Source of the DNA: an uncultured Peptococcaceae bacterium
GTDB taxonomy: Bacteria; Bacillota; Peptococcia; Peptococcales; Peptococcaceae
Length of the DNA: 64,000 bases
Direction: 5' to 3'
Assembly: GCA_937976375.1 (NCBI GenBank)
Contig: CALJRU010000030.1
Coordinates: forward strand, 94,467 to 158,466
Part shown: piece after piece, positions 1 through 64,000 of the stretch
Numbering within the stretch: position 1 is the first letter of the stretch
Layout of the letters: every line of letters begins with the position of its first letter
Translations under genes and position numbers: made by a program
The notes under the pieces: generated by a model
What the model was told of the DNA's origin: nothing
The model's database searches: none
Seen by the model: the letters and a program-made list of their open reading frames with translations, nothing else

Positions 1-1
1 A

Positions 2-742
2 CATATTTCACGGCTTGAAGCTATTAAACTGCAGTTACAAAACATTATAGAGCAGGTTTACGGCCAGCATCTAACCATTGCAGATAATCTCATGCGTGAC
101 ATTTACAGCGAAAGTTATTACCGTAATGCTTTTGAAGTGTTTCAGGGAATCGGTATCGGGTGGACCTTTGCGTCCTTTGACGAAAACCACCTTGAGAAAA
201 TCTTGAATAAGCCGTGGGCACCGGATTCTTTTAATTTTTCCAAGCGTATTTGGAATAACAAAGCAAAATTGGTTGCCAACGTACAGAAATCCTTAACCCA
301 AAATCTCATACTTGGCAGCGATCCTCAAAAGTCCATCGATGACATTGCAAACAAAATGAATACGTCAAAATATAATGCTGGCCGCTTGATAATGACAGAA
401 AGCGCTTTTTTCTCCGGAGAAGCCAGAAGAGAATGTTTCAATTCTTTGGGCGTGGAACAGTACAGAATCGTGGCTACACTTGATATGAGAACATCAGAAA
501 TTTGTCGTGATATGGATGGCAAAGTGTTCAAGATGTCTGAGTATGATCCCGGTATGACGGCGCCGCCATTTCATCCTTACTGTCGAACAACGACGGCACC
601 GTATTTCGCCGATATGGACGCTTTTGCAGAGAGAGCAGCACGCGACCCAGACTCAGGAAAGACATATCATGTGCCGGCAAACATGACTTATAACGAGTGG
701 ATACAAGCTATACAGGATCAGGGGGACGAACACAATGCATAA
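2..742 (+). CDS. Phage head morphogenesis protein (SPP1 gp7 / Mu F-like), 5' partial; the frame is open to the window start
   Basis: Reading frame has no stop from position 2 to 742. The C-terminal PPFHPYCRTT resembles the conserved PxH-NCRC motif of the minor-head (gp7) family. It lies directly upstream of scaffold and capsid genes. Confidence 0.6.
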   Translation, partial: HISRLEAIKLQLQNIIEQVYGQHLTIADNLMRDIYSESYYRNAFEVFQGIGIGWTFASFDENHLEKILNKPWAPDSFNFSKRIWNNKAKLVANVQKSLTQNLILGSDPQKSIDDIANKMNTSKYNAGRLIMTESAFFSGEARRECFNSLGVEQYRIVATLDMRTSEICRDMDGKVFKMSEYDPGMTAPPFHPYCRTTTAPYFADMDAFAERAARDPDSGKTYHVPANMTYNEWIQAIQDQGDEHNA

Positions 743-944
743 ACGCAAAGAAGGTATCAATGGTCAGAGCTTTTTCCATACTGATCAGCTTCACACAGTC
801 ACCGTACCTTGTCTCTATGAAAAAGTTAAAATCTGGAATGGATCGGATTATCAAATAGGATATCGACCAATATATCTACAAGAACCGCCGGGCCAGTTGA
901 TCACCTACGGTGAGGTGGTTGAAGGGCCTGCCATAGAGATCTGA
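735..944 (+). CDS. Small hypothetical phage protein (69 aa)
   Basis: ORF overlaps the stop of the upstream gene by 8 nt (ATG inside ...ACAATGCATAA). No recognisable motif. Confidence 0.3.
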   Translation: MHKRKEGINGQSFFHTDQLHTVTVPCLYEKVKIWNGSDYQIGYRPIYLQEPPGQLITYGEVVEGPAIEI

Positions 945-945
945 A

Positions 946-971
946 TGACCTGGGCATGTCGTTAAAAGGTC
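946..971. repeat. 26-bp direct repeat, copy 1 (TGACCTGGGCATGTCGTTAAAAGGTC)
   Basis: Exact repeat of 1100..1125; the two copies flank a tRNA. Confidence 0.9.
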
Positions 972-1025
972 CGCGAACACCTCCTTTTAAATATAGGTTC
1001 CCCGAAAGCCATAGGGGAACCGCTT

Positions 1026-1098
1026 GCTGTTATGGCGCAATTGGTAGCGCAGCTGTTTTGTACTCAGCGGGTTCCAGGTTCGAATCCTGGTAGCAGCT
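1026..1098 (+). tRNA. Phage-borne tRNA, anticodon UGU (Thr) by manual folding
   Basis: Acceptor GCUGUUA/UAGCAGC (one G-U pair). D stem GCGC/GCGC with AATTGGTA loop. Anticodon stem GCTGT/TCAGC, loop TTTGTAC. T arm CCAGG-TTCGAAT-CCTGG. 73 nt, no encoded CCA. Confidence 0.65.
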
Positions 1099-1099
1099 T

Positions 1100-1125
1100 T
1101 GACCTGGGCATGTCGTTAAAAGGTC
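1100..1125. repeat. 26-bp direct repeat, copy 2
   Basis: Identical to 946..971. Confidence 0.9.
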
Positions 1126-1224
1126 TTTTTGTTATGCAAAAAATTCGCAAGCCCGGCGTAACAGGGGCAACACGCTCGTCAGGGGAAAGACGAAAAAAGC
1201 CGTAAGCGAGACAGGAGGACAATC

Positions 1225-1815
1225 ATGAAACGAGAATTTTTGTTGGAGTTGGGCATTGATAAAGAGAACGTTGATAAAATCATGGCTGAAAATGGCAAGG
1301 ATATTGCAGCGGAAAAAGCGAAGACGACGGCCGCTGAAGAATCCCTTGCAAGTTTGCAAGCCACTCTTGAAGAGGCCAACACAACTATTGCTGGCTTTAA
1401 GGAAAAAGACCTCGACGTTGAAAAGGCAAAGAACCTTGCAAAAGAGTGGGAAAAGAAATTTCAAGAGGCCGAAGAAGCAAGAGAAAAAGAGGCTAAAAAC
1501 AATGCGTTGATGCATGAACTTGCGAAAACAAATACTGTTGATGCTGAGGTTCTCAAGGCTTGCTTAAACATGGATGAAATCATTGTGAAAGATGGTAAGT
1601 TCATCGGACTTGATGATCAGATTGCAAACTTGAAAGAAAACAAGCCGTACCTGTTTGACGACAAAAAACCAACACTGAAGGGCGCTCATGTTGGAGATCC
1701 GTCGGATACAGAACCGGGAAGCGACCCTGTTGACTTTTCGAAAATGACCTATTCTGAGATGACTGACTATCTGGCAAAACACCCTGAAGCCGCTTCACTT
1801 TTAAATTCAAAATAA
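1225..1815 (+). CDS. Phage scaffolding protein (E/K-rich, coiled-coil)
   Basis: 196 aa, highly charged, alpha-helical, low-complexity. Directly upstream of the major capsid gene. RBS GGAGGA precedes the ATG. Confidence 0.55.
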   Translation: MKREFLLELGIDKENVDKIMAENGKDIAAEKAKTTAAEESLASLQATLEEANTTIAGFKEKDLDVEKAKNLAKEWEKKFQEAEEAREKEAKNNALMHELAKTNTVDAEVLKACLNMDEIIVKDGKFIGLDDQIANLKENKPYLFDDKKPTLKGAHVGDPSDTEPGSDPVDFSKMTYSEMTDYLAKHPEAASLLNSK

Positions 1816-1832
1816 TGAAAGGAAGGATATAA

Positions 1833-2909
1833 ATGTCTGCAAGATTTGATTCTAAAACTTTTAATTCTGAGGCGTTTGGTAGATATGTTGAAAGCATTCC
1901 AAACACCACAAAAGCTGAATTAGCTCGCAGCGGAGCTGTTGGCACCAACGAAAACGCAAGAAACGCTTTGTCTAATCAGACTGGCGGTCTCTATGCTAGA
2001 GTGCCTTACTTCGGACGCATTTCTGCATCCACGTCTCAAAATAATAACGGGGCGACCGATATCACAGCGACTACAACCACCACTTATGACCAGGGCTTTA
2101 TTGTTGCAAGTCGCATGGATGCGTGGGTTGAACGTAGTTTTTCCCAGAATATCACAGCTGGGGTCAATTTTATGGACCATGTGGCGCAGGAAATTGCAAA
2201 CCACTACAAGCTTGATGTGCAGCAAGGCATCCTTTTGAGCATGCTCAAAGGCATTTTTGCTATGACTACTGAAGGCGGATCTGTTGCCCAGAACGCAGCA
2301 AAGGCTTTTGTCACCAACCACACTTTCGACATTACAGCTGGTGAAGGCGACGCAGCTATGGTTGGTCCTGCTACACTTAACACTGCGATTCAGAAAGCTT
2401 GCGGTGACAATAAGCAGGTTTTCACCCTTGCGATTATGCACAGCGTGGTAGCAACTAACCTGGAAAACCAAAAGCTCCTGAAATTCTTAACTTATACCGA
2501 TGAAAACGGTATTGAAAGAGATTTGCCGCTTGCTACTTGGAATGGCCGCTTGGTTCTTGTTGATGACGGTATGCCCGTCGAAACAGACGATGATGCTGGG
2601 GGTGGGTCTTTGAAATACACGACCTACGTCCTTGGTCAGGGCGCGTTAATCCTTGACGATATTGGCGACGCAGTGCCTTATGAAATGGATCGTACGCCGG
2701 AAAAAAATGGCGGGCAGGATACATTGTATGTTCGTGACCGCTTTATTTGCGGTGCGACGGGTATTTCCTTTGAAAAAGGTGCTGACATTACGGCATCCGC
2801 TTCCAACGAGGATTTAGCCAAAGGGACAAACTGGGCTGTAATCAATGATGGTGTTACCGCTATTCCTGATAAGGCAATCCCAATTGCGCGTATTATCTCT
2901 AAGGGCTGA
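1833..2909 (+). CDS. Phage major capsid protein
   Basis: 358 aa ORF placed after head-morphogenesis and scaffold genes. RBS GAAAGGAAGG. Size typical of a capsid protein. Confidence 0.55.
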   Translation: MSARFDSKTFNSEAFGRYVESIPNTTKAELARSGAVGTNENARNALSNQTGGLYARVPYFGRISASTSQNNNGATDITATTTTTYDQGFIVASRMDAWVERSFSQNITAGVNFMDHVAQEIANHYKLDVQQGILLSMLKGIFAMTTEGGSVAQNAAKAFVTNHTFDITAGEGDAAMVGPATLNTAIQKACGDNKQVFTLAIMHSVVATNLENQKLLKFLTYTDENGIERDLPLATWNGRLVLVDDGMPVETDDDAGGGSLKYTTYVLGQGALILDDIGDAVPYEMDRTPEKNGGQDTLYVRDRFICGATGISFEKGADITASASNEDLAKGTNWAVINDGVTAIPDKAIPIARIISKG

Positions 2910-2914
2910 TTGCT

Positions 2915-3352
2915 ATGGGTACCATCTATGAAGCGGTTGACACTATTAGCGATGAGCTTCTGGAACTGGTTGATTCCTACTTTGACACCACTGTACTAGA
3001 TTTAAAGGGCGACGCTTTCGCGCGAAAAGTGAAACGCGCCCTTTTTGATTTGTTACACGAATGTAATCGAATGGATCTACCGGATTCAGCTAGATTGCCA
3101 TTTTTACAACTAGTTATCGATGATGCAACCATTGATGCGTATGAAGCGGGGATCATCGAGCCTGATATGGACACCGTGAGCAAAGAAAAGCCTACCAATA
3201 GCGTGAGCGTTAAATCGACCAATGTTTCTTTCGGAAAATCAGATTATGAAATTTTGAGGGACGATAGAAAAAATCTCTACGCGCAAATGCGTGAAGACGT
3301 TATTCGAAAATGGTATGAGCTTACAGTTACACTGAGAAAGGTCAGGTGGTAA
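2915..3352 (+). CDS. Phage head-tail connector/adaptor-like protein (putative)
   Basis: 145 aa, tightly packed after the capsid gene. Call is by position only. Confidence 0.3.
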   Translation: MGTIYEAVDTISDELLELVDSYFDTTVLDLKGDAFARKVKRALFDLLHECNRMDLPDSARLPFLQLVIDDATIDAYEAGIIEPDMDTVSKEKPTNSVSVKSTNVSFGKSDYEILRDDRKNLYAQMREDVIRKWYELTVTLRKVRW

Positions 3353-3744
3353 GCTTGGCGATCATAGATAGTGCAGCCTATTTCGGGGCCATATCAAAGC
3401 TTTTTGATTGCAGTGCAACCGTGTATAGCGTTAGTGATTCGATTGCATTTGACGGCGCATCTCCTAACATTGATAGCCGCAGAGTGGATGAAAGTAATCC
3501 ATTGTATGTTGACATTCCTTGTTTCGTCGAGTACGAAAATCCTGGCACTGTATCTGGAGATATGCCGACGGTGACTCAGGCCATCACACTTATTTGCTCG
3601 AATGACTATGTTATTCCTGAGGGCTCAACAATAGATGTGGTCAAACATGGTGCACAACGACGTTTTCGCGTTTCAGGTGTTGCCGATCGCTTGGTTACAC
3701 ATCAAGAGATACAGCTCGAGGGCTATGACTATGCGGAGGGATGA
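3346..3744 (+). CDS. Phage head-tail joining protein (putative)
   Basis: 132 aa, overlaps both neighbours as in structural operons. Confidence 0.3.
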   Translation: MVSLAIIDSAAYFGAISKLFDCSATVYSVSDSIAFDGASPNIDSRRVDESNPLYVDIPCFVEYENPGTVSGDMPTVTQAITLICSNDYVIPEGSTIDVVKHGAQRRFRVSGVADRLVTHQEIQLEGYDYAEG

Positions 3745-3747
3745 TCA

Positions 3748-4278
3748 ATGCCTGCAGATACATCAGACTGGGATGAATTTATCAGTGTGCTACACAGTAT
3801 AGGGCAAACTCCGTACCGCTTCTTTCGGGAAGCAGCACATGAGCTTGCGGCGCGTATGCTTGCGCTAGTGATCCCGCGCACTCCTGTTGGTGAGTACCCT
3901 ATGGAAAGCGGGAAAATGGGAGGTACGTTGCGACGTGGTTGGGTGTCAAACACGCATCAACAGGCCGCAACAAATCCGGGTACACCTAGCGCTGCAGAAA
4001 TGAGGGCCTGGGCGTATAGTTTACCTGTTAGACACACTGGGAAGTCTTACGAGATTACAATCACCAATCCAGTTGAATGGGCTTCTTATGTTGAGTTCGG
4101 TCATCGACAAGAACCAGGCCGATATGTTCCCGCGATTGGTAAACGCTTGAAAGCAAGTTGGGTAGAAGGGCAATATATGATGACTATATCTGAAGAACAG
4201 ATCAGATCTATGGAGCCTGCAATACTAGAAGCTGTTTTGCAACGTTGGTTGAACGAGGTGTTTGGGAATGGCAAGTAA
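3748..4278 (+). CDS. Phage tail/neck component (HK97 gp10-like, putative)
   Basis: 176 aa. Position between head-completion and tail-sheath genes. Confidence 0.3.
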   Translation: MPADTSDWDEFISVLHSIGQTPYRFFREAAHELAARMLALVIPRTPVGEYPMESGKMGGTLRRGWVSNTHQQAATNPGTPSAAEMRAWAYSLPVRHTGKSYEITITNPVEWASYVEFGHRQEPGRYVPAIGKRLKASWVEGQYMMTISEEQIRSMEPAILEAVLQRWLNEVFGNGK

Positions 4279-4747
4279 TTTGATTATCCCTATTGTTAAT
4301 GGCGTAGCGAACGCGCTGCGGGCTATTAACAGTGACGCGAAAATATACACTACAAGCCCTGACAACGTTAAACATAACGCTGCGGGCTATTTTCTTATTA
4401 AGGGGCCGTTGTCAATAACAGAGACACGGTGCCTGAAGTTTCGACACCAACTGAGATTACCATTTGATGTTATGTACTTCCCACCCGATAGGGCTGCTGC
4501 TGATATAGGGTTGTTGTCCACAGCAGCTTTTGCAATGCTGGAAGCTCTTTATCAGATATACCCTGCAGAGGCTGTGGAAGGCGGATATCTGGTAAATGAT
4601 CGAGGTAAGCGCGGGCATAATCAGTCTGTGGAAATTGATGGTGGTGTCGTGCATGTACTTACCAGTTACGATTTATGGGTTACAACCCCACAGAAAAAGG
4701 AACTGGTACAGTCCATTACTTTTACTTTTGAAAAGCAAACAGAATAG
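4262..4747 (+). CDS. Phage tail completion/terminator-like protein (putative)
   Basis: 161 aa, immediately upstream of the sheath gene. Confidence 0.3.
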   Translation: MGMASNLIIPIVNGVANALRAINSDAKIYTTSPDNVKHNAAGYFLIKGPLSITETRCLKFRHQLRLPFDVMYFPPDRAAADIGLLSTAAFAMLEALYQIYPAEAVEGGYLVNDRGKRGHNQSVEIDGGVVHVLTSYDLWVTTPQKKELVQSITFTFEKQTE

Positions 4748-4749
4748 GA

Positions 4750-6174
4750 GTGAGTGTTATGGGTTTTGGTGGTGGATTATACACCGAAGAAAATAAGATT
4801 TTACCCGGCTCTTACTATAAGTATAAGTCTGCTGGAACTAACGTCAGCACTTACGCTGAACGAGGCCTTGTGGGATTAATTGCTCCGTCTGATTGGAGCG
4901 ATGGAGCATTGACGCGATTGGTTGTGCCAGAAAAGGAATTCGACCATAAAGGTGCCTATGTTTGGCCGCGTGATGCCGAAAAAGCCATTGGCTACGATGC
5001 TTATACCGCACTACCAGCATCTTATTCCGCCGGTACCAATGATGCTAAGTGGTTGCCTGTTTTTGTCCGAGAAACTTTCCGCAATGCAACGGGGTGTTTT
5101 ATCTATCCGCTTTTGGGTAGCACAAAAGCAAAAGCCAGTTGTACGTATGCGACAGCGGCAAAATATGGCGAACGCGGCAATGATTTGTCCGTTAAAATCG
5201 ACGAGAATGACGATGAAACCTTTACCGTTTACACCTTGTTAGACGGCGAAGCCGTTGACACACAAACTGTAACCACCTATGCCGATCTTGTCGATAATGC
5301 TTGGGCGGCATTTGACAAAGAAACCGAATTAGCAGCATCAGCAGCTACAGTATTTACGGGCGGAGTCAGTGGTACAGCTACCGCCGCCGATGTAGCAACG
5401 GCTATTGAAACGCTTGGCAATTTTGGCGTTAACGTTATCGTGCCGTTAACAAGTCTCATGGATAAGGCCGCGTATGAAGTGTTCCTTGACCAGAACAATA
5501 AATACGGTCATTGGATGCAGTTGATTTGCGATAAAGACGCTGCTTGGCTACCTGAGGGTGGGCACGAATATTGTATTGCTCCGGACTTAGGGGCAGATAA
5601 CAGTCTCGTCAATGCAGAACTGCTTTACCCATGGATTGGGGGTGCTGAGGCTGCATGTCCGTTGGGTGGAACACTTGATAACGAAACATATAGCGGCGAA
5701 ATCATTGATTTCTTGATTAATACGCAAGGGCTGAAAGCACCAAAGCAAAGCGAACTTGAATATGGCATGAGAGCCGGTTATATGATGTTACACACCGTTG
5801 GAACTGAATGGCGGGTACTTAATGATGACAATACTTTCATTGCTTACACGCCAAAAAAGGACGAATCTTTCCATCGCAACCAAACCATCAGAGTGCTGCA
5901 GACGTTGTCCGTTGATTGGAATCAGATCTTCACTAATGAGTTTTTAGGGAGCGCAGGAACAGACGAGGCCGATCGAACCAACTACAAGATTCGACTTGTC
6001 GAAAGTGCCACCTATTACCAAAAACAAAGAGCCATTAAGAACTTTGACAGCGCTGATATCGTTGTAACCGAAGGTGCACAGAGTGACAGTTATCACGTAT
6101 CTTACTTTGTTCAACCAAACTTTTGCGTTCGCAAAGTATATAACGAAATTACTGTCGCAGCATTTAACAGTTAA
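4750..6174 (+). CDS. Phage tail sheath protein (XkdK-like)
   Basis: 474 aa, followed by a ~160 aa tube-like protein, a chaperone and a tape measure gene. This is the canonical contractile-tail order. Confidence 0.6.
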   Translation: MSVMGFGGGLYTEENKILPGSYYKYKSAGTNVSTYAERGLVGLIAPSDWSDGALTRLVVPEKEFDHKGAYVWPRDAEKAIGYDAYTALPASYSAGTNDAKWLPVFVRETFRNATGCFIYPLLGSTKAKASCTYATAAKYGERGNDLSVKIDENDDETFTVYTLLDGEAVDTQTVTTYADLVDNAWAAFDKETELAASAATVFTGGVSGTATAADVATAIETLGNFGVNVIVPLTSLMDKAAYEVFLDQNNKYGHWMQLICDKDAAWLPEGGHEYCIAPDLGADNSLVNAELLYPWIGGAEAACPLGGTLDNETYSGEIIDFLINTQGLKAPKQSELEYGMRAGYMMLHTVGTEWRVLNDDNTFIAYTPKKDESFHRNQTIRVLQTLSVDWNQIFTNEFLGSAGTDEADRTNYKIRLVESATYYQKQRAIKNFDSADIVVTEGAQSDSYHVSYFVQPNFCVRKVYNEITVAAFNS

Positions 6175-6189
6175 AGGGGTGAGAGATAG

Positions 6190-6675
6190 ATGTTTTCTTT
6201 AGCTGAAAGAATGGATGAGCAAGCTGTTGTGAGCGGTAATGATGCGATTGCCTATTTGATATTACCCGACGGACGTCGTAAAGTTTGGGCAAATATTTTA
6301 ACGTTTGAGGCCAGCGAATCTTACAGCAAGACAAAGTATCCGATTCTGGGGAGACGCACAAAACCTGCGAGAAAAGGTCCTGGCGAGGTTGCAGGCAAAG
6401 TTAAAATGCACTACAACACCAGTACATTTCGCGAAGCTGCTCTCGAATACAAGAAAACCGGAAAGGATGCTTTCTATAACGTACAAGTGGTTAATGAGGA
6501 CCCAAACAGTGGTGTAGGCCGGCAAACGGTTATCTTCTATGGATTAAACTTTGACGAGATGCCGCTTGCACTGATCGATGCCGAAAGTGATTATTTGACC
6601 GAAGAACTGTCCTTCACGGCCAATGACTGGGATCTTGAGAACGTCTTTGGCGACGGTGGCTTACTTGATGCTTGA
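6190..6675 (+). CDS. Phage tail tube protein (XkdM-like)
   Basis: 161 aa directly after the sheath gene. Confidence 0.5.
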   Translation: MFSLAERMDEQAVVSGNDAIAYLILPDGRRKVWANILTFEASESYSKTKYPILGRRTKPARKGPGEVAGKVKMHYNTSTFREAALEYKKTGKDAFYNVQVVNEDPNSGVGRQTVIFYGLNFDEMPLALIDAESDYLTEELSFTANDWDLENVFGDGGLLDA

Positions 6676-6727
6676 TATACTAGCCGCGCTTACATGCGCG
6701 GCATATTTTTTGGGGGTGCTTTATTTT

Positions 6728-7186
6728 ATGAATTTAAGTCGTCTTATGAAAGAAAACGTTAAGAGCGTTGAAAATGTTAACTACTACCCATCGGATAGAC
6801 TGACCGACGAGGATGGTAATCCCCAGGTATGGGTTTTGCGTCCGCTCACTACAAAAGAAGTCGACGCTATCACAGAGAAATGCACAAATACAGAAAACAA
6901 GATTGAGTTTAACTCTCGCGGTAAACGTAAAGTGAAAAAGAATGTAGAGCTGAGAACCATGGAATTGGCTGACGAAATGGTTCTGGCTTCTTTAGTCGAT
7001 CCATCTCGTGAAGATTTCCAGGACGCAAAACTGCAGGATGACTGGGGTGTGTTTAACGAACTTGATTTGCTCAAGGCGTTACTGCTGCCCGGCGAATATA
7101 CCGACCTGGTACAAGAAGTGCAGCGCTTGTCTGGATACGATATTGACCTTGTCGATGGCGTAGAAAATGAAGCTAAAAAAAACTAG
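6728..7186 (+). CDS. Tail assembly chaperone (XkdN-like), zero-frame product
   Basis: 152 aa between tube and tape measure. Start chosen at the ATG after a GGGGGTG RBS. Ends EAKKN-stop inside an A8 run. Confidence 0.5.
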   Translation: MNLSRLMKENVKSVENVNYYPSDRLTDEDGNPQVWVLRPLTTKEVDAITEKCTNTENKIEFNSRGKRKVKKNVELRTMELADEMVLASLVDPSREDFQDAKLQDDWGVFNELDLLKALLLPGEYTDLVQEVQRLSGYDIDLVDGVENEAKKN

Positions 7187-7362
7187 ACGAAAATGACGCG
7201 GATTATCTAACAGCGTATCTCCTATTTACAGATCACCATATTTTGCCGAGTGAATATATAGCAATGTCCGATGCTGAAAAAGGCATCATTAGGGCGTTTT
7301 ACCGTAAACACAAAGAAGATACAGACAGGGCCAATGCTGAAATTAACAAAAACATCCGTTAG
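6728..7362 (+). CDS. Tail assembly chaperone, -1 frameshift-extended product (G/GT-like)
   Basis: A -1 slip in the A8 run at 7175..7182 enters an open frame (KLDENDADYLTAYLLFTDHHILPSEYIAMSDAEKGIIRAFYRKHKEDTDRANAEINKNIR-stop at 7360..7362). That frame is closed by TAA just upstream of the slip site. Confidence 0.5.
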
Positions 7363-7377
7363 CAAGAAGGTGAGAAC

Positions 7378-9288
7378 ATGGCAAGCATTAGAACGATATT
7401 TTCACTCATTGACAATATGTCCAGCCCTTTGCAGCGAATAGAAGCCAATATGCAGCGTGCTCAACGTACTGCAGAAGCCACTGGCGCATCTATGGATGGT
7501 ATCGGTAGTGACCTGTCTAATGCCGTGGCGAATCAAAGTCGATTCAACGCAATGCTCGAAGCAGGCAATCGGCAAGCTTCAACGCTCAAAGGAACCATTA
7601 AGAGCGTGGCTGCAGCTTATATCGGCTTTCAAGCTGTCACTCAAGGGGTCTCCTATTTTGTTAGACTGAGTGACACTTTGACCAGTGCTGAGGCGCGTTT
7701 GGCGGGTATTGTCGACGAAACCCAAACACTTGAAGAACTATCACAAAAAGTTTTTGATTCTGCGCAACGGTCTCGAGGTGCTTATGCTTCTACTGCTCAG
7801 TTTGTAGCACGTGTAGGGCAAATGGCATCTGACCTTTTTACAAACGACGAACTTGTAAGGTTTGCTGAGACATTGAATAAGCAAATGGTCATCAACGGTA
7901 CATCAACCTGGGAAGCTGAGGCAGCCATGACACAGCTGTCTCAAGCCTTGGGATCCGGTGTACTGCGCGGCGAAGAATTAAACTCCGTATTTGAGCAGGC
8001 GCCTGGGGTTATTAGCCTCATTGCGGATTATCTCGATGTGGATATTGGTCAGATACGAGCCATGGCGTCAGAAGGGATGTTGACTGCTGAAGTCGTTAAA
8101 AATGCCGTACTTTCTGGTGCCGATGAAATCGACAAAGCTTTCGAAAGCATGCCTATGACATGGGCCCAAACGTGGCAAAAATTTGCAAATGAAGCTGCTT
8201 GGTCCTTGAGACCATTGTCTGATTTATGGTCGCAGGCGCTTAATAGTTCCACGGTTCAGTCAACAATGACGGTTTTCGCTTCGCTGATAGGTTTGCTAGC
8301 ACAGGGAACTGCCTATGTTGTCAACGCTGCTACGAACTGGGAACATTTTGACACTGTTCTTAATGTCGTGAAGGCAACGGTTGGCGTGGGCCTTGTGTAT
8401 GCATTTGGTCTGCTTTTAATTGCTGGTGACAAGGCATTTACCTGGCTTACTCAAAAAGCGCTTGCTTCAACTCTAGCTTTCGCTACAACCCATCCAGTAT
8501 TAACAACCATGATTGTGATTATGGGGCTGGCTGCTGCAGCGGCAACAGAGATGGGGCTGACTTTTGAAGACGTTGTTGCAATGATTGCCGGTGGTGCTGC
8601 GGGTGCAGGGAACGTTATCCGATGGGCATTCCAAAATGCTTGGATGGAAGCCAAAGTCGAAACGAACAATGCACTGCAATGGATGATGGATAAAATCACC
8701 AGATTTATTAACTGGACTGCAAGCAAAGTAAATAATAATAAATTACTTGATGCCATGGGCATCAAGATGGACACGGTAGATTTTACACCAAACTACCAGT
8801 CCTATGATTGGGTATCAGTTTCCGAAGCTTTTCAAAATGGCTATAACAGCGGTAGCTCCTTTGCGAGCCAGGCAATGAGCTGGGTAGGAGATAAGTTGTC
8901 TGGCATCACAGATATTGTTGATCAAGCGACTAGCCTTGGTTCAGGATTAAATGTAGGGACGATACCAACCGCTGAAGATATCGGCTTTGATACCAGCGGC
9001 CTTGAAGATTCGTCAGATGATACAGCAAAAAGTTCTGAAACAACAGCCGAAAATACGAAAAACATCGCTGATACTCTCAGTACAGTTGCCAGCGACATGG
9101 CGTATTTCCGGGCGCGCGTGCGCGGTTTGGAAATGCAAAGAATTGAGCAGAACATTAAGCTGGACATTAACGCGCCGATTAGTGGTACTGGGTCAGCTGA
9201 GATTGATGGATTCTTGAAAGCATTTACGGGCGCATTGGAGACAGAACTCAAAAACAGTAAAAGAAGCATTGCAACTGCGGGGGTGTAA
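7378..9288 (+). CDS. Phage tail tape measure protein
   Basis: 636 aa, Ala/Gln-rich and helical with a central hydrophobic stretch. Follows the chaperone/frameshift pair. Confidence 0.7.
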   Translation: MASIRTIFSLIDNMSSPLQRIEANMQRAQRTAEATGASMDGIGSDLSNAVANQSRFNAMLEAGNRQASTLKGTIKSVAAAYIGFQAVTQGVSYFVRLSDTLTSAEARLAGIVDETQTLEELSQKVFDSAQRSRGAYASTAQFVARVGQMASDLFTNDELVRFAETLNKQMVINGTSTWEAEAAMTQLSQALGSGVLRGEELNSVFEQAPGVISLIADYLDVDIGQIRAMASEGMLTAEVVKNAVLSGADEIDKAFESMPMTWAQTWQKFANEAAWSLRPLSDLWSQALNSSTVQSTMTVFASLIGLLAQGTAYVVNAATNWEHFDTVLNVVKATVGVGLVYAFGLLLIAGDKAFTWLTQKALASTLAFATTHPVLTTMIVIMGLAAAAATEMGLTFEDVVAMIAGGAAGAGNVIRWAFQNAWMEAKVETNNALQWMMDKITRFINWTASKVNNNKLLDAMGIKMDTVDFTPNYQSYDWVSVSEAFQNGYNSGSSFASQAMSWVGDKLSGITDIVDQATSLGSGLNVGTIPTAEDIGFDTSGLEDSSDDTAKSSETTAENTKNIADTLSTVASDMAYFRARVRGLEMQRIEQNIKLDINAPISGTGSAEIDGFLKAFTGALETELKNSKRSIATAGV

Positions 9289-9291
9289 CAC

Positions 9292-10107
9292 ATGGCTGAC
9301 GCATTAACTGTATCACGCTCTAATAGTAACGGGTCGACCGTTGATATGTCGACCCTTGTTGGATCCGGTATGCAGCACTCTGTATACATTAATGAGGAAT
9401 GCATGCCTATTGCCCCGGCAAAGATTACCATCACGATTGCAAACAAAAACAAAACAGTGGATCTTGCTGCTGGCGGTGTGTATAAAGTGCTAAACATGCC
9501 CGGGCTTACATCCTATGAATTTGAGCTAATCATTCCACATGATAAGGACAGCTTACCATTCGCTGTATATCAAGATGGATTTCAGCCGCCACAGCATTAT
9601 TTTGACCTTTTTGAAAAACTCAAAACAGCTAGCGACCTGAATGACCGCGCATTCCCATTTGTTGTTGTCGATAATTCCAGCGAGCCTACATTGATATCGA
9701 CTATTGTTACATTGGAGGACTACGAGATTACGCAAGATGCCGATGAAGATGTGCTTGATTATAGGATCAACGTCAAGCTGGAAAAATATGAGAGACACGT
9801 AACACAGTCTTTCACATTAGTTGAAAATGGAGACGGCACATGGACGGCTATTGATGATGGCATGCACGACCGACTGCAGGCTGCTGCCGATGCAATGAAC
9901 GCAGCCCAAAACGCTATCAAAATGGCACAGGGCGCCGCAGCACTATCACAAAGCATGAAGACGAAGAAAAGCACAACAGTATCAGAAGCAGCTATTGAAC
10001 TGTCAAAATCTGGTAATGTGTCAGTTGCAGATATAAAGAATATCGCATCTGCGAATGGTATTAGCCCTTGTGACACGTTGCTAGCTGGGACGGTGATCCG
10101 TAAATGA
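9292..10107 (+). CDS. Phage tail protein (XkdP-like distal tail protein, putative)
   Basis: 271 aa between tape measure and the tail hydrolase. The C-terminal ~40 aa is weakly LysM-like. Confidence 0.35.
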   Translation: MADALTVSRSNSNGSTVDMSTLVGSGMQHSVYINEECMPIAPAKITITIANKNKTVDLAAGGVYKVLNMPGLTSYEFELIIPHDKDSLPFAVYQDGFQPPQHYFDLFEKLKTASDLNDRAFPFVVVDNSSEPTLISTIVTLEDYEITQDADEDVLDYRINVKLEKYERHVTQSFTLVENGDGTWTAIDDGMHDRLQAAADAMNAAQNAIKMAQGAAALSQSMKTKKSTTVSEAAIELSKSGNVSVADIKNIASANGISPCDTLLAGTVIRK

Positions 10108-12116
10108 GCGAAAACAAGAATGAAATTGTTACAGGCGACCATACTCGAGCATACATAGAGCTGTACACCGTGGATGGTACAGGAACACCCCAGAAAATGT
10201 TTAAGCCAGTGTTGTTGGACAATATAAGCTGGTACTCAGAGTGGGCGTGCACCCCGTCAAAAATGACATTCACTGTCCTGAAAGACGGTGTAATCAATTT
10301 TGGAATGGGCACAAAAGCAGTCTTAAAAATAAATGATGATGTTGAATGGTCCGGCTATGTTATGCACAAGCACCGCACAAAAGATGTCAAAATCGAATGC
10401 ACGGCTTACGATAACTTGCGATATCTCAAGGTAAAACTGTATCAGAGTTTTGAAAATGTGCAAAGTGCTGCAGATCCTGTGAAAAAGATCCTCGATATGC
10501 TTGAACTGCCCGTCGGAGAGATTGACGAATTGAAGCAGGCTACACAAGGAGACGTTGTTTTTGATGGTAAAGAAGCACTCGAGGTCATAGAAGAATTGAT
10601 CGGAGCTCATGCGGCATTGTCTTTAGAGAATCTGGTATTTTTTGACAAAGCTGGAAAAATCTACCTCAAAAAGCTTGATAATATGCGCGTCACTAATCAA
10701 TTTTTCACCGCAGGCGAAATGGAAGACTGGGACTATACCACGTCTATTGAAGACAGTTATAACTCTATCATGATTGACGTGCTGCAGTCTGATGGGGAGA
10801 CTCACGACCGTTTTGTGACCGTAGAGGATGAGGGCAACATTAACCGCTGGGGGCTATTGCGCTATGTTGCGCAAAGCAATGAAGAAATAGAGGCAATAGA
10901 GTCAAAAGCAAAAGTGTTGCTGGAATTACTCAATAGAGAGGTTCGGACACTGAAGCTAACAAAAGTTGTTGGCAACCCTCAAATCAGAGGCGGGTCAATG
11001 ATCGCTGTAAAACTTAACCTTGGTGATATGCTGCTGTATAGCTGGATGGTGGTCAAGGAAGTTACTCACACCATCGGGCAGGATGGGTACTGGATGGACA
11101 TGACCGTCACCAATGAAAACCTTGGTTTCGCCGATCCGGTATCACCTGATGGTGCATTTACAGTCACTAAACCTACGTCCGACGCATCTAGCGCGACAAG
11201 TGTGGGCGGTACAGGAACATATGAAGAGCGTATGTATAATACGTTGCGTGCTAACGGGTTCAGTGCACAATCGGCTTGCGGTGTTCTGGCCAACGCGTGG
11301 GCAGAATCTGGGGTAGAACCAACAAAACAACAAATCGGCGGAAACGCGTACGGCCTATTCCAGTGGGATGATCGCAAGACTAAGCTCATGAGCTGGTGTC
11401 AGTCTGGAGGATACGACTACACGTCATTTGAAGGCCAGATGGCATATTTCTTCTATGAATTTAACGGCGGAGATTCTACTTGGATTAGTTATGCCAATGC
11501 TAATTGTGCTGGTACTTCTGGCTTTAAGAATCTGATCAGCCTTGAATCTGCAACCACGATATTCTTGCGAGGATTTGAACGCGCTGGCGTTGAGAGATTG
11601 CAGGAACGTATCAACAAAGCTCACGAATACTACGATAAGTGGGGACAATATACAACTATACCTGGTACGAGTGGCAGCGCAAACGGTGATGGGAAATACA
11701 CGGGTCGTATGGGATGGCCTTTTGCTGGTGGTGGCGGTACCATTACACAAAACTTTAGCTGGAACGGCAAAAGTGGGCATTTGGGCATGGACATTTCGAC
11801 TCGCAGTGGTACCGGTGCTGGTTCTCCAGTGCTGGCTGTTGACGGTGGCACAGTCGCAAGTGCCGGTTGGGCTGTAAGTCATAGCTCGTATGGTAACGAG
11901 GTAAATATTAAACACAAAGACGGACTGTATACAAGATATGCGCATCTATCGGCCATAAATGTTAGCGCCGGACAGTCTGTCAGCAAGGGTCAGCAAATTG
12001 GTGTTGAGGGGAATACCGGAAATAGCTATGGTACACATTTACACCTAGAAGTACATGCTGGCATTCCTAACGGCCAGAGATACGACCCCGCGGGATACTT
12101 ACACAGAAATGGGTGA
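10104..12116 (+). CDS. Tail-associated peptidoglycan hydrolase: N-terminal tail/hub domain, lysozyme-like domain, C-terminal M23 peptidase
   Basis: 670 aa. The middle segment (YNTLRANGFSAQSACGVLANAWAESG...YGLFQWDD) resembles phage tail-lysozyme domains. The C-terminus carries the M23 motifs HLGMD...YGNEVNIKH...THLHLEV. Confidence 0.65.
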   Translation: MSENKNEIVTGDHTRAYIELYTVDGTGTPQKMFKPVLLDNISWYSEWACTPSKMTFTVLKDGVINFGMGTKAVLKINDDVEWSGYVMHKHRTKDVKIECTAYDNLRYLKVKLYQSFENVQSAADPVKKILDMLELPVGEIDELKQATQGDVVFDGKEALEVIEELIGAHAALSLENLVFFDKAGKIYLKKLDNMRVTNQFFTAGEMEDWDYTTSIEDSYNSIMIDVLQSDGETHDRFVTVEDEGNINRWGLLRYVAQSNEEIEAIESKAKVLLELLNREVRTLKLTKVVGNPQIRGGSMIAVKLNLGDMLLYSWMVVKEVTHTIGQDGYWMDMTVTNENLGFADPVSPDGAFTVTKPTSDASSATSVGGTGTYEERMYNTLRANGFSAQSACGVLANAWAESGVEPTKQQIGGNAYGLFQWDDRKTKLMSWCQSGGYDYTSFEGQMAYFFYEFNGGDSTWISYANANCAGTSGFKNLISLESATTIFLRGFERAGVERLQERINKAHEYYDKWGQYTTIPGTSGSANGDGKYTGRMGWPFAGGGGTITQNFSWNGKSGHLGMDISTRSGTGAGSPVLAVDGGTVASAGWAVSHSSYGNEVNIKHKDGLYTRYAHLSAINVSAGQSVSKGQQIGVEGNTGNSYGTHLHLEVHAGIPNGQRYDPAGYLHRNG

Positions 12117-12120
12117 TTTC

Positions 12121-12423
12121 ATGAATATCGATCCTAATACCGTTGCGACTTTTGCCCGCCTTATGAAACAAACCGCAAGTAATGGTGTGGATGCATCAGC
12201 ACCCGCCGAAGTCGTGCCTTTAACGCTAACGGGCATTAAACCGATTAAATGGCGAAAAGGTGTCGAGTTGCCGTTACCGTCATCTTGTGTGGTACTCCCT
12301 CGTGGATTGGGATTTGATGCAGCCGATGTGGGTAAAACCTATCTGTTTCTGCAAGCAAGAAAAGGGAAACGGTTTTTCTTTATGTGTGAAAGCGGGGTGC
12401 ATAGTATTGGCGATAACACCTAA
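12121..12423 (+). CDS. Small baseplate-associated protein (XkdR-like, putative)
   Basis: About 100 aa using the ATG at 12121. The ORF-track start at 12055 lies inside the upstream gene. Confidence 0.3.
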   Translation: MNIDPNTVATFARLMKQTASNGVDASAPAEVVPLTLTGIKPIKWRKGVELPLPSSCVVLPRGLGFDAADVGKTYLFLQARKGKRFFFMCESGVHSIGDNT

Positions 12424-12835
12424 GATTGCATCGAATTTTGACACCGGTCTTTTTATTGCCGACGCTGAAAAAGAATCGCAGCCCACTTTGACCTGGGGCT
12501 TTGAGCTTGACGGCAATCGATGCTATGGCAAGAAAGATAAAGTCGATGCAATTATTCAATCTATCTTTTGTATTCTTGGCACAGAAAAAGGTGCCTATAT
12601 TATCTATCCAGCGTCATATGGCCTTCAAATGGATGATCTATACGGTAAACCCGCCCCTTACATGTATGCTGTACTGTGTGATCGTATTAGAGAAGCACTA
12701 TTAATGGATGACCGGATTATGGCGGTCGATGGGTTTTCCTATCAGGCTTCAGGTGACGTCATGACAATTCGGTTTAGCGTCCATATAGGCTATTCTGACG
12801 AGGATATCATTTCGGGGGTGCTATATGTTCGATGA
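12407..12835 (+). CDS. Baseplate protein (XkdS-like, putative)
   Basis: About 142 aa. Start uncertain: TTG at 12407 or GTG at 12386. Precedes the baseplate J gene. Confidence 0.35.
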   Translation: MAITPKIASNFDTGLFIADAEKESQPTLTWGFELDGNRCYGKKDKVDAIIQSIFCILGTEKGAYIIYPASYGLQMDDLYGKPAPYMYAVLCDRIREALLMDDRIMAVDGFSYQASGDVMTIRFSVHIGYSDEDIISGVLYVR

Positions 12836-13928
12836 TATTACACAAAGCTCAATATTGAATGACTTACTCAGCCGTGTGGATGATTCTATGGACAAACGAG
12901 AATCCTCCGTGATCTATGCCGCATGCTCGAGTGTTTCTGTCGATTTTTTGCAGGAACATGTAAATTTAAGTTATGTCGATGATCAGGCGCACGCTGATAC
13001 GGCCGATAGAACGCACTTAGTTATTATCGCCAAAGAGCAAGCAATTGCGCCAAAAACGGCTACCAGCACAATTGTGCGTGGAAAATTTAACATTGCGGTG
13101 CCGCAAGGAACGAGATTTTCAGCACTTAATACGCCATACAACTTCTACACTGTGGAGCCTTGCACACAAAACGAAGATGATGGATTTTTTTATGCTCGAC
13201 TGCAGTGCGAACAGGCTGGTGACTTGCCTGATGAAAGCTACGTGGGGCTCATAACGCCTATCGATGTGTCTGGTAGGGTCACTGAGATAGAAGGACTGGA
13301 AACGGCTGAAATCGACGAAATCATCCAGCGTGGGGAGGATGATGAAGATACTGAAGAATTCCGTGAACGCTATTTTACTGAAACCCAATGGGAGCACTAT
13401 GGGGGTAACATTGCAGACTACGAAAATATGTGTGCCAACATAAGTGGTATTGGCGATGTAAAAGTGATTCCTGTGTGGGCCGGTGGTGGTACCGTAAAAC
13501 TGGTATTGGTGGATTCCAAAAACTTGCCGCCGTCTGAAGAATTTGTTGCAAGTGTAAAAGAAATAATCGACCCTGTTGAATACGAGGGCCTGGGTTACGG
13601 TAAGGCTCCAATCGACCATACAGTGACGGTGGTGGCTGCAGGAAAAACCACAGTTGACGTTGTTATGACACTTACATATGAGGACGGGCAGAACTGGTCG
13701 CTCATCGGTGACGGTATCAAAAAAGCAGTTGAGGCGTATTTTGATGAAACGCGAAAAGAGTGGAAAGAGAGCAACGGTCTAACTGTGCGAATAGCACACA
13801 TTGAAAGCGCTGTGCTTGATGTTCCCGGTGTAGTCGATGTGACCGGCACAACTCTAAACGGTGCCTCAGAAAATGTTGTTGTGGGTCCGTATGACGTACC
13901 TGTTTTAGGGACGGTGAGCGAAGCATGA
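12825..13928 (+). CDS. Baseplate J-like protein (XkdT-like)
   Basis: 367 aa at the expected position in a PBSX-like tail module. Confidence 0.55.
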   Translation: MFDDITQSSILNDLLSRVDDSMDKRESSVIYAACSSVSVDFLQEHVNLSYVDDQAHADTADRTHLVIIAKEQAIAPKTATSTIVRGKFNIAVPQGTRFSALNTPYNFYTVEPCTQNEDDGFFYARLQCEQAGDLPDESYVGLITPIDVSGRVTEIEGLETAEIDEIIQRGEDDEDTEEFRERYFTETQWEHYGGNIADYENMCANISGIGDVKVIPVWAGGGTVKLVLVDSKNLPPSEEFVASVKEIIDPVEYEGLGYGKAPIDHTVTVVAAGKTTVDVVMTLTYEDGQNWSLIGDGIKKAVEAYFDETRKEWKESNGLTVRIAHIESAVLDVPGVVDVTGTTLNGASENVVVGPYDVPVLGTVSEA

Positions 13929-14527
13929 TTGATTTTGAAAATTTACCAATTGATATAGCTGGTCGATGGCCTGAGTTTTTGCAGAATAAAAAAGAATTGC
14001 AAGCTGTAGCATATACGATCGAGGAAGAATTTAAAAAACTTCGAAAAAAGACAGATCGTGTCTATAGAAACCATTATGTTATGACTGCTGACGCAGATGG
14101 GCTGGCTCGTTTCGAGCGACTGCCAAACATCAACCTTAAACCGAGAGAAGACAGCACACTTGAAGATAGGCGTATGGCAATCCTGGCTAAAATGCAAACA
14201 CGACTGCCGTACACTAAGCGTAGATTAAAGAAGCTATTAACAGCACTGCTCGGTGAAGGTATGTTTGATCTTGATATTCGGACATCAGAATACATGGTAT
14301 ATGTAACTGTGGAGCTAAAGCGAAAAAACCAGATTAACGCTATCGCCGATCTGGTGCGCCGTGCAATTCCGGCGAATATGGACTATAAAATCCAGGTGCG
14401 TTATAACCAGTATTATATGCTTACAAAGTTTACGTACGAAGAACTCAAAGGATACACGTATCAACAGCTTAAAGAAGATCCTAGGATTAAAGAAATTTAC
14501 CTTGAAAGAGGTGGCGTATTAATATGA
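13925..14527 (+). CDS. Phage tail protein (XkdU/YmfQ-like)
   Basis: 200 aa after baseplate J; size and order as in PBSX-like elements. Confidence 0.45.
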   Translation: MIDFENLPIDIAGRWPEFLQNKKELQAVAYTIEEEFKKLRKKTDRVYRNHYVMTADADGLARFERLPNINLKPREDSTLEDRRMAILAKMQTRLPYTKRRLKKLLTALLGEGMFDLDIRTSEYMVYVTVELKRKNQINAIADLVRRAIPANMDYKIQVRYNQYYMLTKFTYEELKGYTYQQLKEDPRIKEIYLERGGVLI

Positions 14528-14886
14528 CCGAAACAAAATTATTAGGGCTGCCTATTCTTGCAGCGGATGGTACTGATTTTGTAGACATACCAGAATTGTG
14601 GAATGATGGCACAGACAAGCTTGAGAAGGCTGTCGCTGATATAACCTATCTTATGGATAACTATGGTTATACATGGTCAATGAGCGAAGCGGATAACGGT
14701 GCTCTCACGATCACGGTTACGCTTGGCGAGGATTGTCCGGTATCGGCAAGCATGACGGCGGTTATCGCAGAAGACGAAAACGGCGATACAACGGTTGACG
14801 TGACAACTGTGATCGACGGCGTAACAAGTAAATCAAGCCACACAATCAATGATAATGGTGGCGAAGGAGGCGTAGTAAATGGCTGA
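14524..14886 (+). CDS. Tail fibre-associated small protein (putative)
   Basis: 120 aa, overlaps the downstream fibre gene. Confidence 0.3.
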   Translation: MTETKLLGLPILAADGTDFVDIPELWNDGTDKLEKAVADITYLMDNYGYTWSMSEADNGALTITVTLGEDCPVSASMTAVIAEDENGDTTVDVTTVIDGVTSKSSHTINDNGGEGGVVNG

Positions 14887-15766
14887 TCCAATTACCTGGG
14901 GATTGATTAACCTTGTCAAAAAAGGTGTTAAGGGCGTGCAGACAACGCTGGATGGTTTACCGAATTCATTTGAATCCAATTTTTTAGAAATAAAAAATGC
15001 AATTTCTGATATTAATGGGGAAATAGATGATTTATCGTCTATTTTAAAAAATGTACAATATATCGTTTCCGATACAAATGCAGTTGTTGGTGATATTTAT
15101 TTAGGAAATCAATATAGCGAATGGATTAAAGATTTAGCGGAATCTGGTACAAATTCTTCTACCTATAAAGATTCTTCTAAGATGGACAAACTCATTGTTT
15201 ATGAACCAGCTATATTGAATACACAAATAGACGATTTTTTATTCAAGTATATTATTGATAATTCAAAGCCTGTTGGAAGTTTCTTTAAAACAAAATTAAA
15301 AGATTCAAGCGGAGATGTAGAATGGGATTCTTTAACCACAGTTGATGCTATTTGTAAAAACGCAACTGCATACGAAAAATTAGTTAATGATTCGCCATCT
15401 TATTCTGTTTTGATTGAGGGCGGTCAATTTTGCACAATTTATAAAAATTATACCGTTACGGAATCTCTTACTCTTAATTCTTCTATAGCAAAAACTATAC
15501 TTAATGCAAATTCTACTGGTAAAAAGTATCAGGGTTCAGAAGATTATTGTTATTATACTGGTTACATTCACGGTTTGTATTTTGTGAATAATTTTAGTAG
15601 CCGTAAGACGATATATGTAAAAAGCCCTTCTAATAGTGAAATTCCAATAGAAGTACCTTTTTATAACCCAAATAAAATTCATCCAATAACAAAGTTTTCA
15701 TCTTATATAAGATCTAATGCGTTGAAGGATTATGATATTTATATTAAAGGGATATTCTGTGAATAA
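14879..15766 (+). CDS. Tail fibre / receptor-binding protein (putative); strongly AT-rich body
   Basis: 295 aa. GC drops to roughly 30% between about 14950 and 15760, against ~50% around it. It is the last tail gene before the lysis cassette. Confidence 0.45.
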   Translation: MADPITWGLINLVKKGVKGVQTTLDGLPNSFESNFLEIKNAISDINGEIDDLSSILKNVQYIVSDTNAVVGDIYLGNQYSEWIKDLAESGTNSSTYKDSSKMDKLIVYEPAILNTQIDDFLFKYIIDNSKPVGSFFKTKLKDSSGDVEWDSLTTVDAICKNATAYEKLVNDSPSYSVLIEGGQFCTIYKNYTVTESLTLNSSIAKTILNANSTGKKYQGSEDYCYYTGYIHGLYFVNNFSSRKTIYVKSPSNSEIPIEVPFYNPNKIHPITKFSSYIRSNALKDYDIYIKGIFCE

Positions 15767-15786
15767 CATGACGGAGACGATGAATA

Positions 15787-16002
15787 ATGAAACTACATGA
15801 AAAACTTGATAAAACACTTGAAGATCAACAATTAATGAAAGCTCAGATTGAATCCATGCAAACCCAAGTAAACGCCATGCAGAAACAGAGCACAACGACA
15901 GGTGAACAGGTCGCTGAGATGTACGCCGTTCAGGCAGGCGATGTGGTCGTTAAATCTGAGCTAGATGCAGCATATCGTGAGGGGGTCAACAGTTATGAGT
16001 AA
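15787..16002 (+). CDS. Small phage protein (XkdX-like, putative)
   Basis: 71 aa, charged and helical. Confidence 0.3.
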   Translation: MKLHEKLDKTLEDQQLMKAQIESMQTQVNAMQKQSTTTGEQVAEMYAVQAGDVVVKSELDAAYREGVNSYE

Positions 16003-16498
16003 CACGATCTATACCGACGCTATGCGCGCCAAAGGGGCCGCCGATGCAGCGGATTTCCAGCAGAGATCCACCGAGATGGATGGGACGGCAATGTACGCGG
16101 AAGAGGAAAAGATTCCGGATTTCGCAGAAGCTGTCAAGGTTAAAAATATGCTGGAAAGACCATGGGGGCAGGATAACGGCTTTATTTGTCGTTCTAATGT
16201 TGGACATGTTGTGCGACTGATCCAACCATATGATAGTGACATTTATACTCAGGAACCAGAAGATGCGGCATTGGCAGCCCATTGGCGTTTTGTGTATTCG
16301 ACTGATCCACTCAAGGCTAAGCCTTTTCTGGACAGTGAGACGAACATGTCCGAAAGCTATTATCGCATGGATGAATGTTGCACTTGGGAGGGACATGTGT
16401 GGAGATCGAATTTGGCTACAAATGTGTACTCGCCGACGGCATATCCAGCAGGATGGACAGACCTTGGTACAATCGAGGACGTCATGGGGGCAGAATAG
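15995..16498 (+). CDS. Hypothetical phage protein
   Basis: 168 aa from the ATG at 15995 (RBS GAGGGGG). Lies between the tail and lysis modules. Confidence 0.35.
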   Translation: MSNTIYTDAMRAKGAADAADFQQRSTEMDGTAMYAEEEKIPDFAEAVKVKNMLERPWGQDNGFICRSNVGHVVRLIQPYDSDIYTQEPEDAALAAHWRFVYSTDPLKAKPFLDSETNMSESYYRMDECCTWEGHVWRSNLATNVYSPTAYPAGWTDLGTIEDVMGAE

Positions 16499-16508
16499 GA
16501 GGTGTTGC

Positions 16509-16820
16509 ATGACGCAACAGCTGCTTATTAGTAGCATTATCAGCTACTTTGTGCCTCTTGTTTTAGGTGGTGTCATCGGTGTATTGGCGCATAGGCTGGG
16601 AAATAACAAGCGACAAGATGCGATGCTGCTGGCGTTAGGGCGTTATCGGCTACTGGCAGAGTGTGAGAGCATTCTTGCACAAGGTTACATCACTCCGAGC
16701 CAGTACGAAATGATAACGGATCTTTACGAAGCATATGCTGGTCTTGGGGGAAATGGTGTTGGTAAGGCTTTGTATACCCGAACTACGAAATTAAAAATTA
16801 TGGAAATGGAGAGTGAATGA
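16509..16820 (+). CDS. Small membrane protein, possible holin-like or XhlA-like lysis accessory
   Basis: 104 aa with one N-terminal TM (SSIISYFVPLVLGGVIGVLA). Directly upstream of the holin. The ORF-track frame 16230..16820 has a spurious N-terminal extension. Confidence 0.35.
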   Translation: MTQQLLISSIISYFVPLVLGGVIGVLAHRLGNNKRQDAMLLALGRYRLLAECESILAQGYITPSQYEMITDLYEAYAGLGGNGVGKALYTRTTKLKIMEMESE

Positions 16821-17089
16821 AGATGAAAATTAATGTTCCGGTACGATTTAAGAACCCTTGGTTTTGGGTTGGCGTTGTATCCATTGCGCTGACAGCGATT
16901 GGGCTTGACCCATCCACACTGACTTCGTGGGAAGCGGTGAAGGACAGCGTCATGGCTGTTTTGTCCAACCCGTTCCAACTTGGGACGATGGCATTAGCTG
17001 TTTTGGCAGTATTTGTAGATCCAACGACTGCTGGCTTTGGCGACTCACAGCAGGCGATGACATATACAGTACCTAGAAAGGGGGAGTAA
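16817..17089 (+). CDS. Holin (phi LC3 / LL-H-like family)
   Basis: 90 aa. N-terminus MKMKINVPVRFKNPWFWVGVVSIALTAIG matches the MKINWKVRLKNK...W-type holin signature. Two TMs. Immediately precedes the endolysin. Confidence 0.6.
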   Translation: MKMKINVPVRFKNPWFWVGVVSIALTAIGLDPSTLTSWEAVKDSVMAVLSNPFQLGTMALAVLAVFVDPTTAGFGDSQQAMTYTVPRKGE

Positions 17090-17091
17090 GA

Positions 17092-17784
17092 TTGAGTTAC
17101 GAATATATCACAGACTATGATGCCGTATCCTATATGCCTGGCCGCATGTATCATGATATCAACTATAACGTAGACAAAATCGTGATCCACCACTGGGGAG
17201 CAGATGGCCAGACTTTTGATGATGTCGTTGCATGGTTTTGCAATCCTAGCTGCACCACTTCGGCTCATTATGTCGCGGAAGCTGGCAAGGTCGCTTGCTT
17301 GGTAAATCTTGGCGATACTGCTTATCATGCAGGGGACTGGGGTGCAAACCTTACAAGTATCGGTATTGAGTGTAGGCCAGAAATGAGTGCCGCAGACTTA
17401 GAGACAGTATGCGAGCTGGTGGCATACATTTTTAGCGTCTATGGACCACTGCCGATCTACGGACATAAAGATTTTAGTGCTACAAGATGCCCGTATAGGT
17501 ACTACACGCAATTAGATCACATCTATAACAGAGCCATGGAAATATACAACGGTAATGAACAGGGGGATACTGATATGACGAAAGAAGAAGTACAGGCAAT
17601 TGTTAAAGAAATGCAGAAAACCTATGATACACTGGCAGAATGCCCGACATTTGCGCAACCAACTGTGCAGAAATTGATTAATAAAGGGCTATTAGTTGGT
17701 GGAGAAGGTGGCAAGTTAGATTTGACGTATGATTTGTGTAGAATGCTGGTAGTGAATGACCGTGCTGGCATTTACGGAGAATAA
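17092..17784 (+). CDS. Endolysin, N-acetylmuramoyl-L-alanine amidase (Amidase_2/PGRP fold)
   Basis: 230 aa. IVIHHWGADGQT...AHYVAEAGKV...AYHAGDW...IGIECRPE...GHKDFSATRCP are Amidase_2 zinc-site motifs. Confidence 0.8.
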   Translation: MSYEYITDYDAVSYMPGRMYHDINYNVDKIVIHHWGADGQTFDDVVAWFCNPSCTTSAHYVAEAGKVACLVNLGDTAYHAGDWGANLTSIGIECRPEMSAADLETVCELVAYIFSVYGPLPIYGHKDFSATRCPYRYYTQLDHIYNRAMEIYNGNEQGDTDMTKEEVQAIVKEMQKTYDTLAECPTFAQPTVQKLINKGLLVGGEGGKLDLTYDLCRMLVVNDRAGIYGE

Positions 17785-17803
17785 CCGTACATAACAAAAG
17801 AAA

Positions 17804-17846
17804 GCCGTGCATTTGACTGTGTAGTCAAGTGCACGGCTTATTTTTA
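17804..17846 (+). terminator. Rho-independent terminator after the endolysin
   Basis: Hairpin GCCGTGCATTTGACT...AGTCAAGTGCACGGC followed by TTATTTTTAT. Confidence 0.7.
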
Positions 17847-17925
17847 TCTACTTGCAAAAAATGGTGGGGCGGTGACGTGGTGGGAAAACGGTGGAAAATT
17901 GTAGTATTTTTATGATGTTTTTTAA

Positions 17926-17971
17926 TAAAGCAAAAACCGCAAAACAGCTTTATTGAGCCATTTTGCGGTTT
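17926..17971 (-). terminator. Terminator downstream of tRNA-Ser (minus strand)
   Basis: Hairpin AAACCGCAAAA...TTTTGCGGTTT with T-run on the minus strand. Confidence 0.55.
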
Positions 17972-17986
17972 CTTGCGTTTTATAAA

Positions 17987-18074
17987 CGGAGAGAAGGGGA
18001 TTCGAACCCCTGATACGGTTCCCCGTATACACGATTTCCAGTCGTGCTCCTTCAGCCAAACTCGGACATCTCTC
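17987..18074 (-). tRNA. tRNA-Ser (anticodon GGA), long variable arm
   Basis: The reverse complement folds as GGAGAGA acceptor, anticodon loop CUGGAAA, long extra arm, T arm GGGGTTCGAATCCCC, 3' TCTCTCC-G. 88 nt. Confidence 0.8.
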
Positions 18075-18240
18075 CTCACTCAGCGAATATAATTTTATCA
18101 AAAGGAGGGGGGATTTGTCAATCCTTAATTCGATTTCTTTTCAATTTTTTTGCGATTTTTTTACGTTGCGAAGGTGTTGCGGTGCTGTTGCGTGTATTTG
18201 CTGTGCAATTCTGTTATAGTTGAAGCCAAGGAGGTGAGGC

Positions 18241-18723
18241 ATGCGGATGTGTGATGACGATAAAACAGTAGCAGATCACATTGCTTCTGCGCGTAAAGAG
18301 GCAGGGCTTTCTCAGGAGGCGTTGTCTGAAAAGCTGTATGTGACGCGTCAGGCTGTGTCCAATTGGGAACGCGGGCGTACGCGTCCAAGTCAGGAGATGA
18401 TTGAAAAAATAGCTGGCGTGTTGGGCGTCGGTGTGGAACGGATTGTTGGCGCTTCAGGCGCTGCGGAAGAAACACAAATCATTGAGCAGGAGGAAATAAC
18501 GGTGCAGAAGGAAAAAGAAGCGCGTCGATTCAGTCGACAGAGTGTGATGATTGGTTTAGGCTATGCAATTGCTTTGTTCTTAGGGCTGATGGTGTTCTTT
18601 GTGGTTGGCCTTTTGGCCATGCAGCCGATGGTGTGGGCGGCGATGTTTTTTTGTGGCATTGGCATATTTTTTGTTGTGGGACTCAGCCTGCATTTATTGA
18701 TTTTATGGAAGCAGCCAGAATAA
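18241..18723 (+). CDS. XRE-family HTH regulator with two C-terminal transmembrane helices
   Basis: HTH_3 signature (LSQEALSEKLYVTRQAVSNWERG). The C-terminal ~60 aa are hydrophobic. RBS AAGGAGGTGAGG. Confidence 0.6.
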   Translation: MRMCDDDKTVADHIASARKEAGLSQEALSEKLYVTRQAVSNWERGRTRPSQEMIEKIAGVLGVGVERIVGASGAAEETQIIEQEEITVQKEKEARRFSRQSVMIGLGYAIALFLGLMVFFVVGLLAMQPMVWAAMFFCGIGIFFVVGLSLHLLILWKQPE

Positions 18724-18813
18724 ATAGCAAAGTTTTTAAGACGAAAAACACCTTTTCTCGATGTGCCGTTGCGAAACGACAGCAGGGAAAAGGTGTTTTT
18801 CATTGAGACAATT

Positions 18814-20493
18814 TTATTGGTGTGCTGGTTGTTGAGCGCGTTCTAAGAAACGACGCTCCAAATAATGGGTGACAGCAGAGCGTGAGATGATGCCAACGAC
18901 TTTCTCGCCGTCAACAACAGGGACTTTTTTCACGCCGGCTGCGCTCAACAGCTTGCAGATGTCTTCGGATGATGTGCCAAGTGGGATGGTGATTGGCTTG
19001 TCATTGCCAATCTCGAGAACATTGAGATCCATGATATCATGCAGTTTATTTTCAAATTCTGCATGATCATTCCAGAAATAATCCATGAACATGGACGAGC
19101 TGCCGAGCGCAGCAGCAGGATAATCATCAACGCGTAAGTAACGCATGATGTCACCATCTGTGATAAAGCCTTTGGCCTTGCCATCAGAAGAAACAATTGG
19201 CGCACCACTGATGTTTTGCTTTGAGAAGAAAGCGATGGCATCGCGAACGGTGGCGTTTTCATTTAAGGAGTAAACATCACGCTTCATATACTTGTCCAGC
19301 AAGTTGATGGTGTCGGTGCTTGTTGTTGGAATGGTTCTGAGCTTGCGATAGTATCGATCAACATAAGCGGTATAAATGACTCCGCCTACCAGATAGGCGA
19401 TGGCAGTAAGGGCAAAGCCTTGTGACAGGCCAAGAGATTCTTGCATGAAGCCCATTAGGAGTGAGCCGATCCCAATACCAATATCGTAGGACAAGAGATA
19501 GGTGGCATTGGCGACGCCGCGTTTTGGTGCAGGCGTGGTGCCGGTGACGAAGGATTGAAAGAGCGGCTGCAGAATGCCATATCCTAAGCCAAAGAAGAAG
19601 CCGGCCAACAGAAGATGCGTGCCAGTTGTGAGAAATAGGTAGCTTGCCATTGTCACAATCAGCACAATGAGGCTGGCAAAGACGAGAATGTGATAGTTTC
19701 CGGCATCAATCCAGCGCTGCGTGGAAAGCTTAGACAACAGCATCCCAAGAACCAGGCAGATGTAGAAATAAGGGATGACAGACATAAGACCTTTTTCCTG
19801 TGCCAGGATGGAAGAATAAGCAATAACTGCGCCATAAGGGATCATCAAGAACATCATGTTGAACATGAATGGAAGTGCTGGCTTATAGATGGAATCTCTG
19901 AGCGCAAATTTTTTGCGTTTGATTTTAGGGTACGAGATTTTGCAGCAGGAGACACAAATCAACGCCACAACGGCAATCGCGAATACCGTTAAGAACGATG
20001 CTTTGCTGCTCATATGGTTTTGCACTTGGATGCCGACATAAGGACCAACAGCCATACCAATTGAAATGGTGAAGGCAAAGCGGCTGATGCCTTCTGTAAT
20101 TTTACCTGGAGGAAGTACGTCACTGGCCAATGTCATTGTGGCAGAGCCACATACAGAATACACAGCCCCCATATACAGACGAATGACGATGAGCGCTCCG
20201 AAAATTGGGAAGATGAGAAAGCTCGGGAACGATAAGCAAAACAGCGCTAGGAAAATAATATAGACGATATAGCGATTGAAATTGTCTAATAAATATCCAG
20301 CGATGGGACGAAATAAGATGGTGGCCACAGACATTGCGGTCAAAACGATGCCGATTTTCGACCCCGTAATGCCAATTTCCTGACAATAAATTGGAATGAT
20401 TGGAATTGAGGCGTAAAAGGCGGCTAAAACCAGCAGATTGGTGATGAAGAGCAAGATAAAGTTCTTGTTCCATATCTTTTTTGGTTTCTCCAT
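18814..20493 (-). CDS. MFS transporter fused to a C-terminal CBS-domain pair
   Basis: 559 aa. The N-terminal ~400 aa have 12 predicted TMs. The C-terminal ~150 aa have two CBS-like modules (VRDAIAFFSKQNISGAPIVSSDGKAKGFITDGDIMRY; KKVPVVDGEKVVGIISRSAV). Confidence 0.65.
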   Translation of the reverse strand: MEKPKKIWNKNFILLFITNLLVLAAFYASIPIIPIYCQEIGITGSKIGIVLTAMSVATILFRPIAGYLLDNFNRYIVYIIFLALFCLSFPSFLIFPIFGALIVIRLYMGAVYSVCGSATMTLASDVLPPGKITEGISRFAFTISIGMAVGPYVGIQVQNHMSSKASFLTVFAIAVVALICVSCCKISYPKIKRKKFALRDSIYKPALPFMFNMMFLMIPYGAVIAYSSILAQEKGLMSVIPYFYICLVLGMLLSKLSTQRWIDAGNYHILVFASLIVLIVTMASYLFLTTGTHLLLAGFFFGLGYGILQPLFQSFVTGTTPAPKRGVANATYLLSYDIGIGIGSLLMGFMQESLGLSQGFALTAIAYLVGGVIYTAYVDRYYRKLRTIPTTSTDTINLLDKYMKRDVYSLNENATVRDAIAFFSKQNISGAPIVSSDGKAKGFITDGDIMRYLRVDDYPAAALGSSSMFMDYFWNDHAEFENKLHDIMDLNVLEIGNDKPITIPLGTSSEDICKLLSAAGVKKVPVVDGEKVVGIISRSAVTHYLERRFLERAQQPAHQ

Positions 20494-20526
20494 TGAACAT
20501 AACTCCTTTTAAACAATAAAATATAG

Positions 20527-20597
20527 TGGCAATTGCCACCAAATTTAATATAATATAAATTTCACGCCTCGTCAACAACTAGTTGCACTTGCCACCA
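20527..20597. promoter_or_regulatory. Divergent promoter region with a 12-bp perfect palindrome TGGCAATTGCCA and a related downstream half-site repeat (candidate MarR operator)
   Basis: TGGCAATTGCCACCAAATTTAATATAAT at 20527.. and TTGCACTTGCCACCAATTTATAGTAC at 20583... Each is followed by a -10-like hexamer. Sits between the MFS-CBS and MarR genes. Confidence 0.4.
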
Positions 20598-20640
20598 ATT
20601 TATAGTACGATGGTACTATCGTATCAAAGGAGGCAAAAGC

Positions 20641-21081
20641 ATGTCTGGTATTGTAGACAGCCCATTTAAGTCTATTTCGATATTGTATAGAAAATCGCAT
20701 AGTTGGTTGAACAACAGTTGCATGGCGTACCATTTGACAGCGGCTCAGGCGGTGGTCATCTTGATTGTGTGTGATTTTAAGGTTTTGACACAGGATGAGA
20801 TCACCAAACGTCTCAGTTTGGATAAGAGCGTGATCGCCAAGACGGTGAATAAACTGGAGGAACTCGGTTTTGTTGAGCGCAGCACCAATGCAAAAGATAA
20901 GCGCACTTATGACATTCGGCCAACAGACAAATCCTGGGACGTCTATCCGTTCGTGAAGGAGCAGATTGAACAGTCTTTTCAGCATATGACGCAACACATG
21001 ACGGATGAAGAACGAGAACAGTTCAAACATTTGCTGATGGTGGCTGCAGCATCCGTCATTGAAATGGAAGATGAACAATAA
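20641..21081 (+). CDS. MarR-family transcriptional regulator
   Basis: 146 aa; winged-helix segment LTQDEITKRLSLDKSVIAKTVNKLEELGFVERSTNAKDKR. Confidence 0.7.
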   Translation: MSGIVDSPFKSISILYRKSHSWLNNSCMAYHLTAAQAVVILIVCDFKVLTQDEITKRLSLDKSVIAKTVNKLEELGFVERSTNAKDKRTYDIRPTDKSWDVYPFVKEQIEQSFQHMTQHMTDEEREQFKHLLMVAAASVIEMEDEQ

Positions 21082-21156
21082 GGATCTCTGGTAAATATGA
21101 TTCATCAATAGAGAAATCGTGACAAGACAATAAAAAACGCTTTACCGAGCAATCAC

Positions 21157-21993
21157 ATGCGAGGCAAAGCGTTTTTTGTTTCTATCGCTATATTGACAGT
21201 CTTTCTATGGCGTATTAACATGAATTTAATACTATGTTTTATTGGTTGGGGGGCGTTTGTGATGCTGTATCCGATCATCGTTTTGGTGTCAATCATCGGG
21301 GCGTTGATTCAAGGGGTGACTGGTTTCGGTTCGTCGTTGACGATCATGACAATTTTGCCGTATTTTATGGCGCTGCCACAAGCGGTGGCCATTTCCTGCG
21401 TGATTCCGATGGCACAGATGGCGGCACTTGTTTGGATGTACCGACAAGCGATCAACTGGCGGCGCGTGTTGTTTCCGTCGCTGTTTTATCTGATTGGCTG
21501 TTGGTTGTCGATTCGGCACACACTGTCCTTTGATCCAACGACCTTGAAATTTGTTTTTGGCATTTTTTTAATTATCATAGGAATTTATTTTCTGCGGTTT
21601 AGTGAGAAGGCGAAGGTTAAGGATACCATTCTCGTCATGGTTGGCTGCAGTTTTGTATCAGGGCTGATCAATGGTTTGTTTGGCATTGGTGGTCCGTTGA
21701 TGGTGTTGTACTATATGGCGGCGTGCGATTCGATGAATGAATATATTGCCAACCTTCAGTGCTGTTTTTTAATTACAGATATTTATTGTTTGATTCTGCG
21801 CACCCAGGAGGGCATTTTTACTGCAGATCTTATTGGGCCGTCGATTGTTGGCATTGTCGTTGTACTGATTGGACAGTTTTTTGCTGCCCGTATCGTAGCG
21901 TGCATCAACAGTGAAGATATCATTCGTCATTGCACATACGTCATGGTTTGTGTGTCTGGCGTGATCATGGGACTCACCAATTTGCCGTTTTAA
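21157..21993 (+). CDS. TSUP/TauE-SafE family membrane permease (sulfite/organosulfonate exporter-like)
   Basis: 278 aa, 7-8 TMs, duplicated glycine-rich motifs GVTGFGSS and GLFGIGGPL. Start may be downstream of the ORF-track ATG. Confidence 0.55.
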   Translation: MRGKAFFVSIAILTVFLWRINMNLILCFIGWGAFVMLYPIIVLVSIIGALIQGVTGFGSSLTIMTILPYFMALPQAVAISCVIPMAQMAALVWMYRQAINWRRVLFPSLFYLIGCWLSIRHTLSFDPTTLKFVFGIFLIIIGIYFLRFSEKAKVKDTILVMVGCSFVSGLINGLFGIGGPLMVLYYMAACDSMNEYIANLQCCFLITDIYCLILRTQEGIFTADLIGPSIVGIVVVLIGQFFAARIVACINSEDIIRHCTYVMVCVSGVIMGLTNLPF

Positions 21994-22017
21994 TTGATGA
22001 AAAAAGGAGCGTGTGTG

Positions 22018-22674
22018 ATGAATTTTAAAGATTTACCAGGCATTGAACCTTGCTTTTTTAAAAAAGGGGACATCCTCATCCATGATGGCGATCGCGTGGA
22101 TTATATTTATTATCTGAGAAAAGGCACTGTTTATCGTGAAATTGTCACAGATACGGGCATTGAAAGCATTCTCTCCTGCAAGGAAGGCGGCGGCCTCACA
22201 GATTCACTCATCGGCATTCTTTTGTTGTATGGCGTTCAGCCACCGTATTTTTCAGGCAACAATTTTGTGGCTGGAACAGATTGTTATTGCCTGCGCATTC
22301 CAGTTGAAGTGATCAAGCAATTTTTGCGCAGTCAGCCAGAATTGCTGGAACAGTTGGTGGCAACCGCTGTCCATGAATGTGGGTACCTGATGAACCTTTA
22401 TCTAGGAAAAACGGAGGTGCCGGCACCGGCAGCATTATGCTCCTGGATGCTGGAGCGCTTAAAGAAAGATGAAGACGGGCAAGACTACTTACCGGCATAT
22501 CATCATGATGATATCGCGAAATTCTTGAATCTGCATAAGGTTACCGTTTCGCGCATTTTTGGTGCCTTAAAACGTGAAGGTGTTCTGGAAAAAACACCAC
22601 ACGGTTTGGTGGTGCATGATATGGAGCGTTTGCGAGAATATGCAGAGAACATCCGTCATTTGAAATACTCGTAA
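22018..22674 (+). CDS. Crp/Fnr-family transcriptional regulator
   Basis: cNMP-binding-like N-domain and C-terminal HTH (DIAKFLNLHKVTVSRIFGALKREGVL). Start at the ATG after AAGGAG. Confidence 0.7.
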   Translation: MNFKDLPGIEPCFFKKGDILIHDGDRVDYIYYLRKGTVYREIVTDTGIESILSCKEGGGLTDSLIGILLLYGVQPPYFSGNNFVAGTDCYCLRIPVEVIKQFLRSQPELLEQLVATAVHECGYLMNLYLGKTEVPAPAALCSWMLERLKKDEDGQDYLPAYHHDDIAKFLNLHKVTVSRIFGALKREGVLEKTPHGLVVHDMERLREYAENIRHLKYS

Positions 22675-22758
22675 AGAAAAGATTTGATGAAGGAATATAA
22701 TACATTTCGTTATTTTTTGATTTTAGAAAAAAATCACAGAAAAAAGTTAACCTGGGTT

Positions 22759-22779
22759 ATTGATTTCTCGTTAATCAAT
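22759..22779. promoter_or_regulatory. Inverted repeat ATTGATT-N7-AATCAAT in the AT-rich leader of the sulfotransferase-like gene
   Basis: 7-bp perfect arms with TTGAT/ATCAA half-sites like Fnr/Crp boxes, but with non-canonical spacing. About 70 nt upstream of the ATG at 22847 and just downstream of the Crp/Fnr gene. Confidence 0.35.
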
Positions 22780-22846
22780 ATATAAAATGGATTTATAAAT
22801 TGATGGTAATTAATATTGAGTAATTAATCTCTAAGGAGGAAAATTT

Positions 22847-24337
22847 ATGAGTTCAACCATCTATCCTACCGGTACTACAATCTATAATCCAGAAAAAGCA
22901 TGGAGTGGCTACACTCTGATGCCAATCGGTAAAGTCGGTGCTGTTCTGATCGACATGAACGGTAACGTTGTAAAAGTTTGGAAAGATTTCCAGGGCTTCC
23001 CTAACAAACTGCTGAAAGGCGGTTATGTATTGGGTTCTCTCGGTGTTCGTGACAGCGCATTCTCCTATCAGGATCAGACCGATCTGACTCAGCTCGACTG
23101 GGATGGTAACGTTGTTTGGAAATTCGACCACAAAGAATACATCGAAGATGAAGGCAAGCCAGCAATGTGGATGGCTCGTCAGCATCATGACTATCAGCGT
23201 GAAGGTAACCCAGTTGGTTACTATGTTCCTGGCATGGAATGCAAAACCGATGGTGGTAATACCTTGATCCTCTGCCATGAAACCATTCATGATCACAAGA
23301 TCAGTGACAAACAGCTCCTCGACGATGTATTCATCGAAGTAGACTGGGAAGGCAACATTGTTTGGGAATGGCATGTAAGTGATCACTTCCGTGAACTGGG
23401 CTTCTCTCAAGCAGCAAAGAACGTTCTCTTCCGTAACCCTAACCAGCACTTCACCCAGAATGGTGAACTTGGTGACTGGATGCACATCAACTCCATGAGC
23501 TATCTTGGGCCTAACAAATGGTACGATGCTGGTGATGAACGTTTCAAACCAGACAACATCATCTGGGATGCTCGTGAAGCAAACATCCTTGCAATCATCG
23601 ACAAAGAAACCGGTAAGATCGTTTGGAAACTTGGTCCAGACTTCACTGAAACCAAGGAAATGCGTCGCATCGGTCAGATCATTGGTCAGCATCATGTTCA
23701 CATGATTCCAAAAGGCCTGCCAGGCGAAGGTAACATCCTTATCTTCGATAACGGTGGCTGGGCTGGTTATGGTCTGCCTGACCGCATGAGCGTTGATGGT
23801 ACGAAGGTTGATATTCGTGACCACAGCCGTATTCTTGAAATCGATCCTGTAACTCTCAAGGTTGTTTGGAGCTACGTTGGTGGCGATACTCACAAAGGTG
23901 CAATGGGCGCATTCATTACTAACACCAGATTCTACAGCCAGCTGATCAGTGCTGCACAGCGTCTGCCTAATGGTAACACCATGATCACCGAAGGTTGCTG
24001 CTCCAGAATCTTTGAAGTAACCCCAGACAAAGAAGTTGTATGGGAATACATCGCTCCATTCAATAAGGAAAGCGAAGGCATGTTTGTATATCGTGCATAT
24101 CGTTATCCATACGATTATGTACCACAGCTCGACACTCCAGAAGAAGTACCTGTAGAACCACTCGATATCACGACCTTCCGTGTTCCAGGTGCTGCTGAAG
24201 GTATGCTCCAGAACTTCACCGAAGTTCCTGAAGCTCTCGGCTACACTTCTGAAATGGCAGCTTGCGTAACCGATGACCAGATCGATGATGCTGCAGAAGC
24301 TGATCCAGATGATGAAGTAACCGGCGCTAAATTCTAA
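22847..24337 (+). CDS. Aryl-sulfate sulfotransferase (ASST)-like beta-propeller protein, cytoplasmic (no signal peptide)
   Basis: 496 aa with repeated W/G-rich blades (VVWKF, IVWEW, IVWKL, VVWSY, VVWEY) and several His clusters, as in ASST-family propellers. Strong RBS AAGGAGG. Codon usage is conspicuously uniform (GGT, CTG, CGT, AAC). Confidence 0.45.
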   Translation: MSSTIYPTGTTIYNPEKAWSGYTLMPIGKVGAVLIDMNGNVVKVWKDFQGFPNKLLKGGYVLGSLGVRDSAFSYQDQTDLTQLDWDGNVVWKFDHKEYIEDEGKPAMWMARQHHDYQREGNPVGYYVPGMECKTDGGNTLILCHETIHDHKISDKQLLDDVFIEVDWEGNIVWEWHVSDHFRELGFSQAAKNVLFRNPNQHFTQNGELGDWMHINSMSYLGPNKWYDAGDERFKPDNIIWDAREANILAIIDKETGKIVWKLGPDFTETKEMRRIGQIIGQHHVHMIPKGLPGEGNILIFDNGGWAGYGLPDRMSVDGTKVDIRDHSRILEIDPVTLKVVWSYVGGDTHKGAMGAFITNTRFYSQLISAAQRLPNGNTMITEGCCSRIFEVTPDKEVVWEYIAPFNKESEGMFVYRAYRYPYDYVPQLDTPEEVPVEPLDITTFRVPGAAEGMLQNFTEVPEALGYTSEMAACVTDDQIDDAAEADPDDEVTGAKF

Positions 24338-24356
24338 TTATAAATTGTGTACCATC

Positions 24357-24386
24357 GACCACCTCATCATGAGGTGGTCTTTTTTG
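24357..24386 (+). terminator. Rho-independent terminator
   Basis: GACCACCTCATCATGAGGTGGTC followed by TTTTTTG. Confidence 0.75.
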
Positions 24387-24460
24387 TTGGAAAAATAATC
24401 TTTTGAAACGTTGGTTGTGACATGATATGATGGAGTGAAGAATAAGAGGAAGGATGAAGA

Positions 24461-25432
24461 ATGATGAAGATGGTTGTATTGGACGGCTATACCCTGAATC
24501 CAGGTGATTTAGACTGGCGTGTATTAGATTCTTTTGGCTCCTTGACGGTGTATCCGTCGTCGCAATATATGGACGAAGCGGAACAGATTGCACGCATTGG
24601 TGATGCAGAAATTTTGTTTGTGAATAAAACAAAAATCACCGAACGCATCTTGGCAGCATGTCCAAAGGTGCATTATATTGGTGAATTGGCTACGGGCTTT
24701 GATAACATAGATGTTGATGCTGCTCGACGTCATGGTGTTGCCTTGACCAATGTTCCGGACTATGGCGGCATCGCAGTGGCCCAGCATACGATGGCGTTGC
24801 TCTTGGAACTGGCCAATCGTACCTGTGCCATGCATGAGCGTGTGCTGCGTGGCGAGTGGACCAGCGAAATCATTCCGGAAAAGGGTCAATGGCAGATGGA
24901 GATGACCGAGCTTGCTGGCAAAACCATTGGCTTTGTTGGTTATGGCACCATCGCTATTTATGCAGCGCGCATGGCACGTGCCTTCGGTATGCGGACCTTA
25001 GGCTATTCTCGCCGTGAACGGCCGGAAGGACGAGAAGTGGCAGAATACGTCGATCTGGACACGCTGCTTAGAGAAAGTGATGTTGTCAGTTTGCACATGC
25101 CACTTAATGAGGGGTCCTACCAGATCATCAATCGTGAATCTTTGGCGAAGATGAAACAAGGGGCTTTTTTGATCAACACGGCGCGTGGGGCGCTTGTCGA
25201 TGAAGCGGCACTGATTGAAGCCATGGACAGTGGAAAAGTGGCGGGCTTTGCCAGTGACGTTATGGTGAAGGAGCCGTTTGACATGAACCATCCGCTGGTA
25301 GGACGCGACAACGTTGTGCTGACGCCGCATATTGCTTGGGGCCCACGGGCTACACGGGCTCGCCTGTTGGATACAGTGGTCAGCAATTTGCAGGCGTATC
25401 TCAATGGTGAAGAAGTGAACCGCATCTGCTGA
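24461..25432 (+). CDS. D-isomer-specific 2-hydroxyacid dehydrogenase (glycerate dehydrogenase/hydroxypyruvate reductase-like)
   Basis: 323 aa. NAD-binding GFVGYGTIAIYAARMARAFGM. Catalytic region NTARG...D...H pattern. Confidence 0.75.
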   Translation: MMKMVVLDGYTLNPGDLDWRVLDSFGSLTVYPSSQYMDEAEQIARIGDAEILFVNKTKITERILAACPKVHYIGELATGFDNIDVDAARRHGVALTNVPDYGGIAVAQHTMALLLELANRTCAMHERVLRGEWTSEIIPEKGQWQMEMTELAGKTIGFVGYGTIAIYAARMARAFGMRTLGYSRRERPEGREVAEYVDLDTLLRESDVVSLHMPLNEGSYQIINRESLAKMKQGAFLINTARGALVDEAALIEAMDSGKVAGFASDVMVKEPFDMNHPLVGRDNVVLTPHIAWGPRATRARLLDTVVSNLQAYLNGEEVNRIC

Positions 25433-25440
25433 TGAAAAAT

Positions 25441-25482
25441 AAATCCACACCTGTTTATGCACAGATGTGGATTTATTTTTTG
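25441..25482 (+). terminator. Rho-independent terminator
   Basis: AAATCCACACCTGT...ACAGATGTGGATTT followed by ATTTTTT. Confidence 0.7.
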
Positions 25483-25492
25483 CATTAAAAAA

Positions 25493-25520
25493 GGAATGAA
25501 AACGATAGCGTTTTCATTCC
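25493..25520. terminator. Bidirectional hairpin terminator downstream of SRP RNA
   Basis: GGAATGAAAACG-ATAGC-GTTTTCATTCC with A/T runs on both sides. Confidence 0.6.
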
Positions 25521-25537
25521 TGATGATTTTTATTAAA

Positions 25538-25803
25538 GCCGCACATTCATCTCTGAAATGATCTCCCAGGCGGTAACACATCAGCCAGCTCGAGCCAGGC
25601 GCTCCCGTGGCACATGCGCGGGTCTACTTAGTGCTGCTTCCTTCCGGACCTGACACGGTTCATAGGTGCGCATTGCACAGGACCCAGCTGTCAACACCGC
25701 TTAATGCGGCCAGACCCTAAAATCACACCCCTCGGATGAACATCGATCCTGCTGTAGCGGATTGCAGGTTACAGGGCACCGCTAACTCCCCATCTAGTAC
25801 GGC
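25538..25803 (-). ncRNA. ffs: Signal recognition particle RNA, long Bacillus-type (scRNA with Alu domain)
   Basis: The reverse complement contains GGTCCGGAAGGAAGCAGC (domain IV) and a 5' segment GTTAGCGGTGCCCTGTAACCTGCAATCCGCTACAGCAGG. Both are nearly identical to B. subtilis scRNA from memory. 5'/3' ends pair (GCCGTAC/GTGCGGC). Confidence 0.8.
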
Positions 25804-25808
25804 CCATC

Positions 25809-25840
25809 TATTATACCACTCTCTGCGTGCAAAAGACAAG
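25809..25840 (-). promoter_or_regulatory. Promoter of SRP RNA (TTGTCT-N18-TGgTATAAT)
   Basis: Extended -10 TGGTATAAT and -35-like TTGTCT, read on the minus strand. Confidence 0.55.
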
Positions 25841-25851
25841 TTATTTATTAG

Positions 25852-25886
25852 TAACAAAAAAGCGCTTCGGAATGTTCCGAAGCGCA
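25852..25886 (-). terminator. Terminator of the tRNA-Glu gene
   Basis: GCGCTTCGGAACATTCCGAAGCGC followed by a T-run on the minus strand. Confidence 0.75.
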
Positions 25887-25960
25887 TAGCCCGTACGGGA
25901 TTCGAACCCGTGAATACCAGCATGAGGGGCTGGGGAGTTAAACCACTTCTCAAACGGGCC
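25887..25960 (-). tRNA. tRNA-Glu-like, anticodon CUC with C at position 33
   Basis: The reverse complement GGCCCGTTTGAGAAGTGGTTTAACTCCCCAGCCCCTCATGCTGGTATTCACGGGTTCGAATCCCGTACGGGCTA shares acceptor and T arm with B. subtilis tRNA-Glu. Anticodon stem CCAGC/GCTGG, loop CCCTCAT. Confidence 0.6.
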
Positions 25961-26001
25961 AGAGAATCATTGTAGAGATTAAAACAAAACCTACAAAAAA
26001 T

Positions 26002-26030
26002 ATCTTACAACTTTGATCTGGCCTTGTCAA
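26002..26030 (-). promoter_or_regulatory. Promoter for tRNA-Glu (TTGACA-N17-TAAGAT)
   Basis: Read on the minus strand, about 40 nt upstream of the tRNA 5' end. Confidence 0.55.
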
Positions 26031-26041
26031 GAGAACGGGTT

Positions 26042-26695
26042 TTAGAAATCTCGGTGTCTTATGATACGCAGGCTGACGCAATAGGAAACAATGAGGCAGA
26101 GGGCCACAAGGAGACAGCTAGTTATAGCGAGTGATATTATGCCGAAATGAAGAGAAAGCAGCAGTGCTGTATGAGTATCAAGAAAATTGATCAGGGCGAT
26201 CATAGGAATCATTACTATGAGAAATGCACCGAGTGTGATGAAATAAGCCAGGCGGGCGTGTTCTTCGCCGAATTTTAGGGTCAATGGCAGCATCAATGCA
26301 AGAAAGAAGAAAAGACAGGAAAAGCATCCAAACGCAGTAAAAAAGATGTCTGAAAATGGTATATCGTAGTGTTTGATCCAACGGGTGAGAAACACGATCA
26401 AGAGGCTGATGACGCAGAACAGAAGCATCATTAGAATGGAGAAGAGGTATTTTTCGGTGATGTATTGTTTGCGAGAGATGGGCAGTGTGAAAAGAAAACT
26501 CATACCGTTTTTTTGATCGTCCATGCTGCTGGTGGTGACGCCCAAAATAACACCCATAAAGGTTATATAGCCAAGGGTGAAATAATAGCTGTCGCCCATT
26601 GTCATGTTGAGGGCAAGGCCGATAATCAGGATGAGAATGATGAAGGTTTTTTGTGTCAGCACGTAACGAAAATCTTTAAGAAATAATCCTTTCAT
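26042..26695 (-). CDS. ABC-2-type transporter permease (paralog 2 of a tandem pair)
   Basis: 217 aa, 6 TMs. N-terminus MKGLFLKDFRYVLTQKTFIILILIIG is paralogous to the upstream gene. Confidence 0.55.
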   Translation of the reverse strand: MKGLFLKDFRYVLTQKTFIILILIIGLALNMTMGDSYYFTLGYITFMGVILGVTTSSMDDQKNGMSFLFTLPISRKQYITEKYLFSILMMLLFCVISLLIVFLTRWIKHYDIPFSDIFFTAFGCFSCLFFFLALMLPLTLKFGEEHARLAYFITLGAFLIVMIPMIALINFLDTHTALLLSLHFGIISLAITSCLLVALCLIVSYCVSLRIIRHRDF

Positions 26696-26738
26696 TGATG
26701 GTCACCTCAATTCGAAAAAACGGGGAGGGTGAAACGGC

Positions 26739-27392
26739 TTACAACTCTTTATACGTCATAATGCGCAGGCTGAATTTGATGGAAATGCCCAGGCAGAGCA
26801 AAAGAATGATGCAGCCAATGGTGATAAGAACAGGCGCGCCCAAGGATGTAATGGCTTGGAGCAATGGCAAAGCGTCGGCAGCATTCACGAGTAAGCCTGC
26901 AATAAAAATGATGGCTAGAAATCCGCCGATGGCAATAAAGCTGGCGATACGCGCGCGCTCGGCACCGAACTTGAGCTGAAGTGGAATGGTAGCACTCATG
27001 AATAGGATGGCACCGACCAATGTACCGCATGTGGTGGCCAGGATTGCATCGACGGGAGCCTGATAGTCGCCAAATGGACGGGTGATGAGGGCGAAAGCGA
27101 GGGCGATACAGCAGAAAAGCATGCCCATTAAAAAAGTGAAAAAGTATTTTTCAAAAACGTAGGAGCGGCGAGAAAGGGGCAAGGTGAAAAGAAACAAAAG
27201 GTTGTGTTCCTGATCGTCCATGGTAATGCTGGTCATTCCTAGGACAATGCCCATAAAAGCTAAGTAGCCGATGACAAAAAGTTCGTTGTCTTCTTGGGTA
27301 AGGCTGAGTGTGAAGCCAATAAATAAGATGAGAATAATGAAGCTTTTTTGTGTCAGCATGTAGCGCAGGTCTTTAAGCAGTAAGCCTTTCAT
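26739..27392 (-). CDS. ABC-2-type transporter permease (paralog 1)
   Basis: 217 aa. MKGLLLKDLRYMLTQKSFIILILFIG. Overlaps the ATPase gene stop (ATGA). Confidence 0.55.
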   Translation of the reverse strand: MKGLLLKDLRYMLTQKSFIILILFIGFTLSLTQEDNELFVIGYLAFMGIVLGMTSITMDDQEHNLLFLFTLPLSRRSYVFEKYFFTFLMGMLFCCIALAFALITRPFGDYQAPVDAILATTCGTLVGAILFMSATIPLQLKFGAERARIASFIAIGGFLAIIFIAGLLVNAADALPLLQAITSLGAPVLITIGCIILLLCLGISIKFSLRIMTYKEL

Positions 27393-28240
27393 TGTTGATC
27401 ACCTCGAATCATGAGTGCGAACACATCGTCAATGCCACTGTGTTCAATGGCGATGTCCGGGTAATTTTCACGATAAAATTGCTTCTGGTTGGTGAGACAT
27501 TGGCAGCCGTAGTTTTCTTGTTTGACGCGCAAAATATATGAATGATCGAGCTGTTCAAACTGTTCAGACGTCACCTTGAGCACGGCATAGTCGGACAGCA
27601 GCACGTCGGTATCTTCATGGAAAATAATGTGTCCGTCATGGATCATGTAGAGATCGTCGCAAAGGTTTTCAAGATCACTGGAAATATGGGAACTGATGAG
27701 AATGGCGCGGTCTTCGTCTTCTTCCATGAAGCTGCGCAGTTCATCCAGCAAGTCTTCGCGCGCCAGGGGATCAAGGCCTGCGGTTGGTTCATCGAGGAGG
27801 AGCAGTTTGGCGTTGTGGCTGGTGGCAATGAGCACTTTGAGCTTGGCGTTCATGCCAGTGGAAAAATCTTTGATTTTCTTTTTCAGCGGCAGGCCCATGG
27901 CTTCGGCACGATGCAAAAAATCTGCTTTATTAAAGTGCTCGTAAAATGCCGCTAAAATTGGTGCAATGTCTTTAATGGTGAGATGGCCGTTGAAAGTCGC
28001 ATTGGAAAGTACGACACCAATATTTTGGCGATCTTCTGGTGTGATGGCATCAAATGGTTTGTTAAAAAGCAAGCCTTCGCCGCCGTCGGTGTTGATGAGT
28101 CCGAGGATGGCCTTAAATGTTGTGCTTTTTCCGGCGCCGTTGCGGCCAATGAGACCGGTAATGGTGCCAGGCTGAACGCTCAGGGTACAATCAAGGGTAA
28201 AGCCAGAATAGTGCTTTTGCAGGTGATTGAGTGTGATCAT
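27389..28240 (-). CDS. ABC transporter ATP-binding protein
   Basis: Walker A GRNGAGKST, signature FSTGMNAKL, Walker B LLLDEPTAGLD. Confidence 0.85.
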   Translation of the reverse strand: MITLNHLQKHYSGFTLDCTLSVQPGTITGLIGRNGAGKSTTFKAILGLINTDGGEGLLFNKPFDAITPEDRQNIGVVLSNATFNGHLTIKDIAPILAAFYEHFNKADFLHRAEAMGLPLKKKIKDFSTGMNAKLKVLIATSHNAKLLLLDEPTAGLDPLAREDLLDELRSFMEEDEDRAILISSHISSDLENLCDDLYMIHDGHIIFHEDTDVLLSDYAVLKVTSEQFEQLDHSYILRVKQENYGCQCLTNQKQFYRENYPDIAIEHSGIDDVFALMIRGDQQ

Positions 28241-28614
28241 TTTGATCCCTCCAATAGGATGTCGAATAGGTCGCGCATATCATCGTCGCTGATGCCAAGG
28301 CGCCGCCCTTTCAAGATGGCTTGTTCCAGGGCTGCTTCTACTTCCTTGCGTTGTTCTTCTAATAACAGTTCGCTGTTGGTGGCTGTTACATAAGTGCCTT
28401 TGCCGTGGATGGTGTGGGTAAAGCCTTCTGCTTCCAAGGCATCGTAGGCTTTCTTTACGGTAAGTGCGCTGATTTTGAGCTCTTTTGATAAACTGCGCAC
28501 CGAAGGCAAGGCGTCATTTTCAACGAGTTCGCCATCGCGAATCAGCTTTTTTACTTGGTCAACGATTTGTTCATAGATTGGTACCATGAGAGAGTGATTG
28601 ATGATGATCTTCAA
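28237..28614 (-). CDS. GntR-family (YtrA-subfamily) transcriptional regulator
   Basis: VPIYEQIVDQVKKLIRDGEL...LPSVRSLSKELKISALTVKKAYDALE. Short C-terminal domain typical of YtrA. Start taken at TTG 8 nt after AGGAGG. The ORF-track start at 28668 has no RBS. Confidence 0.65.
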   Translation of the reverse strand: MKIIINHSLMVPIYEQIVDQVKKLIRDGELVENDALPSVRSLSKELKISALTVKKAYDALEAEGFTHTIHGKGTYVTATNSELLLEEQRKEVEAALEQAILKGRRLGISDDDMRDLFDILLEGSK

Positions 28615-28635
28615 TGGAATTCCTCCTCTCGTTAT

Positions 28636-28684
28636 AAACAGTGTATAACAGCAGGAAACTGTTGTCAAGTGTTATATACTGTTT
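28636..28684. promoter_or_regulatory. 15-bp-arm inverted repeat AAACAGTGTATAACA-N19-TGTTATATACTGTTT spanning the GntR-operon promoter (candidate YtrA operator)
   Basis: Near-perfect palindrome (one mismatch) enclosing TTGACA-N17-TACACT on the minus strand. Confidence 0.5.
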
Positions 28685-28685
28685 A

Positions 28686-28713
28686 TTAAAAAAGACCCTC
28701 GTTGCGAGGGTCT
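28686..28713 (-). terminator. Terminator after the anti-sigma-like gene
   Basis: AGACCCTCGCAACGAGGGTCT followed by TTTTTTAAT on the minus strand. Confidence 0.7.
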
Positions 28714-28751
28714 GTAAAATATGGCGAAAAGGGTGAATTTCTATAAAATTA

Positions 28752-30269
28752 TCACTCTCGCAATGAGATGCCATCAACAGTGACATCGAACATCAGTGAT
28801 CGAGGTTGGATAGAAGAAAATGGCGAAAATTCAGAGTAGTAATCGCGGCTGAGGCTATAGGATTCTGCCGACATGGCAGGATATTGGAGAAGCTCTTCCT
28901 GGTGAATGTACGTTGCTTGGCTGTTGTAAAATTGGTTACCCTCGAGAGGAGTGAACGAATAAATGATGTAGCCGCGATAATTTTCTCCTTGACGAGGGAA
29001 AGAGAAGTTGGCGAAAATAAGATCATATGGCTCGATGATTGTGAAAATAGGGTCGACTTTTGTACGGGTTTCAATGGAATAATAAGGTGCTGAAAAATGT
29101 TCTCCATTGTTGTCGTAGAAGATACGGCCAGTGACTTCGCTGGCTAAGAGGGCGCTTTGCGGTGTTTGTCCATAAGCAGGATTTAATTGAATGGTATCGG
29201 TTCCTTTGAAACCAGGATTGGTGAGCCAGTGAAAATAGTGGAAAAGCACCAGGCGTGGCTGTTCGCCAGGTATCAGAACGACGATATTGGTCATATCAAT
29301 GCTGTGTTTCTCATGAATAAGAACGCCAGAATCATATTCTTTTGTATCGGAATTGAGAAGCACCTGCGTGGCGCCTTCGCACGCCGCAATGTCTTCGGCA
29401 GATAGATCGTTCAAGATGTATTCAGGGAAACCAAGGTCGATCAGATGATGCTTTGTTTCTTCAATGTTTGGTGTGAGTGTATTCTCTTTTGTGCTCCATT
29501 CCATGGAATAATTATTGAAGAAGAGATAGCCGCAGGTGCTGCCAACGAGAAGAAGGGCAACAAGGATCAAGGTGAAGGATCGGTTTGAAATCTGCACTGG
29601 TGCTGGCTGAAGAACGTAGCCAAGATTGTCCAGCGCTTTAAAGGTGCGGGAAATGATCCAGAGAATGAGGATAAAAATGAAAATCAATACAACAAGAATC
29701 TGCCAAGAATTGAAATAGAAGTTACTTTTAAGTTGCAGAAAGACCATGGCATTAGGTACTAGACTCCATGCCAGCAGTGCCAATACACCAAGCGCTTTTG
29801 AACGAAGACCCATTTTCTTTTGAATGTTTCGGAGCCCGCGCCAGAAGCAAAACAGAGAAAGCGCTATAAAGAGGGCATTAAGGAATAGCGCGAATAATGT
29901 GAAGGCCTCTGAAAGTGGTGGAAGTTCAATAATGGTGGTGTTTAAAATCAGTTTGGCGAATAAATAGATCGCATGGAACACTTCAAGAATGTAGCAGAAG
30001 CCAAACCAGCGATTTTCATGCTGCAAGGCACGAAATCCAAGCAGCACCAGGATTTGACCAATGGCTGGGAGAATAAAATCAAGCCCTATGAAGCCAATGG
30101 TAAAAGTATAGAGAAAATACCCAATAAGAATGCGGTTTAATGCCGTTTTTCCAGGAACTGTTTGCGCGACGATGTCGTCTGGCGGCAAGTCCGCCACACT
30201 GCGCCGCAACATGGTCTCGAAATCCTGGTCGTTTTCGAAGGTGTGTCGAGAATCAGTCATCATGGTCAC
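28752..30269 (-). CDS. Polytopic membrane protein co-transcribed with an ECF sigma factor (putative anti-sigma factor) with a ~270 aa extracytoplasmic C-terminal domain
   Basis: 505 aa. Start overlaps the sigma gene by 17 nt. Short N-terminal cytoplasmic segment, then about 6 TMs, then a soluble C-terminal domain. Confidence 0.4.
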   Translation of the reverse strand: MTMMTDSRHTFENDQDFETMLRRSVADLPPDDIVAQTVPGKTALNRILIGYFLYTFTIGFIGLDFILPAIGQILVLLGFRALQHENRWFGFCYILEVFHAIYLFAKLILNTTIIELPPLSEAFTLFALFLNALFIALSLFCFWRGLRNIQKKMGLRSKALGVLALLAWSLVPNAMVFLQLKSNFYFNSWQILVVLIFIFILILWIISRTFKALDNLGYVLQPAPVQISNRSFTLILVALLLVGSTCGYLFFNNYSMEWSTKENTLTPNIEETKHHLIDLGFPEYILNDLSAEDIAACEGATQVLLNSDTKEYDSGVLIHEKHSIDMTNIVVLIPGEQPRLVLFHYFHWLTNPGFKGTDTIQLNPAYGQTPQSALLASEVTGRIFYDNNGEHFSAPYYSIETRTKVDPIFTIIEPYDLIFANFSFPRQGENYRGYIIYSFTPLEGNQFYNSQATYIHQEELLQYPAMSAESYSLSRDYYSEFSPFSSIQPRSLMFDVTVDGISLRE

Positions 30270-30795
30270 CTCCCAACAGCTTTTGTAAAGTTTTTCTTAA
30301 ACGGTAAAGCCGGCCTTCGACGGCACGTTCTGTAATCCCTAGTTCGGCGGCGATTTGAGCGGTCGACTGCAAGTAATAGTATTTTCTATAAAACAAGAGA
30401 CGATCGCGGGAGGAAAGCCGGTTCAATGCTGCCTCTAGGGCTTTTTGCTGCTCCTGCAGCAAAATTTTTTCCTCTGGCGTTGGTTCCGATGACGGGAGAT
30501 TTTCGGGAAGATCTCCTGTACTGTTGTGGCGCGCAAGCGCACGAACGTGGTTTAATGCCGTGTTTCTGGTGATGGCTGTGAGCCAGGCTTTCCAACTGCC
30601 TTTTTTAGGGTTGTACTGATCAATATTGTTCCAAACACGCATGATTACTTCTGCGAGACAGTCTTCCTGATCTTGTGGATTGTGCAGGATTGGTGCGATA
30701 ATATAGCGCATCAGTGGTTCGTAGTGCGTGGATAGGGCCGTCAGGCCATCTTCGCTTTTTTTCTGGAGCAATGCAATAATGTCCTGCTCTTTCAT
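30253..30795 (-). CDS. ECF-type RNA polymerase sigma-70 factor
   Basis: 180 aa. Region 2 and region 4 features (YEPLMRYI; LQSTAQIAAELGITERAVEGRLYRLRKTL). Confidence 0.75.
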   Translation of the reverse strand: MKEQDIIALLQKKSEDGLTALSTHYEPLMRYIIAPILHNPQDQEDCLAEVIMRVWNNIDQYNPKKGSWKAWLTAITRNTALNHVRALARHNSTGDLPENLPSSEPTPEEKILLQEQQKALEAALNRLSSRDRLLFYRKYYYLQSTAQIAAELGITERAVEGRLYRLRKTLQKLLGGDHDD

Positions 30796-31000
30796 GTCAT
30801 CGCCTCCCCTCGATGGTTTCTTCTATTCAATAATACCCGAGAAAATGGGAAAACCCACGGATCTTTTGATCATATTATGATGAAATTTGTTGGGCATGTC
30901 ATCGATTGTTTCATAAAGAGCATAAAAAATAACGGATATTCGGTGAAATGATCGAATATCCGTTATTTTTTATGCGGATGCTGAGGCGCAATTTGGATGG

Positions 31001-31747
31001 TTATTCTTTGAGAAATCCTTGCTTTTGCAAGGTTTCAAGCAGGCTTGGAGATGCGTCAGGCACAGCAGCCATGCGTGCCGCCATTTGGGCGGTGAAGGTG
31101 TCTACGGGTTTTTTGGTGTCGCGCAGATCATAATATTGATGCACGATGTTGTCGTAATCGGCAAGGGCGGTCAGCGGTTCGCTAATCGGTTCATAGCGGT
31201 TTTCCATGACGACAAATTTACGAGGCAGGCGTGGCTTTAGTGCCGGTTCCTGATCAGGCACGCCGATGGCGAGCCCCAGGCAAGGGAAGGTGTATGCTGG
31301 CAGTTCGAGCAAATCAATGACAGCCTGCATGTCGTTATTGATGCTGCCAAGAATGACACAGCCGAGGTCCATGCTTTCTGCGGCAGTCACCATGTTCATC
31401 GTCATCAATGTAGCGTCGTAGAAGGTTGGGAAGAAGCGTTCGGTGCGGCCCATGCCGTCGGCAGGCACGTTCTGCGCTTCTGCGATGCGGACATTGCGAT
31501 TCATATCGGCGACGATGACAAATAAAGCCGCTGCTTCGGCAACATAGGCTTGTTTGCAAATGGCGGCAAGCGCTTGCTGTTTGTCTTTGTCGGTGATATG
31601 GATGATGCTGGCTGCTTGCAGGAAGGTGTAAGTGGGCGTATGGCTGGCTGCATCAAGAATGGCGTCAAGCTGATCAGCAGTAAGCGGTGTGTCTTTGAAT
31701 TTGCGAATGCTGCGATGGTTCAGTTGGTGTTGTAACGTTTCGTTCAT
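31001..31747 (-). CDS. Oxygen-insensitive NADPH nitroreductase (NfsA/NfrA family)
   Basis: 248 aa from MNETLQHQLNHRSIRKF... (R-S-x-R-x-F FMN-binding motif). The ORF-track N-terminal extension runs through two tRNA genes and is spurious. Confidence 0.75.
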   Translation of the reverse strand: MNETLQHQLNHRSIRKFKDTPLTADQLDAILDAASHTPTYTFLQAASIIHITDKDKQQALAAICKQAYVAEAAALFVIVADMNRNVRIAEAQNVPADGMGRTERFFPTFYDATLMTMNMVTAAESMDLGCVILGSINNDMQAVIDLLELPAYTFPCLGLAIGVPDQEPALKPRLPRKFVVMENRYEPISEPLTALADYDNIVHQYYDLRDTKKPVDTFTAQMAARMAAVPDASPSLLETLQKQGFLKE

Positions 31748-31803
31748 GGCGATCAATCCTTTCGTTTTTTTATAGCATAGCGCAAAAAATAAGAAATTGG
31801 CAA

Positions 31804-31836
31804 TAAAAAAACACCAGAAGGCCGTACCTTCTGGTG
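31804..31836 (-). terminator. Terminator of the tRNA-Thr pair
   Basis: CACCAGAAGG-CCGT-ACCTTCTGGTG with a T-run on the minus strand. Confidence 0.7.
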
Positions 31837-31839
31837 TGA

Positions 31840-31912
31840 AGCTGATGACCGGACTTGAACCGGTGACCTGCTGATTACGAATCAGCTGCTCTACCAACTG
31901 AGCCACATCAGC
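31840..31912 (-). tRNA. tRNA-Thr (anticodon CGU)
   Basis: The reverse complement GCTGATGTGGCTCAGTTGGTAGAGCAGCTGATTCGTAATCAGC... folds as a cloverleaf with loop UUCGUAA. Confidence 0.8.
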
Positions 31913-31919
31913 AAGAGGA

Positions 31920-31992
31920 AGCCGACAATGGGACTCGAACCCGCAACCTGCTGATTACAAATCAGCTGCTCTACCAATTGAGCTATATCGGC
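31920..31992 (-). tRNA. tRNA-Thr (anticodon UGU)
   Basis: The reverse complement GCCGATATAGCTCAATTGGTAGAGCAGCTGATTTGTAATCAGC... has loop UUUGUAA. Confidence 0.8.
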
Positions 31993-32007
31993 AAATGCAT
32001 CTCCTAT

Positions 32008-32036
32008 ATATTAGCATTGTGTTGGAAAAAATGCAA
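32008..32036 (-). promoter_or_regulatory. Promoter of the tRNA-Thr pair (TTGCAT-N17-TAATAT)
   Basis: Read on the minus strand, directly upstream of tRNA-Thr(UGU). Confidence 0.5.
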
Positions 32037-32354
32037 GCACATTTCAGGATTTTTTTAGATTCTTTTAAAGATGTTATGAAAGACTTCAAAATCTAGTAAA
32101 GAAGTGGTATTATTCATTTATATGTTGGGTATTGCAGATATATCTTGTAGAATTGGAAAAAATATAAAATATACGTATACAGAACTCTTGACGTTTGCCC
32201 AATAACCGTGGATAATATTGATAAGCAAATAAGAATATGTCATTCAGTGTTTTCATGTGTTCTGGGGGGAACAAACGCATATGAAGTCATGGCTCTTTAA
32301 AAAGAGCGATTTGCTCAACGTACAAATTTTTTAGGAAGGGAAGTTAGAAAATCG

Positions 32355-32597
32355 ATGAAAGCGTCCGATGAAATCTTTGAAAAAAAACAGAAGCTGGTGC
32401 ACGAAATCCTTCGCACGAGAAGAGAAATGGGGATGACCCAGAAAAATATTGAGGCGGCATGCGGGGTTAAACAGCCAGTCATCGCGCGTATGGAAAGAGG
32501 GTTGACGGATCCTCAGCTGACGACCATCCTCAAGGTGTTGCGCCCACTGGGGAAAACTTTGAAGATTGTAGATATTGAAGAAGACAGCGAAAAATAA
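32355..32597 (+). CDS. Small XRE-family HTH protein
   Basis: 80 aa. MTQKNIEAACGVKQPVIARMERG helix-turn-helix. Confidence 0.55.
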   Translation: MKASDEIFEKKQKLVHEILRTRREMGMTQKNIEAACGVKQPVIARMERGLTDPQLTTILKVLRPLGKTLKIVDIEEDSEK

Positions 32598-32707
32598 TTA
32601 TGGATAAACTGAAATGCGCCCTTTTTAGGTCGCATTTTTTGTAAATAGCGTTTTTAAAATGAACTCTGCTTAGATGAAGAATAATGTAAAATAAAGGAGG
32701 AGACCTC

Positions 32708-34081
32708 GTGGTAAAAGCCAAAACGAGGTATGTTTGTCAAGAGTGCGGTTATCAAACACCTAAATGGATGGGGCGTTGTCCCGATTGTGGGGCATGGAAC
32801 AGCCTTGTTGAAGAAGTGATGGCTCAGCCGCAGGAAAAGAAAGCCGGTCGCCCGCATCTGCAGCCTTTGGCTGGCGGCAGCAGTAAACCAGAATCGCTTT
32901 CAGCCATTCATAGTACAGCAGCCAATCGCGTGGATACAGGCATTCGAGAATTGAATCGCGTGCTTGGCGGCGGTTTGGTACCTGGTGAATTGGTGCTGCT
33001 GAGCGGTGATCCGGGAATTGGCAAGTCGACGCTGACCATGCAGCTGATGGATAAAATCGCAGGCAGCGGACAGGTGCTCTATGTTTCTGGCGAAGAATCA
33101 AAAGGGCAGATTCGCAATCGTGCTGAGCGACTTGGCGTGTCAAGTACACGGATTCATGTGATGACGGAAAACAATGTTGAAGTGTTGGATGCTGTTGTTC
33201 GCGGTCAGCATTGGGACCTTTTGATTATTGATTCCGTGCAGACTATTTTTGATCCGGCGGTGCAATCAGCGCCAGGCAGTGTTTCTCAGCTGCGTGCCGT
33301 AACAGCCGTCTGCATGGGTTGGGCAAAAGGCGTTGGGATTCCCACAGTGCTTATTGGTCATGTGACAAAAGATGGAACCGTGGCTGGACCGCGTGTGTTG
33401 GAACATATGGTGGATGCTGTGCTTCTTTTTGAAGGAGATCGTCAATCTCAGTATCGAGTGCTGCGTGGGCTGAAAAACCGTTTTGGCTCTATCAATGAGA
33501 TTGGCGTATTTGATATGACCGGCGAAGGCTTGGTTGAAGTGGGCGATGCTTCACGAGTGTTCCTCTCAGAGCGTGCGAGTGCGGTGAGCGGCGCTGTGGT
33601 AACAGCGCTTCTCGAAGGTTCGCGTCCCATTCTTGTGGAAATTCAAGCATTGGCAACGAAGTCTTTCTATGGACAGTCACGCTGCATGACAACGGGGATT
33701 AAATATGACCGTGTGTCGATGTTGATCGCTGTACTGGAAAAACGTGCCGGTTTACGGCTGGGCGACCAAGATGTATATTTGAATGTGGTGGGCGGTTTGC
33801 GTGTGGACGATCCTGCCTGCGACTTGGCAGTGGCCATGGCCATTGCATCTAGCTATTTGGATAAATGTATTGCGCCAGATATGCTGCTGTTGGGTGAGGT
33901 TGGCTTGACAGGCGAACTGCGCCAGGTCAATCAGCTGGAGCGGCGATTGCGCGAAGCGGCGCAAATGGGTTTCCGCAAAGCGATTGTGCCAAAGCAGAAA
34001 AAGACGTTGAAGATTCCGCAGATGGAAGTCATTGAACGATCGTTTATCAACGATGTCATAAATGAATGTTGGAGGGAGTAA
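32708..34081 (+). CDS. radA: DNA repair protein RadA/Sms
   Basis: GTG start after AAGGAGG. N-terminal Zn finger CQECG...CPDCG, Walker A GDPGIGKST, KNRFG motif, Lon-like C-terminal domain. Confidence 0.9.
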   Translation: MVKAKTRYVCQECGYQTPKWMGRCPDCGAWNSLVEEVMAQPQEKKAGRPHLQPLAGGSSKPESLSAIHSTAANRVDTGIRELNRVLGGGLVPGELVLLSGDPGIGKSTLTMQLMDKIAGSGQVLYVSGEESKGQIRNRAERLGVSSTRIHVMTENNVEVLDAVVRGQHWDLLIIDSVQTIFDPAVQSAPGSVSQLRAVTAVCMGWAKGVGIPTVLIGHVTKDGTVAGPRVLEHMVDAVLLFEGDRQSQYRVLRGLKNRFGSINEIGVFDMTGEGLVEVGDASRVFLSERASAVSGAVVTALLEGSRPILVEIQALATKSFYGQSRCMTTGIKYDRVSMLIAVLEKRAGLRLGDQDVYLNVVGGLRVDDPACDLAVAMAIASSYLDKCIAPDMLLLGEVGLTGELRQVNQLERRLREAAQMGFRKAIVPKQKKTLKIPQMEVIERSFINDVINECWRE

Positions 34082-34083
34082 AT

Positions 34084-35184
34084 ATGCAGCTTATTTCAAA
34101 TGAAACCAATGCATTGATGGATGTTCTCAAAAAAACTGCCCCCGGCACGGAACTGCGTGAAGGTCTGGACAATGTGCTGCGCGCCAATACGGGTGGGCTG
34201 ATCGTTATTGGTGATCCGGCGAAAATCAAGCCTTTGACCAAGGGTGGTTTTGAAATTGATACCGATTATTCTCCAGCCCATCTTTATGAATTGGCGAAAA
34301 TGGATGGTGCCATTTTAATTTCACCGGATGTGAAACGTATCATCAGCGCCAACACCCATCTGATGCCTGATCCAGATGTACCATCCTCTGAAACAGGTAT
34401 TCGCCACCGTACAGCCGAACAGACAGCGCGCCAAACAGGGGCTTTGGTGATCTGCATTTCGCAGCGCCGTCGCGTCATTACGTTGTATAAGGGCACGTCT
34501 AAGTACGTATTAAAAGATGTAAGCGTATTGTTAAATACTGCTAACCAAGCGCTCGGAACTTTGGAAAAATATAAAGACGTTCTTGAAGAAGCCGTGCTGC
34601 GTTTGAGCGTGCAGGAATTTGACAACGTTGTGACATTGCCAGATGTGCTTACGGTTATTCAGCGTGCAGAGCTCTTCAAACGTGTTGAGATGATGCTGCG
34701 CGTGTATTCCACGGAGCTTGGTGATGAAAGCCAATTGATTCGTATGCAGGCGGAAGAATTGAGCAGCAATGTTGAGACAGAGGAACGGTTGACCATACGT
34801 GATTATATGCTTCGGGATCCCGACAAGAGCGATAAAGAACTTTTGGAAGAGTATCTGCATCGCCTTGGCCGTTTTGACAGTGAGCAGCTGTGGGATCTGG
34901 ACTTGATTGCGCGTTCGCTAAATTTGAATGAATTTCATGATAAGGACAAGCGTGTCTTTTTGGAATGCCGCGGCTATCGTATGCTGCATAAGATTCCGCG
35001 CTTGCCAAATTCTGTTATTGACAATATGGTGGAAGCGTTTGGCGATTTCCAGTCCATTTTATTGGCAAGCAATGATGAACTGGATGCAGTTGAAGGTATC
35101 GGGCCGGCACGTGTCAGCCAGATTACTCTTGGGCTGGAACGTATCCGCAGTCAAATCATTACTGACAGCAACTGGGTACAGTGA
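34084..35184 (+). CDS. disA: DNA integrity scanning protein DisA (diadenylate cyclase)
   Basis: DAC-domain motifs DGAILIS and RHRTAEQ. C-terminal HhH region. Follows radA as in Bacillus. Confidence 0.85.
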   Translation: MQLISNETNALMDVLKKTAPGTELREGLDNVLRANTGGLIVIGDPAKIKPLTKGGFEIDTDYSPAHLYELAKMDGAILISPDVKRIISANTHLMPDPDVPSSETGIRHRTAEQTARQTGALVICISQRRRVITLYKGTSKYVLKDVSVLLNTANQALGTLEKYKDVLEEAVLRLSVQEFDNVVTLPDVLTVIQRAELFKRVEMMLRVYSTELGDESQLIRMQAEELSSNVETEERLTIRDYMLRDPDKSDKELLEEYLHRLGRFDSEQLWDLDLIARSLNLNEFHDKDKRVFLECRGYRMLHKIPRLPNSVIDNMVEAFGDFQSILLASNDELDAVEGIGPARVSQITLGLERIRSQIITDSNWVQ

Positions 35185-35211
35185 TGATGCTTTACAGCAA
35201 CTTGAAAGAAG

Positions 35212-36378
35212 GTGAGAATCATGAGAACTTCAGAAAAGATCATTGTGAATATCGTGCGATTGGTGATGTTATGCGTGGGATTGGCCATTGGTTATATTGT
35301 TAGCTTTCCGCTGTATCATCTTCTGCGTTCCATGTCGGTGAACTTTCTTCAAAATACTTCCTATGGCTTTCCCATCGTGTGTGGCGTCTTGATGGTTTTG
35401 TGTGGACTTATAGGATTTGTTATTGGGAAACCATTGGCGGCATTGATTGTACGAGGCACCACATTGATGGAACAACGGCTCAAACAGATGCCGTTTCCAG
35501 CGTTGATTTCCAGTACCGTTGGTTTGATCGTTGGTCTTTTAATTGCAGCATTGTTATCGAGCACTGTAAAAGCATTGCCAATCGTTGGCAGTTACATGCC
35601 AGTGGTGCTGAGTGTCATTTTCGGCTATTTGGGCATTTCGGTTGGTTATCGTTGGCGTGAAACAGTCGATGGTTTTTTGGGAGCGCTGCGACGCTCACCG
35701 AAGCGCAGCCGTCGTGAAGCCAAGGATTGCAAAGACCCAAAAAGCTCGGAAGAGGCATTGGCGACCTTGTCTTATAAGACCATTGTTCATCCAAAAGTAT
35801 TGGATACCAGTGTGATTATTGATGGGCGTATTGTAGAAATCTGCAAAGCAGGTTTTTTGGAAGGCCCGCTGATCATCACAAACTTTGTTTTGGATGAACT
35901 GCGTCATATTGCTGACAGCAGCGATTCTCTAAAACGAGTGCGTGGACGGCGCGGACTGGATATTCTGAACGATTTGCGCAAAACTGATGTGGAAGTCATC
36001 AATATGAATATTGACTATGAAGAAATTCCAGAAGTTGACGCAAAGTTGGTGCAGTTGGCCAAAGATATCAATGGGTATGTGGTCACCAATGACTTCAACT
36101 TGAATAAGGTAGCGTCATTCCAGAAAGTAAAAACCCTTAACGTCAATGAATTGGCAGGTGCCATTAAGACGGTGGTGCTGCCAGGTGAAAGCATGCGCGT
36201 GGAAGTGGTTGCCCGTGGGAAAGAGAATGATCAGGGCGTTGGTTATCTGGACGATGGCACCATGGTTGTCGTTGAAAACGGGAAACATGTTATTGGAAAG
36301 ACTGTGGACACAGTCGTCACATCTGTGATTCAGACCAATGCCGGTCGTATGATTTTCGTGCGTTTGGAACAAAATTAA
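35212..36378 (+). CDS. yacL: PIN/TRAM-domain membrane protein YacL-like
   Basis: 388 aa. N-terminal TMs, a PIN-like central domain and a C-terminal TRAM-like beta domain. Conserved position between disA and ispD. Confidence 0.7.
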   Translation: MRIMRTSEKIIVNIVRLVMLCVGLAIGYIVSFPLYHLLRSMSVNFLQNTSYGFPIVCGVLMVLCGLIGFVIGKPLAALIVRGTTLMEQRLKQMPFPALISSTVGLIVGLLIAALLSSTVKALPIVGSYMPVVLSVIFGYLGISVGYRWRETVDGFLGALRRSPKRSRREAKDCKDPKSSEEALATLSYKTIVHPKVLDTSVIIDGRIVEICKAGFLEGPLIITNFVLDELRHIADSSDSLKRVRGRRGLDILNDLRKTDVEVINMNIDYEEIPEVDAKLVQLAKDINGYVVTNDFNLNKVASFQKVKTLNVNELAGAIKTVVLPGESMRVEVVARGKENDQGVGYLDDGTMVVVENGKHVIGKTVDTVVTSVIQTNAGRMIFVRLEQN

Positions 36379-36493
36379 AGATTTGTGAGCGAGGCACTAC
36401 AGAGATTGCCTCGCTCTTTTTTAATTCCTTCTGTAGTTTGATAGAAAATATGCTATAATGGGGAGCAATGAAATGGACAAGGAGGCAGCGGCG

Positions 36494-37186
36494 ATGATCG
36501 GTGCAGTGGTTTTGGCTGGCGGGAAGGGCAAGCGCATGCAGGCTGGCATGAATAAACAATATCTCACTGTTGAGGGACGCAGTGTGCTGAGCTGCGCCAT
36601 TGAGAGCATGGCGGCAGTGGCAGAAGCGCTCATTGTCGTAGCGGCAAAAGGCGAAGAAGACAAGGCGTGGAAGGCCGTCTCTGAAAGTGGCGTGGATAAA
36701 GCACGCGTACAAGTGGTGGAAGGCGGCAAAGAACGGCAGGATTCGGTGCGGCACGCTTTGGCGGCCATGCCGGAGACTTGGGAAAAGGTGCTCATTCACG
36801 ATGGTGCGCGTCCGTTTGTTCCCAAGGACATGCTTGAGCGCATTCTTGCGGCAACAGCGCCAGGCATTGGCGTGGTTCCAGGTCTTTCAGTCACAGATAC
36901 CATTAAGAGAATTGATGCATCTGGATTTATTATTGAGACGCCGCCGCGGTCTCAGCTTCGCGCTGCGCAGACACCGCAGTGCTTTATGGCGCAGGAGATT
37001 TGCGCGCTGCATTTGGCAGTGGCAGACAGCGGCCAGATTTTCACGGATGATGCAGCCCTCTATGAATATGGCGGCAAACGGGTGCGCATGGTGGAAGGTG
37101 ATGCCATGAGCCGAAAATTAACCGTACCAGATGATATGTTATGGGCGATAGAAATGAAACATGCATGGGAGGCACAAAAACAATGA
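36494..37186 (+). CDS. ispD: 2-C-methyl-D-erythritol 4-phosphate cytidylyltransferase
   Basis: [15 protein letters not shown]... The ATG follows AAGGAGG. 230 aa. Confidence 0.85.
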
Positions 37187-37662
37187 GAGTTGGAATGGGC
37201 TATGATGTGCACCGATTGGTGGAAGAACGAAAATTGATTCTTGGCGGCGTAGAGATCCCTTATGAAAAAGGCTTGTTGGGGCACTCTGATGCAGACGTAC
37301 TGCTGCATGCCATCATGGATGCCATGCTGGGCGCAGCAGCAATGGGCGATATTGGTCAGCATTTTCCGGATACGGATCCAGCCTATAAAGGGGCTGACAG
37401 TATGGTGCTTTTATCGGCATGCCGGGAAAAGATTGCAAAAAAAGGGTATCGGGTACACAATGTGGATGCGTTGATTTGTGCCCAAGCCCCAAAGATGGCA
37501 CCACATATTGCCATCATGCGGGAAAATATTGCTGCAGCATTGGACGTGTCTGTCGATGCCATCAATGTCAAGGCAACGACCACGGAACGTTTGGGCTTTG
37601 TGGGCGATGGCTCTGGGATGAGTGCGTATGCTGTTTGCCTGTTGGAGGAAGCCCATGCATAA
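37183..37662 (+). CDS. ispF: 2-C-methyl-D-erythritol 2,4-cyclodiphosphate synthase
   Basis: [12 protein letters not shown]...[19 protein letters not shown] overlap with ispD. Confidence 0.85.
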
Positions 37663-38074
37663 GGCCTTGGATCTTTATGAAAAGAGCACAAATCATCCAG
37701 AACAGCTGCCGGCATTAACTTTGGCTTTTGTTGGAGACGCGGTGTATGAAATCTATGTACGGACGATGATGCTGCGTCGAAGCGTTAATGCACATGTTCT
37801 CAATAAACGTTGTGTACAGTTGGTCAACAATCGCACACAATCTGCGTTGTATGATTTGCTGGCGCCAGAACTGAATGACGTGGAGCAAGGCGTCTTGCAT
37901 CGTGGCCGCAACGCCAAAGGCATTGTACCAAAACATGCGAATACCCAGGATTACCGTCGTGCAACGGCTGTCGAAGCGCTTGTAGGCTATTGGTACCTGA
38001 TGGACAACGAGACAAGGCTGAAATGGGCATTTGACACTTTATGGGACATGACAGAAGGAGAAAATTGTGAGTAG
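37655..38074 (+). CDS. mrnC: Mini-ribonuclease 3 (Mini-III)
   Basis: [14 protein letters not shown] RNase III signature in a 139 aa protein at the Bacillus yazC position. Confidence 0.7.
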
Positions 38075-38897
38075 AGCCGATGAGATTTTTAAACAAAATA
38101 TTCGTCAGATTTTAGACAACGGTGTTTGGGACACCGATTATGAGGTGCGTCCACGTTGGAGCGATGGCACACCTGCGCATACCATTAAATGCTTCGGCAT
38201 TGTGAATCGTTACGATCTCAGTGAAGAGTTTCCAATTTTGACATTGCGCAAGACCAATTTACGCAACGCGGTGGATGAACTGCTGTGGATTTGGCAGAAA
38301 AAATCCAATCGTATTGAAGATCTGCATAGCCATATTTGGGACCAATGGGCTGGTGATGATGGTACCATAGGCAAAGCTTATGGCTATCAGCTGGGCATCA
38401 AACATGAATATAAAGAAGGTTGGTTTGATCAGGTGGATCGTGTGCTATATGACCTTAAGCACCAGCCAAACAGCCGACGCATTATGACCAACATCTATAA
38501 TCATCATGATTTACATGCGATGAATCTTTATCCATGTGCATACAGCATGACGTTTAATGTCAGCGGCAAGCGTTTAAATGCCATTCTCAATCAACGCAGC
38601 CAAGATATGCTGACTGCCAATAATTGGAACGTGGCACAGTATGCGGTGTTGGTACACATGATCGCACAAGTCAGCGGATTAGAAGCTGGCGAATTGGTGC
38701 ATGTGATAGCGGATGCACACATTTATGACCGTCATATGCCGATTGTTGAAGAGGTGATTGCTCATAAGGGGTATGATGCACCAGCGTTCGCACTCAACCC
38801 GAACATTACTGATTTCTATGATTTCACAGTAGAAGATGTTCAGCTCGATCATTATGAATATTGGCCATTAGAAGGGCGCATTCCCGTCGCAGAATGA
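38067..38897 (+). CDS. thyA: Thymidylate synthase
   Basis: 276 aa. GTG start after GAAGGAG. Conserved ThyA architecture with YQLGIKHE...; order thyA-dfrA. Confidence 0.8.
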   Translation: MSRADEIFKQNIRQILDNGVWDTDYEVRPRWSDGTPAHTIKCFGIVNRYDLSEEFPILTLRKTNLRNAVDELLWIWQKKSNRIEDLHSHIWDQWAGDDGTIGKAYGYQLGIKHEYKEGWFDQVDRVLYDLKHQPNSRRIMTNIYNHHDLHAMNLYPCAYSMTFNVSGKRLNAILNQRSQDMLTANNWNVAQYAVLVHMIAQVSGLEAGELVHVIADAHIYDRHMPIVEEVIAHKGYDAPAFALNPNITDFYDFTVEDVQLDHYEYWPLEGRIPVAE

Positions 38898-39128
38898 TCC
38901 TCACAGCGCACAGTTGATGTGCGCTGCTTTTTTATGCGTTTGCAAATCATGCGGTTTAAAATACAGCTTTTTGGTTTTATGCTGCAGAATGCCTGTGTTG
39001 GGTATTGTTGCTCCGTACTCTGTTGAGCAATGGAAGAAAATGTGGTATATTTTCTTAAGGCCCTACGTTCGGTAGAGTATGACATTTAAAAAATGAACGC
39101 CGAAAAGGCGTGATCAAAAGATAGAAAG

Positions 39129-39662
39129 TTGGATGAAACGATGGAATTTATCGTTGCAGTGGATGAAAATTGGGGGATTGGCAAAGATGGCGGCATGCTC
39201 GATCATTTGCCAAAAGATCTGGCTTTTTTTAAAAAGAAAACCAGCGGCCATGTCATCGTCATGGGACGTAAGACCTTGGAATCTTTTCCTGGCAGCCGGC
39301 CGCTGCCAAATCGGGTCAACATTGTCGTAACGTCGCAGTCGGATTACAAGGCTGCTGATGGTGTGGTATTGGTCCATTCTCTGGCTGAATTGGTGCAGCT
39401 ATTGAAAACAATGGATCGCGAAGATGTTTTTTTGGTTGGCGGAGCGACGTTGTACGCAACGCTTAAAGATTATTGCAGTGGCGGCTATGTGACCTATATT
39501 GGTCATGCTTATGACGGGGTACAGGCCTTCTTTCCAGACTTGGCTGCAGAGACGCACTGGCAGCTGCAGGAGACGCTGGCAGAGGATGAAGAACACGGCT
39601 ATACACTGCAGTTTTGTTATTATCGCAATCAGTCCCCACGATCATTGGAGGAATTCGTATGA
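39129..39662 (+). CDS. folA: Dihydrofolate reductase
   Basis: MEFIVAVDENWGIGKDGGMLDHLPKDLAFFKKKTSGHVIVMGRKTLES. The start may be the ATG at 39141. Confidence 0.8.
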   Translation: MDETMEFIVAVDENWGIGKDGGMLDHLPKDLAFFKKKTSGHVIVMGRKTLESFPGSRPLPNRVNIVVTSQSDYKAADGVVLVHSLAELVQLLKTMDREDVFLVGGATLYATLKDYCSGGYVTYIGHAYDGVQAFFPDLAAETHWQLQETLAEDEEHGYTLQFCYYRNQSPRSLEEFV

Positions 39663-40387
39663 GTGAGATTTACGGGCGCAATCCTGTTATTGAAGCGTTA
39701 AAAAGCGGCACAGAAATCAATCGTGTCTATATTGCCAAAGGTGCACAGCACAAGGCCATTGATGAGATTTATAAACTGGCACGTGCGGCGCAGGTACCAG
39801 TGCAGCAAGTGGAACGTCGCAAATTGGACAGCTTGTTCCCAGGGAAGAATCATCAGGGCGTGTATGCATCTGTTGCAGAAATGCAGTATGTGGAGTGGGA
39901 AGACATTCTCGCTCAGGCGCGCGAAAAAGGTGAGCCACCGCTGGTGCTGGTGTTGGATGAGATCGAAGATCCACATAATCTTGGCGCTATTCTGCGTAAT
40001 GCAGATGCTTTTGGTGTGCACGGTGTCATTATTCCAAAGCGGCGTTCTGTTAGTTTGACAGGCACTGTTGCAAAAGCTGCGGCTGGCGCGCTGCAGTATG
40101 TGCCAGTAGCGCGTGTGGCAAACATTGCGCAAACCTTAAAGGCCTTAAAAAAGGAAGGGCTGTGGGTTTGTGGAACAGCCATGGATGGGCAGAATATTTA
40201 TCAGGCTCCGCTTTCTGGTGCGCTGGCAATTGTGATTGGCAATGAAGGTCATGGCATGCGCCCGCTTGTTGCTCAGCAATGTGATTTTACAGTTGCCATT
40301 CCAATGAAAGGGCGTATCAATTCGCTGAATGCTTCCGTTGCTACTGGCATTGTGCTTTCAGAAGTTGAGCGTCGCCGGGAGGGTTAA
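39659..40387 (+). CDS. rlmB: 23S rRNA (guanosine-2'-O)-methyltransferase RlmB (TrmH/SpoU family)
   Basis: MSEIYGRNPVIEAL... with SpoU motifs. The ATG follows GGAGG and overlaps the folA stop (ATGA). Confidence 0.75.
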   Translation: MSEIYGRNPVIEALKSGTEINRVYIAKGAQHKAIDEIYKLARAAQVPVQQVERRKLDSLFPGKNHQGVYASVAEMQYVEWEDILAQAREKGEPPLVLVLDEIEDPHNLGAILRNADAFGVHGVIIPKRRSVSLTGTVAKAAAGALQYVPVARVANIAQTLKALKKEGLWVCGTAMDGQNIYQAPLSGALAIVIGNEGHGMRPLVAQQCDFTVAIPMKGRINSLNASVATGIVLSEVERRREG

Positions 40388-40389
40388 GC

Positions 40390-40932
40390 ATGAGAACGTA
40401 TCTGTTTGTCGATGGCTATAACATCATTGGTGCCTGGCCAGAACTGATCAGCCTGCGCGATGAATCTTTAGAAGAAGCACGCAAAAAGGTGATCGATTAT
40501 CTCAGTGAATATGCCGTCGCAAGCGGATACCATACAGTGCTTGTATTTGATGGCTGGCGGGTCAAGGGCAATCGCGGCAGCGTGATTGAAAACCCCTACA
40601 TAGAAATCCTTTTCACAGCAGAAGGCGTCACGGCGGACATGGCCATTGAACGATTGGTGGCACAGCTGCCAAAGCATCAAAAGATTTATGTGGCGACCAG
40701 TGACCGCCTTGAGCAGGAAACAGTATTGGCACAGGGAGGATTGCGCATTTCAGCGATGGAGCTGCATAATATGGTGTTTAGCCAGAAGGAGGCTCACCGC
40801 CGCCGCATTGAAAAGCAGCCAGAAGGCACCAATCCGCTTGATGCGCAGTTGGATGAAGAGGTGCGTAGGCAGCTCTATGCGATGATTCATGAAGGCAATG
40901 AAAAGAACTTGAAAAAAAATCAAAAAAAATAA
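40390..40932 (+). CDS. YacP/Rae1-like NYN-domain ribonuclease
   Basis: MRTYLFVDGYNIIGAWPEL N-terminus typical of YacP. Confidence 0.7.
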   Translation: MRTYLFVDGYNIIGAWPELISLRDESLEEARKKVIDYLSEYAVASGYHTVLVFDGWRVKGNRGSVIENPYIEILFTAEGVTADMAIERLVAQLPKHQKIYVATSDRLEQETVLAQGGLRISAMELHNMVFSQKEAHRRRIEKQPEGTNPLDAQLDEEVRRQLYAMIHEGNEKNLKKNQKK

Positions 40933-40942
40933 AAGAAAAGCG

Positions 40943-40971
40943 TTGACATTATCAAAACACAATGGTATTAT
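40943..40971 (+). promoter_or_regulatory. Promoter of the tRNA operon (TTGACA-N17-TGgTATTAT)
   Basis: Consensus -35 and extended -10 about 45 nt upstream of tRNA-Tyr. Confidence 0.6.
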
Positions 40972-41015
40972 ATATCTCGTCGGCTGGCAAGGTTGCTTGA
41001 AACCGACAAGCCTTT

Positions 41016-41098
41016 GGAGGGATACCCAAGTTGGCCAAAGGGGACGGACTGTAAATCCGTTAGCTGTGCTTTCACAGGTTCGAATCCTGTTCCCTCCA
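41016..41098 (+). tRNA. tRNA-Tyr (GUA)
   Basis: GGAGGGA acceptor, anticodon loop CUGUAAA, long variable arm, T arm GGTTCGAATCC. Confidence 0.85.
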
Positions 41099-41107
41099 TT
41101 AAAATGC

Positions 41108-41180
41108 CGCGGGGTGGAGCAGTTGGCAGCTCGTCGGGCTCATAACCCGAAGGTCGCAGGTTCAAGTCCTGTCCCCGCAA
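41108..41180 (+). tRNA. Initiator tRNA-fMet (CAU)
   Basis: CGCGGGG...GGGCTCATAACCC...CCCCGCAA with a 1:72 mismatch and three G-C pairs in the anticodon stem. Confidence 0.85.
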
Positions 41181-41185
41181 TTTTT

Positions 41186-41258
41186 GCTGATATAGCTCAG
41201 TCGGTAGAGCGCCACCTTGGTAAGGTGGAGGTCACCAGTTCAAATCTGGTTATCAGCT
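41186..41258 (+). tRNA. tRNA-Thr (GGU)
   Basis: Anticodon loop UUGGUAA. Confidence 0.8.
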
Positions 41259-41261
41259 TAT

Positions 41262-41335
41262 GGCGATATAGCTCAGCTGGCTAGAGCATACGGTTCATAC
41301 CCGTAGTGTCCGGGGTTCAAGTCCCTGTATCGCCA
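41262..41335 (+). tRNA. Elongator tRNA-Met (CAU)
   Basis: GGCGATATAGCTCAGCTGGCTAGAGCATACGGTTCATACCCGT...; close to Bacillus elongator Met. Confidence 0.8.
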
Positions 41336-41337
41336 TC

Positions 41338-41372
41338 AAAAAGCCTTTCGGATTTTCCGAAAGGCTTTTTTC
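41338..41372 (+). terminator. Terminator of the tRNA operon
   Basis: AAAGCCTTTCGG-ATTTT-CCGAAAGGCTTT followed by TTTT. Confidence 0.8.
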
Positions 41373-41551
41373 ATGTTAAAAAAGTAAAGTCGAAATTGAG
41401 TGTGCTTGCTTTAAAAAAACATATTTTTCACACGTTTTTTGAAAAGCAGGTTGTATTTAATAAATGAATGGATGGTCCCTTTTCAAAATGCAAAAGATGC
41501 GTTATTATATAATCGTGACATAAAAGGATTTTATTGTTTGGGAAGGGACGG

Positions 41552-42484
41552 CATATGCAGCTCAATCAGTTTAAGTTTCTTATTGCGGTAGACAAATATG
41601 GGTCAATTTCGAAAGCAGCACAAGAGTTGTATATTTCTCAGTCAACGATCAGTCTTTCATTGATCAATCTGGAAGAGGAATTGGGCTATGTGTTGTTAAA
41701 CCGCAGTAAACGCGGTGTGACATTCACGCCGGAAGGCAAAGAGGTATTAAAGCGTGCCTATGAGATTCAGAATGTGCTGGACAGCTTAAAAGATATCACC
41801 GGCAGCTCTGAAGAAATCATTGGCGAAGTGCGCATCGCCAGCAACAGTCACCTGGGCATGAATATTATTACTGATACAATGCTGCAATTAAAACATCAGT
41901 ATGAAGGCATTCGTGTTTATGCACAACGTGATGATGTTAAGGCAGTGCTGAAAAAAGTGGCGCAAAATGAGTTGGATATGGGATTTATCACTTATCATTC
42001 ATTGGCGGCGCTGGATGTGCAAAATGACTTGAAGCGCTTACATTTGGAATTTCATAAAACCTATTTTGATAAGCAAGCGGTTTGTACACGTAAGGACCAC
42101 CCGCTGACCAAGCTTCCAGAAGTTTATTTTGAAGATGTTGCACGCTATGAACGGGTGACGATGGTGACCAAAAAAGATCCATTTTTAACACAAAATTTTG
42201 GCGTAAAAGACAGTGATATTTCTATTGTAACGTTGGTTGACGTGTTAAATTTGCGCAAATATGCCACGCAAACCGATGCGGTGGTCATTTTGCCAAAAAA
42301 TGAAGCGCTGAGGAGCAATGAAATGTTTCCTTATAAGCTGACGGTGCTCGATGTGAAGGATTTTGATGTGGACATTGTTGGTGGGTGGGTACACCATAGC
42401 ACGCATGAAATGAATGCTGCAGAACAATGTGTGGCACAGGCTATTGAAAACATTTGCCAAAGCTATTCAGAAATGACGCTATAG
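41552..42484 (+). CDS. LysR-family transcriptional regulator
   Basis: MQLNQFKFLIAVDKYGSISKAAQELYISQSTISLSLINLEEELG HTH; about 310 aa. Confidence 0.75.
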   Translation, partial: HMQLNQFKFLIAVDKYGSISKAAQELYISQSTISLSLINLEEELGYVLLNRSKRGVTFTPEGKEVLKRAYEIQNVLDSLKDITGSSEEIIGEVRIASNSHLGMNIITDTMLQLKHQYEGIRVYAQRDDVKAVLKKVAQNELDMGFITYHSLAALDVQNDLKRLHLEFHKTYFDKQAVCTRKDHPLTKLPEVYFEDVARYERVTMVTKKDPFLTQNFGVKDSDISIVTLVDVLNLRKYATQTDAVVILPKNEALRSNEMFPYKLTVLDVKDFDVDIVGGWVHHSTHEMNAAEQCVAQAIENICQSYSEMTL

Positions 42485-42494
42485 TGACGATCAG

Positions 42495-42531
42495 AAGGCT
42501 GTACGTATTTTGTGATACGTATAGCCTTTTT
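42495..42531 (+). terminator. Hairpin terminator after the LysR gene
   Basis: AAGGCTGTACGTAT-TTTGTG-ATACGTATAGCCTT followed by TTTAT. Confidence 0.55.
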
Positions 42532-42725
42532 ATTATTGACAAAAATCATGAAAAGAAAGGATTGTTATATTTTTTCTTAATGATAAATATTGATAAACTA
42601 GGCTTTTAGAAACCATAAGCTGGATATATCATAAAGGCGTGGAAAGAAATCACGTATGAGTTGATGGCCATCAAAATTTTACGTGAAACTCTGGAAAGGA
42701 AAATAACCGCAAAGGAGAGGTTAAT

Positions 42726-44180
42726 ATGTCAGAGGCAGTAAAAAAGAAAAATACGATGTATTACATTAACTCTATTATTACATTAGTTATTATTTTTGGT
42801 TTTGGTCAACTTCCTGCGGCTGCACCACTGACGCCGCTTGGAATGAATCTGATTGGGATTTTCTTAGGGCTGTTATATGGTTGGATTTTTGTTGATATTG
42901 TTTGGCCAAGTATGGCCGGGTTATTGGCGCTGATGCTTATTGGCGGCATGGCACCAAAAGTTGTACTTAATTCGAGCTTCGGTGATCCAATCGTCGTTAT
43001 GATGTTCTTTATTTTTATCTTCTGTGCAGCGATTGATCAATATGGTTTGTCCCGTTTTATTTCGCTGTGGTTCATCACTCGTAAGTTCGTACAAGGTAAG
43101 CCATGGGCGTTCACCTTTGTTTTTCTGGTTTCTATTTTTATCCTCGGCGGTCTCACTAGTGCATCTCCTGCAGCGTTGATTGGCTGGGCAATCCTCTATG
43201 CAATCTGTGACCTTTGTGGCTACAAGAAAGGTGATGGCTATCCAACAATGATGGTCTTCGCAATTGTTTTTGCAGCACAGGTTGGGATGTCCATGATTCC
43301 ATTCAAGCAAGTTCCACTGACTGTTCTTGGTGCATTTTCCAATATTTCTGGCACCAACATTGACTATGCAAAATATATGGTCATTGCCATTGCATGCTGC
43401 GTTGTATGTGCGGTTCTCCTATTGTTTGTTTGCAAATTTATCTTCCGTCCTGATGTTTCTAAACTGGTTGATCTCGATGCGACTCAGCTCGATAAGACTG
43501 GTGACGGTCTTGTTCTTACAAAAGTCCAGAAGATCGTTCTTGGTTTCTTGGTTGCACTTGTACTTTGCTTGCTCCTTCCAAGCTTCTTGCCAAAGAATTT
43601 CTTCTTAACCCAGTTCCTTAATGGTATCGGCAGCACTGGTGTGTGCGTATTTATCGTTGCAGTTATGTGCTTCATTAAAGTCGATGGCAAACCACTCCTG
43701 AAGATTAAAAAAGCCATTGATGGCGGTGTTGCTTGGGGTATTATTTTCCTGCTTGCAGCTGTTCAGCCACTCTCCACAGCAATGACTGCAGATGAAAGTG
43801 GTATCACTGAATGGCTGATGGGCATTCTGAATCCAATCTTCGGCGGTAAGAGCCCAATCTTCTTCATGGTTGTTATTGGTCTTATTGCAGCACTTCTTAC
43901 CAACGTTATGAACAACGGTGCGCTCGGTGTTGCACTCATGCCTATTGTTTACAGCTATTGCATGTCCAATGGCGTTGATCCACAATTGTCCGTTATCATC
44001 ATTGTAATGTGCGTACACTTGGCATTCCTTACGCCAGCAGCCAGCTCCAGTGCATCTCTGCTGCATGGGAATGAATGGGTAACCACCAAGGATATCATGA
44101 AATCTGCAACACCGGTTGTCATCTTATCATGGGTTGCAGTAACAGTCATTACCATTGCTATCGGTTCACTTATTTTCTAA
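42726..44180 (+). CDS. Polytopic permease (anion/organic-acid transporter; ArsB/NhaD-DASS-like superfamily, putative)
   Basis: 484 aa, about 12-13 TMs, glycine-rich re-entrant-like segments. RBS AAGGAGAGG. Confidence 0.45.
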   Translation: MSEAVKKKNTMYYINSIITLVIIFGFGQLPAAAPLTPLGMNLIGIFLGLLYGWIFVDIVWPSMAGLLALMLIGGMAPKVVLNSSFGDPIVVMMFFIFIFCAAIDQYGLSRFISLWFITRKFVQGKPWAFTFVFLVSIFILGGLTSASPAALIGWAILYAICDLCGYKKGDGYPTMMVFAIVFAAQVGMSMIPFKQVPLTVLGAFSNISGTNIDYAKYMVIAIACCVVCAVLLLFVCKFIFRPDVSKLVDLDATQLDKTGDGLVLTKVQKIVLGFLVALVLCLLLPSFLPKNFFLTQFLNGIGSTGVCVFIVAVMCFIKVDGKPLLKIKKAIDGGVAWGIIFLLAAVQPLSTAMTADESGITEWLMGILNPIFGGKSPIFFMVVIGLIAALLTNVMNNGALGVALMPIVYSYCMSNGVDPQLSVIIIVMCVHLAFLTPAASSSASLLHGNEWVTTKDIMKSATPVVILSWVAVTVITIAIGSLIF

Positions 44181-44228
44181 ATAGACTCCTTAAATTAGCA
44201 AAAATTTTTCAGAAAGAGGTGTTGGCGT

Positions 44229-44492
44229 ATGCCACCAATCATTGACAAAGAAAAATGTATTGAATGCGGAACCTGTGCGCAGATCTGCCCATTGGACGTT
44301 ATCCGCTTTGCGAAGAACGAAGAAGGGAAGAAGATCGTTGTTGTGAAGTATCCTTACGAATGCTGGCACTGCCGTGCATGCGTAAAGGACTGCCCTAAGG
44401 GTGCAATTTCGATGCGTTATCCATTGTCACACATGATGTTCACCATGGATGTTCCGGAAGAAAAGCTCGCAAAAGAAAGAGGTGCTGAATAA
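44229..44492 (+). CDS. 2x[4Fe-4S] ferredoxin (copy 1)
   Basis: 87 aa. CIECGTCAQICP and CWHCRACVKDCP motifs. Stop overlaps the downstream ATG (TAATG). Confidence 0.7.
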   Translation: MPPIIDKEKCIECGTCAQICPLDVIRFAKNEEGKKIVVVKYPYECWHCRACVKDCPKGAISMRYPLSHMMFTMDVPEEKLAKERGAE

Positions 44493-46168
44493 TGGATGTC
44501 AAGGTTCGCGACGAAATCATTAAAACAGAATACTTAATCATCGGCGGTGGTGTTGCAGGCTTAATGGCTGCCATCACAGCAGCAAGCAAAGGCGTCGATG
44601 TTCTCATTGCTGAAAAAGCAGATACTCGCCGTTCTGGTTCTGGTTGCGGCGGTAACGACCACTTCATGTGCTATATTCCAGAATGCCACGGAGACGATTT
44701 TGACCGTGTCATCTCAGAAATCAACGAAGGCATGGAAGGCGGCCCATGGCAGGATCAAGCCATGCTGCGCAAGATGATGCTGCGCACCCAGAGCGTTGTA
44801 GAACGCTGGGAAAAATGGGGCGTTAACATGAAGCCTACTGGCAAATACCACTTTGAAGGACATACCATGCCATCCCGCCAGTGCTATCATCTGAAATACG
44901 ATGGCGCCAACCAGAAACGTGTATTGACCAACGAAGCACGTAAAAACGGCGCGAAGATCATGAATAAACTTTTCATCAACGACATCCTGACCAATGATGA
45001 AGGCCGTGCGGTTGGTGCAATTGGGTTCATCCTTGCAGATGACGAACCAGAAGTGGTTGTTATCCAGGCAAAAGCTGTGCTCGTAGCGACAGCTCAAGCC
45101 ATGCGCATGTATCCAAACGTTAACCCAGCCTACATCTTTAACACCCATAGCTGCCCAGCAGCAGCCGGCGGTGCTGCCATCGCTTATCGTGCAGGTGCAA
45201 AGCTGGTTAACATCGATGTTCCATATCGTCATGCTGGTGTCAAAGGCTTTGCCCGTAGTGGTAAGGCAACCTGGTTTGGCGTTATCAGTGACATCAACGG
45301 CGACTCCATCAGCCCATTCTGCGACAAACCAGACCGTAAGCGCGGTGATGCGCTCATGGATATCAACCCAGGTATCTTTACCAAACGCCTTGAAAGTGCA
45401 ACCGGCCCAACCTTCATGAACTGCACCGGTTACAGCGAAGAAGACCACGCTTATCAGCATCAGCAGTTCAAATGCGAAGGCATCGACTCCATCACCGACT
45501 ACCTCGACCAGCGTGGTGTAGATTTGCATAAGAGCATGGTAGAATTTGGTACCTATGACTATTCTTTGGCACAGCGCGGCATTGATATCGGCCTTGATGC
45601 AAGCACCAACGTACCAGGCATTTATGCAGCTGGTATTGTTTGCGGCAACGTACGCGGCAACATCACTAGTGCTTCTGTCTGGGGCGATGTAGCTGGTGAA
45701 TCTGTGGCGGAATATGTAAAGACCGTTGACGAATATGATGTATCTGGGCATCCAGACATTCAGAAACACATTGATTTCTACAATAAACTGATGAATAGAG
45801 AGAACGGTGCATACTGGCTCGAAGCAAACTCCACCCTGCAAGTCATCATGAACGACTATGTTGGTCTGAAACTGCGCAGCGAAGATATGATGCGTGCTGG
45901 TATCAAGTATCTGGATGATTTGAAAGCCTATGCACAATCTGACATCGGCTGTGAAGATGCACATCAGCTCATGCGCACCATGGAACTTTTCGACCTTATT
46001 GATCTTGCCAAGGCTGTTGCCATTACTTCACGCAACCGTAAAGAAAGCCGCGGCAACCATAAGCGTATCGATTATGACTATACCAATCCATTGCTGAATA
46101 ACATGTTCCAGACCATTCATCTTGATAAGAATGGTGAAGTGGTATTGGAATGGCGTAAGAGAATATAA
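44492..46168 (+). CDS. FAD-dependent oxidoreductase of the succinate dehydrogenase/fumarate reductase/AprA flavoprotein family (copy 1)
   Basis: 558 aa. N-terminal dinucleotide fold IIGGGVAGLMAAITAA. C-terminal ESRGNHKRIDYDYTNP resembles the FrdA/SdhA H-x-R-x-D(Y/F)P active-site motif. Confidence 0.65.
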   Translation: MDVKVRDEIIKTEYLIIGGGVAGLMAAITAASKGVDVLIAEKADTRRSGSGCGGNDHFMCYIPECHGDDFDRVISEINEGMEGGPWQDQAMLRKMMLRTQSVVERWEKWGVNMKPTGKYHFEGHTMPSRQCYHLKYDGANQKRVLTNEARKNGAKIMNKLFINDILTNDEGRAVGAIGFILADDEPEVVVIQAKAVLVATAQAMRMYPNVNPAYIFNTHSCPAAAGGAAIAYRAGAKLVNIDVPYRHAGVKGFARSGKATWFGVISDINGDSISPFCDKPDRKRGDALMDINPGIFTKRLESATGPTFMNCTGYSEEDHAYQHQQFKCEGIDSITDYLDQRGVDLHKSMVEFGTYDYSLAQRGIDIGLDASTNVPGIYAAGIVCGNVRGNITSASVWGDVAGESVAEYVKTVDEYDVSGHPDIQKHIDFYNKLMNRENGAYWLEANSTLQVIMNDYVGLKLRSEDMMRAGIKYLDDLKAYAQSDIGCEDAHQLMRTMELFDLIDLAKAVAITSRNRKESRGNHKRIDYDYTNPLLNNMFQTIHLDKNGEVVLEWRKRI

Positions 46169-46188
46169 GATACTGTGGCTGACTGATG

Positions 46189-46230
46189 CATTGTCCATGG
46201 AAAGTCTTTCCATGGACAATGTCTTTATTG
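46189..46230 (+). terminator. 33-nt perfect palindrome (two CCATGG cores) plus T-rich tract between the two ferredoxin-flavoprotein pairs
   Basis: CATTGTCCATGGAAAG-T-CTTTCCATGGACAATG followed by TCTTTATTG. Confidence 0.55.
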
Positions 46231-46245
46231 AAGGAGGACTGCGCG

Positions 46246-46458
46246 ATGATTCAATCCATTGATCAAGAAAAATGTATTGGCTGCGGCACCTGTGTTGAAA
46301 TTTGTCCGTTGGACACCATTCGTCTCGATGAAAACGGCAAAGCTTTCATCGCTTATGGAGATGACTGCATGACCTGTTTCAAATGTGAACGTCTTTGCCC
46401 GGCAGGAGCGATCTTTGTGCATCCGTTCAAAGAAGCGCTGCCTATGGCGTTTGAGTGA
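46246..46458 (+). CDS. 2x[4Fe-4S] ferredoxin (copy 2)
   Basis: 70 aa from the ATG after GGAGGA. CIGCGTCVEICP and CMTCFKCERLCP. The ORF-track N-terminal extension crosses the palindrome and is spurious. Confidence 0.7.
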   Translation: MIQSIDQEKCIGCGTCVEICPLDTIRLDENGKAFIAYGDDCMTCFKCERLCPAGAIFVHPFKEALPMAFE

Positions 46459-46472
46459 GTGGAGGTGCTGTT

Positions 46473-48218
46473 ATGGAAACAACGAACGTAAAAGACATTC
46501 GTCTGAAAACCGATGTATTGATCATCGGTGGAGGGTCTGCTGGACTTTGGGCGGCAGATCATGCCAAAGAACTGGATCCCTCTCTTGATGTGCTTGTTGT
46601 AGATAAAGGGCCTGCCGATTGGGGCGGCCTCATGTCCATGTCCGGCGGCGATTTTGATGTGATACTGCCAGACGAAAATATTGACGACTGGGTGGAAGAC
46701 CTTGTGTACTATTACGATGGCCTTTGCAATCAGGAGCTGGTAGAATCGCTGCTGTCTCAATCCTACGCGCGTATGCAGGATTATGAACGCCTCGGCTGCC
46801 GATTCTTCCGCAAAGAAGATGGATCTTTGAAGGGCATCCCACAGCGTGGCTTGCCTCATGTAAAGCTCTACCCTGCGCAATACAAGGGCAAAGGCGGCGA
46901 GGATATGGCGCGCAATCTTATCAAAGAAGTGAAAGAGCGCGGGGTCAAACGCCTTGGCCGCATTTTGATCACAGACCTTCTCAAAGATGGAGAACGTGTT
47001 GTTGGTGCGGTAGGCTTTGACTCAAGAAGCGGAGATTTTTATGTTATTGAAGCGCGTGCCGTCATTTTAGCAACCGGATGGACCGGATGGAAGACTTCCT
47101 ATGGGAAAAATACCACCACTGGGGAAGGCGCTGAATTGGCATTTAAAGCTGGCGCAAAGCTCAGCAATTTTGAATTTGGCCGTGTTTGGAACGTGCCAAA
47201 GCTCTTTGGCTGGGAAGGTCAGACGGCACTGTTTCCATTGGGTGCGAAAGTGGTCAATGGCATTGGTGAACCGCTGATGGATCCATATTCTCCAGTGCTT
47301 GGTGCGAATACCGACCCACATTTTACGACGCTGGCGATGGCTGTTGAACACCGTAAGGGCAATGGTCCATTCTATCTTGACATTAGTGCCGTCAATCCAG
47401 ACGACTTAGTTCTGCTGAAACCTCAAGATGGCTGGCAAAAACTGAACTATGACAAACTCTGTGACCTTGGCATCGACATGTTCAAGGAAAACAGTGAATG
47501 GATTCCACAGCTGACCTGCGGCTTTGGTGGCGTTGAAGCAGACCTCGATGGTTATACTGGCGTGCCGGGACTTTATGCAGCCGGTACTTCACGCAGCTTG
47601 GACCCTGGTGTATACATGGGTGGTTTCGCGCTCGAAACGACGGCTTCTGGCGGTTATATGACAGGTGAAGCGGTGGTGAAAGCATTACAAGATTTGACGC
47701 AAGGCGAGCTCGATGAAGCTGTTATTGCCGAAAAGAAAGCGGCTTTGTACGCGCAAATTGGTGATGATGGGCTTATGCCGCATGACGTGCTGCGTGCTAT
47801 TCAGGAAATATTGTTCCCTTACGAAGTCTCCATTATTAAAAGTGAACGTTCGCTGAATGAAGCGCTTGATAAACTTCAGCAAGTCCAAAAAGACATGCTG
47901 CCACGTATGAAGGCAAAAGATCCGCACTATCTGTTAAAACTTATTGAAGTACAGGGTATATCCTTTATCAGTGAGCTGTATTTGCGTGCATCTTTGCAGC
48001 GTAAAGAATCCCGTGCAGGACATTTCCGCGAAGATTATCCAACCCGCAATAATGACGACTTCCTTGCTTGGATTGTAGCTGAACAGGATGGCGACGATGG
48101 TATTGCATTCTCAAAGAAAGCAGTACCAGTGGAACGTTATAAACATAAAATCGATAAATATTATTCCGATAACTTTACGTTTTCCAAGCTTTTTTCCGAA
48201 CAAAAGGATAATCAGTAA
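46473..48218 (+). CDS. FAD-dependent oxidoreductase of the SdhA/FrdA/AprA flavoprotein family (copy 2, diverged paralog)
   Basis: 581 aa. IIGGGSAGLWAADHA Rossmann motif. C-terminal ESRAGHFREDYPTRNND. Start at the ATG after GGAGG (or GTG 46455). Confidence 0.65.
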   Translation: METTNVKDIRLKTDVLIIGGGSAGLWAADHAKELDPSLDVLVVDKGPADWGGLMSMSGGDFDVILPDENIDDWVEDLVYYYDGLCNQELVESLLSQSYARMQDYERLGCRFFRKEDGSLKGIPQRGLPHVKLYPAQYKGKGGEDMARNLIKEVKERGVKRLGRILITDLLKDGERVVGAVGFDSRSGDFYVIEARAVILATGWTGWKTSYGKNTTTGEGAELAFKAGAKLSNFEFGRVWNVPKLFGWEGQTALFPLGAKVVNGIGEPLMDPYSPVLGANTDPHFTTLAMAVEHRKGNGPFYLDISAVNPDDLVLLKPQDGWQKLNYDKLCDLGIDMFKENSEWIPQLTCGFGGVEADLDGYTGVPGLYAAGTSRSLDPGVYMGGFALETTASGGYMTGEAVVKALQDLTQGELDEAVIAEKKAALYAQIGDDGLMPHDVLRAIQEILFPYEVSIIKSERSLNEALDKLQQVQKDMLPRMKAKDPHYLLKLIEVQGISFISELYLRASLQRKESRAGHFREDYPTRNNDDFLAWIVAEQDGDDGIAFSKKAVPVERYKHKIDKYYSDNFTFSKLFSEQKDNQ

Positions 48219-48284
48219 TCCGTCATGAACCGGGATATTTTAAAGTTGAACACTTCTAATTTCTAAACCTTTCCTATATCATTG

Positions 48285-48322
48285 AAAGAGACGCATAGCT
48301 TATGCTGGGCGTCTCTTTCTCT
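48285..48322 (+). terminator. Hairpin terminator
   Basis: AAAGAGACGC-ATAGCTTATGCTGG-GCGTCTCTTT. Confidence 0.5.
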
Positions 48323-48586
48323 ATTGTTAAAAAGTTGCGTTTCCGGTTGTCACAATGCAATGTCATTGTGGTGGCCCAAAGTGTTCTGCATTTTAAGCTA
48401 TGTTAGAATAAATGAAGATTGCTTTTTATATTTTTGCAATGTTTCTTAAGTATCTATGAAGATTGTTTCAGACAGGTCGTGATGGCTTGAATGGATGGAA
48501 TAAACATGTTAAGCTAATCAATAAGTGAAATTAAAATGCCTAAAAATGTACATATGAAATGATAATACCTTCTTGGAGGTGGATGT

Positions 48587-48985
48587 GTGGATTTTAAGAA
48601 ACTGCTCAAAAAATACGAAGAACAATGGCATTATTTGATTGTTGGATGTGGCACCACACTCATCAACTATGTGCTTTATTTTTTGCTTAATTTTCTTGGC
48701 ATGCAATACATTGCCAGTAATATTTTGGCATGGGTTGGTGCCGTTGCTTTTGCCTATTTTGCCAATGGTGCTTGGGTATATCGTTCCACATCACGGCGGA
48801 GCATACGGGAGGCGACAGCTTTTGTAATTTCTCGTTTGTTTTCGCTGGGACTTGAAACAGTGCTTTTAGTGTTGATTGTGGAATGGGCGGGCATTGGTGA
48901 GTATTTGGCAAAGATTGTTGTGGGTGTCATTGTTGTGGTGGTTAATTATTTAACTGGCCTGCTGGTATATAAGAAGGGAGTGTGA
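48587..48985 (+). CDS. gtrA: GtrA-family membrane protein (lipid-linked sugar flippase)
   Basis: 132 aa, 4 TMs. GTG start after GGAGGTGGA. Confidence 0.65.
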   Translation: MDFKKLLKKYEEQWHYLIVGCGTTLINYVLYFLLNFLGMQYIASNILAWVGAVAFAYFANGAWVYRSTSRRSIREATAFVISRLFSLGLETVLLVLIVEWAGIGEYLAKIVVGVIVVVVNYLTGLLVYKKGV

Positions 48986-49930
48986 GTGATGCTGTCAGTG
49001 ATTGTACCTGCCTATAATGAGGAAGGTTTGGTGCTTGCAGCGGCTCAGCGCTTGCATGAGGTGCTGGCAGGTGCGGACATTCCATATGAAGTCATTTTTG
49101 TCGATGATGGTTCCCGTGATCGCACTTGGAATGAAATCGACATGGCGCATCAAAACTTTCCTGATGTCAGAGGTTTGCGTTTTTCGCGTAATTTTGGCAA
49201 GGAAGCGGCTATTTTTGCGGGCTTGGGTGCCGCAGAGGGTGAATGCTGCGCGGTGATTGATTGTGATCTTCAGCATCCGCCGGAAAAGCTCGTAGAGATG
49301 TATGCTTTGTGGCAGGATGGTTGGGAAGTGGTTAATGGCGTGAAGGAAGACCGTGGAGAAGAAAGTGCAGCACACGGTTTCGCTGCCAAATGTTTCTACA
49401 AGCTCATGAGTCGTGCCGCAAAGATCGATATGAGCCATTCCTCTGATTTTAAGCTGATGGACCGACGCGTGGTCAATGCTTTGCTCGCATTACCGGAGCG
49501 CAAGACATTCTTCCGCGCTCTGGTTGGCTGGGTAGGATTTCGCTCGATTGATGTGCCGTTTTCAGTAGAAGAACGGACAACAGGAACCAGTCACTTTTCA
49601 ACACTGTCATTGATTCGTTACGCACTTTCGAACATTTCTGCGTTTTCATCGGCACCGATGCAGATTGTTACTGTGATCGGCGGTATTTTTCTCCTTTTGG
49701 CAATCGCGCTCAGCGTTCAGACCTTGGTGTTGTGGGCCAGTGGCAATGCTGCCGATGGATTCACGACGGTGATCATTTTATTGCTGTTAATTGGCAGTAT
49801 CATCATGATCAGTTTGGGCATCATCGGTTATTATATCGCACAGATTTATATAGAGAGCAAAGAACGCCCGCGGTATCTTGTCGCACAAACCTGTGAGCAA
49901 ATGCCGAAGAAGGGAGGAGAAAAACAATGA
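48986..49930 (+). CDS. gtrB: GT2 glycosyltransferase, bactoprenol/undecaprenyl-phosphate glucosyltransferase (GtrB-like)
   Basis: MMLSVIVPAYNEEG...FVDDGSRD...DCDLQHPP (DXD). Two C-terminal TMs. Confidence 0.8.
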   Translation: MMLSVIVPAYNEEGLVLAAAQRLHEVLAGADIPYEVIFVDDGSRDRTWNEIDMAHQNFPDVRGLRFSRNFGKEAAIFAGLGAAEGECCAVIDCDLQHPPEKLVEMYALWQDGWEVVNGVKEDRGEESAAHGFAAKCFYKLMSRAAKIDMSHSSDFKLMDRRVVNALLALPERKTFFRALVGWVGFRSIDVPFSVEERTTGTSHFSTLSLIRYALSNISAFSSAPMQIVTVIGGIFLLLAIALSVQTLVLWASGNAADGFTTVIILLLLIGSIIMISLGIIGYYIAQIYIESKERPRYLVAQTCEQMPKKGGEKQ

Positions 49931-51489
49931 TTCTCGCACCAGATGCGGCCTTTGAACGTTTTCGTAAAAGTGTTCCTTCCTACACCAAGTGGACATTTGC
50001 AGCGTCCGTTGTTTTTGGCTTAATTGCGCATCTCTATATGTTGACGAATAAGCTGCCAAATCATGATGATATTTTTCATCTTTTTCAATGCGATTATGGA
50101 ACTCAGTCTGGACGCTGGTTTTTGCCGACAGTGCTGGAATGGGATGGCGATTTTAGCATGCCATGGCTGATCGGTGTGTTAGGCATTCTTTGTCTGGCTG
50201 GTACCGCATGCATTACAACCAGTTTGTTTCATATCCGTCGGCCTTTGGCTTGTATCATTACCGCTGCGCTGTTGGTCTCTTTTCCAACAGTGGCCGCAAC
50301 GTTTACTTATATGTTTACGGCGGATGCTTATTTCTTTGGCTTGTTTTTGGCTGCTTGTGCAGCTTTTGCTGTGGCGCGTTTACCAATCATGGGACTTCCG
50401 TTGGGTACCATTGCGCTCATTTTGTCGATGGGCGTTTATCAAAGCTATTTCCCAGTAGCGACGGTGTTGATGGTTGGCACATTGTTGTTTGATTGTTTGG
50501 AAGGCCAATATTCTTTTCTTCAGATTTTATTACGTGGTATCAAAATGGTTGTTACTCTTGGCCTTGGCATTGTTGTATATATGGCAGCTGCGCGCTGGGC
50601 AACAGCCAATATGGGCGGGCTTTCTGATTATATGGGGATCTCCAGCATGGGTTCCGTTTCATTGGACCAACTGCCTTCGCTTATTCGAAAATGCTATGAG
50701 TGCTATCGTGAGTATTTCATTGATAATCAATTTGGTTGGAATTTTGGCTTTATCCGCTATTTGCTTTTAGCAGCGGCAGCAAGTGGCCTGGTGATACTCC
50801 TTCTTTTGATTGTACGGAGAAATGTTGGGGTATTACGTGGCGTTTTGGCGCTGGTATTGGTTGTATGCTATCCATTGGCAGGAGCCCTTATTCATATCAT
50901 GGTAGGCGGCGCTGAGATTCATTTTCTGATGATCTATGGCTGCGTTTATATTTTGATTCTGCCCATCGCTTTAGCCAGTTTTGCTGGTGATCAATTTGTG
51001 GAAACGGGCAGTTTGCGTTCCGGTATACAGGCAATTCTGAGCTGGATTATTATGATTGCAATGGCGTTTACAGCTTATTCATATACGGTGGCAGACAACA
51101 AAGCGTATTTGTCGATGGAAGTAAGTCTTGAGCAGATCAATGCGTATTCCAATCGATTGGTGAGTGCCATTCAGAGTATTGATGGCTATACGACAGACAT
51201 GCCAGTGGTGCTCGTTGGCAGCAGCGGCATTGATGCCATGCTGGACTTGACACCGGAGCAAGATGAGATCACATTAACGGGTGTTTTAAAGGCAATTACT
51301 TATCGAACACAGTACAGTTACGGTTATTATCTCAATCGCTTCCTGGCATTGCCAAATGCTGTTTACATGGATGATATGCCGGATGAAATCAAGACAGCGA
51401 TCGGAGATGTTAAATCTTGGATGCCTACCTATCCACAGGAAGGCAGTATCCAGATTGTTAATGGCTATATCGTGGTACGTTTGAACTAG
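49927..51489 (+). CDS. Polytopic membrane glucosyltransferase (GtrII / serotype-specific Gtr-like, GT-C-like)
   Basis: 520 aa, about 10 TMs plus a C-terminal ~130 aa soluble domain. Third gene of a gtrA-gtrB-gtrX arrangement. Confidence 0.5.
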   Translation: MILAPDAAFERFRKSVPSYTKWTFAASVVFGLIAHLYMLTNKLPNHDDIFHLFQCDYGTQSGRWFLPTVLEWDGDFSMPWLIGVLGILCLAGTACITTSLFHIRRPLACIITAALLVSFPTVAATFTYMFTADAYFFGLFLAACAAFAVARLPIMGLPLGTIALILSMGVYQSYFPVATVLMVGTLLFDCLEGQYSFLQILLRGIKMVVTLGLGIVVYMAAARWATANMGGLSDYMGISSMGSVSLDQLPSLIRKCYECYREYFIDNQFGWNFGFIRYLLLAAAASGLVILLLLIVRRNVGVLRGVLALVLVVCYPLAGALIHIMVGGAEIHFLMIYGCVYILILPIALASFAGDQFVETGSLRSGIQAILSWIIMIAMAFTAYSYTVADNKAYLSMEVSLEQINAYSNRLVSAIQSIDGYTTDMPVVLVGSSGIDAMLDLTPEQDEITLTGVLKAITYRTQYSYGYYLNRFLALPNAVYMDDMPDEIKTAIGDVKSWMPTYPQEGSIQIVNGYIVVRLN

Positions 51490-51505
51490 AAATTTTGGAC
51501 GTTAT

Positions 51506-51544
51506 AAAGCCGAACAGGAATGTTTCTCCTGTTCGGCTTTTTTA
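51506..51544. terminator. Bidirectional terminator between convergent operons
   Basis: AAAGCCGAACAGGA-ATGTTTC-TCCTGTTCGGCTTT followed by TTT. Confidence 0.75.
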
Positions 51545-51547
51545 GGA

Positions 51548-52942
51548 TTACTTTTTATGGCGCTGATTGATTGGCAACGATACGTGGAAGGTGACACCGT
51601 CGTCTTCGTTGCAGGCGCTAATGTGTCCATGGTGACGCTGGCAGATGCTGTCAGCAATAGCCAGCCCCAATCCGTAGCCGCCGGTTTCTCGGGTGCGTGA
51701 TTCGTCGACGCGGTAGAACCGTTCAAAAAGGTGTTTAAGCGTATCTTCATCGAAGGCGTTGCCTTTATTGTGCACGCTGAGGTGCAGGTTTTTATCCTGG
51801 CGTTTGAGACCAACATCGATGGCACTTCCGGCAGGTGCATATTTGCAGGCGTTGTCGAGAAGAATGTTGATCAGCTCTTCTAACTGGGTTTTATCGCCTT
51901 CGAGTACACAGTTTTCATCCAAGGTTTCGCGAATGAGCAGTCCGTTATCGAGTGCAACAGACTCAAAACTTAAGATGGCGCCAAGCACCACGTCGCTGAA
52001 CAGCACTTGCTCTGTGGCAATGGGTTGATTTTCATTGGCGTCATTGCGCGCCAAGAGCAGCATGTCGCTGACCAGTTTTTTCATGCGCAGCGCTTCTTGA
52101 TTGGAACTTTCGATCCAGCGCTGTTGATCGGCGATGGTGTCTTCTTTGTGGTTTTCAAGGATGCGCATATTGGCAAGAATGACCGTTAATGGCGTCTTTA
52201 ATTCATGAGAGGCATCGGCAATGAATTGACGCTGCTGCGCCCAGGCTGTTTCCACTGGCCGAAAGACCCAGTTCGACAATCGCCAGACGAGACAGAAAAA
52301 AATAAACCAAGCGATACAGAATACCAAGAGGCTCCAAAAGAACAGATTGCGTATGTTGGATGTTTCATAGCTGCGGTCAACAAAGGCAATTTTAATGCCT
52401 TCAGGTGTTTGCCGCACACTGTAAGACACGTCATAGGCTTCAAGCGTTCCTTCTGTACTGCCATTTTCTTCAACAGCTTGTACGAGCTTTTTGGCGGTGG
52501 AAGCACTGGTCTTCATGTTTCGTGAGAAAATGATGTCAGCATTGTCATAGTTTTCATCGACAGCAACAACGATACCAGGCAGTGCGAATGCCGCCTTTTG
52601 TTCCTTGGGATCTAATTTTGAATTGGTTTCTGGTGGTGGTTCATCATCTGGCTGTTCATCGTCGGTGGTGGATGAAGTTGTTTCCGATTGATCGACGTTT
52701 AATGGTTGATTGGCATCACGATTGGCGTCCTGAAAGCGTGATGCGCCGGGATCACTGCTGGAGGAAAACGTGTTGACAGGATTGGTCATATTGACCAGTG
52801 TATGCAGCGATTCAAAAGCTACAGTTTTATAATGCTGCATATTACCGATGATGACAATTGATAGGATGATCAATAGCATGATCGTAATGGTGCCCATGTT
52901 GATGATCATAAACCGCCGCTGCAACGCTTTTAAGCGGTTCAT
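51548..52942 (-). CDS. Sensor histidine kinase with large extracytoplasmic domain containing an acidic/Pro-rich low-complexity stretch
   Basis: HisKA ADASHELKTPLTVI; HATPase_c ...GGYGLGLAIA; two TMs flanking a ~170 aa outside domain. Confidence 0.8.
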   Translation of the reverse strand: MNRLKALQRRFMIINMGTITIMLLIILSIVIIGNMQHYKTVAFESLHTLVNMTNPVNTFSSSSDPGASRFQDANRDANQPLNVDQSETTSSTTDDEQPDDEPPPETNSKLDPKEQKAAFALPGIVVAVDENYDNADIIFSRNMKTSASTAKKLVQAVEENGSTEGTLEAYDVSYSVRQTPEGIKIAFVDRSYETSNIRNLFFWSLLVFCIAWFIFFCLVWRLSNWVFRPVETAWAQQRQFIADASHELKTPLTVILANMRILENHKEDTIADQQRWIESSNQEALRMKKLVSDMLLLARNDANENQPIATEQVLFSDVVLGAILSFESVALDNGLLIRETLDENCVLEGDKTQLEELINILLDNACKYAPAGSAIDVGLKRQDKNLHLSVHNKGNAFDEDTLKHLFERFYRVDESRTRETGGYGLGLAIADSICQRHHGHISACNEDDGVTFHVSLPINQRHKK

Positions 52943-53616
52943 GATGCGGTGTCCTCTAAACGGTAGCCGATGCGGCGAAGGGTAATGATTTGGACATGAG
53001 AAGCCAGAAAATGGAGCTTTTTGCGCAGAAATGAAATGTACACTTCAACATTGTTTTCGCCTGCATCGGAATCACTGCCCCAAACGCTGACGATCAGTTC
53101 TTCTTTGCTGATTGAAAGCTGTGGATGCTGCAGAAATTTTTGCATGATCGCAAATTCTTTATAGCCGAGATGCACTGCTTTGTCACCACAGCGCAATTCT
53201 GCTTTTTCCAGATCTAATGTAAGATCCCCAAACGTGAGTTCATCGAGCACCACTTCGCCAACACGACGTGTGAGAGCGCGAATGCGGGCAAAGAGTTCTT
53301 CATAGACGAAAGGTTTTGTCATATAATCATCAGCGCCGCAATCCAAGCCGGTGATTTTGTCGCTGACAGCTTCGCGAGCAGTGAGGATGAGCACTGGCGT
53401 TGAGATTTTTTCTTTGCGCATGGTTTTGACGACATCAAACCCGTTCATTTCCGGCAGCATGACATCGAGGATGATGAGATCATATTGTGCGCTGCGTGCA
53501 TAATCCAGTCCGCTTCGGCCATCATAAACACAATCTACTTCATAGTGCTGATCTTTGAGAAGCTGCGCAATAGCGTCTGAGAGCGCGCGCTCGTCTTCAA
53601 CAATGAGAATATGCAT
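52939..53616 (-). CDS. OmpR-family response regulator
   Basis: MHILIVEDE...D...ILDVMLP receiver domain. C-terminal winged helix. ATG after AAGGGGGA. The ORF-track start at 53676 has no RBS. Confidence 0.8.
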   Translation of the reverse strand: MHILIVEDERALSDAIAQLLKDQHYEVDCVYDGRSGLDYARSAQYDLIILDVMLPEMNGFDVVKTMRKEKISTPVLILTAREAVSDKITGLDCGADDYMTKPFVYEELFARIRALTRRVGEVVLDELTFGDLTLDLEKAELRCGDKAVHLGYKEFAIMQKFLQHPQLSISKEELIVSVWGSDSDAGENNVEVYISFLRKKLHFLASHVQIITLRRIGYRLEDTAS

Positions 53617-53858
53617 GGAATAATCCCCCTTATAGTCGTATAAAAATAGTATAGCGTATATCAATAGAAAAATCATAGAGAATAAACCTTAAATCGTCAT
53701 TAAAAATAATCATGAAGAAGGTTTATGGGGGGATCTTTTATAAAGAATTCGGAAAGAAATGATTAAAAATCATTCTTTTATAGGAAAATATAATGCATTT
53801 GACGCCTGGTTGTTGTACAATTTCTAGTGAAAATACTTATGAAAGGGAGCGCTTGCAT

Positions 53859-54683
53859 ATGATCAGTTTACTGGCAAATTCCCCTTGGTCCATTTTTTTG
53901 ATCAATATTTTGGATATTGCCATCATTGCCTTTGCAGTGTATAAGATTCTTGAAATCATGCAAGGCACACGTGCCATGCCGCTTGCCAAAGGCATCGGAA
54001 TCTTACTGCTGTTTTCTGTGTTAAGCGATGTGTTGGGTTTGTCCACCGTCAATTGGGTCTTGGTTCAGCTGCAGACGATGTTCATTGTGGCCATTCCGGT
54101 TATTTTTGCGCCAGAATTGCGTCGTGCATTGGAACAGCTGGGAACTGGCACGTTTCTTGTGCGTAATCGCCACTTGACAGACAACGAGATCGTCGCTTAT
54201 CAGGTACAGGAAATCATGGGCTGCATGACGGCAGCAAGTGCTTCCAGAACTGGGATTCTTATTGCGATTACTCGGGAAAATGGATTGAAAGAATACATTG
54301 ACACAGGCATTGCCATCAATGGACGCCTATCAACGCCGCTGCTGCGCAATATTTTTATTGTCAACACCCCGCTGCACGATGGTGCGGTCATTGTTACAGG
54401 TAATGAGATCATGGCTGCCAGCTGTTTTTTACCGCTGTCTGAGAACAAGAATATTTCCATGAAACTTGGTACGCGCCACCGCGCTGCCATTGGCCTTTCT
54501 GAAGTCAGTGATGCGGTGGTGGCTGTGGTGTCGGAAGAAACAGGAGCCATGAGTATCGCTGAACGCGGCAAGCTGCGCTATAATCTCGATGAAAAAGCGC
54601 TTGCCGCAGAAATGACGGCCTTGCTGCAGGTGCCGGAAGCGCCATCGTTTATCAGTCGCCTAAAGAAGGTGTTTCATAAATGA
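53859..54683 (+). CDS. cdaA: Diadenylate cyclase CdaA (DacA)
   Basis: Three N-terminal TMs. DAC motifs HDGAVIV and TRHRAAIG. 274 aa. Confidence 0.85.
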   Translation: MISLLANSPWSIFLINILDIAIIAFAVYKILEIMQGTRAMPLAKGIGILLLFSVLSDVLGLSTVNWVLVQLQTMFIVAIPVIFAPELRRALEQLGTGTFLVRNRHLTDNEIVAYQVQEIMGCMTAASASRTGILIAITRENGLKEYIDTGIAINGRLSTPLLRNIFIVNTPLHDGAVIVTGNEIMAASCFLPLSENKNISMKLGTRHRAAIGLSEVSDAVVAVVSEETGAMSIAERGKLRYNLDEKALAAEMTALLQVPEAPSFISRLKKVFHK

Positions 54684-55879
54684 AGATGACGGAAAAAAAT
54701 AAAGCCTTAACATTGGTGGCACTTTTAATCGCAATTGTCCTGTGGCTCTATGTGGGGACCCAGGAAGACCCGATTGCGCAGCATACCTATGAAGTGACCG
54801 TAGAGGTTCAAAATCTGCCAGTTGATAAAACCGCTGCGTTAGGTCAGGAAACGGTGCAGGTGCGTGTCATGGGGCGCCAAGATCGGTTGAATGCACTCAG
54901 CGGCAGTGACTTTAAGGCATATGTTGATCTTTCGGATGCGGCGAAGGGCGAATCTGAAGTGCCTGTAAAGGTGCAGCTGCCAAGTGAAGTGTATTTTGCA
55001 CGTGTTGAGCCTCAGTCGGTGGATGTATTGGTCAGTGACCGTGATGGCAGCAACATGGATGTTGACATTGTGACCACTGGAACGCTGCCGGATGGCATCA
55101 CCATTGAAGACATGTCGGTATCGCCAAAGAGCGTATTTGTAACAGGTGACCAGGATGATCTGGATCGTGTCGATAAAGTTGGTGTGGCGGTTGACCTCAG
55201 CAATGTCTTCGATGACAGTAAGATAGAAGCGGAAGTTGAATTTTATGATGTCAGCGGCAATATTATTGAAGATGCCGATCTGGAAGCACTGCCAGGCACG
55301 GTGACCTTAACGACAAAAGTTTCAAAGAGCAATATTGAAAAAAGTGTGCCAATCCAGGCCAACCTTGTTGGTCAGTTGCCGAGTGGCGTGCAAATGGACA
55401 GTATAGATATTTATCCAGAAACAGCAACAGTTTCTGGCGCACCAGAAGAATTGGCGAAGGTGGACTCTGTTGCAACTGAAGCGATAGATATTTCAAAGAT
55501 CACAGAGACCACACAGCTGACAGTTAAATTGGCTGGTGATACGGTGAGCGATCCAAAGAGTGTGACAGTAACGCTTAATGTATCGTCGACCGAGGACACT
55601 GAAAGCAGTGGTCAAAGTTATATTAAAGTGGTACCAGTGTCTTTATCAGGAGCTGGTGCGAACAATGTTAGCGTTGATACTCAGATGGTTGAGATCAGCT
55701 ATCATATGGAAAATGGTTATGCAGATGCTGGTTCATCGCTGAATGCCTATGTAAATATACCTGATACATTGAGCGCAGCGACAACGGTGCAGGTACAAGT
55801 GTCCAATGTTGATGGCTTGGTTGTTGATTCGATTACGCCAAGTACAGTGACAGTGTACCCGAATAATGTGTACGAATAA
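54680..55879 (+). CDS. cdaR: CdaA regulatory protein CdaR (YbbR-domain protein)
   Basis: N-terminal TM and repeated YbbR-like beta domains. Overlaps the cdaA stop. Confidence 0.75.
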   Translation: MKMTEKNKALTLVALLIAIVLWLYVGTQEDPIAQHTYEVTVEVQNLPVDKTAALGQETVQVRVMGRQDRLNALSGSDFKAYVDLSDAAKGESEVPVKVQLPSEVYFARVEPQSVDVLVSDRDGSNMDVDIVTTGTLPDGITIEDMSVSPKSVFVTGDQDDLDRVDKVGVAVDLSNVFDDSKIEAEVEFYDVSGNIIEDADLEALPGTVTLTTKVSKSNIEKSVPIQANLVGQLPSGVQMDSIDIYPETATVSGAPEELAKVDSVATEAIDISKITETTQLTVKLAGDTVSDPKSVTVTLNVSSTEDTESSGQSYIKVVPVSLSGAGANNVSVDTQMVEISYHMENGYADAGSSLNAYVNIPDTLSAATTVQVQVSNVDGLVVDSITPSTVTVYPNNVYE

Positions 55880-55892
55880 TAAGGAGACGAAT

Positions 55893-57242
55893 ATGGCTAA
55901 ATTATTTGGAACAGACGGTGTACGCGGCAAAGCAGGCAGCGTATTGACCGCAGAATTGGCAATGAAATTGGGACAGGCGGCGGGTCATGTCTTTTTGGAA
56001 GAAAATGGTGGGAAAACAGGCGTGGTTATCGTTGGCCGTGACACGCGTATTTCCGGGCAAATGCTGGAATGTGCACTGACCGCTGGCTTGACGTCTGTAG
56101 GCATTCAGGTCATCAGTGCGGGTGTCGTGCCAACTCCTGCGGTAGCTTTTTTGGTGCGAAAGTTCAAAGCGCTGGCTGGTGCTGTGATTTCAGCCAGTCA
56201 CAATCCGTTTGAAGACAATGGCATTAAATTCTTTAGCGCCAGTGGCACCAAGCTGCGTGATGATCAGGAAGAAACCATTGAAGCTGTTTTGCAGGGGCAA
56301 GTGGCTGTTCAGCCGGCTGAAGGCAAGGCCATTGGCCGTTATGCCCAGGTGGATGAAGCCATCGAAGTGTATAAAGATTATCTGGATGAGCTGATGAGCG
56401 TCAATGGCCGTGATTATCGCTTGGTGGTTGACTGTGCCAATGGTGCAGCCAGCCAGTTGGCGCAGGAAGTGTTTGAACGGGCCAATCTCAATGTGATTAT
56501 GATGGGCGATCGTCCAAATGGCACCAACATCAATGTGAACTGCGGCTCGACACATTTGGAACAACTGCAAAAACGTGTGCTTGCAGAAGGCGCAGATGCT
56601 GGCCTGGCGTTTGACGGTGATGCCGATCGTTTTCTTGCTGTTGATGAGAAAGGCAACGTCGTCGATGGTGACCGCCTGATGGCTATTTATGCTTTGGCCA
56701 TGAAAGAAGAACATCGCCTTGCCAACAATCAGCTGGTTGTCACAGTCATGAGCAATCTGGGGCTGAAGCTTGCCATGCGAGAGGCCGGCATCGAACTGGT
56801 CGAAACGCAGGTGGGGGACCGCTATGTGAACGAAGGCATGAAGAAAAGTGGTGCGGTACTCGGCGGTGAACAGTCCGGCCACATCATTTTCCGAGAATAC
56901 AACAGTACAGGTGATGGGATGATCAGCGCCATCATGCTGTTAAATATTATGAATCACAAGCGCGTGCCATTGAGTGTGCTTGCTGATGCTGCGATGACGA
57001 GTCTGCCACAAGTGCTGGTCAATGTGCCGGTAACAAAGAAAGAGGGCTGGAAAGACATTCCTGCCATTCAGGACGCCATTGCCAAAGCGGAAGCCGAGCT
57101 TGGTGAAACAGGGCGTGTGCTGGTGCGTGCATCTGGCACCGAGAATCTCCTGCGCGTCATGGTAGAAGGCAAGGATCAAAAAGAGATTGAAACCATGGCC
57201 AATGCCATTGCCGATGTGGTTCGGGAAGCGATTGGCGCATAA
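55893..57242 (+). CDS. glmM: Phosphoglucosamine mutase
   Basis: MAKLFGTDGVRGKAG...SASHNP active-site serine loop. The ATG follows AAGGAGA. Confidence 0.9.
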   Translation: MAKLFGTDGVRGKAGSVLTAELAMKLGQAAGHVFLEENGGKTGVVIVGRDTRISGQMLECALTAGLTSVGIQVISAGVVPTPAVAFLVRKFKALAGAVISASHNPFEDNGIKFFSASGTKLRDDQEETIEAVLQGQVAVQPAEGKAIGRYAQVDEAIEVYKDYLDELMSVNGRDYRLVVDCANGAASQLAQEVFERANLNVIMMGDRPNGTNINVNCGSTHLEQLQKRVLAEGADAGLAFDGDADRFLAVDEKGNVVDGDRLMAIYALAMKEEHRLANNQLVVTVMSNLGLKLAMREAGIELVETQVGDRYVNEGMKKSGAVLGGEQSGHIIFREYNSTGDGMISAIMLLNIMNHKRVPLSVLADAAMTSLPQVLVNVPVTKKEGWKDIPAIQDAIAKAEAELGETGRVLVRASGTENLLRVMVEGKDQKEIETMANAIADVVREAIGA

Positions 57243-57616
57243 TGGGCATTCTGGGGATTGGCGTCGACGTCGTAGCGTTGGATCGTATTGAAGTTTTGTG
57301 CGCGCGTCGGCCAAAACAGTTTGCAGAACGGATATTTACAGAAAAAGAACGAGAACATTTTTTGCCACAACCCGCCATTGCGCGCATTGCTGCACGCTTC
57401 GCTGTGAAAGAAGCGGTCAGTAAGGCGCTGGGAACTGGCATTGGAAAAATTGCCTGGCAGGATATTGAGACCGTCAACACAGCAAGCGGTCAGCCTCAGG
57501 TAAATTTATACGGACAGGCAGCGATTTTGGCTGCAGAAAAGGGCGTGAAGAACGTGCACTGCAGCATCAGCCATGAAAAGACTGTAGCTGTAGCGATGAT
57601 CATATTGGAGGGATAG
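57242..57616 (+). CDS. acpS: Holo-[acyl-carrier-protein] synthase
   Basis: MGILGIGVDVVALDRIE... 124 aa. Confidence 0.85.
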   Translation: MGILGIGVDVVALDRIEVLCARRPKQFAERIFTEKEREHFLPQPAIARIAARFAVKEAVSKALGTGIGKIAWQDIETVNTASGQPQVNLYGQAAILAAEKGVKNVHCSISHEKTVAVAMIILEG

Positions 57617-57619
57617 CAG

Positions 57620-59158
57620 ATGTATTTGGTGAGCAATGAAGAAATGCGGACACTTGATCGAACCGCCATCGAGGAGTGGAAGATCCCGTCTCTGGTGTTG
57701 ATGGAAAATGCAGGCATTGCCATTTTGCGTCAGTTGGAAAAGGATGTGCCGGATCTGCTGCATCAACGCATCACCATTCTCTGCGGATGCGGCAACAATG
57801 GCGGCGATGGTCTTGTTTTGGCACGACAATTGCATCTGGCTGGTGCAGAAAGTGTAACGGTGGCGATTGTCATTGAAGGGGAACGACGCTTTTCCGTCGA
57901 TCATCAAGCCAATCGCGATATTTTGGATCGCTTGCCAGTGAAGATCATTGAAGTAGACGGTGAATCAAAAGCCAACGTGCTCAAGGCGCAGCTTAATTTT
58001 ACCGATGTCGCTGTGGATTGTTTGTTTGGTACTGGCTTGTCTCGAGATCTGGGGCCATTGACTAGCAGCGTTGTTGATATTCTTAATGAGAAAAATGTGC
58101 TGCGTGTCGCTGTGGATATTCCTTCTGGGCTTGCGGGTGACAGCGGAAAGGTGTGTGGCAGAGCGGTTTGCGCAGACTATACCTACACCCTCGCTTGGCC
58201 GAAGCAAGGCCTCTTCGTAGGCGATGCTGCCGATTACATCGGTACTTTGCGGGTGCTGCCAATTGGCATTCCAGAAGAAGTGGCAGACGCTGCGGAAATT
58301 TCTGGAACACTGTTGGAAACGGATATGCTTCGCGAAAAATTGCCGAAACGTGCCATCAACAGCCACAAAAATAAATTTGGCCATGTCGGACTCATTGCCG
58401 GCAGTGTTGGCATGAGCGGTGCCTGTGTGCTGGCAGCAAGGTCAGCCATGCGCAGCGGCGCTGGCCTTGTAACGGCGATGATTGACAAAGGAATTTTTGC
58501 GCCAGCGGCTGCGGCAGCACCGGAAGTTATGATGAAACCGATTGCCTGGCCGAATACGGCAGCGCTTGATTGGCTGCTGTCTCATACCAATGTGCAGATC
58601 ATTGGCCCAGGCATGGGGAAGAGCGAAGAGAAAAAACAAACCATCTATTCGCTTTTGCGTCAGGCAGAAAGCACCATTGTCATTGATGCCGATGCCTTGA
58701 ACATGATCGGTGAAGGTGATGGCACCATTCTCAAAAACACGGCAGCAAAGTGTATTCTTACGCCGCATCCTGGCGAAATGGCACGCTTGCTGGGGCTCAC
58801 CAGTGCAGACATACAGGCTGACCGCATGCAGTATGCCCGCCGCGTGGCGGAGCGCTTTCACTGTATTGTTGTGCTCAAAGGCCACAACACCATCATTGCA
58901 GCGCCAGATGGCCGCTATGCCATCAATCCGCTTGACAGCGTAGCGTTGGCAACGGCGGGCAGCGGTGATGTGCTGACTGGTGTGATTGCTGCTTTTGCGG
59001 CGCAGGGTATGGAGGCTTACGATGCTGCTTGCATGGGTGTATTTGTCCATGGTTTGGCTGGTCGGCTTTTGGAAGAACAGCGTGGACCAATGGCCACCAT
59101 TGCGTCCGACATCATTGATGCTGTTGGTGAAGTGTTGCGGCAATATGCACAGCACTAA
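57620..59158 (+). CDS. nnr: Bifunctional NAD(P)H-hydrate repair enzyme Nnr (YjeF_N epimerase plus carbohydrate-kinase-like dehydratase)
   Basis: 512 aa. GCGNNGGDGLV (YjeF_N). GSGDVLTG (dehydratase domain). Confidence 0.8.
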   Translation: MYLVSNEEMRTLDRTAIEEWKIPSLVLMENAGIAILRQLEKDVPDLLHQRITILCGCGNNGGDGLVLARQLHLAGAESVTVAIVIEGERRFSVDHQANRDILDRLPVKIIEVDGESKANVLKAQLNFTDVAVDCLFGTGLSRDLGPLTSSVVDILNEKNVLRVAVDIPSGLAGDSGKVCGRAVCADYTYTLAWPKQGLFVGDAADYIGTLRVLPIGIPEEVADAAEISGTLLETDMLREKLPKRAINSHKNKFGHVGLIAGSVGMSGACVLAARSAMRSGAGLVTAMIDKGIFAPAAAAAPEVMMKPIAWPNTAALDWLLSHTNVQIIGPGMGKSEEKKQTIYSLLRQAESTIVIDADALNMIGEGDGTILKNTAAKCILTPHPGEMARLLGLTSADIQADRMQYARRVAERFHCIVVLKGHNTIIAAPDGRYAINPLDSVALATAGSGDVLTGVIAAFAAQGMEAYDAACMGVFVHGLAGRLLEEQRGPMATIASDIIDAVGEVLRQYAQH

Positions 59159-59547
59159 GCTTGTAACTTTTTTCGCGTGATTGTAACTTTTTGAGAGCGT
59201 GTAAAAAATACGTCAAGATATGTTTCTAATTTGTTGAAAATAAACGCCGCTTATCATTTTGATAAGTGATGTTTATTTTTTGTGCCGAAAAGGAAAAATG
59301 AAGGAATTCAGAATAAATATTTGAAAGAATAGATGAAAATTGTGATTTGTATTTTGTAAAATAAAAAAATACTTCATGAGATGTTTATTCACTGAGAAAA
59401 GAAGGATAAACGGCTGCGACTGGTGAAAACTTTACCTTGTGAAAAAAGTCTTTTATAATGATAAAAGATAATTTGAAAAAGACAGGATGTCTTTCCATTC
59501 AACAAAGAGGGATGAACGATGTCCCTAACGTTAAAGGAGTGTTTTCT

Positions 59548-60324
59548 TTGAATTCTCATATTCGTAAGTTTATTGCTGCAACTGCAATCGTTGCAGTTGG
59601 GTCCGTGGCTGTACCAATGACAGTATCTGCGCAGGATACTGCTTATGTAGGTTCTGCTGCTGCAAGCGTGAGTCAGTCTTCTTCTTACCTGCCGCTGCGC
59701 AGTGCATTGAATGCAGTGGGGGTGGATGTATGCTGGGAAAATACCTCTGCCGGCCAGAAGATTGCCCTGACCTATGGCGGCCAGACCGTGGAAGTGTCTG
59801 TTGACACTGTCAATGGTGTTTTGACCACAGCCAATGGTTCTTATGCTTACAATAATATTGGCGGCTCTCTGCACGCTGGTGTAGATTTTTATCAATCTCT
59901 GTTCTCTAACGCTACTGTCAGCGCCAATGGTTACGGCGGCATTTATGTGACTGCCAACGACGCCAGCCAGGCCATCACCCTTTCTGGGACAAGCAGCAGC
60001 AACAGTGGCAGCAGTGCAGGCGGCAACTATACTTACTATGAAAGTGGCCAGGCTACCTGGTATGGTTCCGGTGCTCAGGGCAATTACACTGCCAGCGGTG
60101 AAATTTTCAACATGTATGACTATACCGCAGCCCATAAATATCTGCCATTCGGCACTGTTGTTCGCGTAACCGACAACGACACCGGCCGCAGCGTTGTTGT
60201 TCGCATCAATGACCGTGGTCCATTCGGTGCTGGCCGCGTCATTGACTTGAGCTATCAGGCTGCTTCTGATCTTGGGATTGTTTCCAAGGGTGTTGCCAAC
60301 GTTACCTTGGAAGTGCTTTCCTAA
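59548..60324 (+). CDS. Secreted RlpA-like (DPBB) cell-wall protein with copper-amine-oxidase-N-like stalk domain
   Basis: TTG start after AAAGGAG. Signal peptide [25 protein letters not shown]-terminal ATWYGSG...NRGPF...RVIDLS DPBB motifs. Confidence 0.6.
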
Positions 60325-60343
60325 ATCCTATTTTTGGCATATC

Positions 60344-60376
60344 AGCTGCCCATCATTTGATGGGCAGTTTTTTTGT
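60344..60376 (+). terminator. Rho-independent terminator
   Basis: CTGCCCATCA-TTT-GATGGGCAG followed by TTTTTTTG. Confidence 0.75.
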
Positions 60377-60586
60377 TATTTTTTACAGAACCTTTTCTTG
60401 ACGGCGAGAGATTTACGCTTTACACTGAAGAGGTTGGAAAAATATAATTTAATGACAGATAACGAATGAAAAGGAAGTGAGTCAGATGGAACAAGGCCCC
60501 GAGCGATTGACGGAGAAGCAAAAAGATGATTTGGCTCACTATTTTTTTTTGACAAAATAAAATGGTGAGTCACAGGAGGGATAACT

Positions 60587-61543
60587 GTGAAGGCCATTTA
60601 CAAAACAACTGAAGAAACCGGGATCTTTGAGAAGATCGATACCTATTGCGACGGCAACTGGGTATGCCTGATCGCGCCAACAGCGGAGGAAGTGCAGGAA
60701 GTCAGTCAGCACTTCGAGATCGATCTGCAGGACATGGTGTCTGCACTCGACGAAGATGAACGTGCGCGTGTGGATTCTGACGACGACTACACCATGATCA
60801 TCATTGACGTGCCTTATAAGGATGAAGAAGACAGCAGAGAAAATCGTGAAAGCTACGGGACGGTTCCGCTGGCAATCATTCTTGGCGACACGGATAAACG
60901 CTACATCATCACCGTTTGCCTGCGCGAGCTGCAGCTGTTGGACGATTTCCGCGGAGGCAAGATCAAAAAATTCTTTACCTATAAGAAAACACGTTTCATT
61001 TTGCAGATCCTTTATCGCAATGCAACCTACTACCTGCATTATCTGCGCATGCTCGAGCGCTCCATTGGCGGTATTGAAGACGCTCTCCATAAATCGACGC
61101 GAAATGAGGAACTGTTCAAGCTGCTGGCGCTGGATAAATCGCTGGTCTACCTAAGCAACTCATTGCGCGCCAATGGCTTGGTGTTTGACCGCTTGATGCG
61201 GTTGGATGCTGTGAAGAAATATCCGGAAGACGAAGAGTTGCTTGAAGACGTTATCGTCGAGAACAAGCAGGCCATCGAAATGGCGAACGTGTACAGCAGC
61301 ATTTTGGATGTCACCATGGAAGCGTACAGCTCGGTCATCTCGAACAACCTCAACTCGGTCATGAAGGTGCTTACATCGGCAACCTTGATCATGACCATTC
61401 CGACGATGATTTTCAGTTTCTTCGGCATGAATGTGCCGCTGCCATGGGAACACAGTGCAGGTGGATTTTGGTACATTTGCCTGGTGTCTTTGATCGCCAC
61501 CGCGATAGTGGTATTTTTCATGTTTCGACGGAAAATGTTCTGA
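60587..61543 (+). CDS. corA: CorA-family magnesium transporter
   Basis: GMN motif (FFGMNVPLPW) before the last TM. 318 aa. Confidence 0.8.
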   Translation: MKAIYKTTEETGIFEKIDTYCDGNWVCLIAPTAEEVQEVSQHFEIDLQDMVSALDEDERARVDSDDDYTMIIIDVPYKDEEDSRENRESYGTVPLAIILGDTDKRYIITVCLRELQLLDDFRGGKIKKFFTYKKTRFILQILYRNATYYLHYLRMLERSIGGIEDALHKSTRNEELFKLLALDKSLVYLSNSLRANGLVFDRLMRLDAVKKYPEDEELLEDVIVENKQAIEMANVYSSILDVTMEAYSSVISNNLNSVMKVLTSATLIMTIPTMIFSFFGMNVPLPWEHSAGGFWYICLVSLIATAIVVFFMFRRKMF

Positions 61544-61545
61544 CG

Positions 61546-61588
61546 AAAAGGCCCCGATGCTCATCCGTGAGCATCGGGGCCTTTTGAT
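61546..61588. terminator. Bidirectional terminator
   Basis: AAAAGGCCCCGATGCTCA-TCCG-TGAGCATCGGGGCCTTTT. Confidence 0.8.
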
Positions 61589-62302
61589 TTATTTTATGGC
61601 ACCGGCAATATAATGGTTATAAGCAGACGTGGCAAGATTGGCGAGGGGTTCCGGCAGTTCGCCGACCGTGCATTGGGTGAAATCTTTGATGCGGGCGAAA
61701 AATTCACGCACCAACAGGTTTTTATCCGAGATTGCTGCTTGAGATGCAGGACAGCCATAGGCTTCTAAATTCAGATGTTCGGCAATATAGACGGCACGGT
61801 ATAAATGAAAGCGCTGGCTGACAAGGATGACACTGTGTGCATCGTATAGCGTGGCCAGATTGTTGACGCTGGCGTAGGTGTCAACACCATGGGTGTCTGT
61901 TGTGATGGCCAGGGAAGGTATGCCAGAATCGAGCAGATAGTTGCGCATGGCGGAGACTTCGCTTTGGGCTGCATCTTCACCGCCGCTTACAATGATGTGT
62001 TTTGAAGCGCCGTTTTCATAGAGCACAATGGCGGTGTCGAGCCGTTCTGCGAGCACTGGGCTGGGCGTGCCATCGGGCTCAATGCCAGCGCCAAGCACAA
62101 CGATGTAATCGGCATTGGTGCCAGCAAGTTCCCTTGGGTACCACATGTTGTTGGTCGTTGTGGCATACATAAAAAGGTTGATGGCGATGGCAGAAATCGG
62201 CACCAACAGAATGAGTGCAATGAGAAGCTTAATCAGCCGAACCACACCGCGGCCGCGGCGTTTTTTTCTATGGCTGGATGTTGCAGAGCGGTTTTGTGCC
62301 AT
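61589..62302 (-). CDS. DUF218/SanA-YdcF-like membrane-anchored protein
   Basis: N-terminal TM, then GAGIEPDGTPSPVLAERLDTAIVLYENG...IIVSGG motif of the DUF218 family. Confidence 0.6.
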   Translation of the reverse strand: MAQNRSATSSHRKKRRGRGVVRLIKLLIALILLVPISAIAINLFMYATTTNNMWYPRELAGTNADYIVVLGAGIEPDGTPSPVLAERLDTAIVLYENGASKHIIVSGGEDAAQSEVSAMRNYLLDSGIPSLAITTDTHGVDTYASVNNLATLYDAHSVILVSQRFHLYRAVYIAEHLNLEAYGCPASQAAISDKNLLVREFFARIKDFTQCTVGELPEPLANLATSAYNHYIAGAIK

Positions 62303-62494
62303 CGTTTGTCGTCCTTTCTATAAGTTGGTAAAATGTGCACCTAACATTATAATAGATGTATTCCATCTTGACCAGATAAGATTTGTTCTTTGTTTTATGA
62401 CAATCCCTGGCGGGGCGGGCGCTTGACAGGTACCAGCGGTTGTTTTAGAATAAGCGTACTTTTATGAATAGATTTTGGAAAGGAGTGACGACAT

Positions 62495-63166
62495 GTGCTG
62501 CGCACTGTGATTCGTTTTCTATGGCGTGCGTTCAAAATCGCCATTGTGCTTCTGATCATCGCGGCCGTGACGGCACTGGCTGTTCCGGTGTCGCTGGATG
62601 TGACAGGACGCAGCCAATATCCGTCGCTGCCGAACGGCTGTGAATCGGTGGCAGCCGCTGTGTCGCTGAATGCGCTTGGTGCGCCGATTGCGGCTGAAAC
62701 TTTTGCCAGCCAATATCTGCCGACAGCCGCCATTGGCAGCGGCGTCAGTCCAGCTGATGCTTACATTGGCGATCCGTTTGGTGACGGCTATTATTGCTAT
62801 CCCGAGGCGCTGACGGCGGGCATCAATGCTTTTTTGCAAACACAAAACACCAGCCTAGAGGCGAAAACCCATAAGCTGGTGTCTGTCAGCGAGATTGCGA
62901 TGCGGCTTCACTTGAGCAAAAAGCCGGTGATTGTCTGGGTAACGGTGGATGATGAGATGGCTGATCGTGACGATGCCGTTGTCTGGCAGGTGAACGGACG
63001 CTCCTATCATCCCTACAACAACCTGCACGCCGTTGTTATAGATGGCATCAGCGGCTTCAAAGTGCACCTCGTTGATTCCATCAACGGCGATCGCTGGATG
63101 CCGCTGACACAATTCATTCCTATATATTATTCGATGGGCCTGCGTGCCGTGTACTTCACGGATTGA
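62495..63166 (+). CDS. Peptidase C39-like domain protein (N-terminal TM anchor)
   Basis: 223 aa. N-C-x-S-V motif (PNGCESVAAAV) and a downstream His region, as in C39_2-type domains. Confidence 0.4.
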   Translation: MLRTVIRFLWRAFKIAIVLLIIAAVTALAVPVSLDVTGRSQYPSLPNGCESVAAAVSLNALGAPIAAETFASQYLPTAAIGSGVSPADAYIGDPFGDGYYCYPEALTAGINAFLQTQNTSLEAKTHKLVSVSEIAMRLHLSKKPVIVWVTVDDEMADRDDAVVWQVNGRSYHPYNNLHAVVIDGISGFKVHLVDSINGDRWMPLTQFIPIYYSMGLRAVYFTD

Positions 63167-63410
63167 CCCGCTTTTCATGCCGCACCATGATGGCTGCAAT
63201 GTCTTCGTCGCTGAGCGTTGTCAGCGCATGCAGCACTTCATAGGTGCGGTTTTCTAATGCGGCGAAATCATAGTCCCAGTTGCCGGTGGCAAAATTGTAT
63301 TTGTCGGTCTGGTCCATGCCGTTTTCTTTTTCGGCAAAGTCGTAGTCGGACCAGTCGTCGTACAAATCGATAAAGTGATAAGTTGTGTGGATTTTTGGTT
63401 TCTCTGCCAT
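63156..63410 (-). CDS. Small acidic hypothetical protein
   Basis: 84 aa from the ATG after GAGGTGA. Trp/Asp/Tyr-rich. Confidence 0.3.
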   Translation of the reverse strand: MAEKPKIHTTYHFIDLYDDWSDYDFAEKENGMDQTDKYNFATGNWDYDFAALENRTYEVLHALTTLSDEDIAAIMVRHEKRVNP

Positions 63411-63420
63411 TGGATTCACC

Positions 63421-64000
63421 TCACTGTTGCAAAATACGTTCGTGTTTTTCTTCCAATTCGGCCCAGCGGTCCATTTTCGCTTCAAGCTGGGCAGCGGCGG
63501 CATCGCGTTCCTCGGTCAGTGCCAAGAGTTTGCTGTACTGGGTCGCGTTGGCCGCCATTTCTTTTTCCAGACGCGAAATGGTTTCTTCGAGCATGGCAAT
63601 GTCGTCTTCGATGGTGTCGTATTCACGCTGCTCTTTGAACGAAAATTTGAGCTTGGCTGGCTGCTTTGGGCGGCTGGCCTTTTCTTTTTTGACCGGCTCG
63701 GCTTTTTCGCTGACCGGCTCTGGCCGCTTCTCAAGATAGCTGGAAAAATCACCGGCGTAGAGCTTCAAAGCGCCGTCTGCTTCATACGCCAGAATGCTGG
63801 TGCAGATGCGGTCGAGAAAATAGCGGTCATGGCTGACAGCGACGATTGGCCCTGGAAAATGCTCCAGATAATCTTCCAGCACCTGCAAGGTGCCAATGTC
63901 AAGATCATTGGTCGGCTCGTCGAGAAAGAGCACATTGTTCTGTTCCATGAGGATCGACAGCAGATAGAGACGACGGCATTCCCCGCCGGAAAGCTGACGG
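63421..64000 (-). CDS. ABC-F family ATPase, C-terminal part (N-terminus beyond window end)
   Basis: The frame stays open past 64000 and shows RQLSGGECRRLYLLSIL...LFLDEPTNDLD (signature and Walker B). K/E-rich coiled-coil C-terminal tail. Confidence 0.7.
   Translation of the reverse strand, partial: RQLSGGECRRLYLLSILMEQNNVLFLDEPTNDLDIGTLQVLEDYLEHFPGPIVAVSHDRYFLDRICTSILAYEADGALKLYAGDFSSYLEKRPEPVSEKAEPVKKEKASRPKQPAKLKFSFKEQREYDTIEDDIAMLEETISRLEKEMAANATQYSKLLALTEERDAAAAQLEAKMDRWAELEEKHERILQQ

Follow-up and report, generated by a model that had tools for sequence, protein, structure and literature searches.

Exoribonuclease-resistant RNAs (xrRNAs) have so far been described only in viruses of eukaryotes. 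One of them, coremin or xrRNA-C, is found in plant and other RNA viruses and is known from RNA3 of BNYVV (Dilweg, Gultyaev, Olsthoorn 2019, PMC6546385; Dilweg, Peer, Olsthoorn 2023, PMC10520033). In beny- and cucumoviruses, coremin has the sequence GUCCGAAGACGUUAAACUAC, comprising a first hairpin (hp1) of 3–5 bp with a YGAD loop, a conserved spacer of 10 nt, and a second hairpin, hp2 (PMC6546385, PMC10520033). Coremin stalls Xrn1 just upstream of hp1, and hp2 is needed for the stalling (PMC6546385, PMC10520033). Variants with loops of 5–8 nt are found across the RNA virome, the octaloop being functional (PMC6546385, PMC10520033); GRV has a functional 8-nt loop ending in C (PMC10520033). The element also stalls scanning ribosomes (PMC10520033), and a pseudoknot has been suspected for it (PMC10321173). 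As to bacterial nucleases, a flaviviral xrRNA blocks RNase J1 of B. subtilis in vitro, an enzyme that xrRNAs are said to “never naturally encounter” (PMC5760640).

Optional genes flanked by short repeated motifs are, in turn, known from the PeSL cassettes of T4-type phages (Arbiol et al. 2010, PMC2839356; Comeau et al. 2014, PMC4122927). These resemble the locus described below in that an optional gene lies between copies of a short regulatory motif, that the motif bounds the indels between close relatives, and that modules of otherwise collinear phages seem to be gained, lost, and shuffled through homology which the motifs provide. At the same time, a PeSL consists, at the DNA level, of an early promoter and a stem-loop terminator and belongs to T4-like myoviruses, whereas the motif considered here is a predicted RNA pseudoknot containing neither a sigma-70 promoter nor an intrinsic terminator, and its cargo is a tRNA situated in the late head operon.

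Another familiar class of additions is represented by phage morons, i.e., extra self-contained units between two genes which are adjacent in relatives. The unit studied here is likewise self-contained and, as is the case with phage tRNAs, its tRNA fits a codon commoner in the phage than in the host. Unlike in a moron, no promoter or terminator of its own was detected; the unit seems to be built for excision from the operon transcript, with a putative shield on each side.

The tRNA Cassette in the Late Operon

The locus is situated near the left end of the window (this term denotes the whole stretch of DNA analysed, 64 kb in length). All ORFs from position 1 to ~17.8 kb are phage-like and reside on the + strand; a tRNA-Ser is found at 17987-18075. 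The features of the region in question are as follows:

92..742, + strand: 3' part of a head-morphogenesis (minor head) gene, SPP1 gp7-like (Pfam PF04233 Phage_Mu_F, E = 1.7e-16; ORF list)
735..944, + strand: small ORF of 69 aa (ORF list), specific to this phage sub-lineage
946..972, + strand: predicted pseudoknot copy 1, repeat 1 (exact repeat; covariance model R1 35.5 bits, E ~8e-6; family-wide covariation of both helices)
973..995, + strand: C/U-rich tract including CACCUCCUUUU at 978-988 (sequence; compared with L031, L082, L084, and L087)
996..1021, + strand: GC-rich hairpin GGTTCCCC-(10 nt)-GGGGAACC with an 8-bp stem and a 10-nt loop (sequence and fold)
1026..1098, + strand: tRNA-Thr(UGU) of 73 nt, CCA not encoded (ARAGORN; Rfam RF00005, 64.1 bits at a gathering score of 29)
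1100..1126, + strand: predicted pseudoknot copy 2, repeat 2 (exact repeat; R1 39.3 bits, E ~1e-6)
1127..1224, + strand: 5' leader of the scaffold gene (U-run, then UAUGC, small hairpins, and the SD AGGAGG at 1213-1218)
1225-1815, + strand: scaffold gene (Pfam Phage_scaffold, E = 2.4e-35)
1833-2909, + strand: major capsid gene (capsid relatives in IMG/VR; coat protein of phage phiCT453A)

Within the late operon, the ORF at 92-742 is the low-copy gene on the upstream side, and the scaffold and capsid genes 3' of the pseudoknot are its high-copy genes. The placement of the cassette between head morphogenesis and scaffold genes, as proposed in the initial annotation, is thus borne out by the Pfam assignments (Phage_Mu_F and Phage_scaffold). 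The perfect 26-bp direct repeats reported there are exact as well: the 26-mer TGACCTGGGCATGTCGTTAAAAGGTC occurs on the + strand at 946-971 and 1100-1125, and shuffled windows contained no match to it even at 3 mismatches. The repeat is exactly 26 bp long, since identity ends at the adjacent bases (A vs. T to the left, C vs. T to the right). The distance from the end of the small ORF to the first repeat is 2 nt, and in relatives this ORF terminates at a stop codon within the pseudoknot (GACC-UGA-GC). The hairpin is separated from pseudoknot 1 by the C/U-rich tract, a feature of all tRNA modules of the family. The hairpin, annotated earlier from ~998, is real and begins two bases further to the left. 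It is separated from the tRNA by 4 nt, and pseudoknot copy 2 begins 2 nt 3' of the tRNA end. Hairpins of unrelated sequence occupy the same place, 3–4 nt 5' of the tRNA, in L031, L082, L084, and L087.

Both ARAGORN and Rfam accept the 73-nt tRNA-Thr(UGU) that had been recognized in the sequence. It features a 7-bp acceptor stem, the D, anticodon, and T arms, and the conserved T-loop GTTCGAATC; its anticodon arm contains a U31-U39 mismatch and C38. The cloverleaf is maintained by compensatory changes: across six tRNAs, both sides have changed in 8 of the 20 pairs. The host-type tRNA-Thr with the same anticodon, located by ARAGORN on the - strand at 31920-31992, is indeed diverged from the phage one, matching it at 56 of 73 positions. 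The comparison of ACA usage, suggested along with the annotation, gave modest support to a role in decoding: ACA makes up 34.8% of the Thr codons in prophage ORFs vs. 27.5% in host ORFs (OR 1.40, p = 0.012), and Thr accounts for 7.4% of the prophage codons vs. 5.3% of the host ones. Judging from these figures, the phage tRNA plausibly tops up ACA/ACU decoding for the Thr-rich phage genes.

Searches with the sequences of the region returned little. At the nucleotide level, positions 1-3000 of the window had only distant capsid or minor-head matches among cultured phages, the exact 26-mer had no match in IMG/VR, and neither the scaffold protein nor the product of the small ORF had an exact counterpart among recorded proteins. 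Neither a sigma-70-like promoter nor an intrinsic terminator was detected at 600-1500, except for one chance-level site inside the scaffold gene, and no RNase J gene was found within the 64-kb window. Folding of single sequences gave unremarkable z-scores, as is expected for a short pseudoknot.

An Optional and Exchangeable Module in Related Phages

The comparison included 80 IMG/VR loci with related capsid genes, and the sub-lineage was then found using the small ORF as a query; the context with the small ORF is known from only ~7 related loci. Its homologues in L031, L082, L083, L087, and L090 display 54–91% identity. Among the 80 capsid-related loci, a tRNA occupied the slot between the head and scaffold genes in two, L031, with a homologous tRNA-Thr, and L018. 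The latter belongs to another lineage and harbors an unrelated tRNA-Gln behind a terminator-like hairpin, without the motif. A search pattern based on the tRNA matched the L031 contig alone in IMG/VR.

Relatives with a single 26-mer and no cassette, which the initial annotation had suggested looking for, do exist. In L083 and L090, there is one 26-mer-like copy but no hairpin and no tRNA: the small ORF joins this copy on the left and the leader joins it on the right. The single copy aligns to copy 2 of the window, which, by this alignment, represents the resident copy heading the scaffold–capsid leader in the tRNA-less relatives. The leader itself is 76–84% identical to those of L082, L083, and L087, and a similar layout is found in phages B166 and Lj771. 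The tRNA type of the window, at 92% identity, recurs in L087, L088, and L089. By contrast, L082, a Peptococcaceae MAG, carries in the same frame a non-orthologous tRNA-Thr(UGU), only 63% identical to that of the window vs. 79–81% for the flanks (81% for the motifs and 79% for the leader). Since L083 and L090 are empty and the tRNA of L082 differs within conserved flanks, the tRNA unit is an optional, exchangeable module; judging from these identities, the replacement of the tRNA within conserved flanks has occurred. The module begins with a pseudoknot of its own and, combined with the resident leader, it therefore gives the order pseudoknot-tRNA-pseudoknot. The boundaries of the indels between relatives lie within the motif, and L084 contains a second motif-tRNA unit at another site.

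Taken together, these comparisons let us infer that the module has probably been gained, lost, and swapped by homologous recombination between the pseudoknot copies. Of the mobility suggested in the initial annotation, the idea of a moveable tRNA cassette therefore stands in the form of an optional, exchangeable module; the repeat as such is neither an att site nor a target duplication. Likewise, insertion by homologous recombination, here between copies of an RNA motif, is retained as the likely route, and site-specific insertion is not, the repeat being a structured motif present in hundreds of phages and in RNA viruses.

The perfect identity of the two copies (26/26) is an exception found in the window: in the tRNA-bearing relatives, the flanking copies are identical at 17–18 of 26 positions or worse. 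It probably reflects a recent event in this prophage, i.e., re-insertion into the resident copy or gene conversion. The copy of L083 resembles the 5' half of the upstream copy of L082 joined to the 3' half of its downstream copy; the copies of the window similarly resemble an upstream-type 5' half followed by a downstream-type 3' half, as at the empty sites. This half-and-half look weakly suggests a loss followed by re-insertion.

The same observations admit another history, in which the module is ancestral to the clade with the small ORF, the empty sites are deletions between motif copies, and the 26/26 identity stems from local gene conversion. This variant has a real, if less than even, chance of being correct. 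It is favored by the sharing of one tRNA type, with compensatory changes, between the window, L087, and the most divergent members, L031 and L084, and by the appearance of the single L083 copy as a recombinant of an upstream and a downstream half. Against it, the C/U tract and hairpin of the window are unrelated to those of L087 (31% identity) despite 92% identity of the tRNAs, the tRNA of L082 is different, and few relatives have been sampled. Because of the tract and hairpin of L087 and the differing tRNA of L082, some replacement by recombination must have taken place.

A Conserved Pseudoknot with Two Covarying Helices

The comparative evidence indicates that the two 26-mers are copies of a conserved H-type RNA pseudoknot of ~26 nt. 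In the general plan of the motif, N1-N2-C3 pairs with G12-N13-N14 to form hp1, a two-base linker CU follows, and the helix S2 is formed by G6-xxx-A10 and U22-xxx-C26, with GUUAAAC as the crossing strand. The loop conforms to CUGNNNAN, with Y in the first, G in the third, A in the seventh, and any base in the last position. The motif comprises a 3-bp hp1 (GAC/GUC in the window), an 8-nt loop, the invariant spacer GUUAAA(C), and a second helix between the loop and the 4–5 nt following the spacer. Specifically, in copy 1, G947-A-C949 pairs with G958-U-C960 to form hp1 with the loop CUGGGCAU and the spacer GUUAAA(A), and G952-GGC955 pairs with G969-UCC972 to form S2.

The family was collected by scanning IMG/VR with a degenerate pattern built from the copies described above, which matched at least 120 contigs; a second scan, with hp1 left free, also matched at least 120 contigs. 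The sequence GTTAAA was part of the search patterns. Among the listed matches, the positions left unconstrained were visibly complementary. The S2 helix, which joins the loop with the bases after GTCGTTAAA, was 90% paired in 108 distinct copies, with 95 double-change cells; none of 500 shuffles was as good, and slid pairings reached 33–41%. In the scan with hp1 left free, hp1 was fully paired in 157 of 162 distinct copies and was represented by 10 pair types (GAC/GUC, GUC/GAC, GCC/GGC, CAC/GUG, and AUC/GAU among them). A count for the pseudoknot, made on hand-selected rows, showed 98% pairing vs. 24–54% in slid controls. The covariance model scored the copies of the window at 39 and 35 bits and detected no further copy in the 64 kb. 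Rfam, even at loose thresholds, contained no family for the motif, and a full-text search of the literature for its sequence returned matches to primers and siRNAs only.

Several other identities were considered and discarded. Thus, the BPROM promoter annotation placed over the motif in S. aureus phage records is at odds with the unfit hexamer spacing, the empty promoter scan, and the presence of the motif in RNA viruses; an intrinsic terminator would require a stronger stem, and none was detected by the scan. Inspection of the sequence or context led us to set aside dif/Xer sites, IS200/IS605 ends, REP elements, CRISPR-repeat mimics, SECIS, a mimic of the 16S A-site, and boxA, and the pistol ribozyme shares only CGUUAAA with the motif. 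The core of integrons is GTTRRRY, to which GTTAAAC conforms, and direct repeats at cassette borders are also typical of integron attC and tyrosine-recombinase att sites. Nevertheless, the locus lacks an inverse core and an integrase, the covariation is of the RNA type, and the motif is found in RNA viruses.

Resemblance to Coremin

The closest likeness of the motif is to coremin. Both have an hp1 of 3 bp, and the GUC...GAC stem of coremin itself occurs in 42 phage copies; in phages, as in coremin, hp1 varies in sequence yet remains paired, i.e., the structure counts for more than the sequence. The phage loop starts with a pyrimidine and ends with A-N and may in this be comparable to that of coremin; the start of the spacer (GUUAAACU) is identical, and, as in coremin, the motif is intergenic or located just after stop codons. 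The phage subtype with GUC/GAC, GUCC[UGAGCAU]GACGUUAAACUGC, is almost identical to coremin outside the enlarged loop. The consensus of lp1 in coremin is YGAD/YGNNAD, to be compared with the 8-nt CUGNNNAN of phages. The coremin spacer GUUAAACUAC agrees with the consensus of the phage family, GUUAAACUGC, at 9 of 10 positions (GTTAAA being part of the search patterns), and with the spacer of the window, GUUAAAAGGU, at only 6 of 10.

There are differences as well. The phage loop is always 8 nt long, and 4–5 of its bases pair just after GUUAAAC(U), which makes the motif an H-type pseudoknot. Its carriers are DNA phages of bacteria, where Xrn1 is absent. A hairpin corresponding to hp2 was not detected as a general feature after the spacer: in 26-nt windows 3' of 148 copies, the mean MFE was -2.53 vs. 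-2.80 and -2.82 in the controls. Since there is no general hp2, the phage version is architecturally different from coremin; given also that the loop pairs past the spacer, the motif is to be regarded as a coremin variant rather than a member. At the same time, the covariation of S2 in phages gives support to a pseudoknot which was previously only suspected for coremin (PMC10321173); provided that the kinship holds, the phage motif would supply the covariation support for the coremin pseudoknot. The xrRNAs of flaviviruses and of tombusviruses/luteoviruses share with the motif the proposed principle, i.e., a compact knot-like fold mechanically stopping 5'-to-3' exonucleases. They are, however, ring-forming three-way junctions of 45–70 nt with no sequence or secondary-structure similarity to it.

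The coremin papers PMC6546385 and PMC10520033 do not deal with phages; the words “phage”, “bacteria”, and “RNase J” do not occur in PMC10520033. The literature search found no report of a phage xrRNA or of phage xrRNA in connection with RNase J, and none of GIR1 in phages. A coremin-like pseudoknot appears to be undescribed in bacteriophages. If the assignment is true, viruses of prokaryotes would here have their first known xrRNA. The size of 26 nt and the double covariation make the motif attractive for structural work on enzyme stopping of the coremin type.

Distribution of the Motif

Over 300 phage contigs contain the motif, in most cases once and without an insert. The initial annotation had named a regulatory repeat devoid of insertion logic as the finding that would speak against it, and this is in part what emerged: a covarying RNA element that is mostly single-copy and insert-free. 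Cultured carriers include the S. aureus siphoviruses phiETA, phiNM4, 55, 80, 88, B166, and others, the Lactobacillus phages Lj771, KC5a, LL-H, and mv4, and Streptococcus phage EJ-1. Further carriers are phages of Bacillus (Page), B. megaterium, Anoxybacillus, Arthrobacter, and Cellulosimicrobium, as well as Rhizobium jumbo phages, a Nostoc phage, and crAss-like phages.

In B166, Lj771, and Bacillus phage Page, the motif occupies the same slot as in the window, i.e., after the minor-head/portal gene and 35–60 nt 5' of a scaffold-like gene preceding the major capsid gene. In well-studied phages of S. aureus, Lactobacillus, and Bacillus, it thus marks the boundary between low-copy (portal, minor head) and high-copy (scaffold, capsid) genes. 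Many copies precede tRNAs or ribozymes. In Arthrobacter phage Amigo, the motif ends 1 nt 5' of a tRNA-Gly, and the phage tRNA arrays L149, L182, and L171 from IMG/VR exhibit the motif-tRNA-motif order seen in the window. About 19 of 139 copies head small contigs, in which a match to the GIR1 lariat-capping ribozyme, full-length and below the threshold, comes next. The strand carrying the motif was the sense strand of the neighbouring genes in 6 of 6 annotated cases. The motif was also found in narna-like RNA virus contigs; the polymerase of one of them, L118, has a homologue named Narnaviridae RdRp, although sequence searches of Pfam, NCBIfam, and PDB provided no name for it. Since these viruses have no DNA stage, the motif must work at the RNA level.

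As to the hosts, the GAC/GUC consensus had no match in 5,426 E. coli genomes, and its matches in plasmids were mainly to Firmicutes records. With other hp1 subtypes, a clade of Vibrio phages proved to carry near-canonical copies, and Chaseviridae infecting E. coli, Yersinia, and Erwinia, diverged ones. To our knowledge, Vibrio hosts lack RNase J. The prediction that the motif would be confined to hosts possessing RNase J has therefore failed in part, and, because of the copies in Vibrio phages and Chaseviridae, the target may extend beyond RNase J to any 5'-to-3' translocating enzyme, or be a different one.

Possible Function and Alternative Explanations

The reading we favor, to which we assign an even chance, is that a shield pseudoknot stands at the 5' head of each of two RNA units in the locus, the units being shuffled by recombination between the copies. 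According to it, RNase P would cut the long late transcript at the tRNA, and RNase Z would do so as well, since the tRNA has no encoded CCA. The hairpin 4 nt 5' of the tRNA would cap the upstream mRNA at its newly made 3' end, keeping off 3' exonucleases, and the pseudoknot 2 nt 3' of the tRNA would shield the new 5'-monophosphate end of the scaffold–capsid mRNA from 5'-to-3' decay, the enzyme in this Firmicute host being most likely RNase J. Copy 1 could shield the tRNA precursor likewise, though RNase P removes whatever lies directly 5' of a tRNA, so that a shield there has no obvious use. The tRNA would add ACA/ACU decoding capacity for the Thr-rich phage genes. In the tRNA-less genomes, the motif would allow the transcripts of the high-copy head genes to be stable independently of those of the low-copy genes upstream. 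Protection of RNA by the motif against RNase J is a putative role.

In its broader form, the proposal is that phages carry a natural xrRNA, a 26-nt pseudoknot homologous to coremin of eukaryotic RNA viruses, which would serve as a portable 5' shield against RNase J or a different enzyme translocating 5'-to-3', placed in front of capsid mRNAs, tRNAs, and ribozymes, and whose copies would double as recombination handles for the exchange of tRNA modules between phages. We put this forward tentatively, as a conjunction somewhat more apt to fail than to hold. If the element works in this way, genes of a single late transcript could be expressed at unequal levels by simple means, and tRNAs could be safely released from mRNAs. 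The case also illustrates how so small a functional RNA may furnish the homology by which modules are shuffled between phages.

Among the alternatives concerning function, the one which survives best is that the motif is a cis-regulatory site for a protein, the ribosome, or the transcription complex (e.g., a translational operator of scaffold and capsid, a ribosome roadblock, or an antitermination or anti-Rho site of the nut/boxA kind) rather than a nuclease shield, its copies being the regulatory heads of two units. The position in the 5' leader, 55–100 nt before scaffold genes in many phages, and the strongly conserved spacer would suit such a site, and coremin does stall scanning ribosomes (PMC10520033). 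The copies in Vibrio phages, whose hosts are believed to be devoid of RNase J, are also consistent with a target of a more general kind. Antitermination classically serves untranslated stretches, tRNAs and ribozymes among them, and their proximity to the motif would agree with it. On the other hand, the same untranslated neighbours, preceded by many of the copies, tell against a translational role. The carriers share no evident proteins and span several bacterial phyla as well as RNA viruses, which makes a specific protein partner unlikely. The sole lead as to function comes from the close match to an exonuclease block proven by experiment. On balance, a cis-regulatory site is an unlikely explanation.

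More doubtful still is a processing signal, i.e., “punctuation” cleaved by an endonuclease, so that the tRNA and the head genes of high copy number become detached from the other parts of the operon. It would account for the position of the motif at the boundaries of units (from a stop codon to the next unit and in tRNA spacers). Yet there is no known bacterial endonuclease for such a site in hosts ranging from Firmicutes to Rhizobium, the motif is also present in RNA viruses of other hosts, the tRNAs already supply the RNase P and RNase Z cuts, and a compact pseudoknot with two covarying helices suggests a fold, not a cleavage sequence.

The least probable reading, largely refuted by now and deserving very little credence, takes the 26-mers for att-like sites or for a target-site duplication, traces of a mobile tRNA cassette that integrated site-specifically or transposed: perfect direct repeats (26/26) do bracket the insert and relatives with exactly one copy and no insert do exist, but target duplications known to us are far shorter than 26 bp, no recombinase is associated with the locus, the family resides in hundreds of unrelated phage contigs and in cultured phages, mostly single-copy and insert-free, the covariation in both helices is of the RNA type, the motif is found in RNA viruses, and the border copies of the relatives differ from each other at 8–9 of 26 positions.

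Ribozyme-Like Sequences and the Promoter Label at the Pseudoknot

Full-length matches to the Rfam model GIR1, the lariat-capping (branching) ribozyme, were found in about 19 IMG/VR contigs among the matches listed, directly 3' of the pseudoknot and shortly 5' of an ORF. They score below the Rfam threshold (23–45 bits, best E 5e-8), retain the hallmark blocks AUGGGGUU, CCAAAACGG, UUCCGUGCUAA, ACUACACGGC and AUCCCAUACA, and lie on contigs shorter than 5 kb, one of which encodes a narna-like RdRp. They include the following loci:

Sub-threshold GIR1-like matches (Rfam GIR1)
L118 1442–1689, + strand
L123 806–1058, + strand
L138 923–1154, − strand
L144 184–420, − strand
L135 392–668, − strand

This suggests that, in RNA viruses, a ribozyme of the lariat-capping type separates the polymerase gene from the gene downstream; a literature search found no paper on such a ribozyme at an RNA-virus gene junction of this kind.

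In the public record of Staphylococcus aureus phage B166, a BPROM-predicted “promoter” (L211 2507–2543) occupies the exact position of the pseudoknot, and the same label is placed over it in the records of B236, B122 and phiJB. This label is probably wrong, since the pseudoknot displays covariation and the motif is also present in RNA viruses.

Recurring Elements Flanking the Pseudoknot

The leader spanning from the pseudoknot to the scaffold RBS has a layout recurring in distant phages: a run of U residues and UAUGC come first, followed by a small hairpin whose loop resembles GCG(A/U)A, an A-rich segment, ACG and finally the SD. This leader may represent a second cis-element.

Scaffold leaders
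Window 1127–1224
L083 (relative at the same slot) 632–731
L211 (S. aureus phage B166) 2528–2587
L212 (Lactobacillus Lj771) 2534–2586

Upstream, in every tRNA module (that of the window and those of four relatives), pseudoknot copy 1 is separated from the hairpin by a C/U-rich tract.

C/U-rich tracts
Window 973–995 (CACCUCCUUUU at 978–988)
L082 6227–6250
L087 1973–1998
L031 4178–4200
L084 5461–5495

The tract of the window matches the anti-Shine–Dalgarno end of 16S rRNA (CACCUCCUUU). An RNA of about 75 nt comprising the pseudoknot, tract and hairpin, protected at both ends and possessing an SD-binding seed, could persist after RNase P cleavage.

Peculiarities of the tRNA Genes

The phage tRNA-Thr of the window (anticodon arm 1052–1068) shares a U31–U39 mismatch and C38 with the type-A relatives L031 and L087, whereas the host tRNA-Thr(UGU) has A31–U39 and A38. 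Anticodon-arm changes of this kind are a proposed route for phage tRNAs to evade host anticodon nucleases.

In motif-bearing phage tRNA arrays, tRNA-Tyr(GUA)-like genes are enlarged by additional nucleotides, located either within the D arm or directly after the anticodon, and ARAGORN either makes no call or labels them “tRNA-???”; these tRNAs may contain introns or be atypical in some other way.

tRNA-Tyr(GUA)-like genes
L182 5613–5720
L176 about 3225–3330
L210
L149 11585–11665

In a different capsid lineage (L018 4166–4288), the minor-head/scaffold slot harbors a tRNA-Gln(UUG) but no pseudoknot; a terminator-like hairpin with a perfect 14-bp stem stands before this tRNA. The slot as such seems to be a favored location for tRNAs.

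Escherichia phage EcoM1 (Chaseviridae; L307 840–1860) displays about 850 nt devoid of annotated genes, with diverged motif-like hairpins inside:

L307 1500–1526, GCCCUGAGCAUGGAAAUAAACUGCUC
L307 near 1048, GGGCCUAAACUGCCC

A tRNA-like sequence with an insertion, not called by ARAGORN, lies near L307 1744–1838.

The left end of the prophage is outside the window. A tRNA-Ser(GGA) (17987–18075, − strand) directly follows the last + strand phage-like ORF (end 17784) and is a likely prophage attachment site.

Follow-up and report, generated by a model that had tools for sequence, protein, structure and literature searches.

Within the window, by which we mean the entire 64,000-nucleotide stretch of DNA analysed here, a tail assembly chaperone gene ends at a run of eight adenines and a second reading frame, displaced by -1, stays open from that run to just before the tape measure gene. 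This raises the question of whether the run is part of a programmed -1 ribosomal frameshift site that gives rise to a short and a long chaperone, as in the G/GT arrangement of tailed phages, and, if so, which of its bases form the signal. The region reads ...GAA AAT GAA GCT AAA AAA AAC TAG ACG..., which in the 0 frame gives ...ENEAKKN* (Table 1). The A8 run holds two overlapping slippery heptamers, U_AAA_AAA and A_AAA_AAC, and in the latter the Lys codon AAA at 7178-80 would occupy the P site and the Asn codon AAC at 7181-83 the A site. The original prediction gave the chaperone an EAKKN ending, which is correct, and placed its stop codon inside the run, which is not, as the TAG begins 1 nt past it. 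Direct reading agrees with the rest of the predicted layout: the -1 frame is closed just before the run by a TAA that shares two bases with the start of the run, remains open downstream to its own TAG, and ends 15 nt before the ATG of the tape measure gene. Since there is a stop codon on each side, TAA in the -1 frame and TAG in the 0 frame, a productive shift is confined to the run itself.

Table 1. Coordinates of the candidate frameshift site and of the neighbouring tail genes in the window.
Feature	Position	Strand	Basis and remarks
Tail sheath gene	4750..6174	+	Pfam Phage_sheath_domII and Phage_sheath_1C; phrog_279 tail sheath, E 4.6e-59
Tail tube gene, XkdM-like, DUF2001	6190..6675	+	PF09393, E 1.5e-30; phrog_365; directly 5' of the chaperone gene
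Tail assembly chaperone, XkdN-like, 152 aa ending ENEAKKN, G-like short form	6728..7186	+	PF08890; phrog_389
-1 frame TAA stop	7174..7176	+	Direct reading; 5' limit for a productive shift
A8 run	7175..7182	+	Direct reading; specific to the window's clade
Slippery heptamer A_AAA_AAC (X_XXY_YYZ), in-phase	7177..7183	+	Conserved among relatives
-1 frame extension ORF (T-like domain)	7177..7362	+	61 sense codons (7177-7359) and TAG 7360-7362; KKLDENDADYLTAYLLFTDHHILPSEYIAMSDAEKGIIRAFYRKHKEDTDRANAEINKNIR
0-frame TAG stop	7184..7186	+	Adjoins the heptamer; direct reading
Tape measure protein gene	7378..9288	+	PF20155 TMP_3, E 1.9e-47; phrog_1068, E 1e-100
YqbQ/lysozyme/M23 tail protein	10104-12116		Pfam and PHROG matches

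The identification of the first gene as a tail assembly chaperone is borne out by its position between the tube and tape measure genes and by several independent profiles. PF08890 (Phage_TAC_5) matches its product at E 7.5e-32 with 110.5 bits, where 27 is the cut-off, and aligns residues 3-146 to profile positions 1-132 of 135, phrog_389 (in PHROG, 'tail protein XkdN-like') matches at E 3e-33, and a family profile search matches B. subtilis YqbN (PDB 3KLU) at E 1.7e-29. An AlphaFold (AF2) model of the predicted fusion has pLDDT values of 80-96 in the chaperone domain, 54-56 at the junction and 63-74 in the helical extension, and when this model was compared with the PDB using Foldseek, 3KLU was the sole match at E <= 0.001 (E 1.3e-6, target-normalised TM 0.81). 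We detected no sequence similarity between the XkdN/YqbN chaperone and gpG of lambda, NCBIfam returned no model for either the chaperone or the extension, and Rfam gave no match within 6000-8000. The mechanical ORF list starts the gene at 6623, for 187 aa; ATG 6728, for 152 aa, is most likely the start, given that the Pfam alignment begins at residue 3 of the shorter form. Head genes lie upstream of the tail genes in an intact head and tail module, and host genes such as radA are found farther right in the window. The region represents the contractile-tail module of a PBSX-like prophage.

Considered on its own, the layout of the site is a modest argument. The density of -1-frame stops in the window itself gives 61 open codons a chance of ~1.5-2%, and A8 runs are not rare in the window, where 6 are seen and 9.6 are expected. 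An open -1 frame next to an A8 run is therefore weak evidence against chance, and it is the comparative evidence that lifts this feature above it.

For that comparison, the window's chaperone alone found no relatives as a query against GTDB genomes or IMG/VR, and a five-sequence alignment offered no usable conserved stretch, so that an alignment of an abundant 141-aa subfamily (A3) was used instead. The resulting unbiased scan, with one genome per GTDB species and peptide patterns located far from the site, yielded 80 loci. A scan of IMG/VR was kept out of the statistics because its pattern covered the site and it returned near-identical loci. Among phage records, a DNA-level search gave nothing but an 84-nt match in the tape measure gene, and tblastn with the predicted fusion gave two-piece matches, consisting of the chaperone and the shifted extension, in several phages. 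The close relatives are ENA metagenome contigs that fall into three groups, with chaperones 95, 70 and 65% identical in amino acid sequence to that of the window. All three groups (L005/6, L007/8 and L009) keep CT AAA AAA AAC T together with a -1 frame that is open for 59-60 codons and ends just before the tape measure gene.

Distant relatives share an E-[AV]-K-N-stop ending, encoded by GCA/GTA AAA AAC TAA/TGA, and have a homologous -1 ORF of 54-66 codons that begins KKLI... This layout is present in CPAS-15, Jimmer1, MissE2, MismyG, phiCDKH02, CDMH1, phiC2 and phiOH2, and also in phiCD508, phiCT453A, three gut phage contigs and the PBSX-like element PBP180, which served in our comparison as a PBSX-like proxy in place of B. 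subtilis xkdN-xkzB. The relatives with the heptamer span phages of Clostridioides, Clostridium, Brevibacillus, Geobacillus and Streptococcus in addition to PBP180, and a KN C-terminus is found in 110 of 124 homologous proteins. The two-frame arrangement is kept in 14 phage or contig lineages, in 78 of the 80 GTDB species loci and in 4 further phages. In line with the proposal of a G/GT-like gene pair, overlapping ORFs with an in-phase heptamer are thus kept in nearly all relatives examined, and an open -1 frame, the absence of which from homologous phages was to count against that proposal, is found in essentially every one of them.

At the nucleotide level, XXA AAA AAC occupies the site in 85 of 87 non-identical relatives (AAT is found in the other 2), as against ~6% expected per gene from codon usage in the same gene bodies (AAA 55% of Lys, AAC 36.5% of Asn and GCA 31% of Ala codons), although the significance of this difference is overstated because related sequences are counted as independent. 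Flanking synonymous sites vary freely. Of the 80 GTDB species loci, 76 have an in-phase A_AAA_AAC, 2 have A_AAA_AAU and the remaining 2 contain indels, namely a one-base deletion in the run of L060 that breaks its phase and an upstream indel in L061 that leaves the heptamer in place. These data show that the in-phase heptamer is under selection at the nucleotide level, in the form of synonymous constraint. The longer run is a different matter. Within the set of 92 genes, the extra AAA codon is confined to the window's clade and the other relatives have A6. On this comparison, the A8 run is a clade-specific elaboration, and the working signal is the in-phase A_AAA_AAC with its adjacent stop rather than A8 as such. 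The original prediction was therefore right to see a slippery site here but named the wrong element as its signal, what is conserved being A_AAA_AAC and then a stop, in most relatives with only A6.

The stop codon is a selected part of the site in its own right. It directly abuts the heptamer in 72 of 78 relatives, and the Leu codon from which it arises is either CTA or CTG in 82 of 89 genes (CTA in 61 and CTG in 21, from the set of 92), whereas elsewhere in the same genes CTA makes up 8% of CTN codons and CTA and CTG together 49.5%. This excess shows that the adjacent stop is selected. It is not obligatory, since in L007/8 the 0 frame continues for 8 further codons past the heptamer. A less likely reading of the strong selection for an adjacent stop is that the shift may take place through slippage in the P site with a stop codon still unread in the A site, which would be a -1 counterpart of the prfB mechanism.

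Most relatives also possess a stable long hairpin that starts 5-8 nt 3' of the heptamer, as in L017 (MFE -25.6 kcal/mol, z -6.3), Jimmer1 (-22.2 kcal/mol, z -4.9), phiCT453A (-27.8 kcal/mol, z -4.6) and CDMH1 (-20.6 kcal/mol, z -4.3), and the downstream fold has z <= -2 in 36 of 48 relatives. RNAalifold predicted no structure when run on all 48 sequences. Following this null result, pairing was counted on the 48-sequence alignment for a hairpin specified by hand, in which 74% of cells pair compared to ~40% when the partner is slid. The 5'-arm G[A/G]AGG of this hairpin covaries with the 3'-arm CCU[U/C]C (A-U 36, G-C 28, with mismatch A-C 3 and G-U 3), and phiCD508, PBP180 and MissE2 have stems that are built differently and are also stable. 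The window, on the other hand, has no stable hairpin in the 67 nt that follow its heptamer (7184-7250, -4.2 kcal/mol, z = +1.5; for 7184-7260, z = +1.0) and is the least structured downstream among the 48 non-redundant sequences. Its clade has lost one codon in the region that corresponds to the 5' arm of the family hairpin. On the upstream side, visual reading of the sequence brought no Shine-Dalgarno-like stimulator to notice.

Based on this conservation, we consider it very probable that low-level -1 ribosomal frameshifting produces a G/GT-like pair of chaperones in this PBSX-like contractile-tailed prophage; that slippage occurs, how frequently, on which tRNAs, and what both products do is what we infer from the signal and its known counterparts. 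Most ribosomes would read 6728-7183 and terminate at TAG 7184-7186, releasing the 152-aa XkdN-like chaperone. A small fraction would slip back by one base on A_AAA_AAC, with tRNA-Lys on the P-site AAA and tRNA-Asn on the A-site AAC, and would then read CUA GAC GAA... in the -1 frame as far as TAG 7360-7362, giving a fusion of ~211 aa, ...EAKKN-LDENDADY..., with a helical C-terminal domain of ~59 residues. Tandem ribosomal slippage of this kind predicts the junction peptide EAKKNLDENDADYLTAYLLFTDHHILPSEYIAMSDAEK, in which the Asn is kept, whereas an EAKKK-type junction peptide, EAKKKLDENDADY, would be expected from slippage one codon earlier on U_AAA_AAA, from slippage in the P site only or from an A added to the mRNA. 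Of the fusion junction proposed at the outset, then, the LDENDADY continuation holds, and EAKKK-LDEN yields to EAKKN-LDEN as the canonical product. Because the window is without a downstream stimulatory structure, efficiency is probably low, and by analogy with IS1 or lambda it probably does not exceed a few percent. Two points count against the frameshift reading, namely this lack of a structure and the finding that in E. coli the heptamer A_AAA_AAC is far less shift-prone than A_AAA_AAG (PMC5009743), although the tRNA set of the host may be a different one. If the products act as they do in lambda, the tape measure protein would be coated by the short form, and the scarce long form would bring in the tube protein.

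The A8 run does not fix the exact event, as it also allows slippage one codon earlier or transcriptional slippage. In the latter case, RNA polymerase would stutter on the T8 template and add one A to some transcripts, from which an EAKKK-LDENDADY fusion would be translated. Known programmed transcriptional slippage in bacteria occurs on A/T runs of ~9 or more. By this measure A8 is borderline, and on the A6 of all other family members a bacterial RNA polymerase could not slip efficiently. The window's clade is alone among the 92 genes in having an extra AAA codon, and the window's place as the least structured sequence downstream would fit a change of mechanism; homopolymer A/U runs do give rise to indels in mRNA (PMC4066793), and the EAKK-LI junction of P0007, a natural fusion described below, looks, from its protein sequence, like the product of a one-A insertion. 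Nonetheless, the window retains the canonical in-phase A_AAA_AAC and the adjoining stop, and the family as a whole keeps the in-phase heptamer and, for the most part, a hairpin whose distance from the heptamer is canonical for ribosomal frameshifting. Lineages that have A6C and no hairpin (CPAS-15, phiCDKH02, L024 and L055) further indicate that the absence of a hairpin needs no longer run, and we accordingly regard transcriptional slippage as an improbable source of the fusion. On account of the same lineages, we rejected as a firm conclusion the idea that A8 compensates for the lost hairpin, and any connection of the A8 run with the loss of the hairpin is for us a hypothesis only. A related possibility, which we rate as unlikely but slightly less so, is that the signal has been remodelled within the family, from A6C with a stop and a hairpin to a hairpin-less A8 that offers two overlapping heptamers and may act in part, or chiefly, through transcriptional slippage. 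If true, this would be a natural switch between translational and transcriptional recoding that yields the same fusion protein.

Whichever event joins the two frames, the -1 frame itself bears the marks of a coding sequence. Between the window and L007, the extensions differ at 14, 16 and 41 sites in -1-frame codon positions 1, 2 and 3, respectively, and by 21 synonymous codon changes in the -1 frame as against 3-4 in the other two frames; this third-position and synonymous pattern indicates that the -1 ORF is protein-coding. The extension matches phrog_2722 at E 3.5e-6 and has homologues in the phage -1 ORFs and in the C-terminal part of EJ-1 ORF55, where it lies in frame. A phmmer search with the 61-aa extension as query, run against 1.84 billion representatives, returned a 50-aa ORF of the window's clade as its only genuine match; two other matches, P0125 and P0126, were repetitive junk proteins and were rejected as false positives. 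The alignment of extensions runs from the heptamer on, with E148, K150 and K151 invariant and D157 and A163 nearly so, and its most conserved part, KLxxxDxxYxxAY, begins right at the heptamer.

This pattern bears on whether the two frames could instead be two separate genes, with the -1 ORF made alone by internal initiation or by reinitiation past the TAG and without recoding. Existing records do annotate a separate small 'hypothetical protein' (CPAS15_0065, Jimmer1 gp22, phiCD508 gp58 and PBP180 ORF21), L007 and L009 carry 50-aa gene annotations of the -1 ORF, and P0127 is likewise a separate gene call. Yet the first ATG, GTG or TTG of the window's -1 ORF comes at about codon 22-23 (TTG near 7243), 3' of the most conserved residues, and a start there would lose KLxxxDxxYxxAY. 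Across the family, the start codon is not conserved, its position varies and 8 of 91 genes have none. In addition, the synonymous constraint on the heptamer would be superfluous for separate genes, and natural in-frame fusions exist, accounting for 4 of the 124 homologous proteins, all four metagenomic (e.g. P0007, with the junction DEAKKLINGGDY). We therefore find two independently translated genes highly improbable. EJ-1 ORF55 is also an in-frame fusion, of 198 aa, and differs from its close relative MismyG, which has the normal two-frame layout, by one extra A located five bases 5' of GCAAAAAAC; as this single-A difference is equally likely to be a sequencing error, we rejected the argument that ORF55 proves the viability of a fused-only form. 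Least probable of all is that the site has no function and that the -1 frame is open by chance or is the relic of a decaying prophage, with no extension made, for although such an open run has a chance of ~1.5-2%, A8 runs are common and L060 has lost the phase of its run, the heptamer and ORF are conserved in >90 genes from many genera, substitutions in the -1 ORF follow a coding-sequence pattern and the site lies within an intact head and tail module.

Having weighed these alternatives, we return to ribosomal frameshifting and to what it means for annotation. The searchable literature yielded no statement of a frameshift in the XkdN family, with the proviso that Xu et al. 2004 may list a PBSX-type case. 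Across 15 annotated phage records examined, neither a long form nor a joining of the two ORFs is annotated in any; the -1 ORF is left blank or entered as a separate 'hypothetical protein', and for the chaperone the wrong label 'portal protein' sometimes occurs. Similarly, the phiCD508 structure paper gives gp57, which is XkdN-like, and gp58, which is small and of unassigned function, as separate items (PMC11948020), and our reading of the DNA identifies gp58 as the -1 ORF. The same small downstream ORF is named xkzB in B. subtilis PBSX (bioRxiv 10.1101/2022.04.13.488263) and is ORF21 in PBP180. The motif GCA AAA AAC UAA/UGA, usually followed after 5-8 nt by a hairpin, provides a simple rule by which the long form can be annotated in PBSX-like elements, diffocin-type particles and Bacillota myophages. 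For the engineering of tail assembly in tailocins it offers a defined target. A specialist would expect such a frameshift, and the value of the finding is mainly practical, in annotation. The G/GT rule is textbook knowledge, and it is well supported that the XkdN case, including that of the window, adds one more protein family to it and leaves the rule itself unchanged.

Among the closest known systems are lambda gpG/gpGT and the frameshift that tail assembly genes of long-tailed dsDNA phages have conserved, reported by Levin, Hendrix and Casjens in 1993 and by Xu, Hendrix and Duda in 2004 and reviewed in PMC5009743. The window resembles lambda G/GT and, among contractile-tailed phages, E/E+E' of P2 in having two overlapping ORFs between the major tail or tube gene and the tape measure gene, a slippery heptamer where the first ORF ends and a -1 extension that stops just short of the tape measure gene. 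By analogy, the window's system would also be expected to make the long and the short form in a fixed ratio, with little of the long one. G/GT frameshifting is widely conserved in long-tailed phages, including the contractile-tailed P2, and in lambda the short form coats the tape measure and the long form recruits the tube protein (PMC5009743). As with the lambda proteins, the products are missing from virions, in that XkdN-like gp57 and small gp58 of phiCD508 were both absent from virion mass spectrometry (PMC11948020), an absence that is consistent with their being chaperones. The window differs from lambda in its protein family (XkdN/YqbN, PF08890), for which frameshifting is deduced from sequence, in its heptamer, A_AAA_AAC rather than G_GGA_AAG, and in the 0-frame stop that abuts this heptamer.

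Closer at hand are XkdN/YqbN of PBSX-like elements and Bacillota myophages, to which the window's chaperone is a direct homologue by both profile score (110.5 bits) and fold (3KLU, TM 0.81), and with which it shares the gene order of sheath, tube, chaperone, small ORF and tape measure as well as the heptamer-plus-stop motif. Here the window's clade stands apart by its extra Lys codon (A8 rather than A6) and lack of a detectable hairpin, and the window's extension is divergent. The hairpins of most XkdN-family relatives, 5-8 nt 3' of the heptamer and with compensatory changes, recall the -1 frameshift cassettes of dnaX and IS911, in which a stem-loop or pseudoknot begins about 5-9 nt past the heptamer and from which the hairpin-less window departs. 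The insA-insB' site of IS1 has the same heptamer and low-level -1 frameshifting in a bacterial host, although IS1 encodes a transposase in E. coli and the window a phage chaperone. In IS1, -1 frameshifting at A_AAA_AAC is proven and has no established stimulator (PMC4066793), and A_AAA_AAC is also one of the consensus heptamers at frame transitions that prokaryotic genomes have conserved (PMC3711429).

At the slippery A_AAA_AAC heptamer of the XkdN-like tail assembly chaperone genes, the leucine codon that directly follows in the -1 frame is strongly biased in its composition. Within a set of 92 relatives, 82 of 89 genes use CTA or CTG here, compared to 49.5% elsewhere, and CTA alone accounts for 66% at this position versus 8% elsewhere. 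Because a CTA or CTG codon read in the -1 frame places a 0-frame stop immediately 3' of the heptamer, this bias suggests either that the signal includes the adjacent stop or that there is a constraint on how long the C-terminus of the short form is. The corresponding position in the window is listed with other features in the table below.

Features of the window and their positions
Feature	Position	Remarks
Terminator-like element	6683-6712	After the stop of the tube gene (6675) and before the start of the chaperone gene (6728)
Heptamer-adjacent Leu codon/stop	7183-7186	
Tail protein	10104-12116	YqbQ-like domain, phage tail lysozyme and M23 peptidase domain
radA (host gene)	32708-34081	Among host genes after the prophage

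In some records the reading frames at this junction are arranged differently. ORF55 of Streptococcus phage EJ-1 (AJ609634.1) carries the chaperone and the extension, the -1-frame ORF proposed to join it by frameshifting, in a single 198-aa ORF, and comparison with MismyG (GAAGAAAGCAAAAAAC in EJ-1, locus L001 1681-1710, versus GAAGAAGCAAAAAAC in MismyG, L179) indicates that this fusion is the result of one extra A. Either the 2004 record contains a sequencing error at this nucleotide, or EJ-1 carries a natural, fused-only variant. In Lacrimispora xylanisolvens NZ_CP070896.1 (locus L060) the sequence reads GCAAAAACTAAT, with an A5 run. The extension is therefore no longer in -1 phase, which implies a pseudogene or a homopolymer error. 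Two homologous proteins, P0028 and P0091, end in EAKTNS and EAIN, respectively, and look like variants of this same kind.

Most relatives in the XkdN family possess a stable hairpin at canonical spacing 3' of the heptamer, observed in the region approximately 5-60 nt after it at loci L017-L096, L003, L011, L013 and L180. Its arms occupy columns 17-24/59-66 and 38-41/49-52 of the family alignment (A4), and they covary: where the 5' arm changes from E to G (GAA to GGA), a Leu codon in the 3' arm changes synonymously from CUU to CUC. No such hairpin follows the heptamer of the window.

Searches of GTDB species representatives and IMG/VR returned no close relative of the window chaperone; the closest sequences are short ENA metagenome contigs, with 95% amino acid identity. 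Queries with the 61-aa extension matched P0125 and P0126 (E 3.6e-11 and 3.8e-5), proteins of approximately 1500 aa each that consist of tandem repeats; we regard these scores as artefacts of repeated weak matches and not as a sign of homology.

The terminator-like element has a 7-bp stem composed entirely of G:C pairs (GCCGCGC-TTACAT-GCGCGGC) followed by ATATTTTTT. Its presence could mean that the chaperone, tape measure and later genes are expressed at a lower level than sheath and tube. Further downstream, the multidomain tail protein is a probable tail-associated cell-wall hydrolase.

XkdN-like chaperones are labeled 'portal protein' in several phage records of recent date, PP767789.1 (phiCDKH02_44), OL774875.1 (MissE2_0022) and MZ983385.1 (PVJ1), and a note in the phiCT453A record gives the same name to an XkdM-like tube protein; these labels look like a propagated annotation error. 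In the C. difficile phages phiCDKH02, CDMH1 and phiC2 (L010-L012), in Jimmer1 (L003) and in phiCT453A (L180), additional genes intervene between the extension and the tape measure gene, so the extension ORF does not always adjoin the tape measure gene. In CDMH1 the two are separated by approximately 3.5 kb that includes a Bro-N protein, and in phiCDKH02 a dUTPase gene is found between the tube and chaperone genes.

Follow-up and report, generated by a model that had tools for sequence, protein, structure and literature searches.

A tRNA-Glu(CUC) gene with cytidine at position 33 is conserved in a clade of gut 'Peptococcaceae'

The window (the whole stretch of 64,000 nucleotides that was analyzed, from an uncultured Peptococcaceae bacterium) contains a 74-nt gene for tRNA-Glu(CUC) on the minus strand at positions 25887–25960, which ARAGORN called from 25960 to 25887 as tRNA-Glu with anticodon ctc. 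The Rfam model RF00005 covered it end to end with 51 bits against a gathering score of 29, the lowest score among the window's tRNAs. The RNA reads GGCCCGU UU GAG(A) AGUGGUUUA (A)CUC C CCAGC CCCUCAU GCUGG UAUUC ACGGG UUCGAAU CCCGU ACGGGCU A, and its acceptor, anticodon and T arms are all formed in the MFE fold. The Rfam alignment gives a D stem of 3 bp (GAG/CUC) with A13 opposite A22, and the conserved tertiary nucleotides that we checked are in place, namely U8, G18G19 within the D loop AGUGGUUUA and the T loop UUCGAAU. C34-U35-C36 followed by A37 has the YUC-plus-A37 form of tRNA-Glu identity, and the acceptor end carries G1-U72 and discriminator A73. A sequence-only reading of this DNA had already proposed a tRNA-Glu with anticodon CUC, without naming the strand, and an acceptor and T arm of tRNA-Glu type. 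ARAGORN, Rfam and the fold bear out the first claim, and the second holds in that canonical tRNA-Glu(UUC) genes of Bacilli MAGs have the same acceptor 5′ strand (GGCCCGU) and the same T arm (ACGGGUUCGAAUCCCGU).

With canonical Bacillota tRNA-Glu (UUC or CUC), the window tRNA shares the cloverleaf, the 3-bp D stem with A13/A22, G18G19, the T loop, A37 and, for the CUC isoacceptors, the anticodon, as well as the acceptor strand and T stem (ACGGG/CCCGU) of the UUC paralogues of Bacilli MAGs and a location among stable-RNA genes. It differs from them in having C33, in carrying G1-U72 rather than G2-U71 and in lacking an encoded CCA. The last trait is normal for this genome, because none of the window's nine tRNA genes encodes CCA. 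Nucleotide 47 is missing in Escherichia coli and Bacillus subtilis tRNA-Glu, leaving a 4-nt variable region. The 5-nt variable region found here (UAUUC) is a lineage trait, because the canonical UUC paralogues of the same backbone also have 5 nt (CAUUC). Alignment columns 1/73 and 2/72 always contain one G-U wobble among the first two acceptor pairs of this tRNA-Glu backbone, as G1-U72 with G2-C71 in the window clade and as G1-C72 with G2-U71 in other C33 lineages.

The anticodon loop, CCCUCAU, occupies positions 25922–25928 of the minus strand, with C32 at 25928, C33 at 25927, C34-U35-C36 at 25926–25924, A37 at 25923 and U38 at 25922. A 5-bp anticodon stem (CCAGC/GCUGG) closes this 7-nt loop in both the Rfam alignment and the MFE fold, and 14 distinct C33 sequences support the same loop. 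Position 33 is a uridine in all eight other tRNAs of the window; in this gene it is a cytidine, as it is in all 17 group-1 loci (the clade described below). The sequence-only reading had seen this cytidine and had called for alternative loop registers to be checked. That check was run, and no fold restores U33. Because compensatory changes across relatives keep all five anticodon-stem pairs, no other register yields U33, and we also rejected the shifted anticodons CCU and CCC, for which a Glu-type body would have to serve as Arg or Gly.

U33 is conserved in elongator tRNAs, and the U-turn matters for loop architecture and translocation; the exceptions given in reviews are only the eukaryotic initiator (C33) and Candida tRNA-Ser (G33) (PMC5041475, PMC11231383). 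The literature that we searched holds no specific description of a bacterial C33 tRNA-Glu, an absence that is no proof of novelty. The eukaryotic initiator tRNA-Met likewise has C33 in an otherwise normal 7-nt anticodon loop (PMC5041475), but it goes straight to the P site and takes no part in elongation at the A site, whereas the tRNA described here is a bacterial one with the body and anticodon of tRNA-Glu and lacks the features of an initiator.

Upstream of the gene lies a sigma-70-type promoter (26002–26030, minus strand), in which the −35 element TTGACA (26030–26025) and the −10 element TAAGAT (26007–26002) are separated by a 17-nt spacer and match the consensus at 10 of 12 positions. TTGACA and TAAGAT, TAATAT or TATTAT recur at fixed spacing in all group-1 loci despite diverging surroundings. 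The promoter is followed by a 5′ leader of ~41 nt (25961–26001, minus strand) with a hairpin at about 25996–25970 (GUAG..CUAC) that is found in every group-1 variant and that the window, L024, L032, L051, L065 and L085 all keep although their stem sequences differ. No shuffle folded as well as the leader hairpins of L032, L051 and L085 (z −3.0 to −6.2); that of the window is weak, at −4.4 kcal/mol. The leader hairpin may act in processing or stability. On the other side of the gene, an intrinsic terminator (25852–25885, minus strand) reads GCGCUUCGGA-ACAU-UCCGAAGCGC followed by UUUUUU. Its hairpin (25885–25862) has a 10-bp stem with 7 G-C pairs and is kept in the group-1 loci with loop and stem variation. 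The gene's own promoter and strong terminator, both of which had been proposed from the letters of the window, are thus recovered and recur in related species; by sequence comparison, the promoter, leader hairpin and terminator are conserved while the flanks diverge.

The downstream neighbor is a gene for the large bacterial SRP RNA (25539–25802, minus strand; Rfam RF01854, 198 bits). It has a promoter separate from the tRNA gene (25810–25839, minus strand; TTGTCT-18-TATAAT with TG before the −10 element), which is also conserved in the group-1 loci. The tRNA gene stands alone, flanked by an ABC-transporter operon and the SRP RNA gene, and the order tRNA then SRP RNA is the same in all six loci that reach far enough (L024, L032, L051, L065, L085 and L114); the count covers six loci, the segment of L052 beginning right at the tRNA. 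Protein-coding neighbors within 12.2–40.9 kb comprise MarR, TauE, Crp, an arylsulfotransferase, a 2-hydroxyacid dehydrogenase, an ABC transporter with GntR and an ECF sigma factor. Further along, at 32708–40932, the order is radA-disA-PIN/TRAM-ispD-ispF-mini-RNase III-thyA-dfrA-SpoU methylase-YacP, which we take to resemble the radA..yacP region of B. subtilis, without gltX, cysE and cysS between ispF and mini-RNase III.

Two independent metagenome contigs (L001 and L005) match the tRNA and its flanks at every base, and the identical tRNA sequence occurs in many MAG and metagenome contigs. Because independent assemblies agree, we rejected a sequencing or assembly error as the source of C33. 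Our species scan used one genome per species and the pattern CCCTCA-N13-GGGTTCGAATCCC, which required a particular T-arm sequence; many of its matches were variable arms of tRNA-Ser (CCCUCAcaaGGGG) and were discarded. All seven species-level representatives of human-gut 'Peptococcaceae' MAGs carry the C33 tRNA (L024, L032, L051, L052, L065, L085 and L114; taxon names are the depositors' labels), as do 10 further metagenome contigs, so that C33 is present in 17/17 group-1 loci with no reversion within the clade. Among the seven species there are four distinct tRNA sequences with compensatory differences, such as CCAGC/GCUGG to CUAGC/GCUAG, and in L065 these changes extend to the acceptor and T stems. 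Across the 14 distinct C33 sequences, 99.6% of cells are paired and six pairs show compensatory changes, and C32-C33-C34-U35-C36-A37 is invariant (14/14). None of 500 shuffles reached the covariation score of this alignment, and slid controls fell to 17–39% paired. This pattern of sequence change indicates that the tRNA-Glu(CUC) gene is under purifying selection and that C33 is its fixed state.

To place the gene among its isoacceptors, we scanned metagenomes with the Glu-type D arm and C34 fixed and position 33 free, a design in which frequencies are approximate. Among the matches listed, 98 of 116 tRNA-Glu(CUC) genes have U33 and 18 have C33. C33 is thus the less common state of an isoacceptor that is ordinary in other respects, and the idea that it is universal in Bacillota tRNA-Glu(CUC) was rejected. 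The C33 sublineages are the window clade, about 20 species of Acholeplasmataceae MAGs, whose representatives keep an essentially identical C33 gene, and several Bacilli or other Bacillota MAGs together with environmental contigs. Some C33 sequences are only 2–3 nt away from U33 sequences among the matches listed, and rough neighbor joining with parsimony gives ~7 U/C changes at position 33 for these matches, on a tree of 74 nt that is weak. Nearest-neighbor distances and this rough parsimony disfavor a single origin, with the same weakness of a 74-nt tree, and suggest that C33 arose several times in Bacillota tRNA-Glu(CUC).

The state of position 33 varies with that of position 38. Among the matches listed, C33 occurs in 18 of 38 loci with a pyrimidine at position 38 and in 0 of 78 with A38 or, counted as distinct sequences, in 7/17 and 0/44, kinship being ignored in both counts. 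All C33 members of this D-arm set, among the matches listed, are C34 isoacceptors on UUC-type bodies with pyrimidine-38. Seven contigs (L054, L057, L070, L103, L165, L203 and L240) carry a canonical tRNA-Glu(UUC) with loop CUUUCAC and a near-identical CUC gene with loop CCCUCAC, and in sister lineages the loop of the CUC paralogue is CUCUCAC. From these paralogue pairs and the intermediate loop, the C33 form looks like a UUC-type body that gained C34 first and then C33.

The coding sequences of the window contain 263 GAG and 832 GAA codons (1,095 Glu codons in total). A GAG-only isoacceptor has work to do, because GAG makes up 24% of these codons, although it is the minor codon and a tRNA-Glu(UUC) could also cover it. 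GAG is used less than AAG or CAG within their synonymous pairs, and this low relative use would also fit a weak GAG decoder, which counts against the reading that we prefer below. Four-base pairing of C33 with a G following GAG gave no signal in the window: in this small sample, G follows 32% of GAG codons, compared with 36% overall and 38% after GAA. The sequence-only reading had raised altered decoding as a possibility, and in this comparison, the sole test run, the data do not speak for it. ARAGORN finds no tRNA-Glu(UUC) in the window, and neither a tRNA-Glu(UUC) nor a second CUC gene is present in any group-1 locus examined. The place of tRNA-Glu(CUC) in the Glu tRNA set is therefore taken from other lineages, since the window holds no tRNA-Glu(UUC). 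As for the company that the gene keeps, a tRNA-Val(UAC) lies 13 nt downstream of the C33 orthologue in L065, C33 genes stand within tRNA clusters in L103, L054, L057 and L070, and some other C33 genes are placed in tRNA or 5S rRNA clusters.

We favor, with a probability of roughly 0.7, the reading that these sequences encode a functional, GAG-specific elongator of ordinary translation, whose C33 is tolerated or mildly beneficial in its loop context. From its sequence and conservation, the tRNA would be transcribed alone from its sigma-70-type promoter with the hairpin leader and would end at its own terminator. RNase P would then cut off the leader, the 3′ trailer would be trimmed and CCA would be added enzymatically, because no tRNA gene of the window encodes it. 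Charging by GluRS and delivery by EF-Tu are expected because the acceptor stem, the 3-bp D stem and the T arm are those of canonical tRNA-Glu; a GluRS gene was not found among the window's ORFs at 12.2–40.9 kb. C34 would confine the tRNA to reading GAG. The earlier suggestion of a specialized tRNA survives in this one sense, as a C34 isoacceptor restricted to GAG, and no other specialization is supported.

On a UUC-type body, C34 would have strengthened the codon–anticodon helix, and C33 probably weakens the U-turn there, with an effect that may be neutral or mildly 'tuning'. [quoted passage not shown] A weakened U-turn would fit this idea and the position-38 dependence of C33. The likeness is that a loop position outside the anticodon covaries with anticodon strength and with position 38; the difference is that published tuning concerns positions 32, 38 and the stem, not 33, so that a tuning role for C33 would be an extension by analogy. 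In its overall nature, the gene is of a known kind with a rare, evolutionarily stable variant feature, and it represents no new kind of system.

In elongator tRNAs, U33 is regarded as invariant, and a chromosomal bacterial tRNA-Glu(CUC) with C33 that, judging from genome sequences, is kept across a gut-bacterial family runs against that view. So do the repeated appearance of C33 in Bacillota tRNA-Glu(CUC), confined among the matches listed to pyrimidine-38 bodies, and the C33 tRNAs of phage arrays. For annotation, it follows that C33 tRNA genes should not be dismissed as pseudogenes. The natural U33/C33 pairs that differ by one base could be used to measure the part of U33 in decoding and to set tuning against nuclease evasion. 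A bolder version, which we hold only tentatively and think doubtful, is that C33 is no tolerated defect but a functional, recurrently selected state of GAG-specific tRNA-Glu. Here, C33 would re-tune a UUC-type body (C32, pyrimidine-38) once it had been turned into a CUC isoacceptor, either through a weaker U-turn that offsets the stronger helix or through a block on a U33-dependent nuclease or modification enzyme. If this were true, the 'universal' U33 would be an evolutionary tuning knob in bacterial elongators, paralleling the frequent C33 of phage arrays.

The second of these routes can also be taken as an explanation by itself, in which C33 is adaptive because it protects tRNA-Glu(CUC) from an anticodon-loop tRNase (a toxin, a colicin-like enzyme or a phage-defense nuclease) while the role in translation is kept. 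For phage tRNAs, varied anticodon loops have been proposed as a means of evading the tRNases of the host (van den Berg et al. 2023; PMC10264068). The phage and array tRNAs resemble the window tRNA in deviating in the loop outside the anticodon, and C33 tRNA-Glu(CUC) is common in viral contigs and tRNA arrays. In 242 loci, we counted 24 non-U33 tRNAs other than Glu(CUC), all of them in arrays bar one dubious call, and 11 of the 18 IMG/VR loci that matched the scan pattern carry a tRNA-Glu(CUC) of loop CCCUCAA together with C33 tRNAs for Val, Asn, Lys, Ala, Pro, His or Arg. The repeated origin of C33 in Bacillota is likewise compatible with such protection. The phage and array versions, however, mostly have A38 and unrelated bodies, whereas the window gene is single and chromosomal, lies outside any prophage, phage or multi-tRNA array and keeps its synteny with the SRP RNA across the seven species. 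The loop departs from the consensus at C33, but no tRNase was identified within 12.2–40.9 kb; canonical UUC paralogues in the same genomes retain U33; and protection from a nuclease does not predict that C33 should be restricted to pyrimidine-38 bodies. To our knowledge, no bacterial tRNase targets tRNA-Glu(CUC) at U33. We regard nuclease evasion as unlikely.

We consider it quite improbable that C33 reflects drift in a redundant, weakly selected gene, in which tRNA-Glu(UUC) reads GAG and a slightly deleterious change from U33 to C became fixed in a tRNA that contributes little. GAG is the minor Glu codon (24%), C33 forms coexist with canonical UUC paralogues in other lineages, U33 and C33 flip among close relatives, and no other tRNA of the window scores lower with Rfam, all of which would suit a redundant gene. 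Against this reading, the tRNA keeps all its other structural features, with compensatory changes in the stems, and its promoter, leader and terminator are conserved across seven species despite diverging flanks. C33 stands without reversion in 17/17 group-1 loci, and ~20 species representatives of Acholeplasmataceae keep an essentially identical C33 gene. Pure drift does not predict the strong dependence of C33 on position 38.

The sequence-only reading had also offered a non-translational role, with glutamyl-tRNA as a substrate. Here, C33 would keep Glu-tRNA off the ribosome for glutamyl-tRNA reductase (tetrapyrrole synthesis), LanB-type dehydration or another transferase, which we judge very unlikely. 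Since U33 is held essential for loop architecture and translocation, a C33 tRNA might be a poor ribosome substrate, which also counts against the elongator reading, and its U-turn should be weakened (PMC5041475, PMC11231383). The gene also has its own promoter and terminator, as a dedicated donor might. Dedicated or uncoupling tRNAs do exist in other systems, among them the cell-wall tRNA-Gly of Staphylococcus and a tRNA-Glu of Acidithiobacillus. In such tRNAs, among them the Staphylococcus tRNA-Gly and the pseudo-tRNA 'tRNA-Other' of Bacillus cereus, the T or D loops are altered in ways that reduce use by EF-Tu or the ribosome, or the tRNA is linked to the pathway that it serves. The window tRNA resembles them in that its gene encodes an additional isoacceptor, departs from the consensus in one feature and forms a transcription unit of its own, but the departure is confined to position 33, and within 12.2–40.9 kb it is linked to no gene of such a pathway. 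The T arm, G18G19 of the D loop and the acceptor stem, with the determinants for EF-Tu and the ribosome, are the same as in the canonical tRNA-Glu(UUC) paralogues and thus give no hint that EF-Tu is avoided. In the Pfam content of 12.2–40.9 kb (~13 kb on one side and ~15 kb on the other), we found no Glu-tRNA-dependent enzyme (LanB, GluTR, Fem-type or similar). Ordinary elongator tRNAs accompany the orthologues, as in the tRNA-Val tandem of L065 and the tRNA clusters, and the same C33 form occurs in Acholeplasmataceae MAGs, which represent small-genome Mollicutes-type bacteria. The proposed non-translational role is thus not borne out.

Post-transcriptional conversion of C33, by C-to-U deamination or another modification, would give the mature tRNA a normal U-turn and reconcile the gene with the universality of U33, and C-to-U editing at anticodon-loop or core positions of tRNAs exists in other organisms, but we know of no bacterial C33 deaminase, no deaminase gene is linked to the tRNA locus (12.2–40.9 kb) and the detour is unnecessary when close relatives simply encode U33, so that we give this explanation almost no weight.

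MAGs from several phyla, as well as viral contigs, contain dense arrays (13–34 tRNAs within a few kb) in which many tRNAs have C33. The identities of these C33 tRNAs are Val, Asn, Lys, Ala, Pro, His, Arg, Gly, Leu and Glu, and the C33-rich arrays come from seven genome loci (L072, L046, L034, L090, L062, L071 and L028) and seven IMG/VR loci (L243, L245, L247, L251, L254, L256 and L257). In the array of L072, 10 of 30 tRNAs have C33. Outside arrays, C33 was seen in the 242 loci only in tRNA-Glu(CUC), one dubious call aside.

Several further observations concern the rest of the window. Prophage-like genes at 12260–17781, which encode parts of a contractile tail (sheath initiator, Baseplate_J and Mu Gp48) as well as an amidase, end beside a tRNA-Ser(GGA) at 17987–18075, which is the likely integration site of these genes. 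A prophage origin of tRNA-Glu(CUC) itself was rejected, as the prophage-like genes lie at 12.2–17.8 kb by the tRNA-Ser and the synteny of tRNA and SRP RNA is conserved. A divergent second tRNA-Thr(UGU) is located at 1026–1098. At 28752–30269, on the minus strand, a predicted membrane protein of 505 aa with no Pfam match is encoded directly downstream of, and overlapping, the ECF sigma-factor gene (30253–30795), and it may be an anti-sigma or partner protein of that sigma factor. Five independent metagenome contigs that carry the dehydrogenase gene end inside the SRP RNA gene, four of them at 25776–25783 (L002, L004, L006 and L007; 344–352 nt past the dehydrogenase gene) and the fifth, L003, near 25656 (224 nt past it). 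These ends probably mark a branch in the assembly graph, at SRP RNA sequence shared by co-occurring species.
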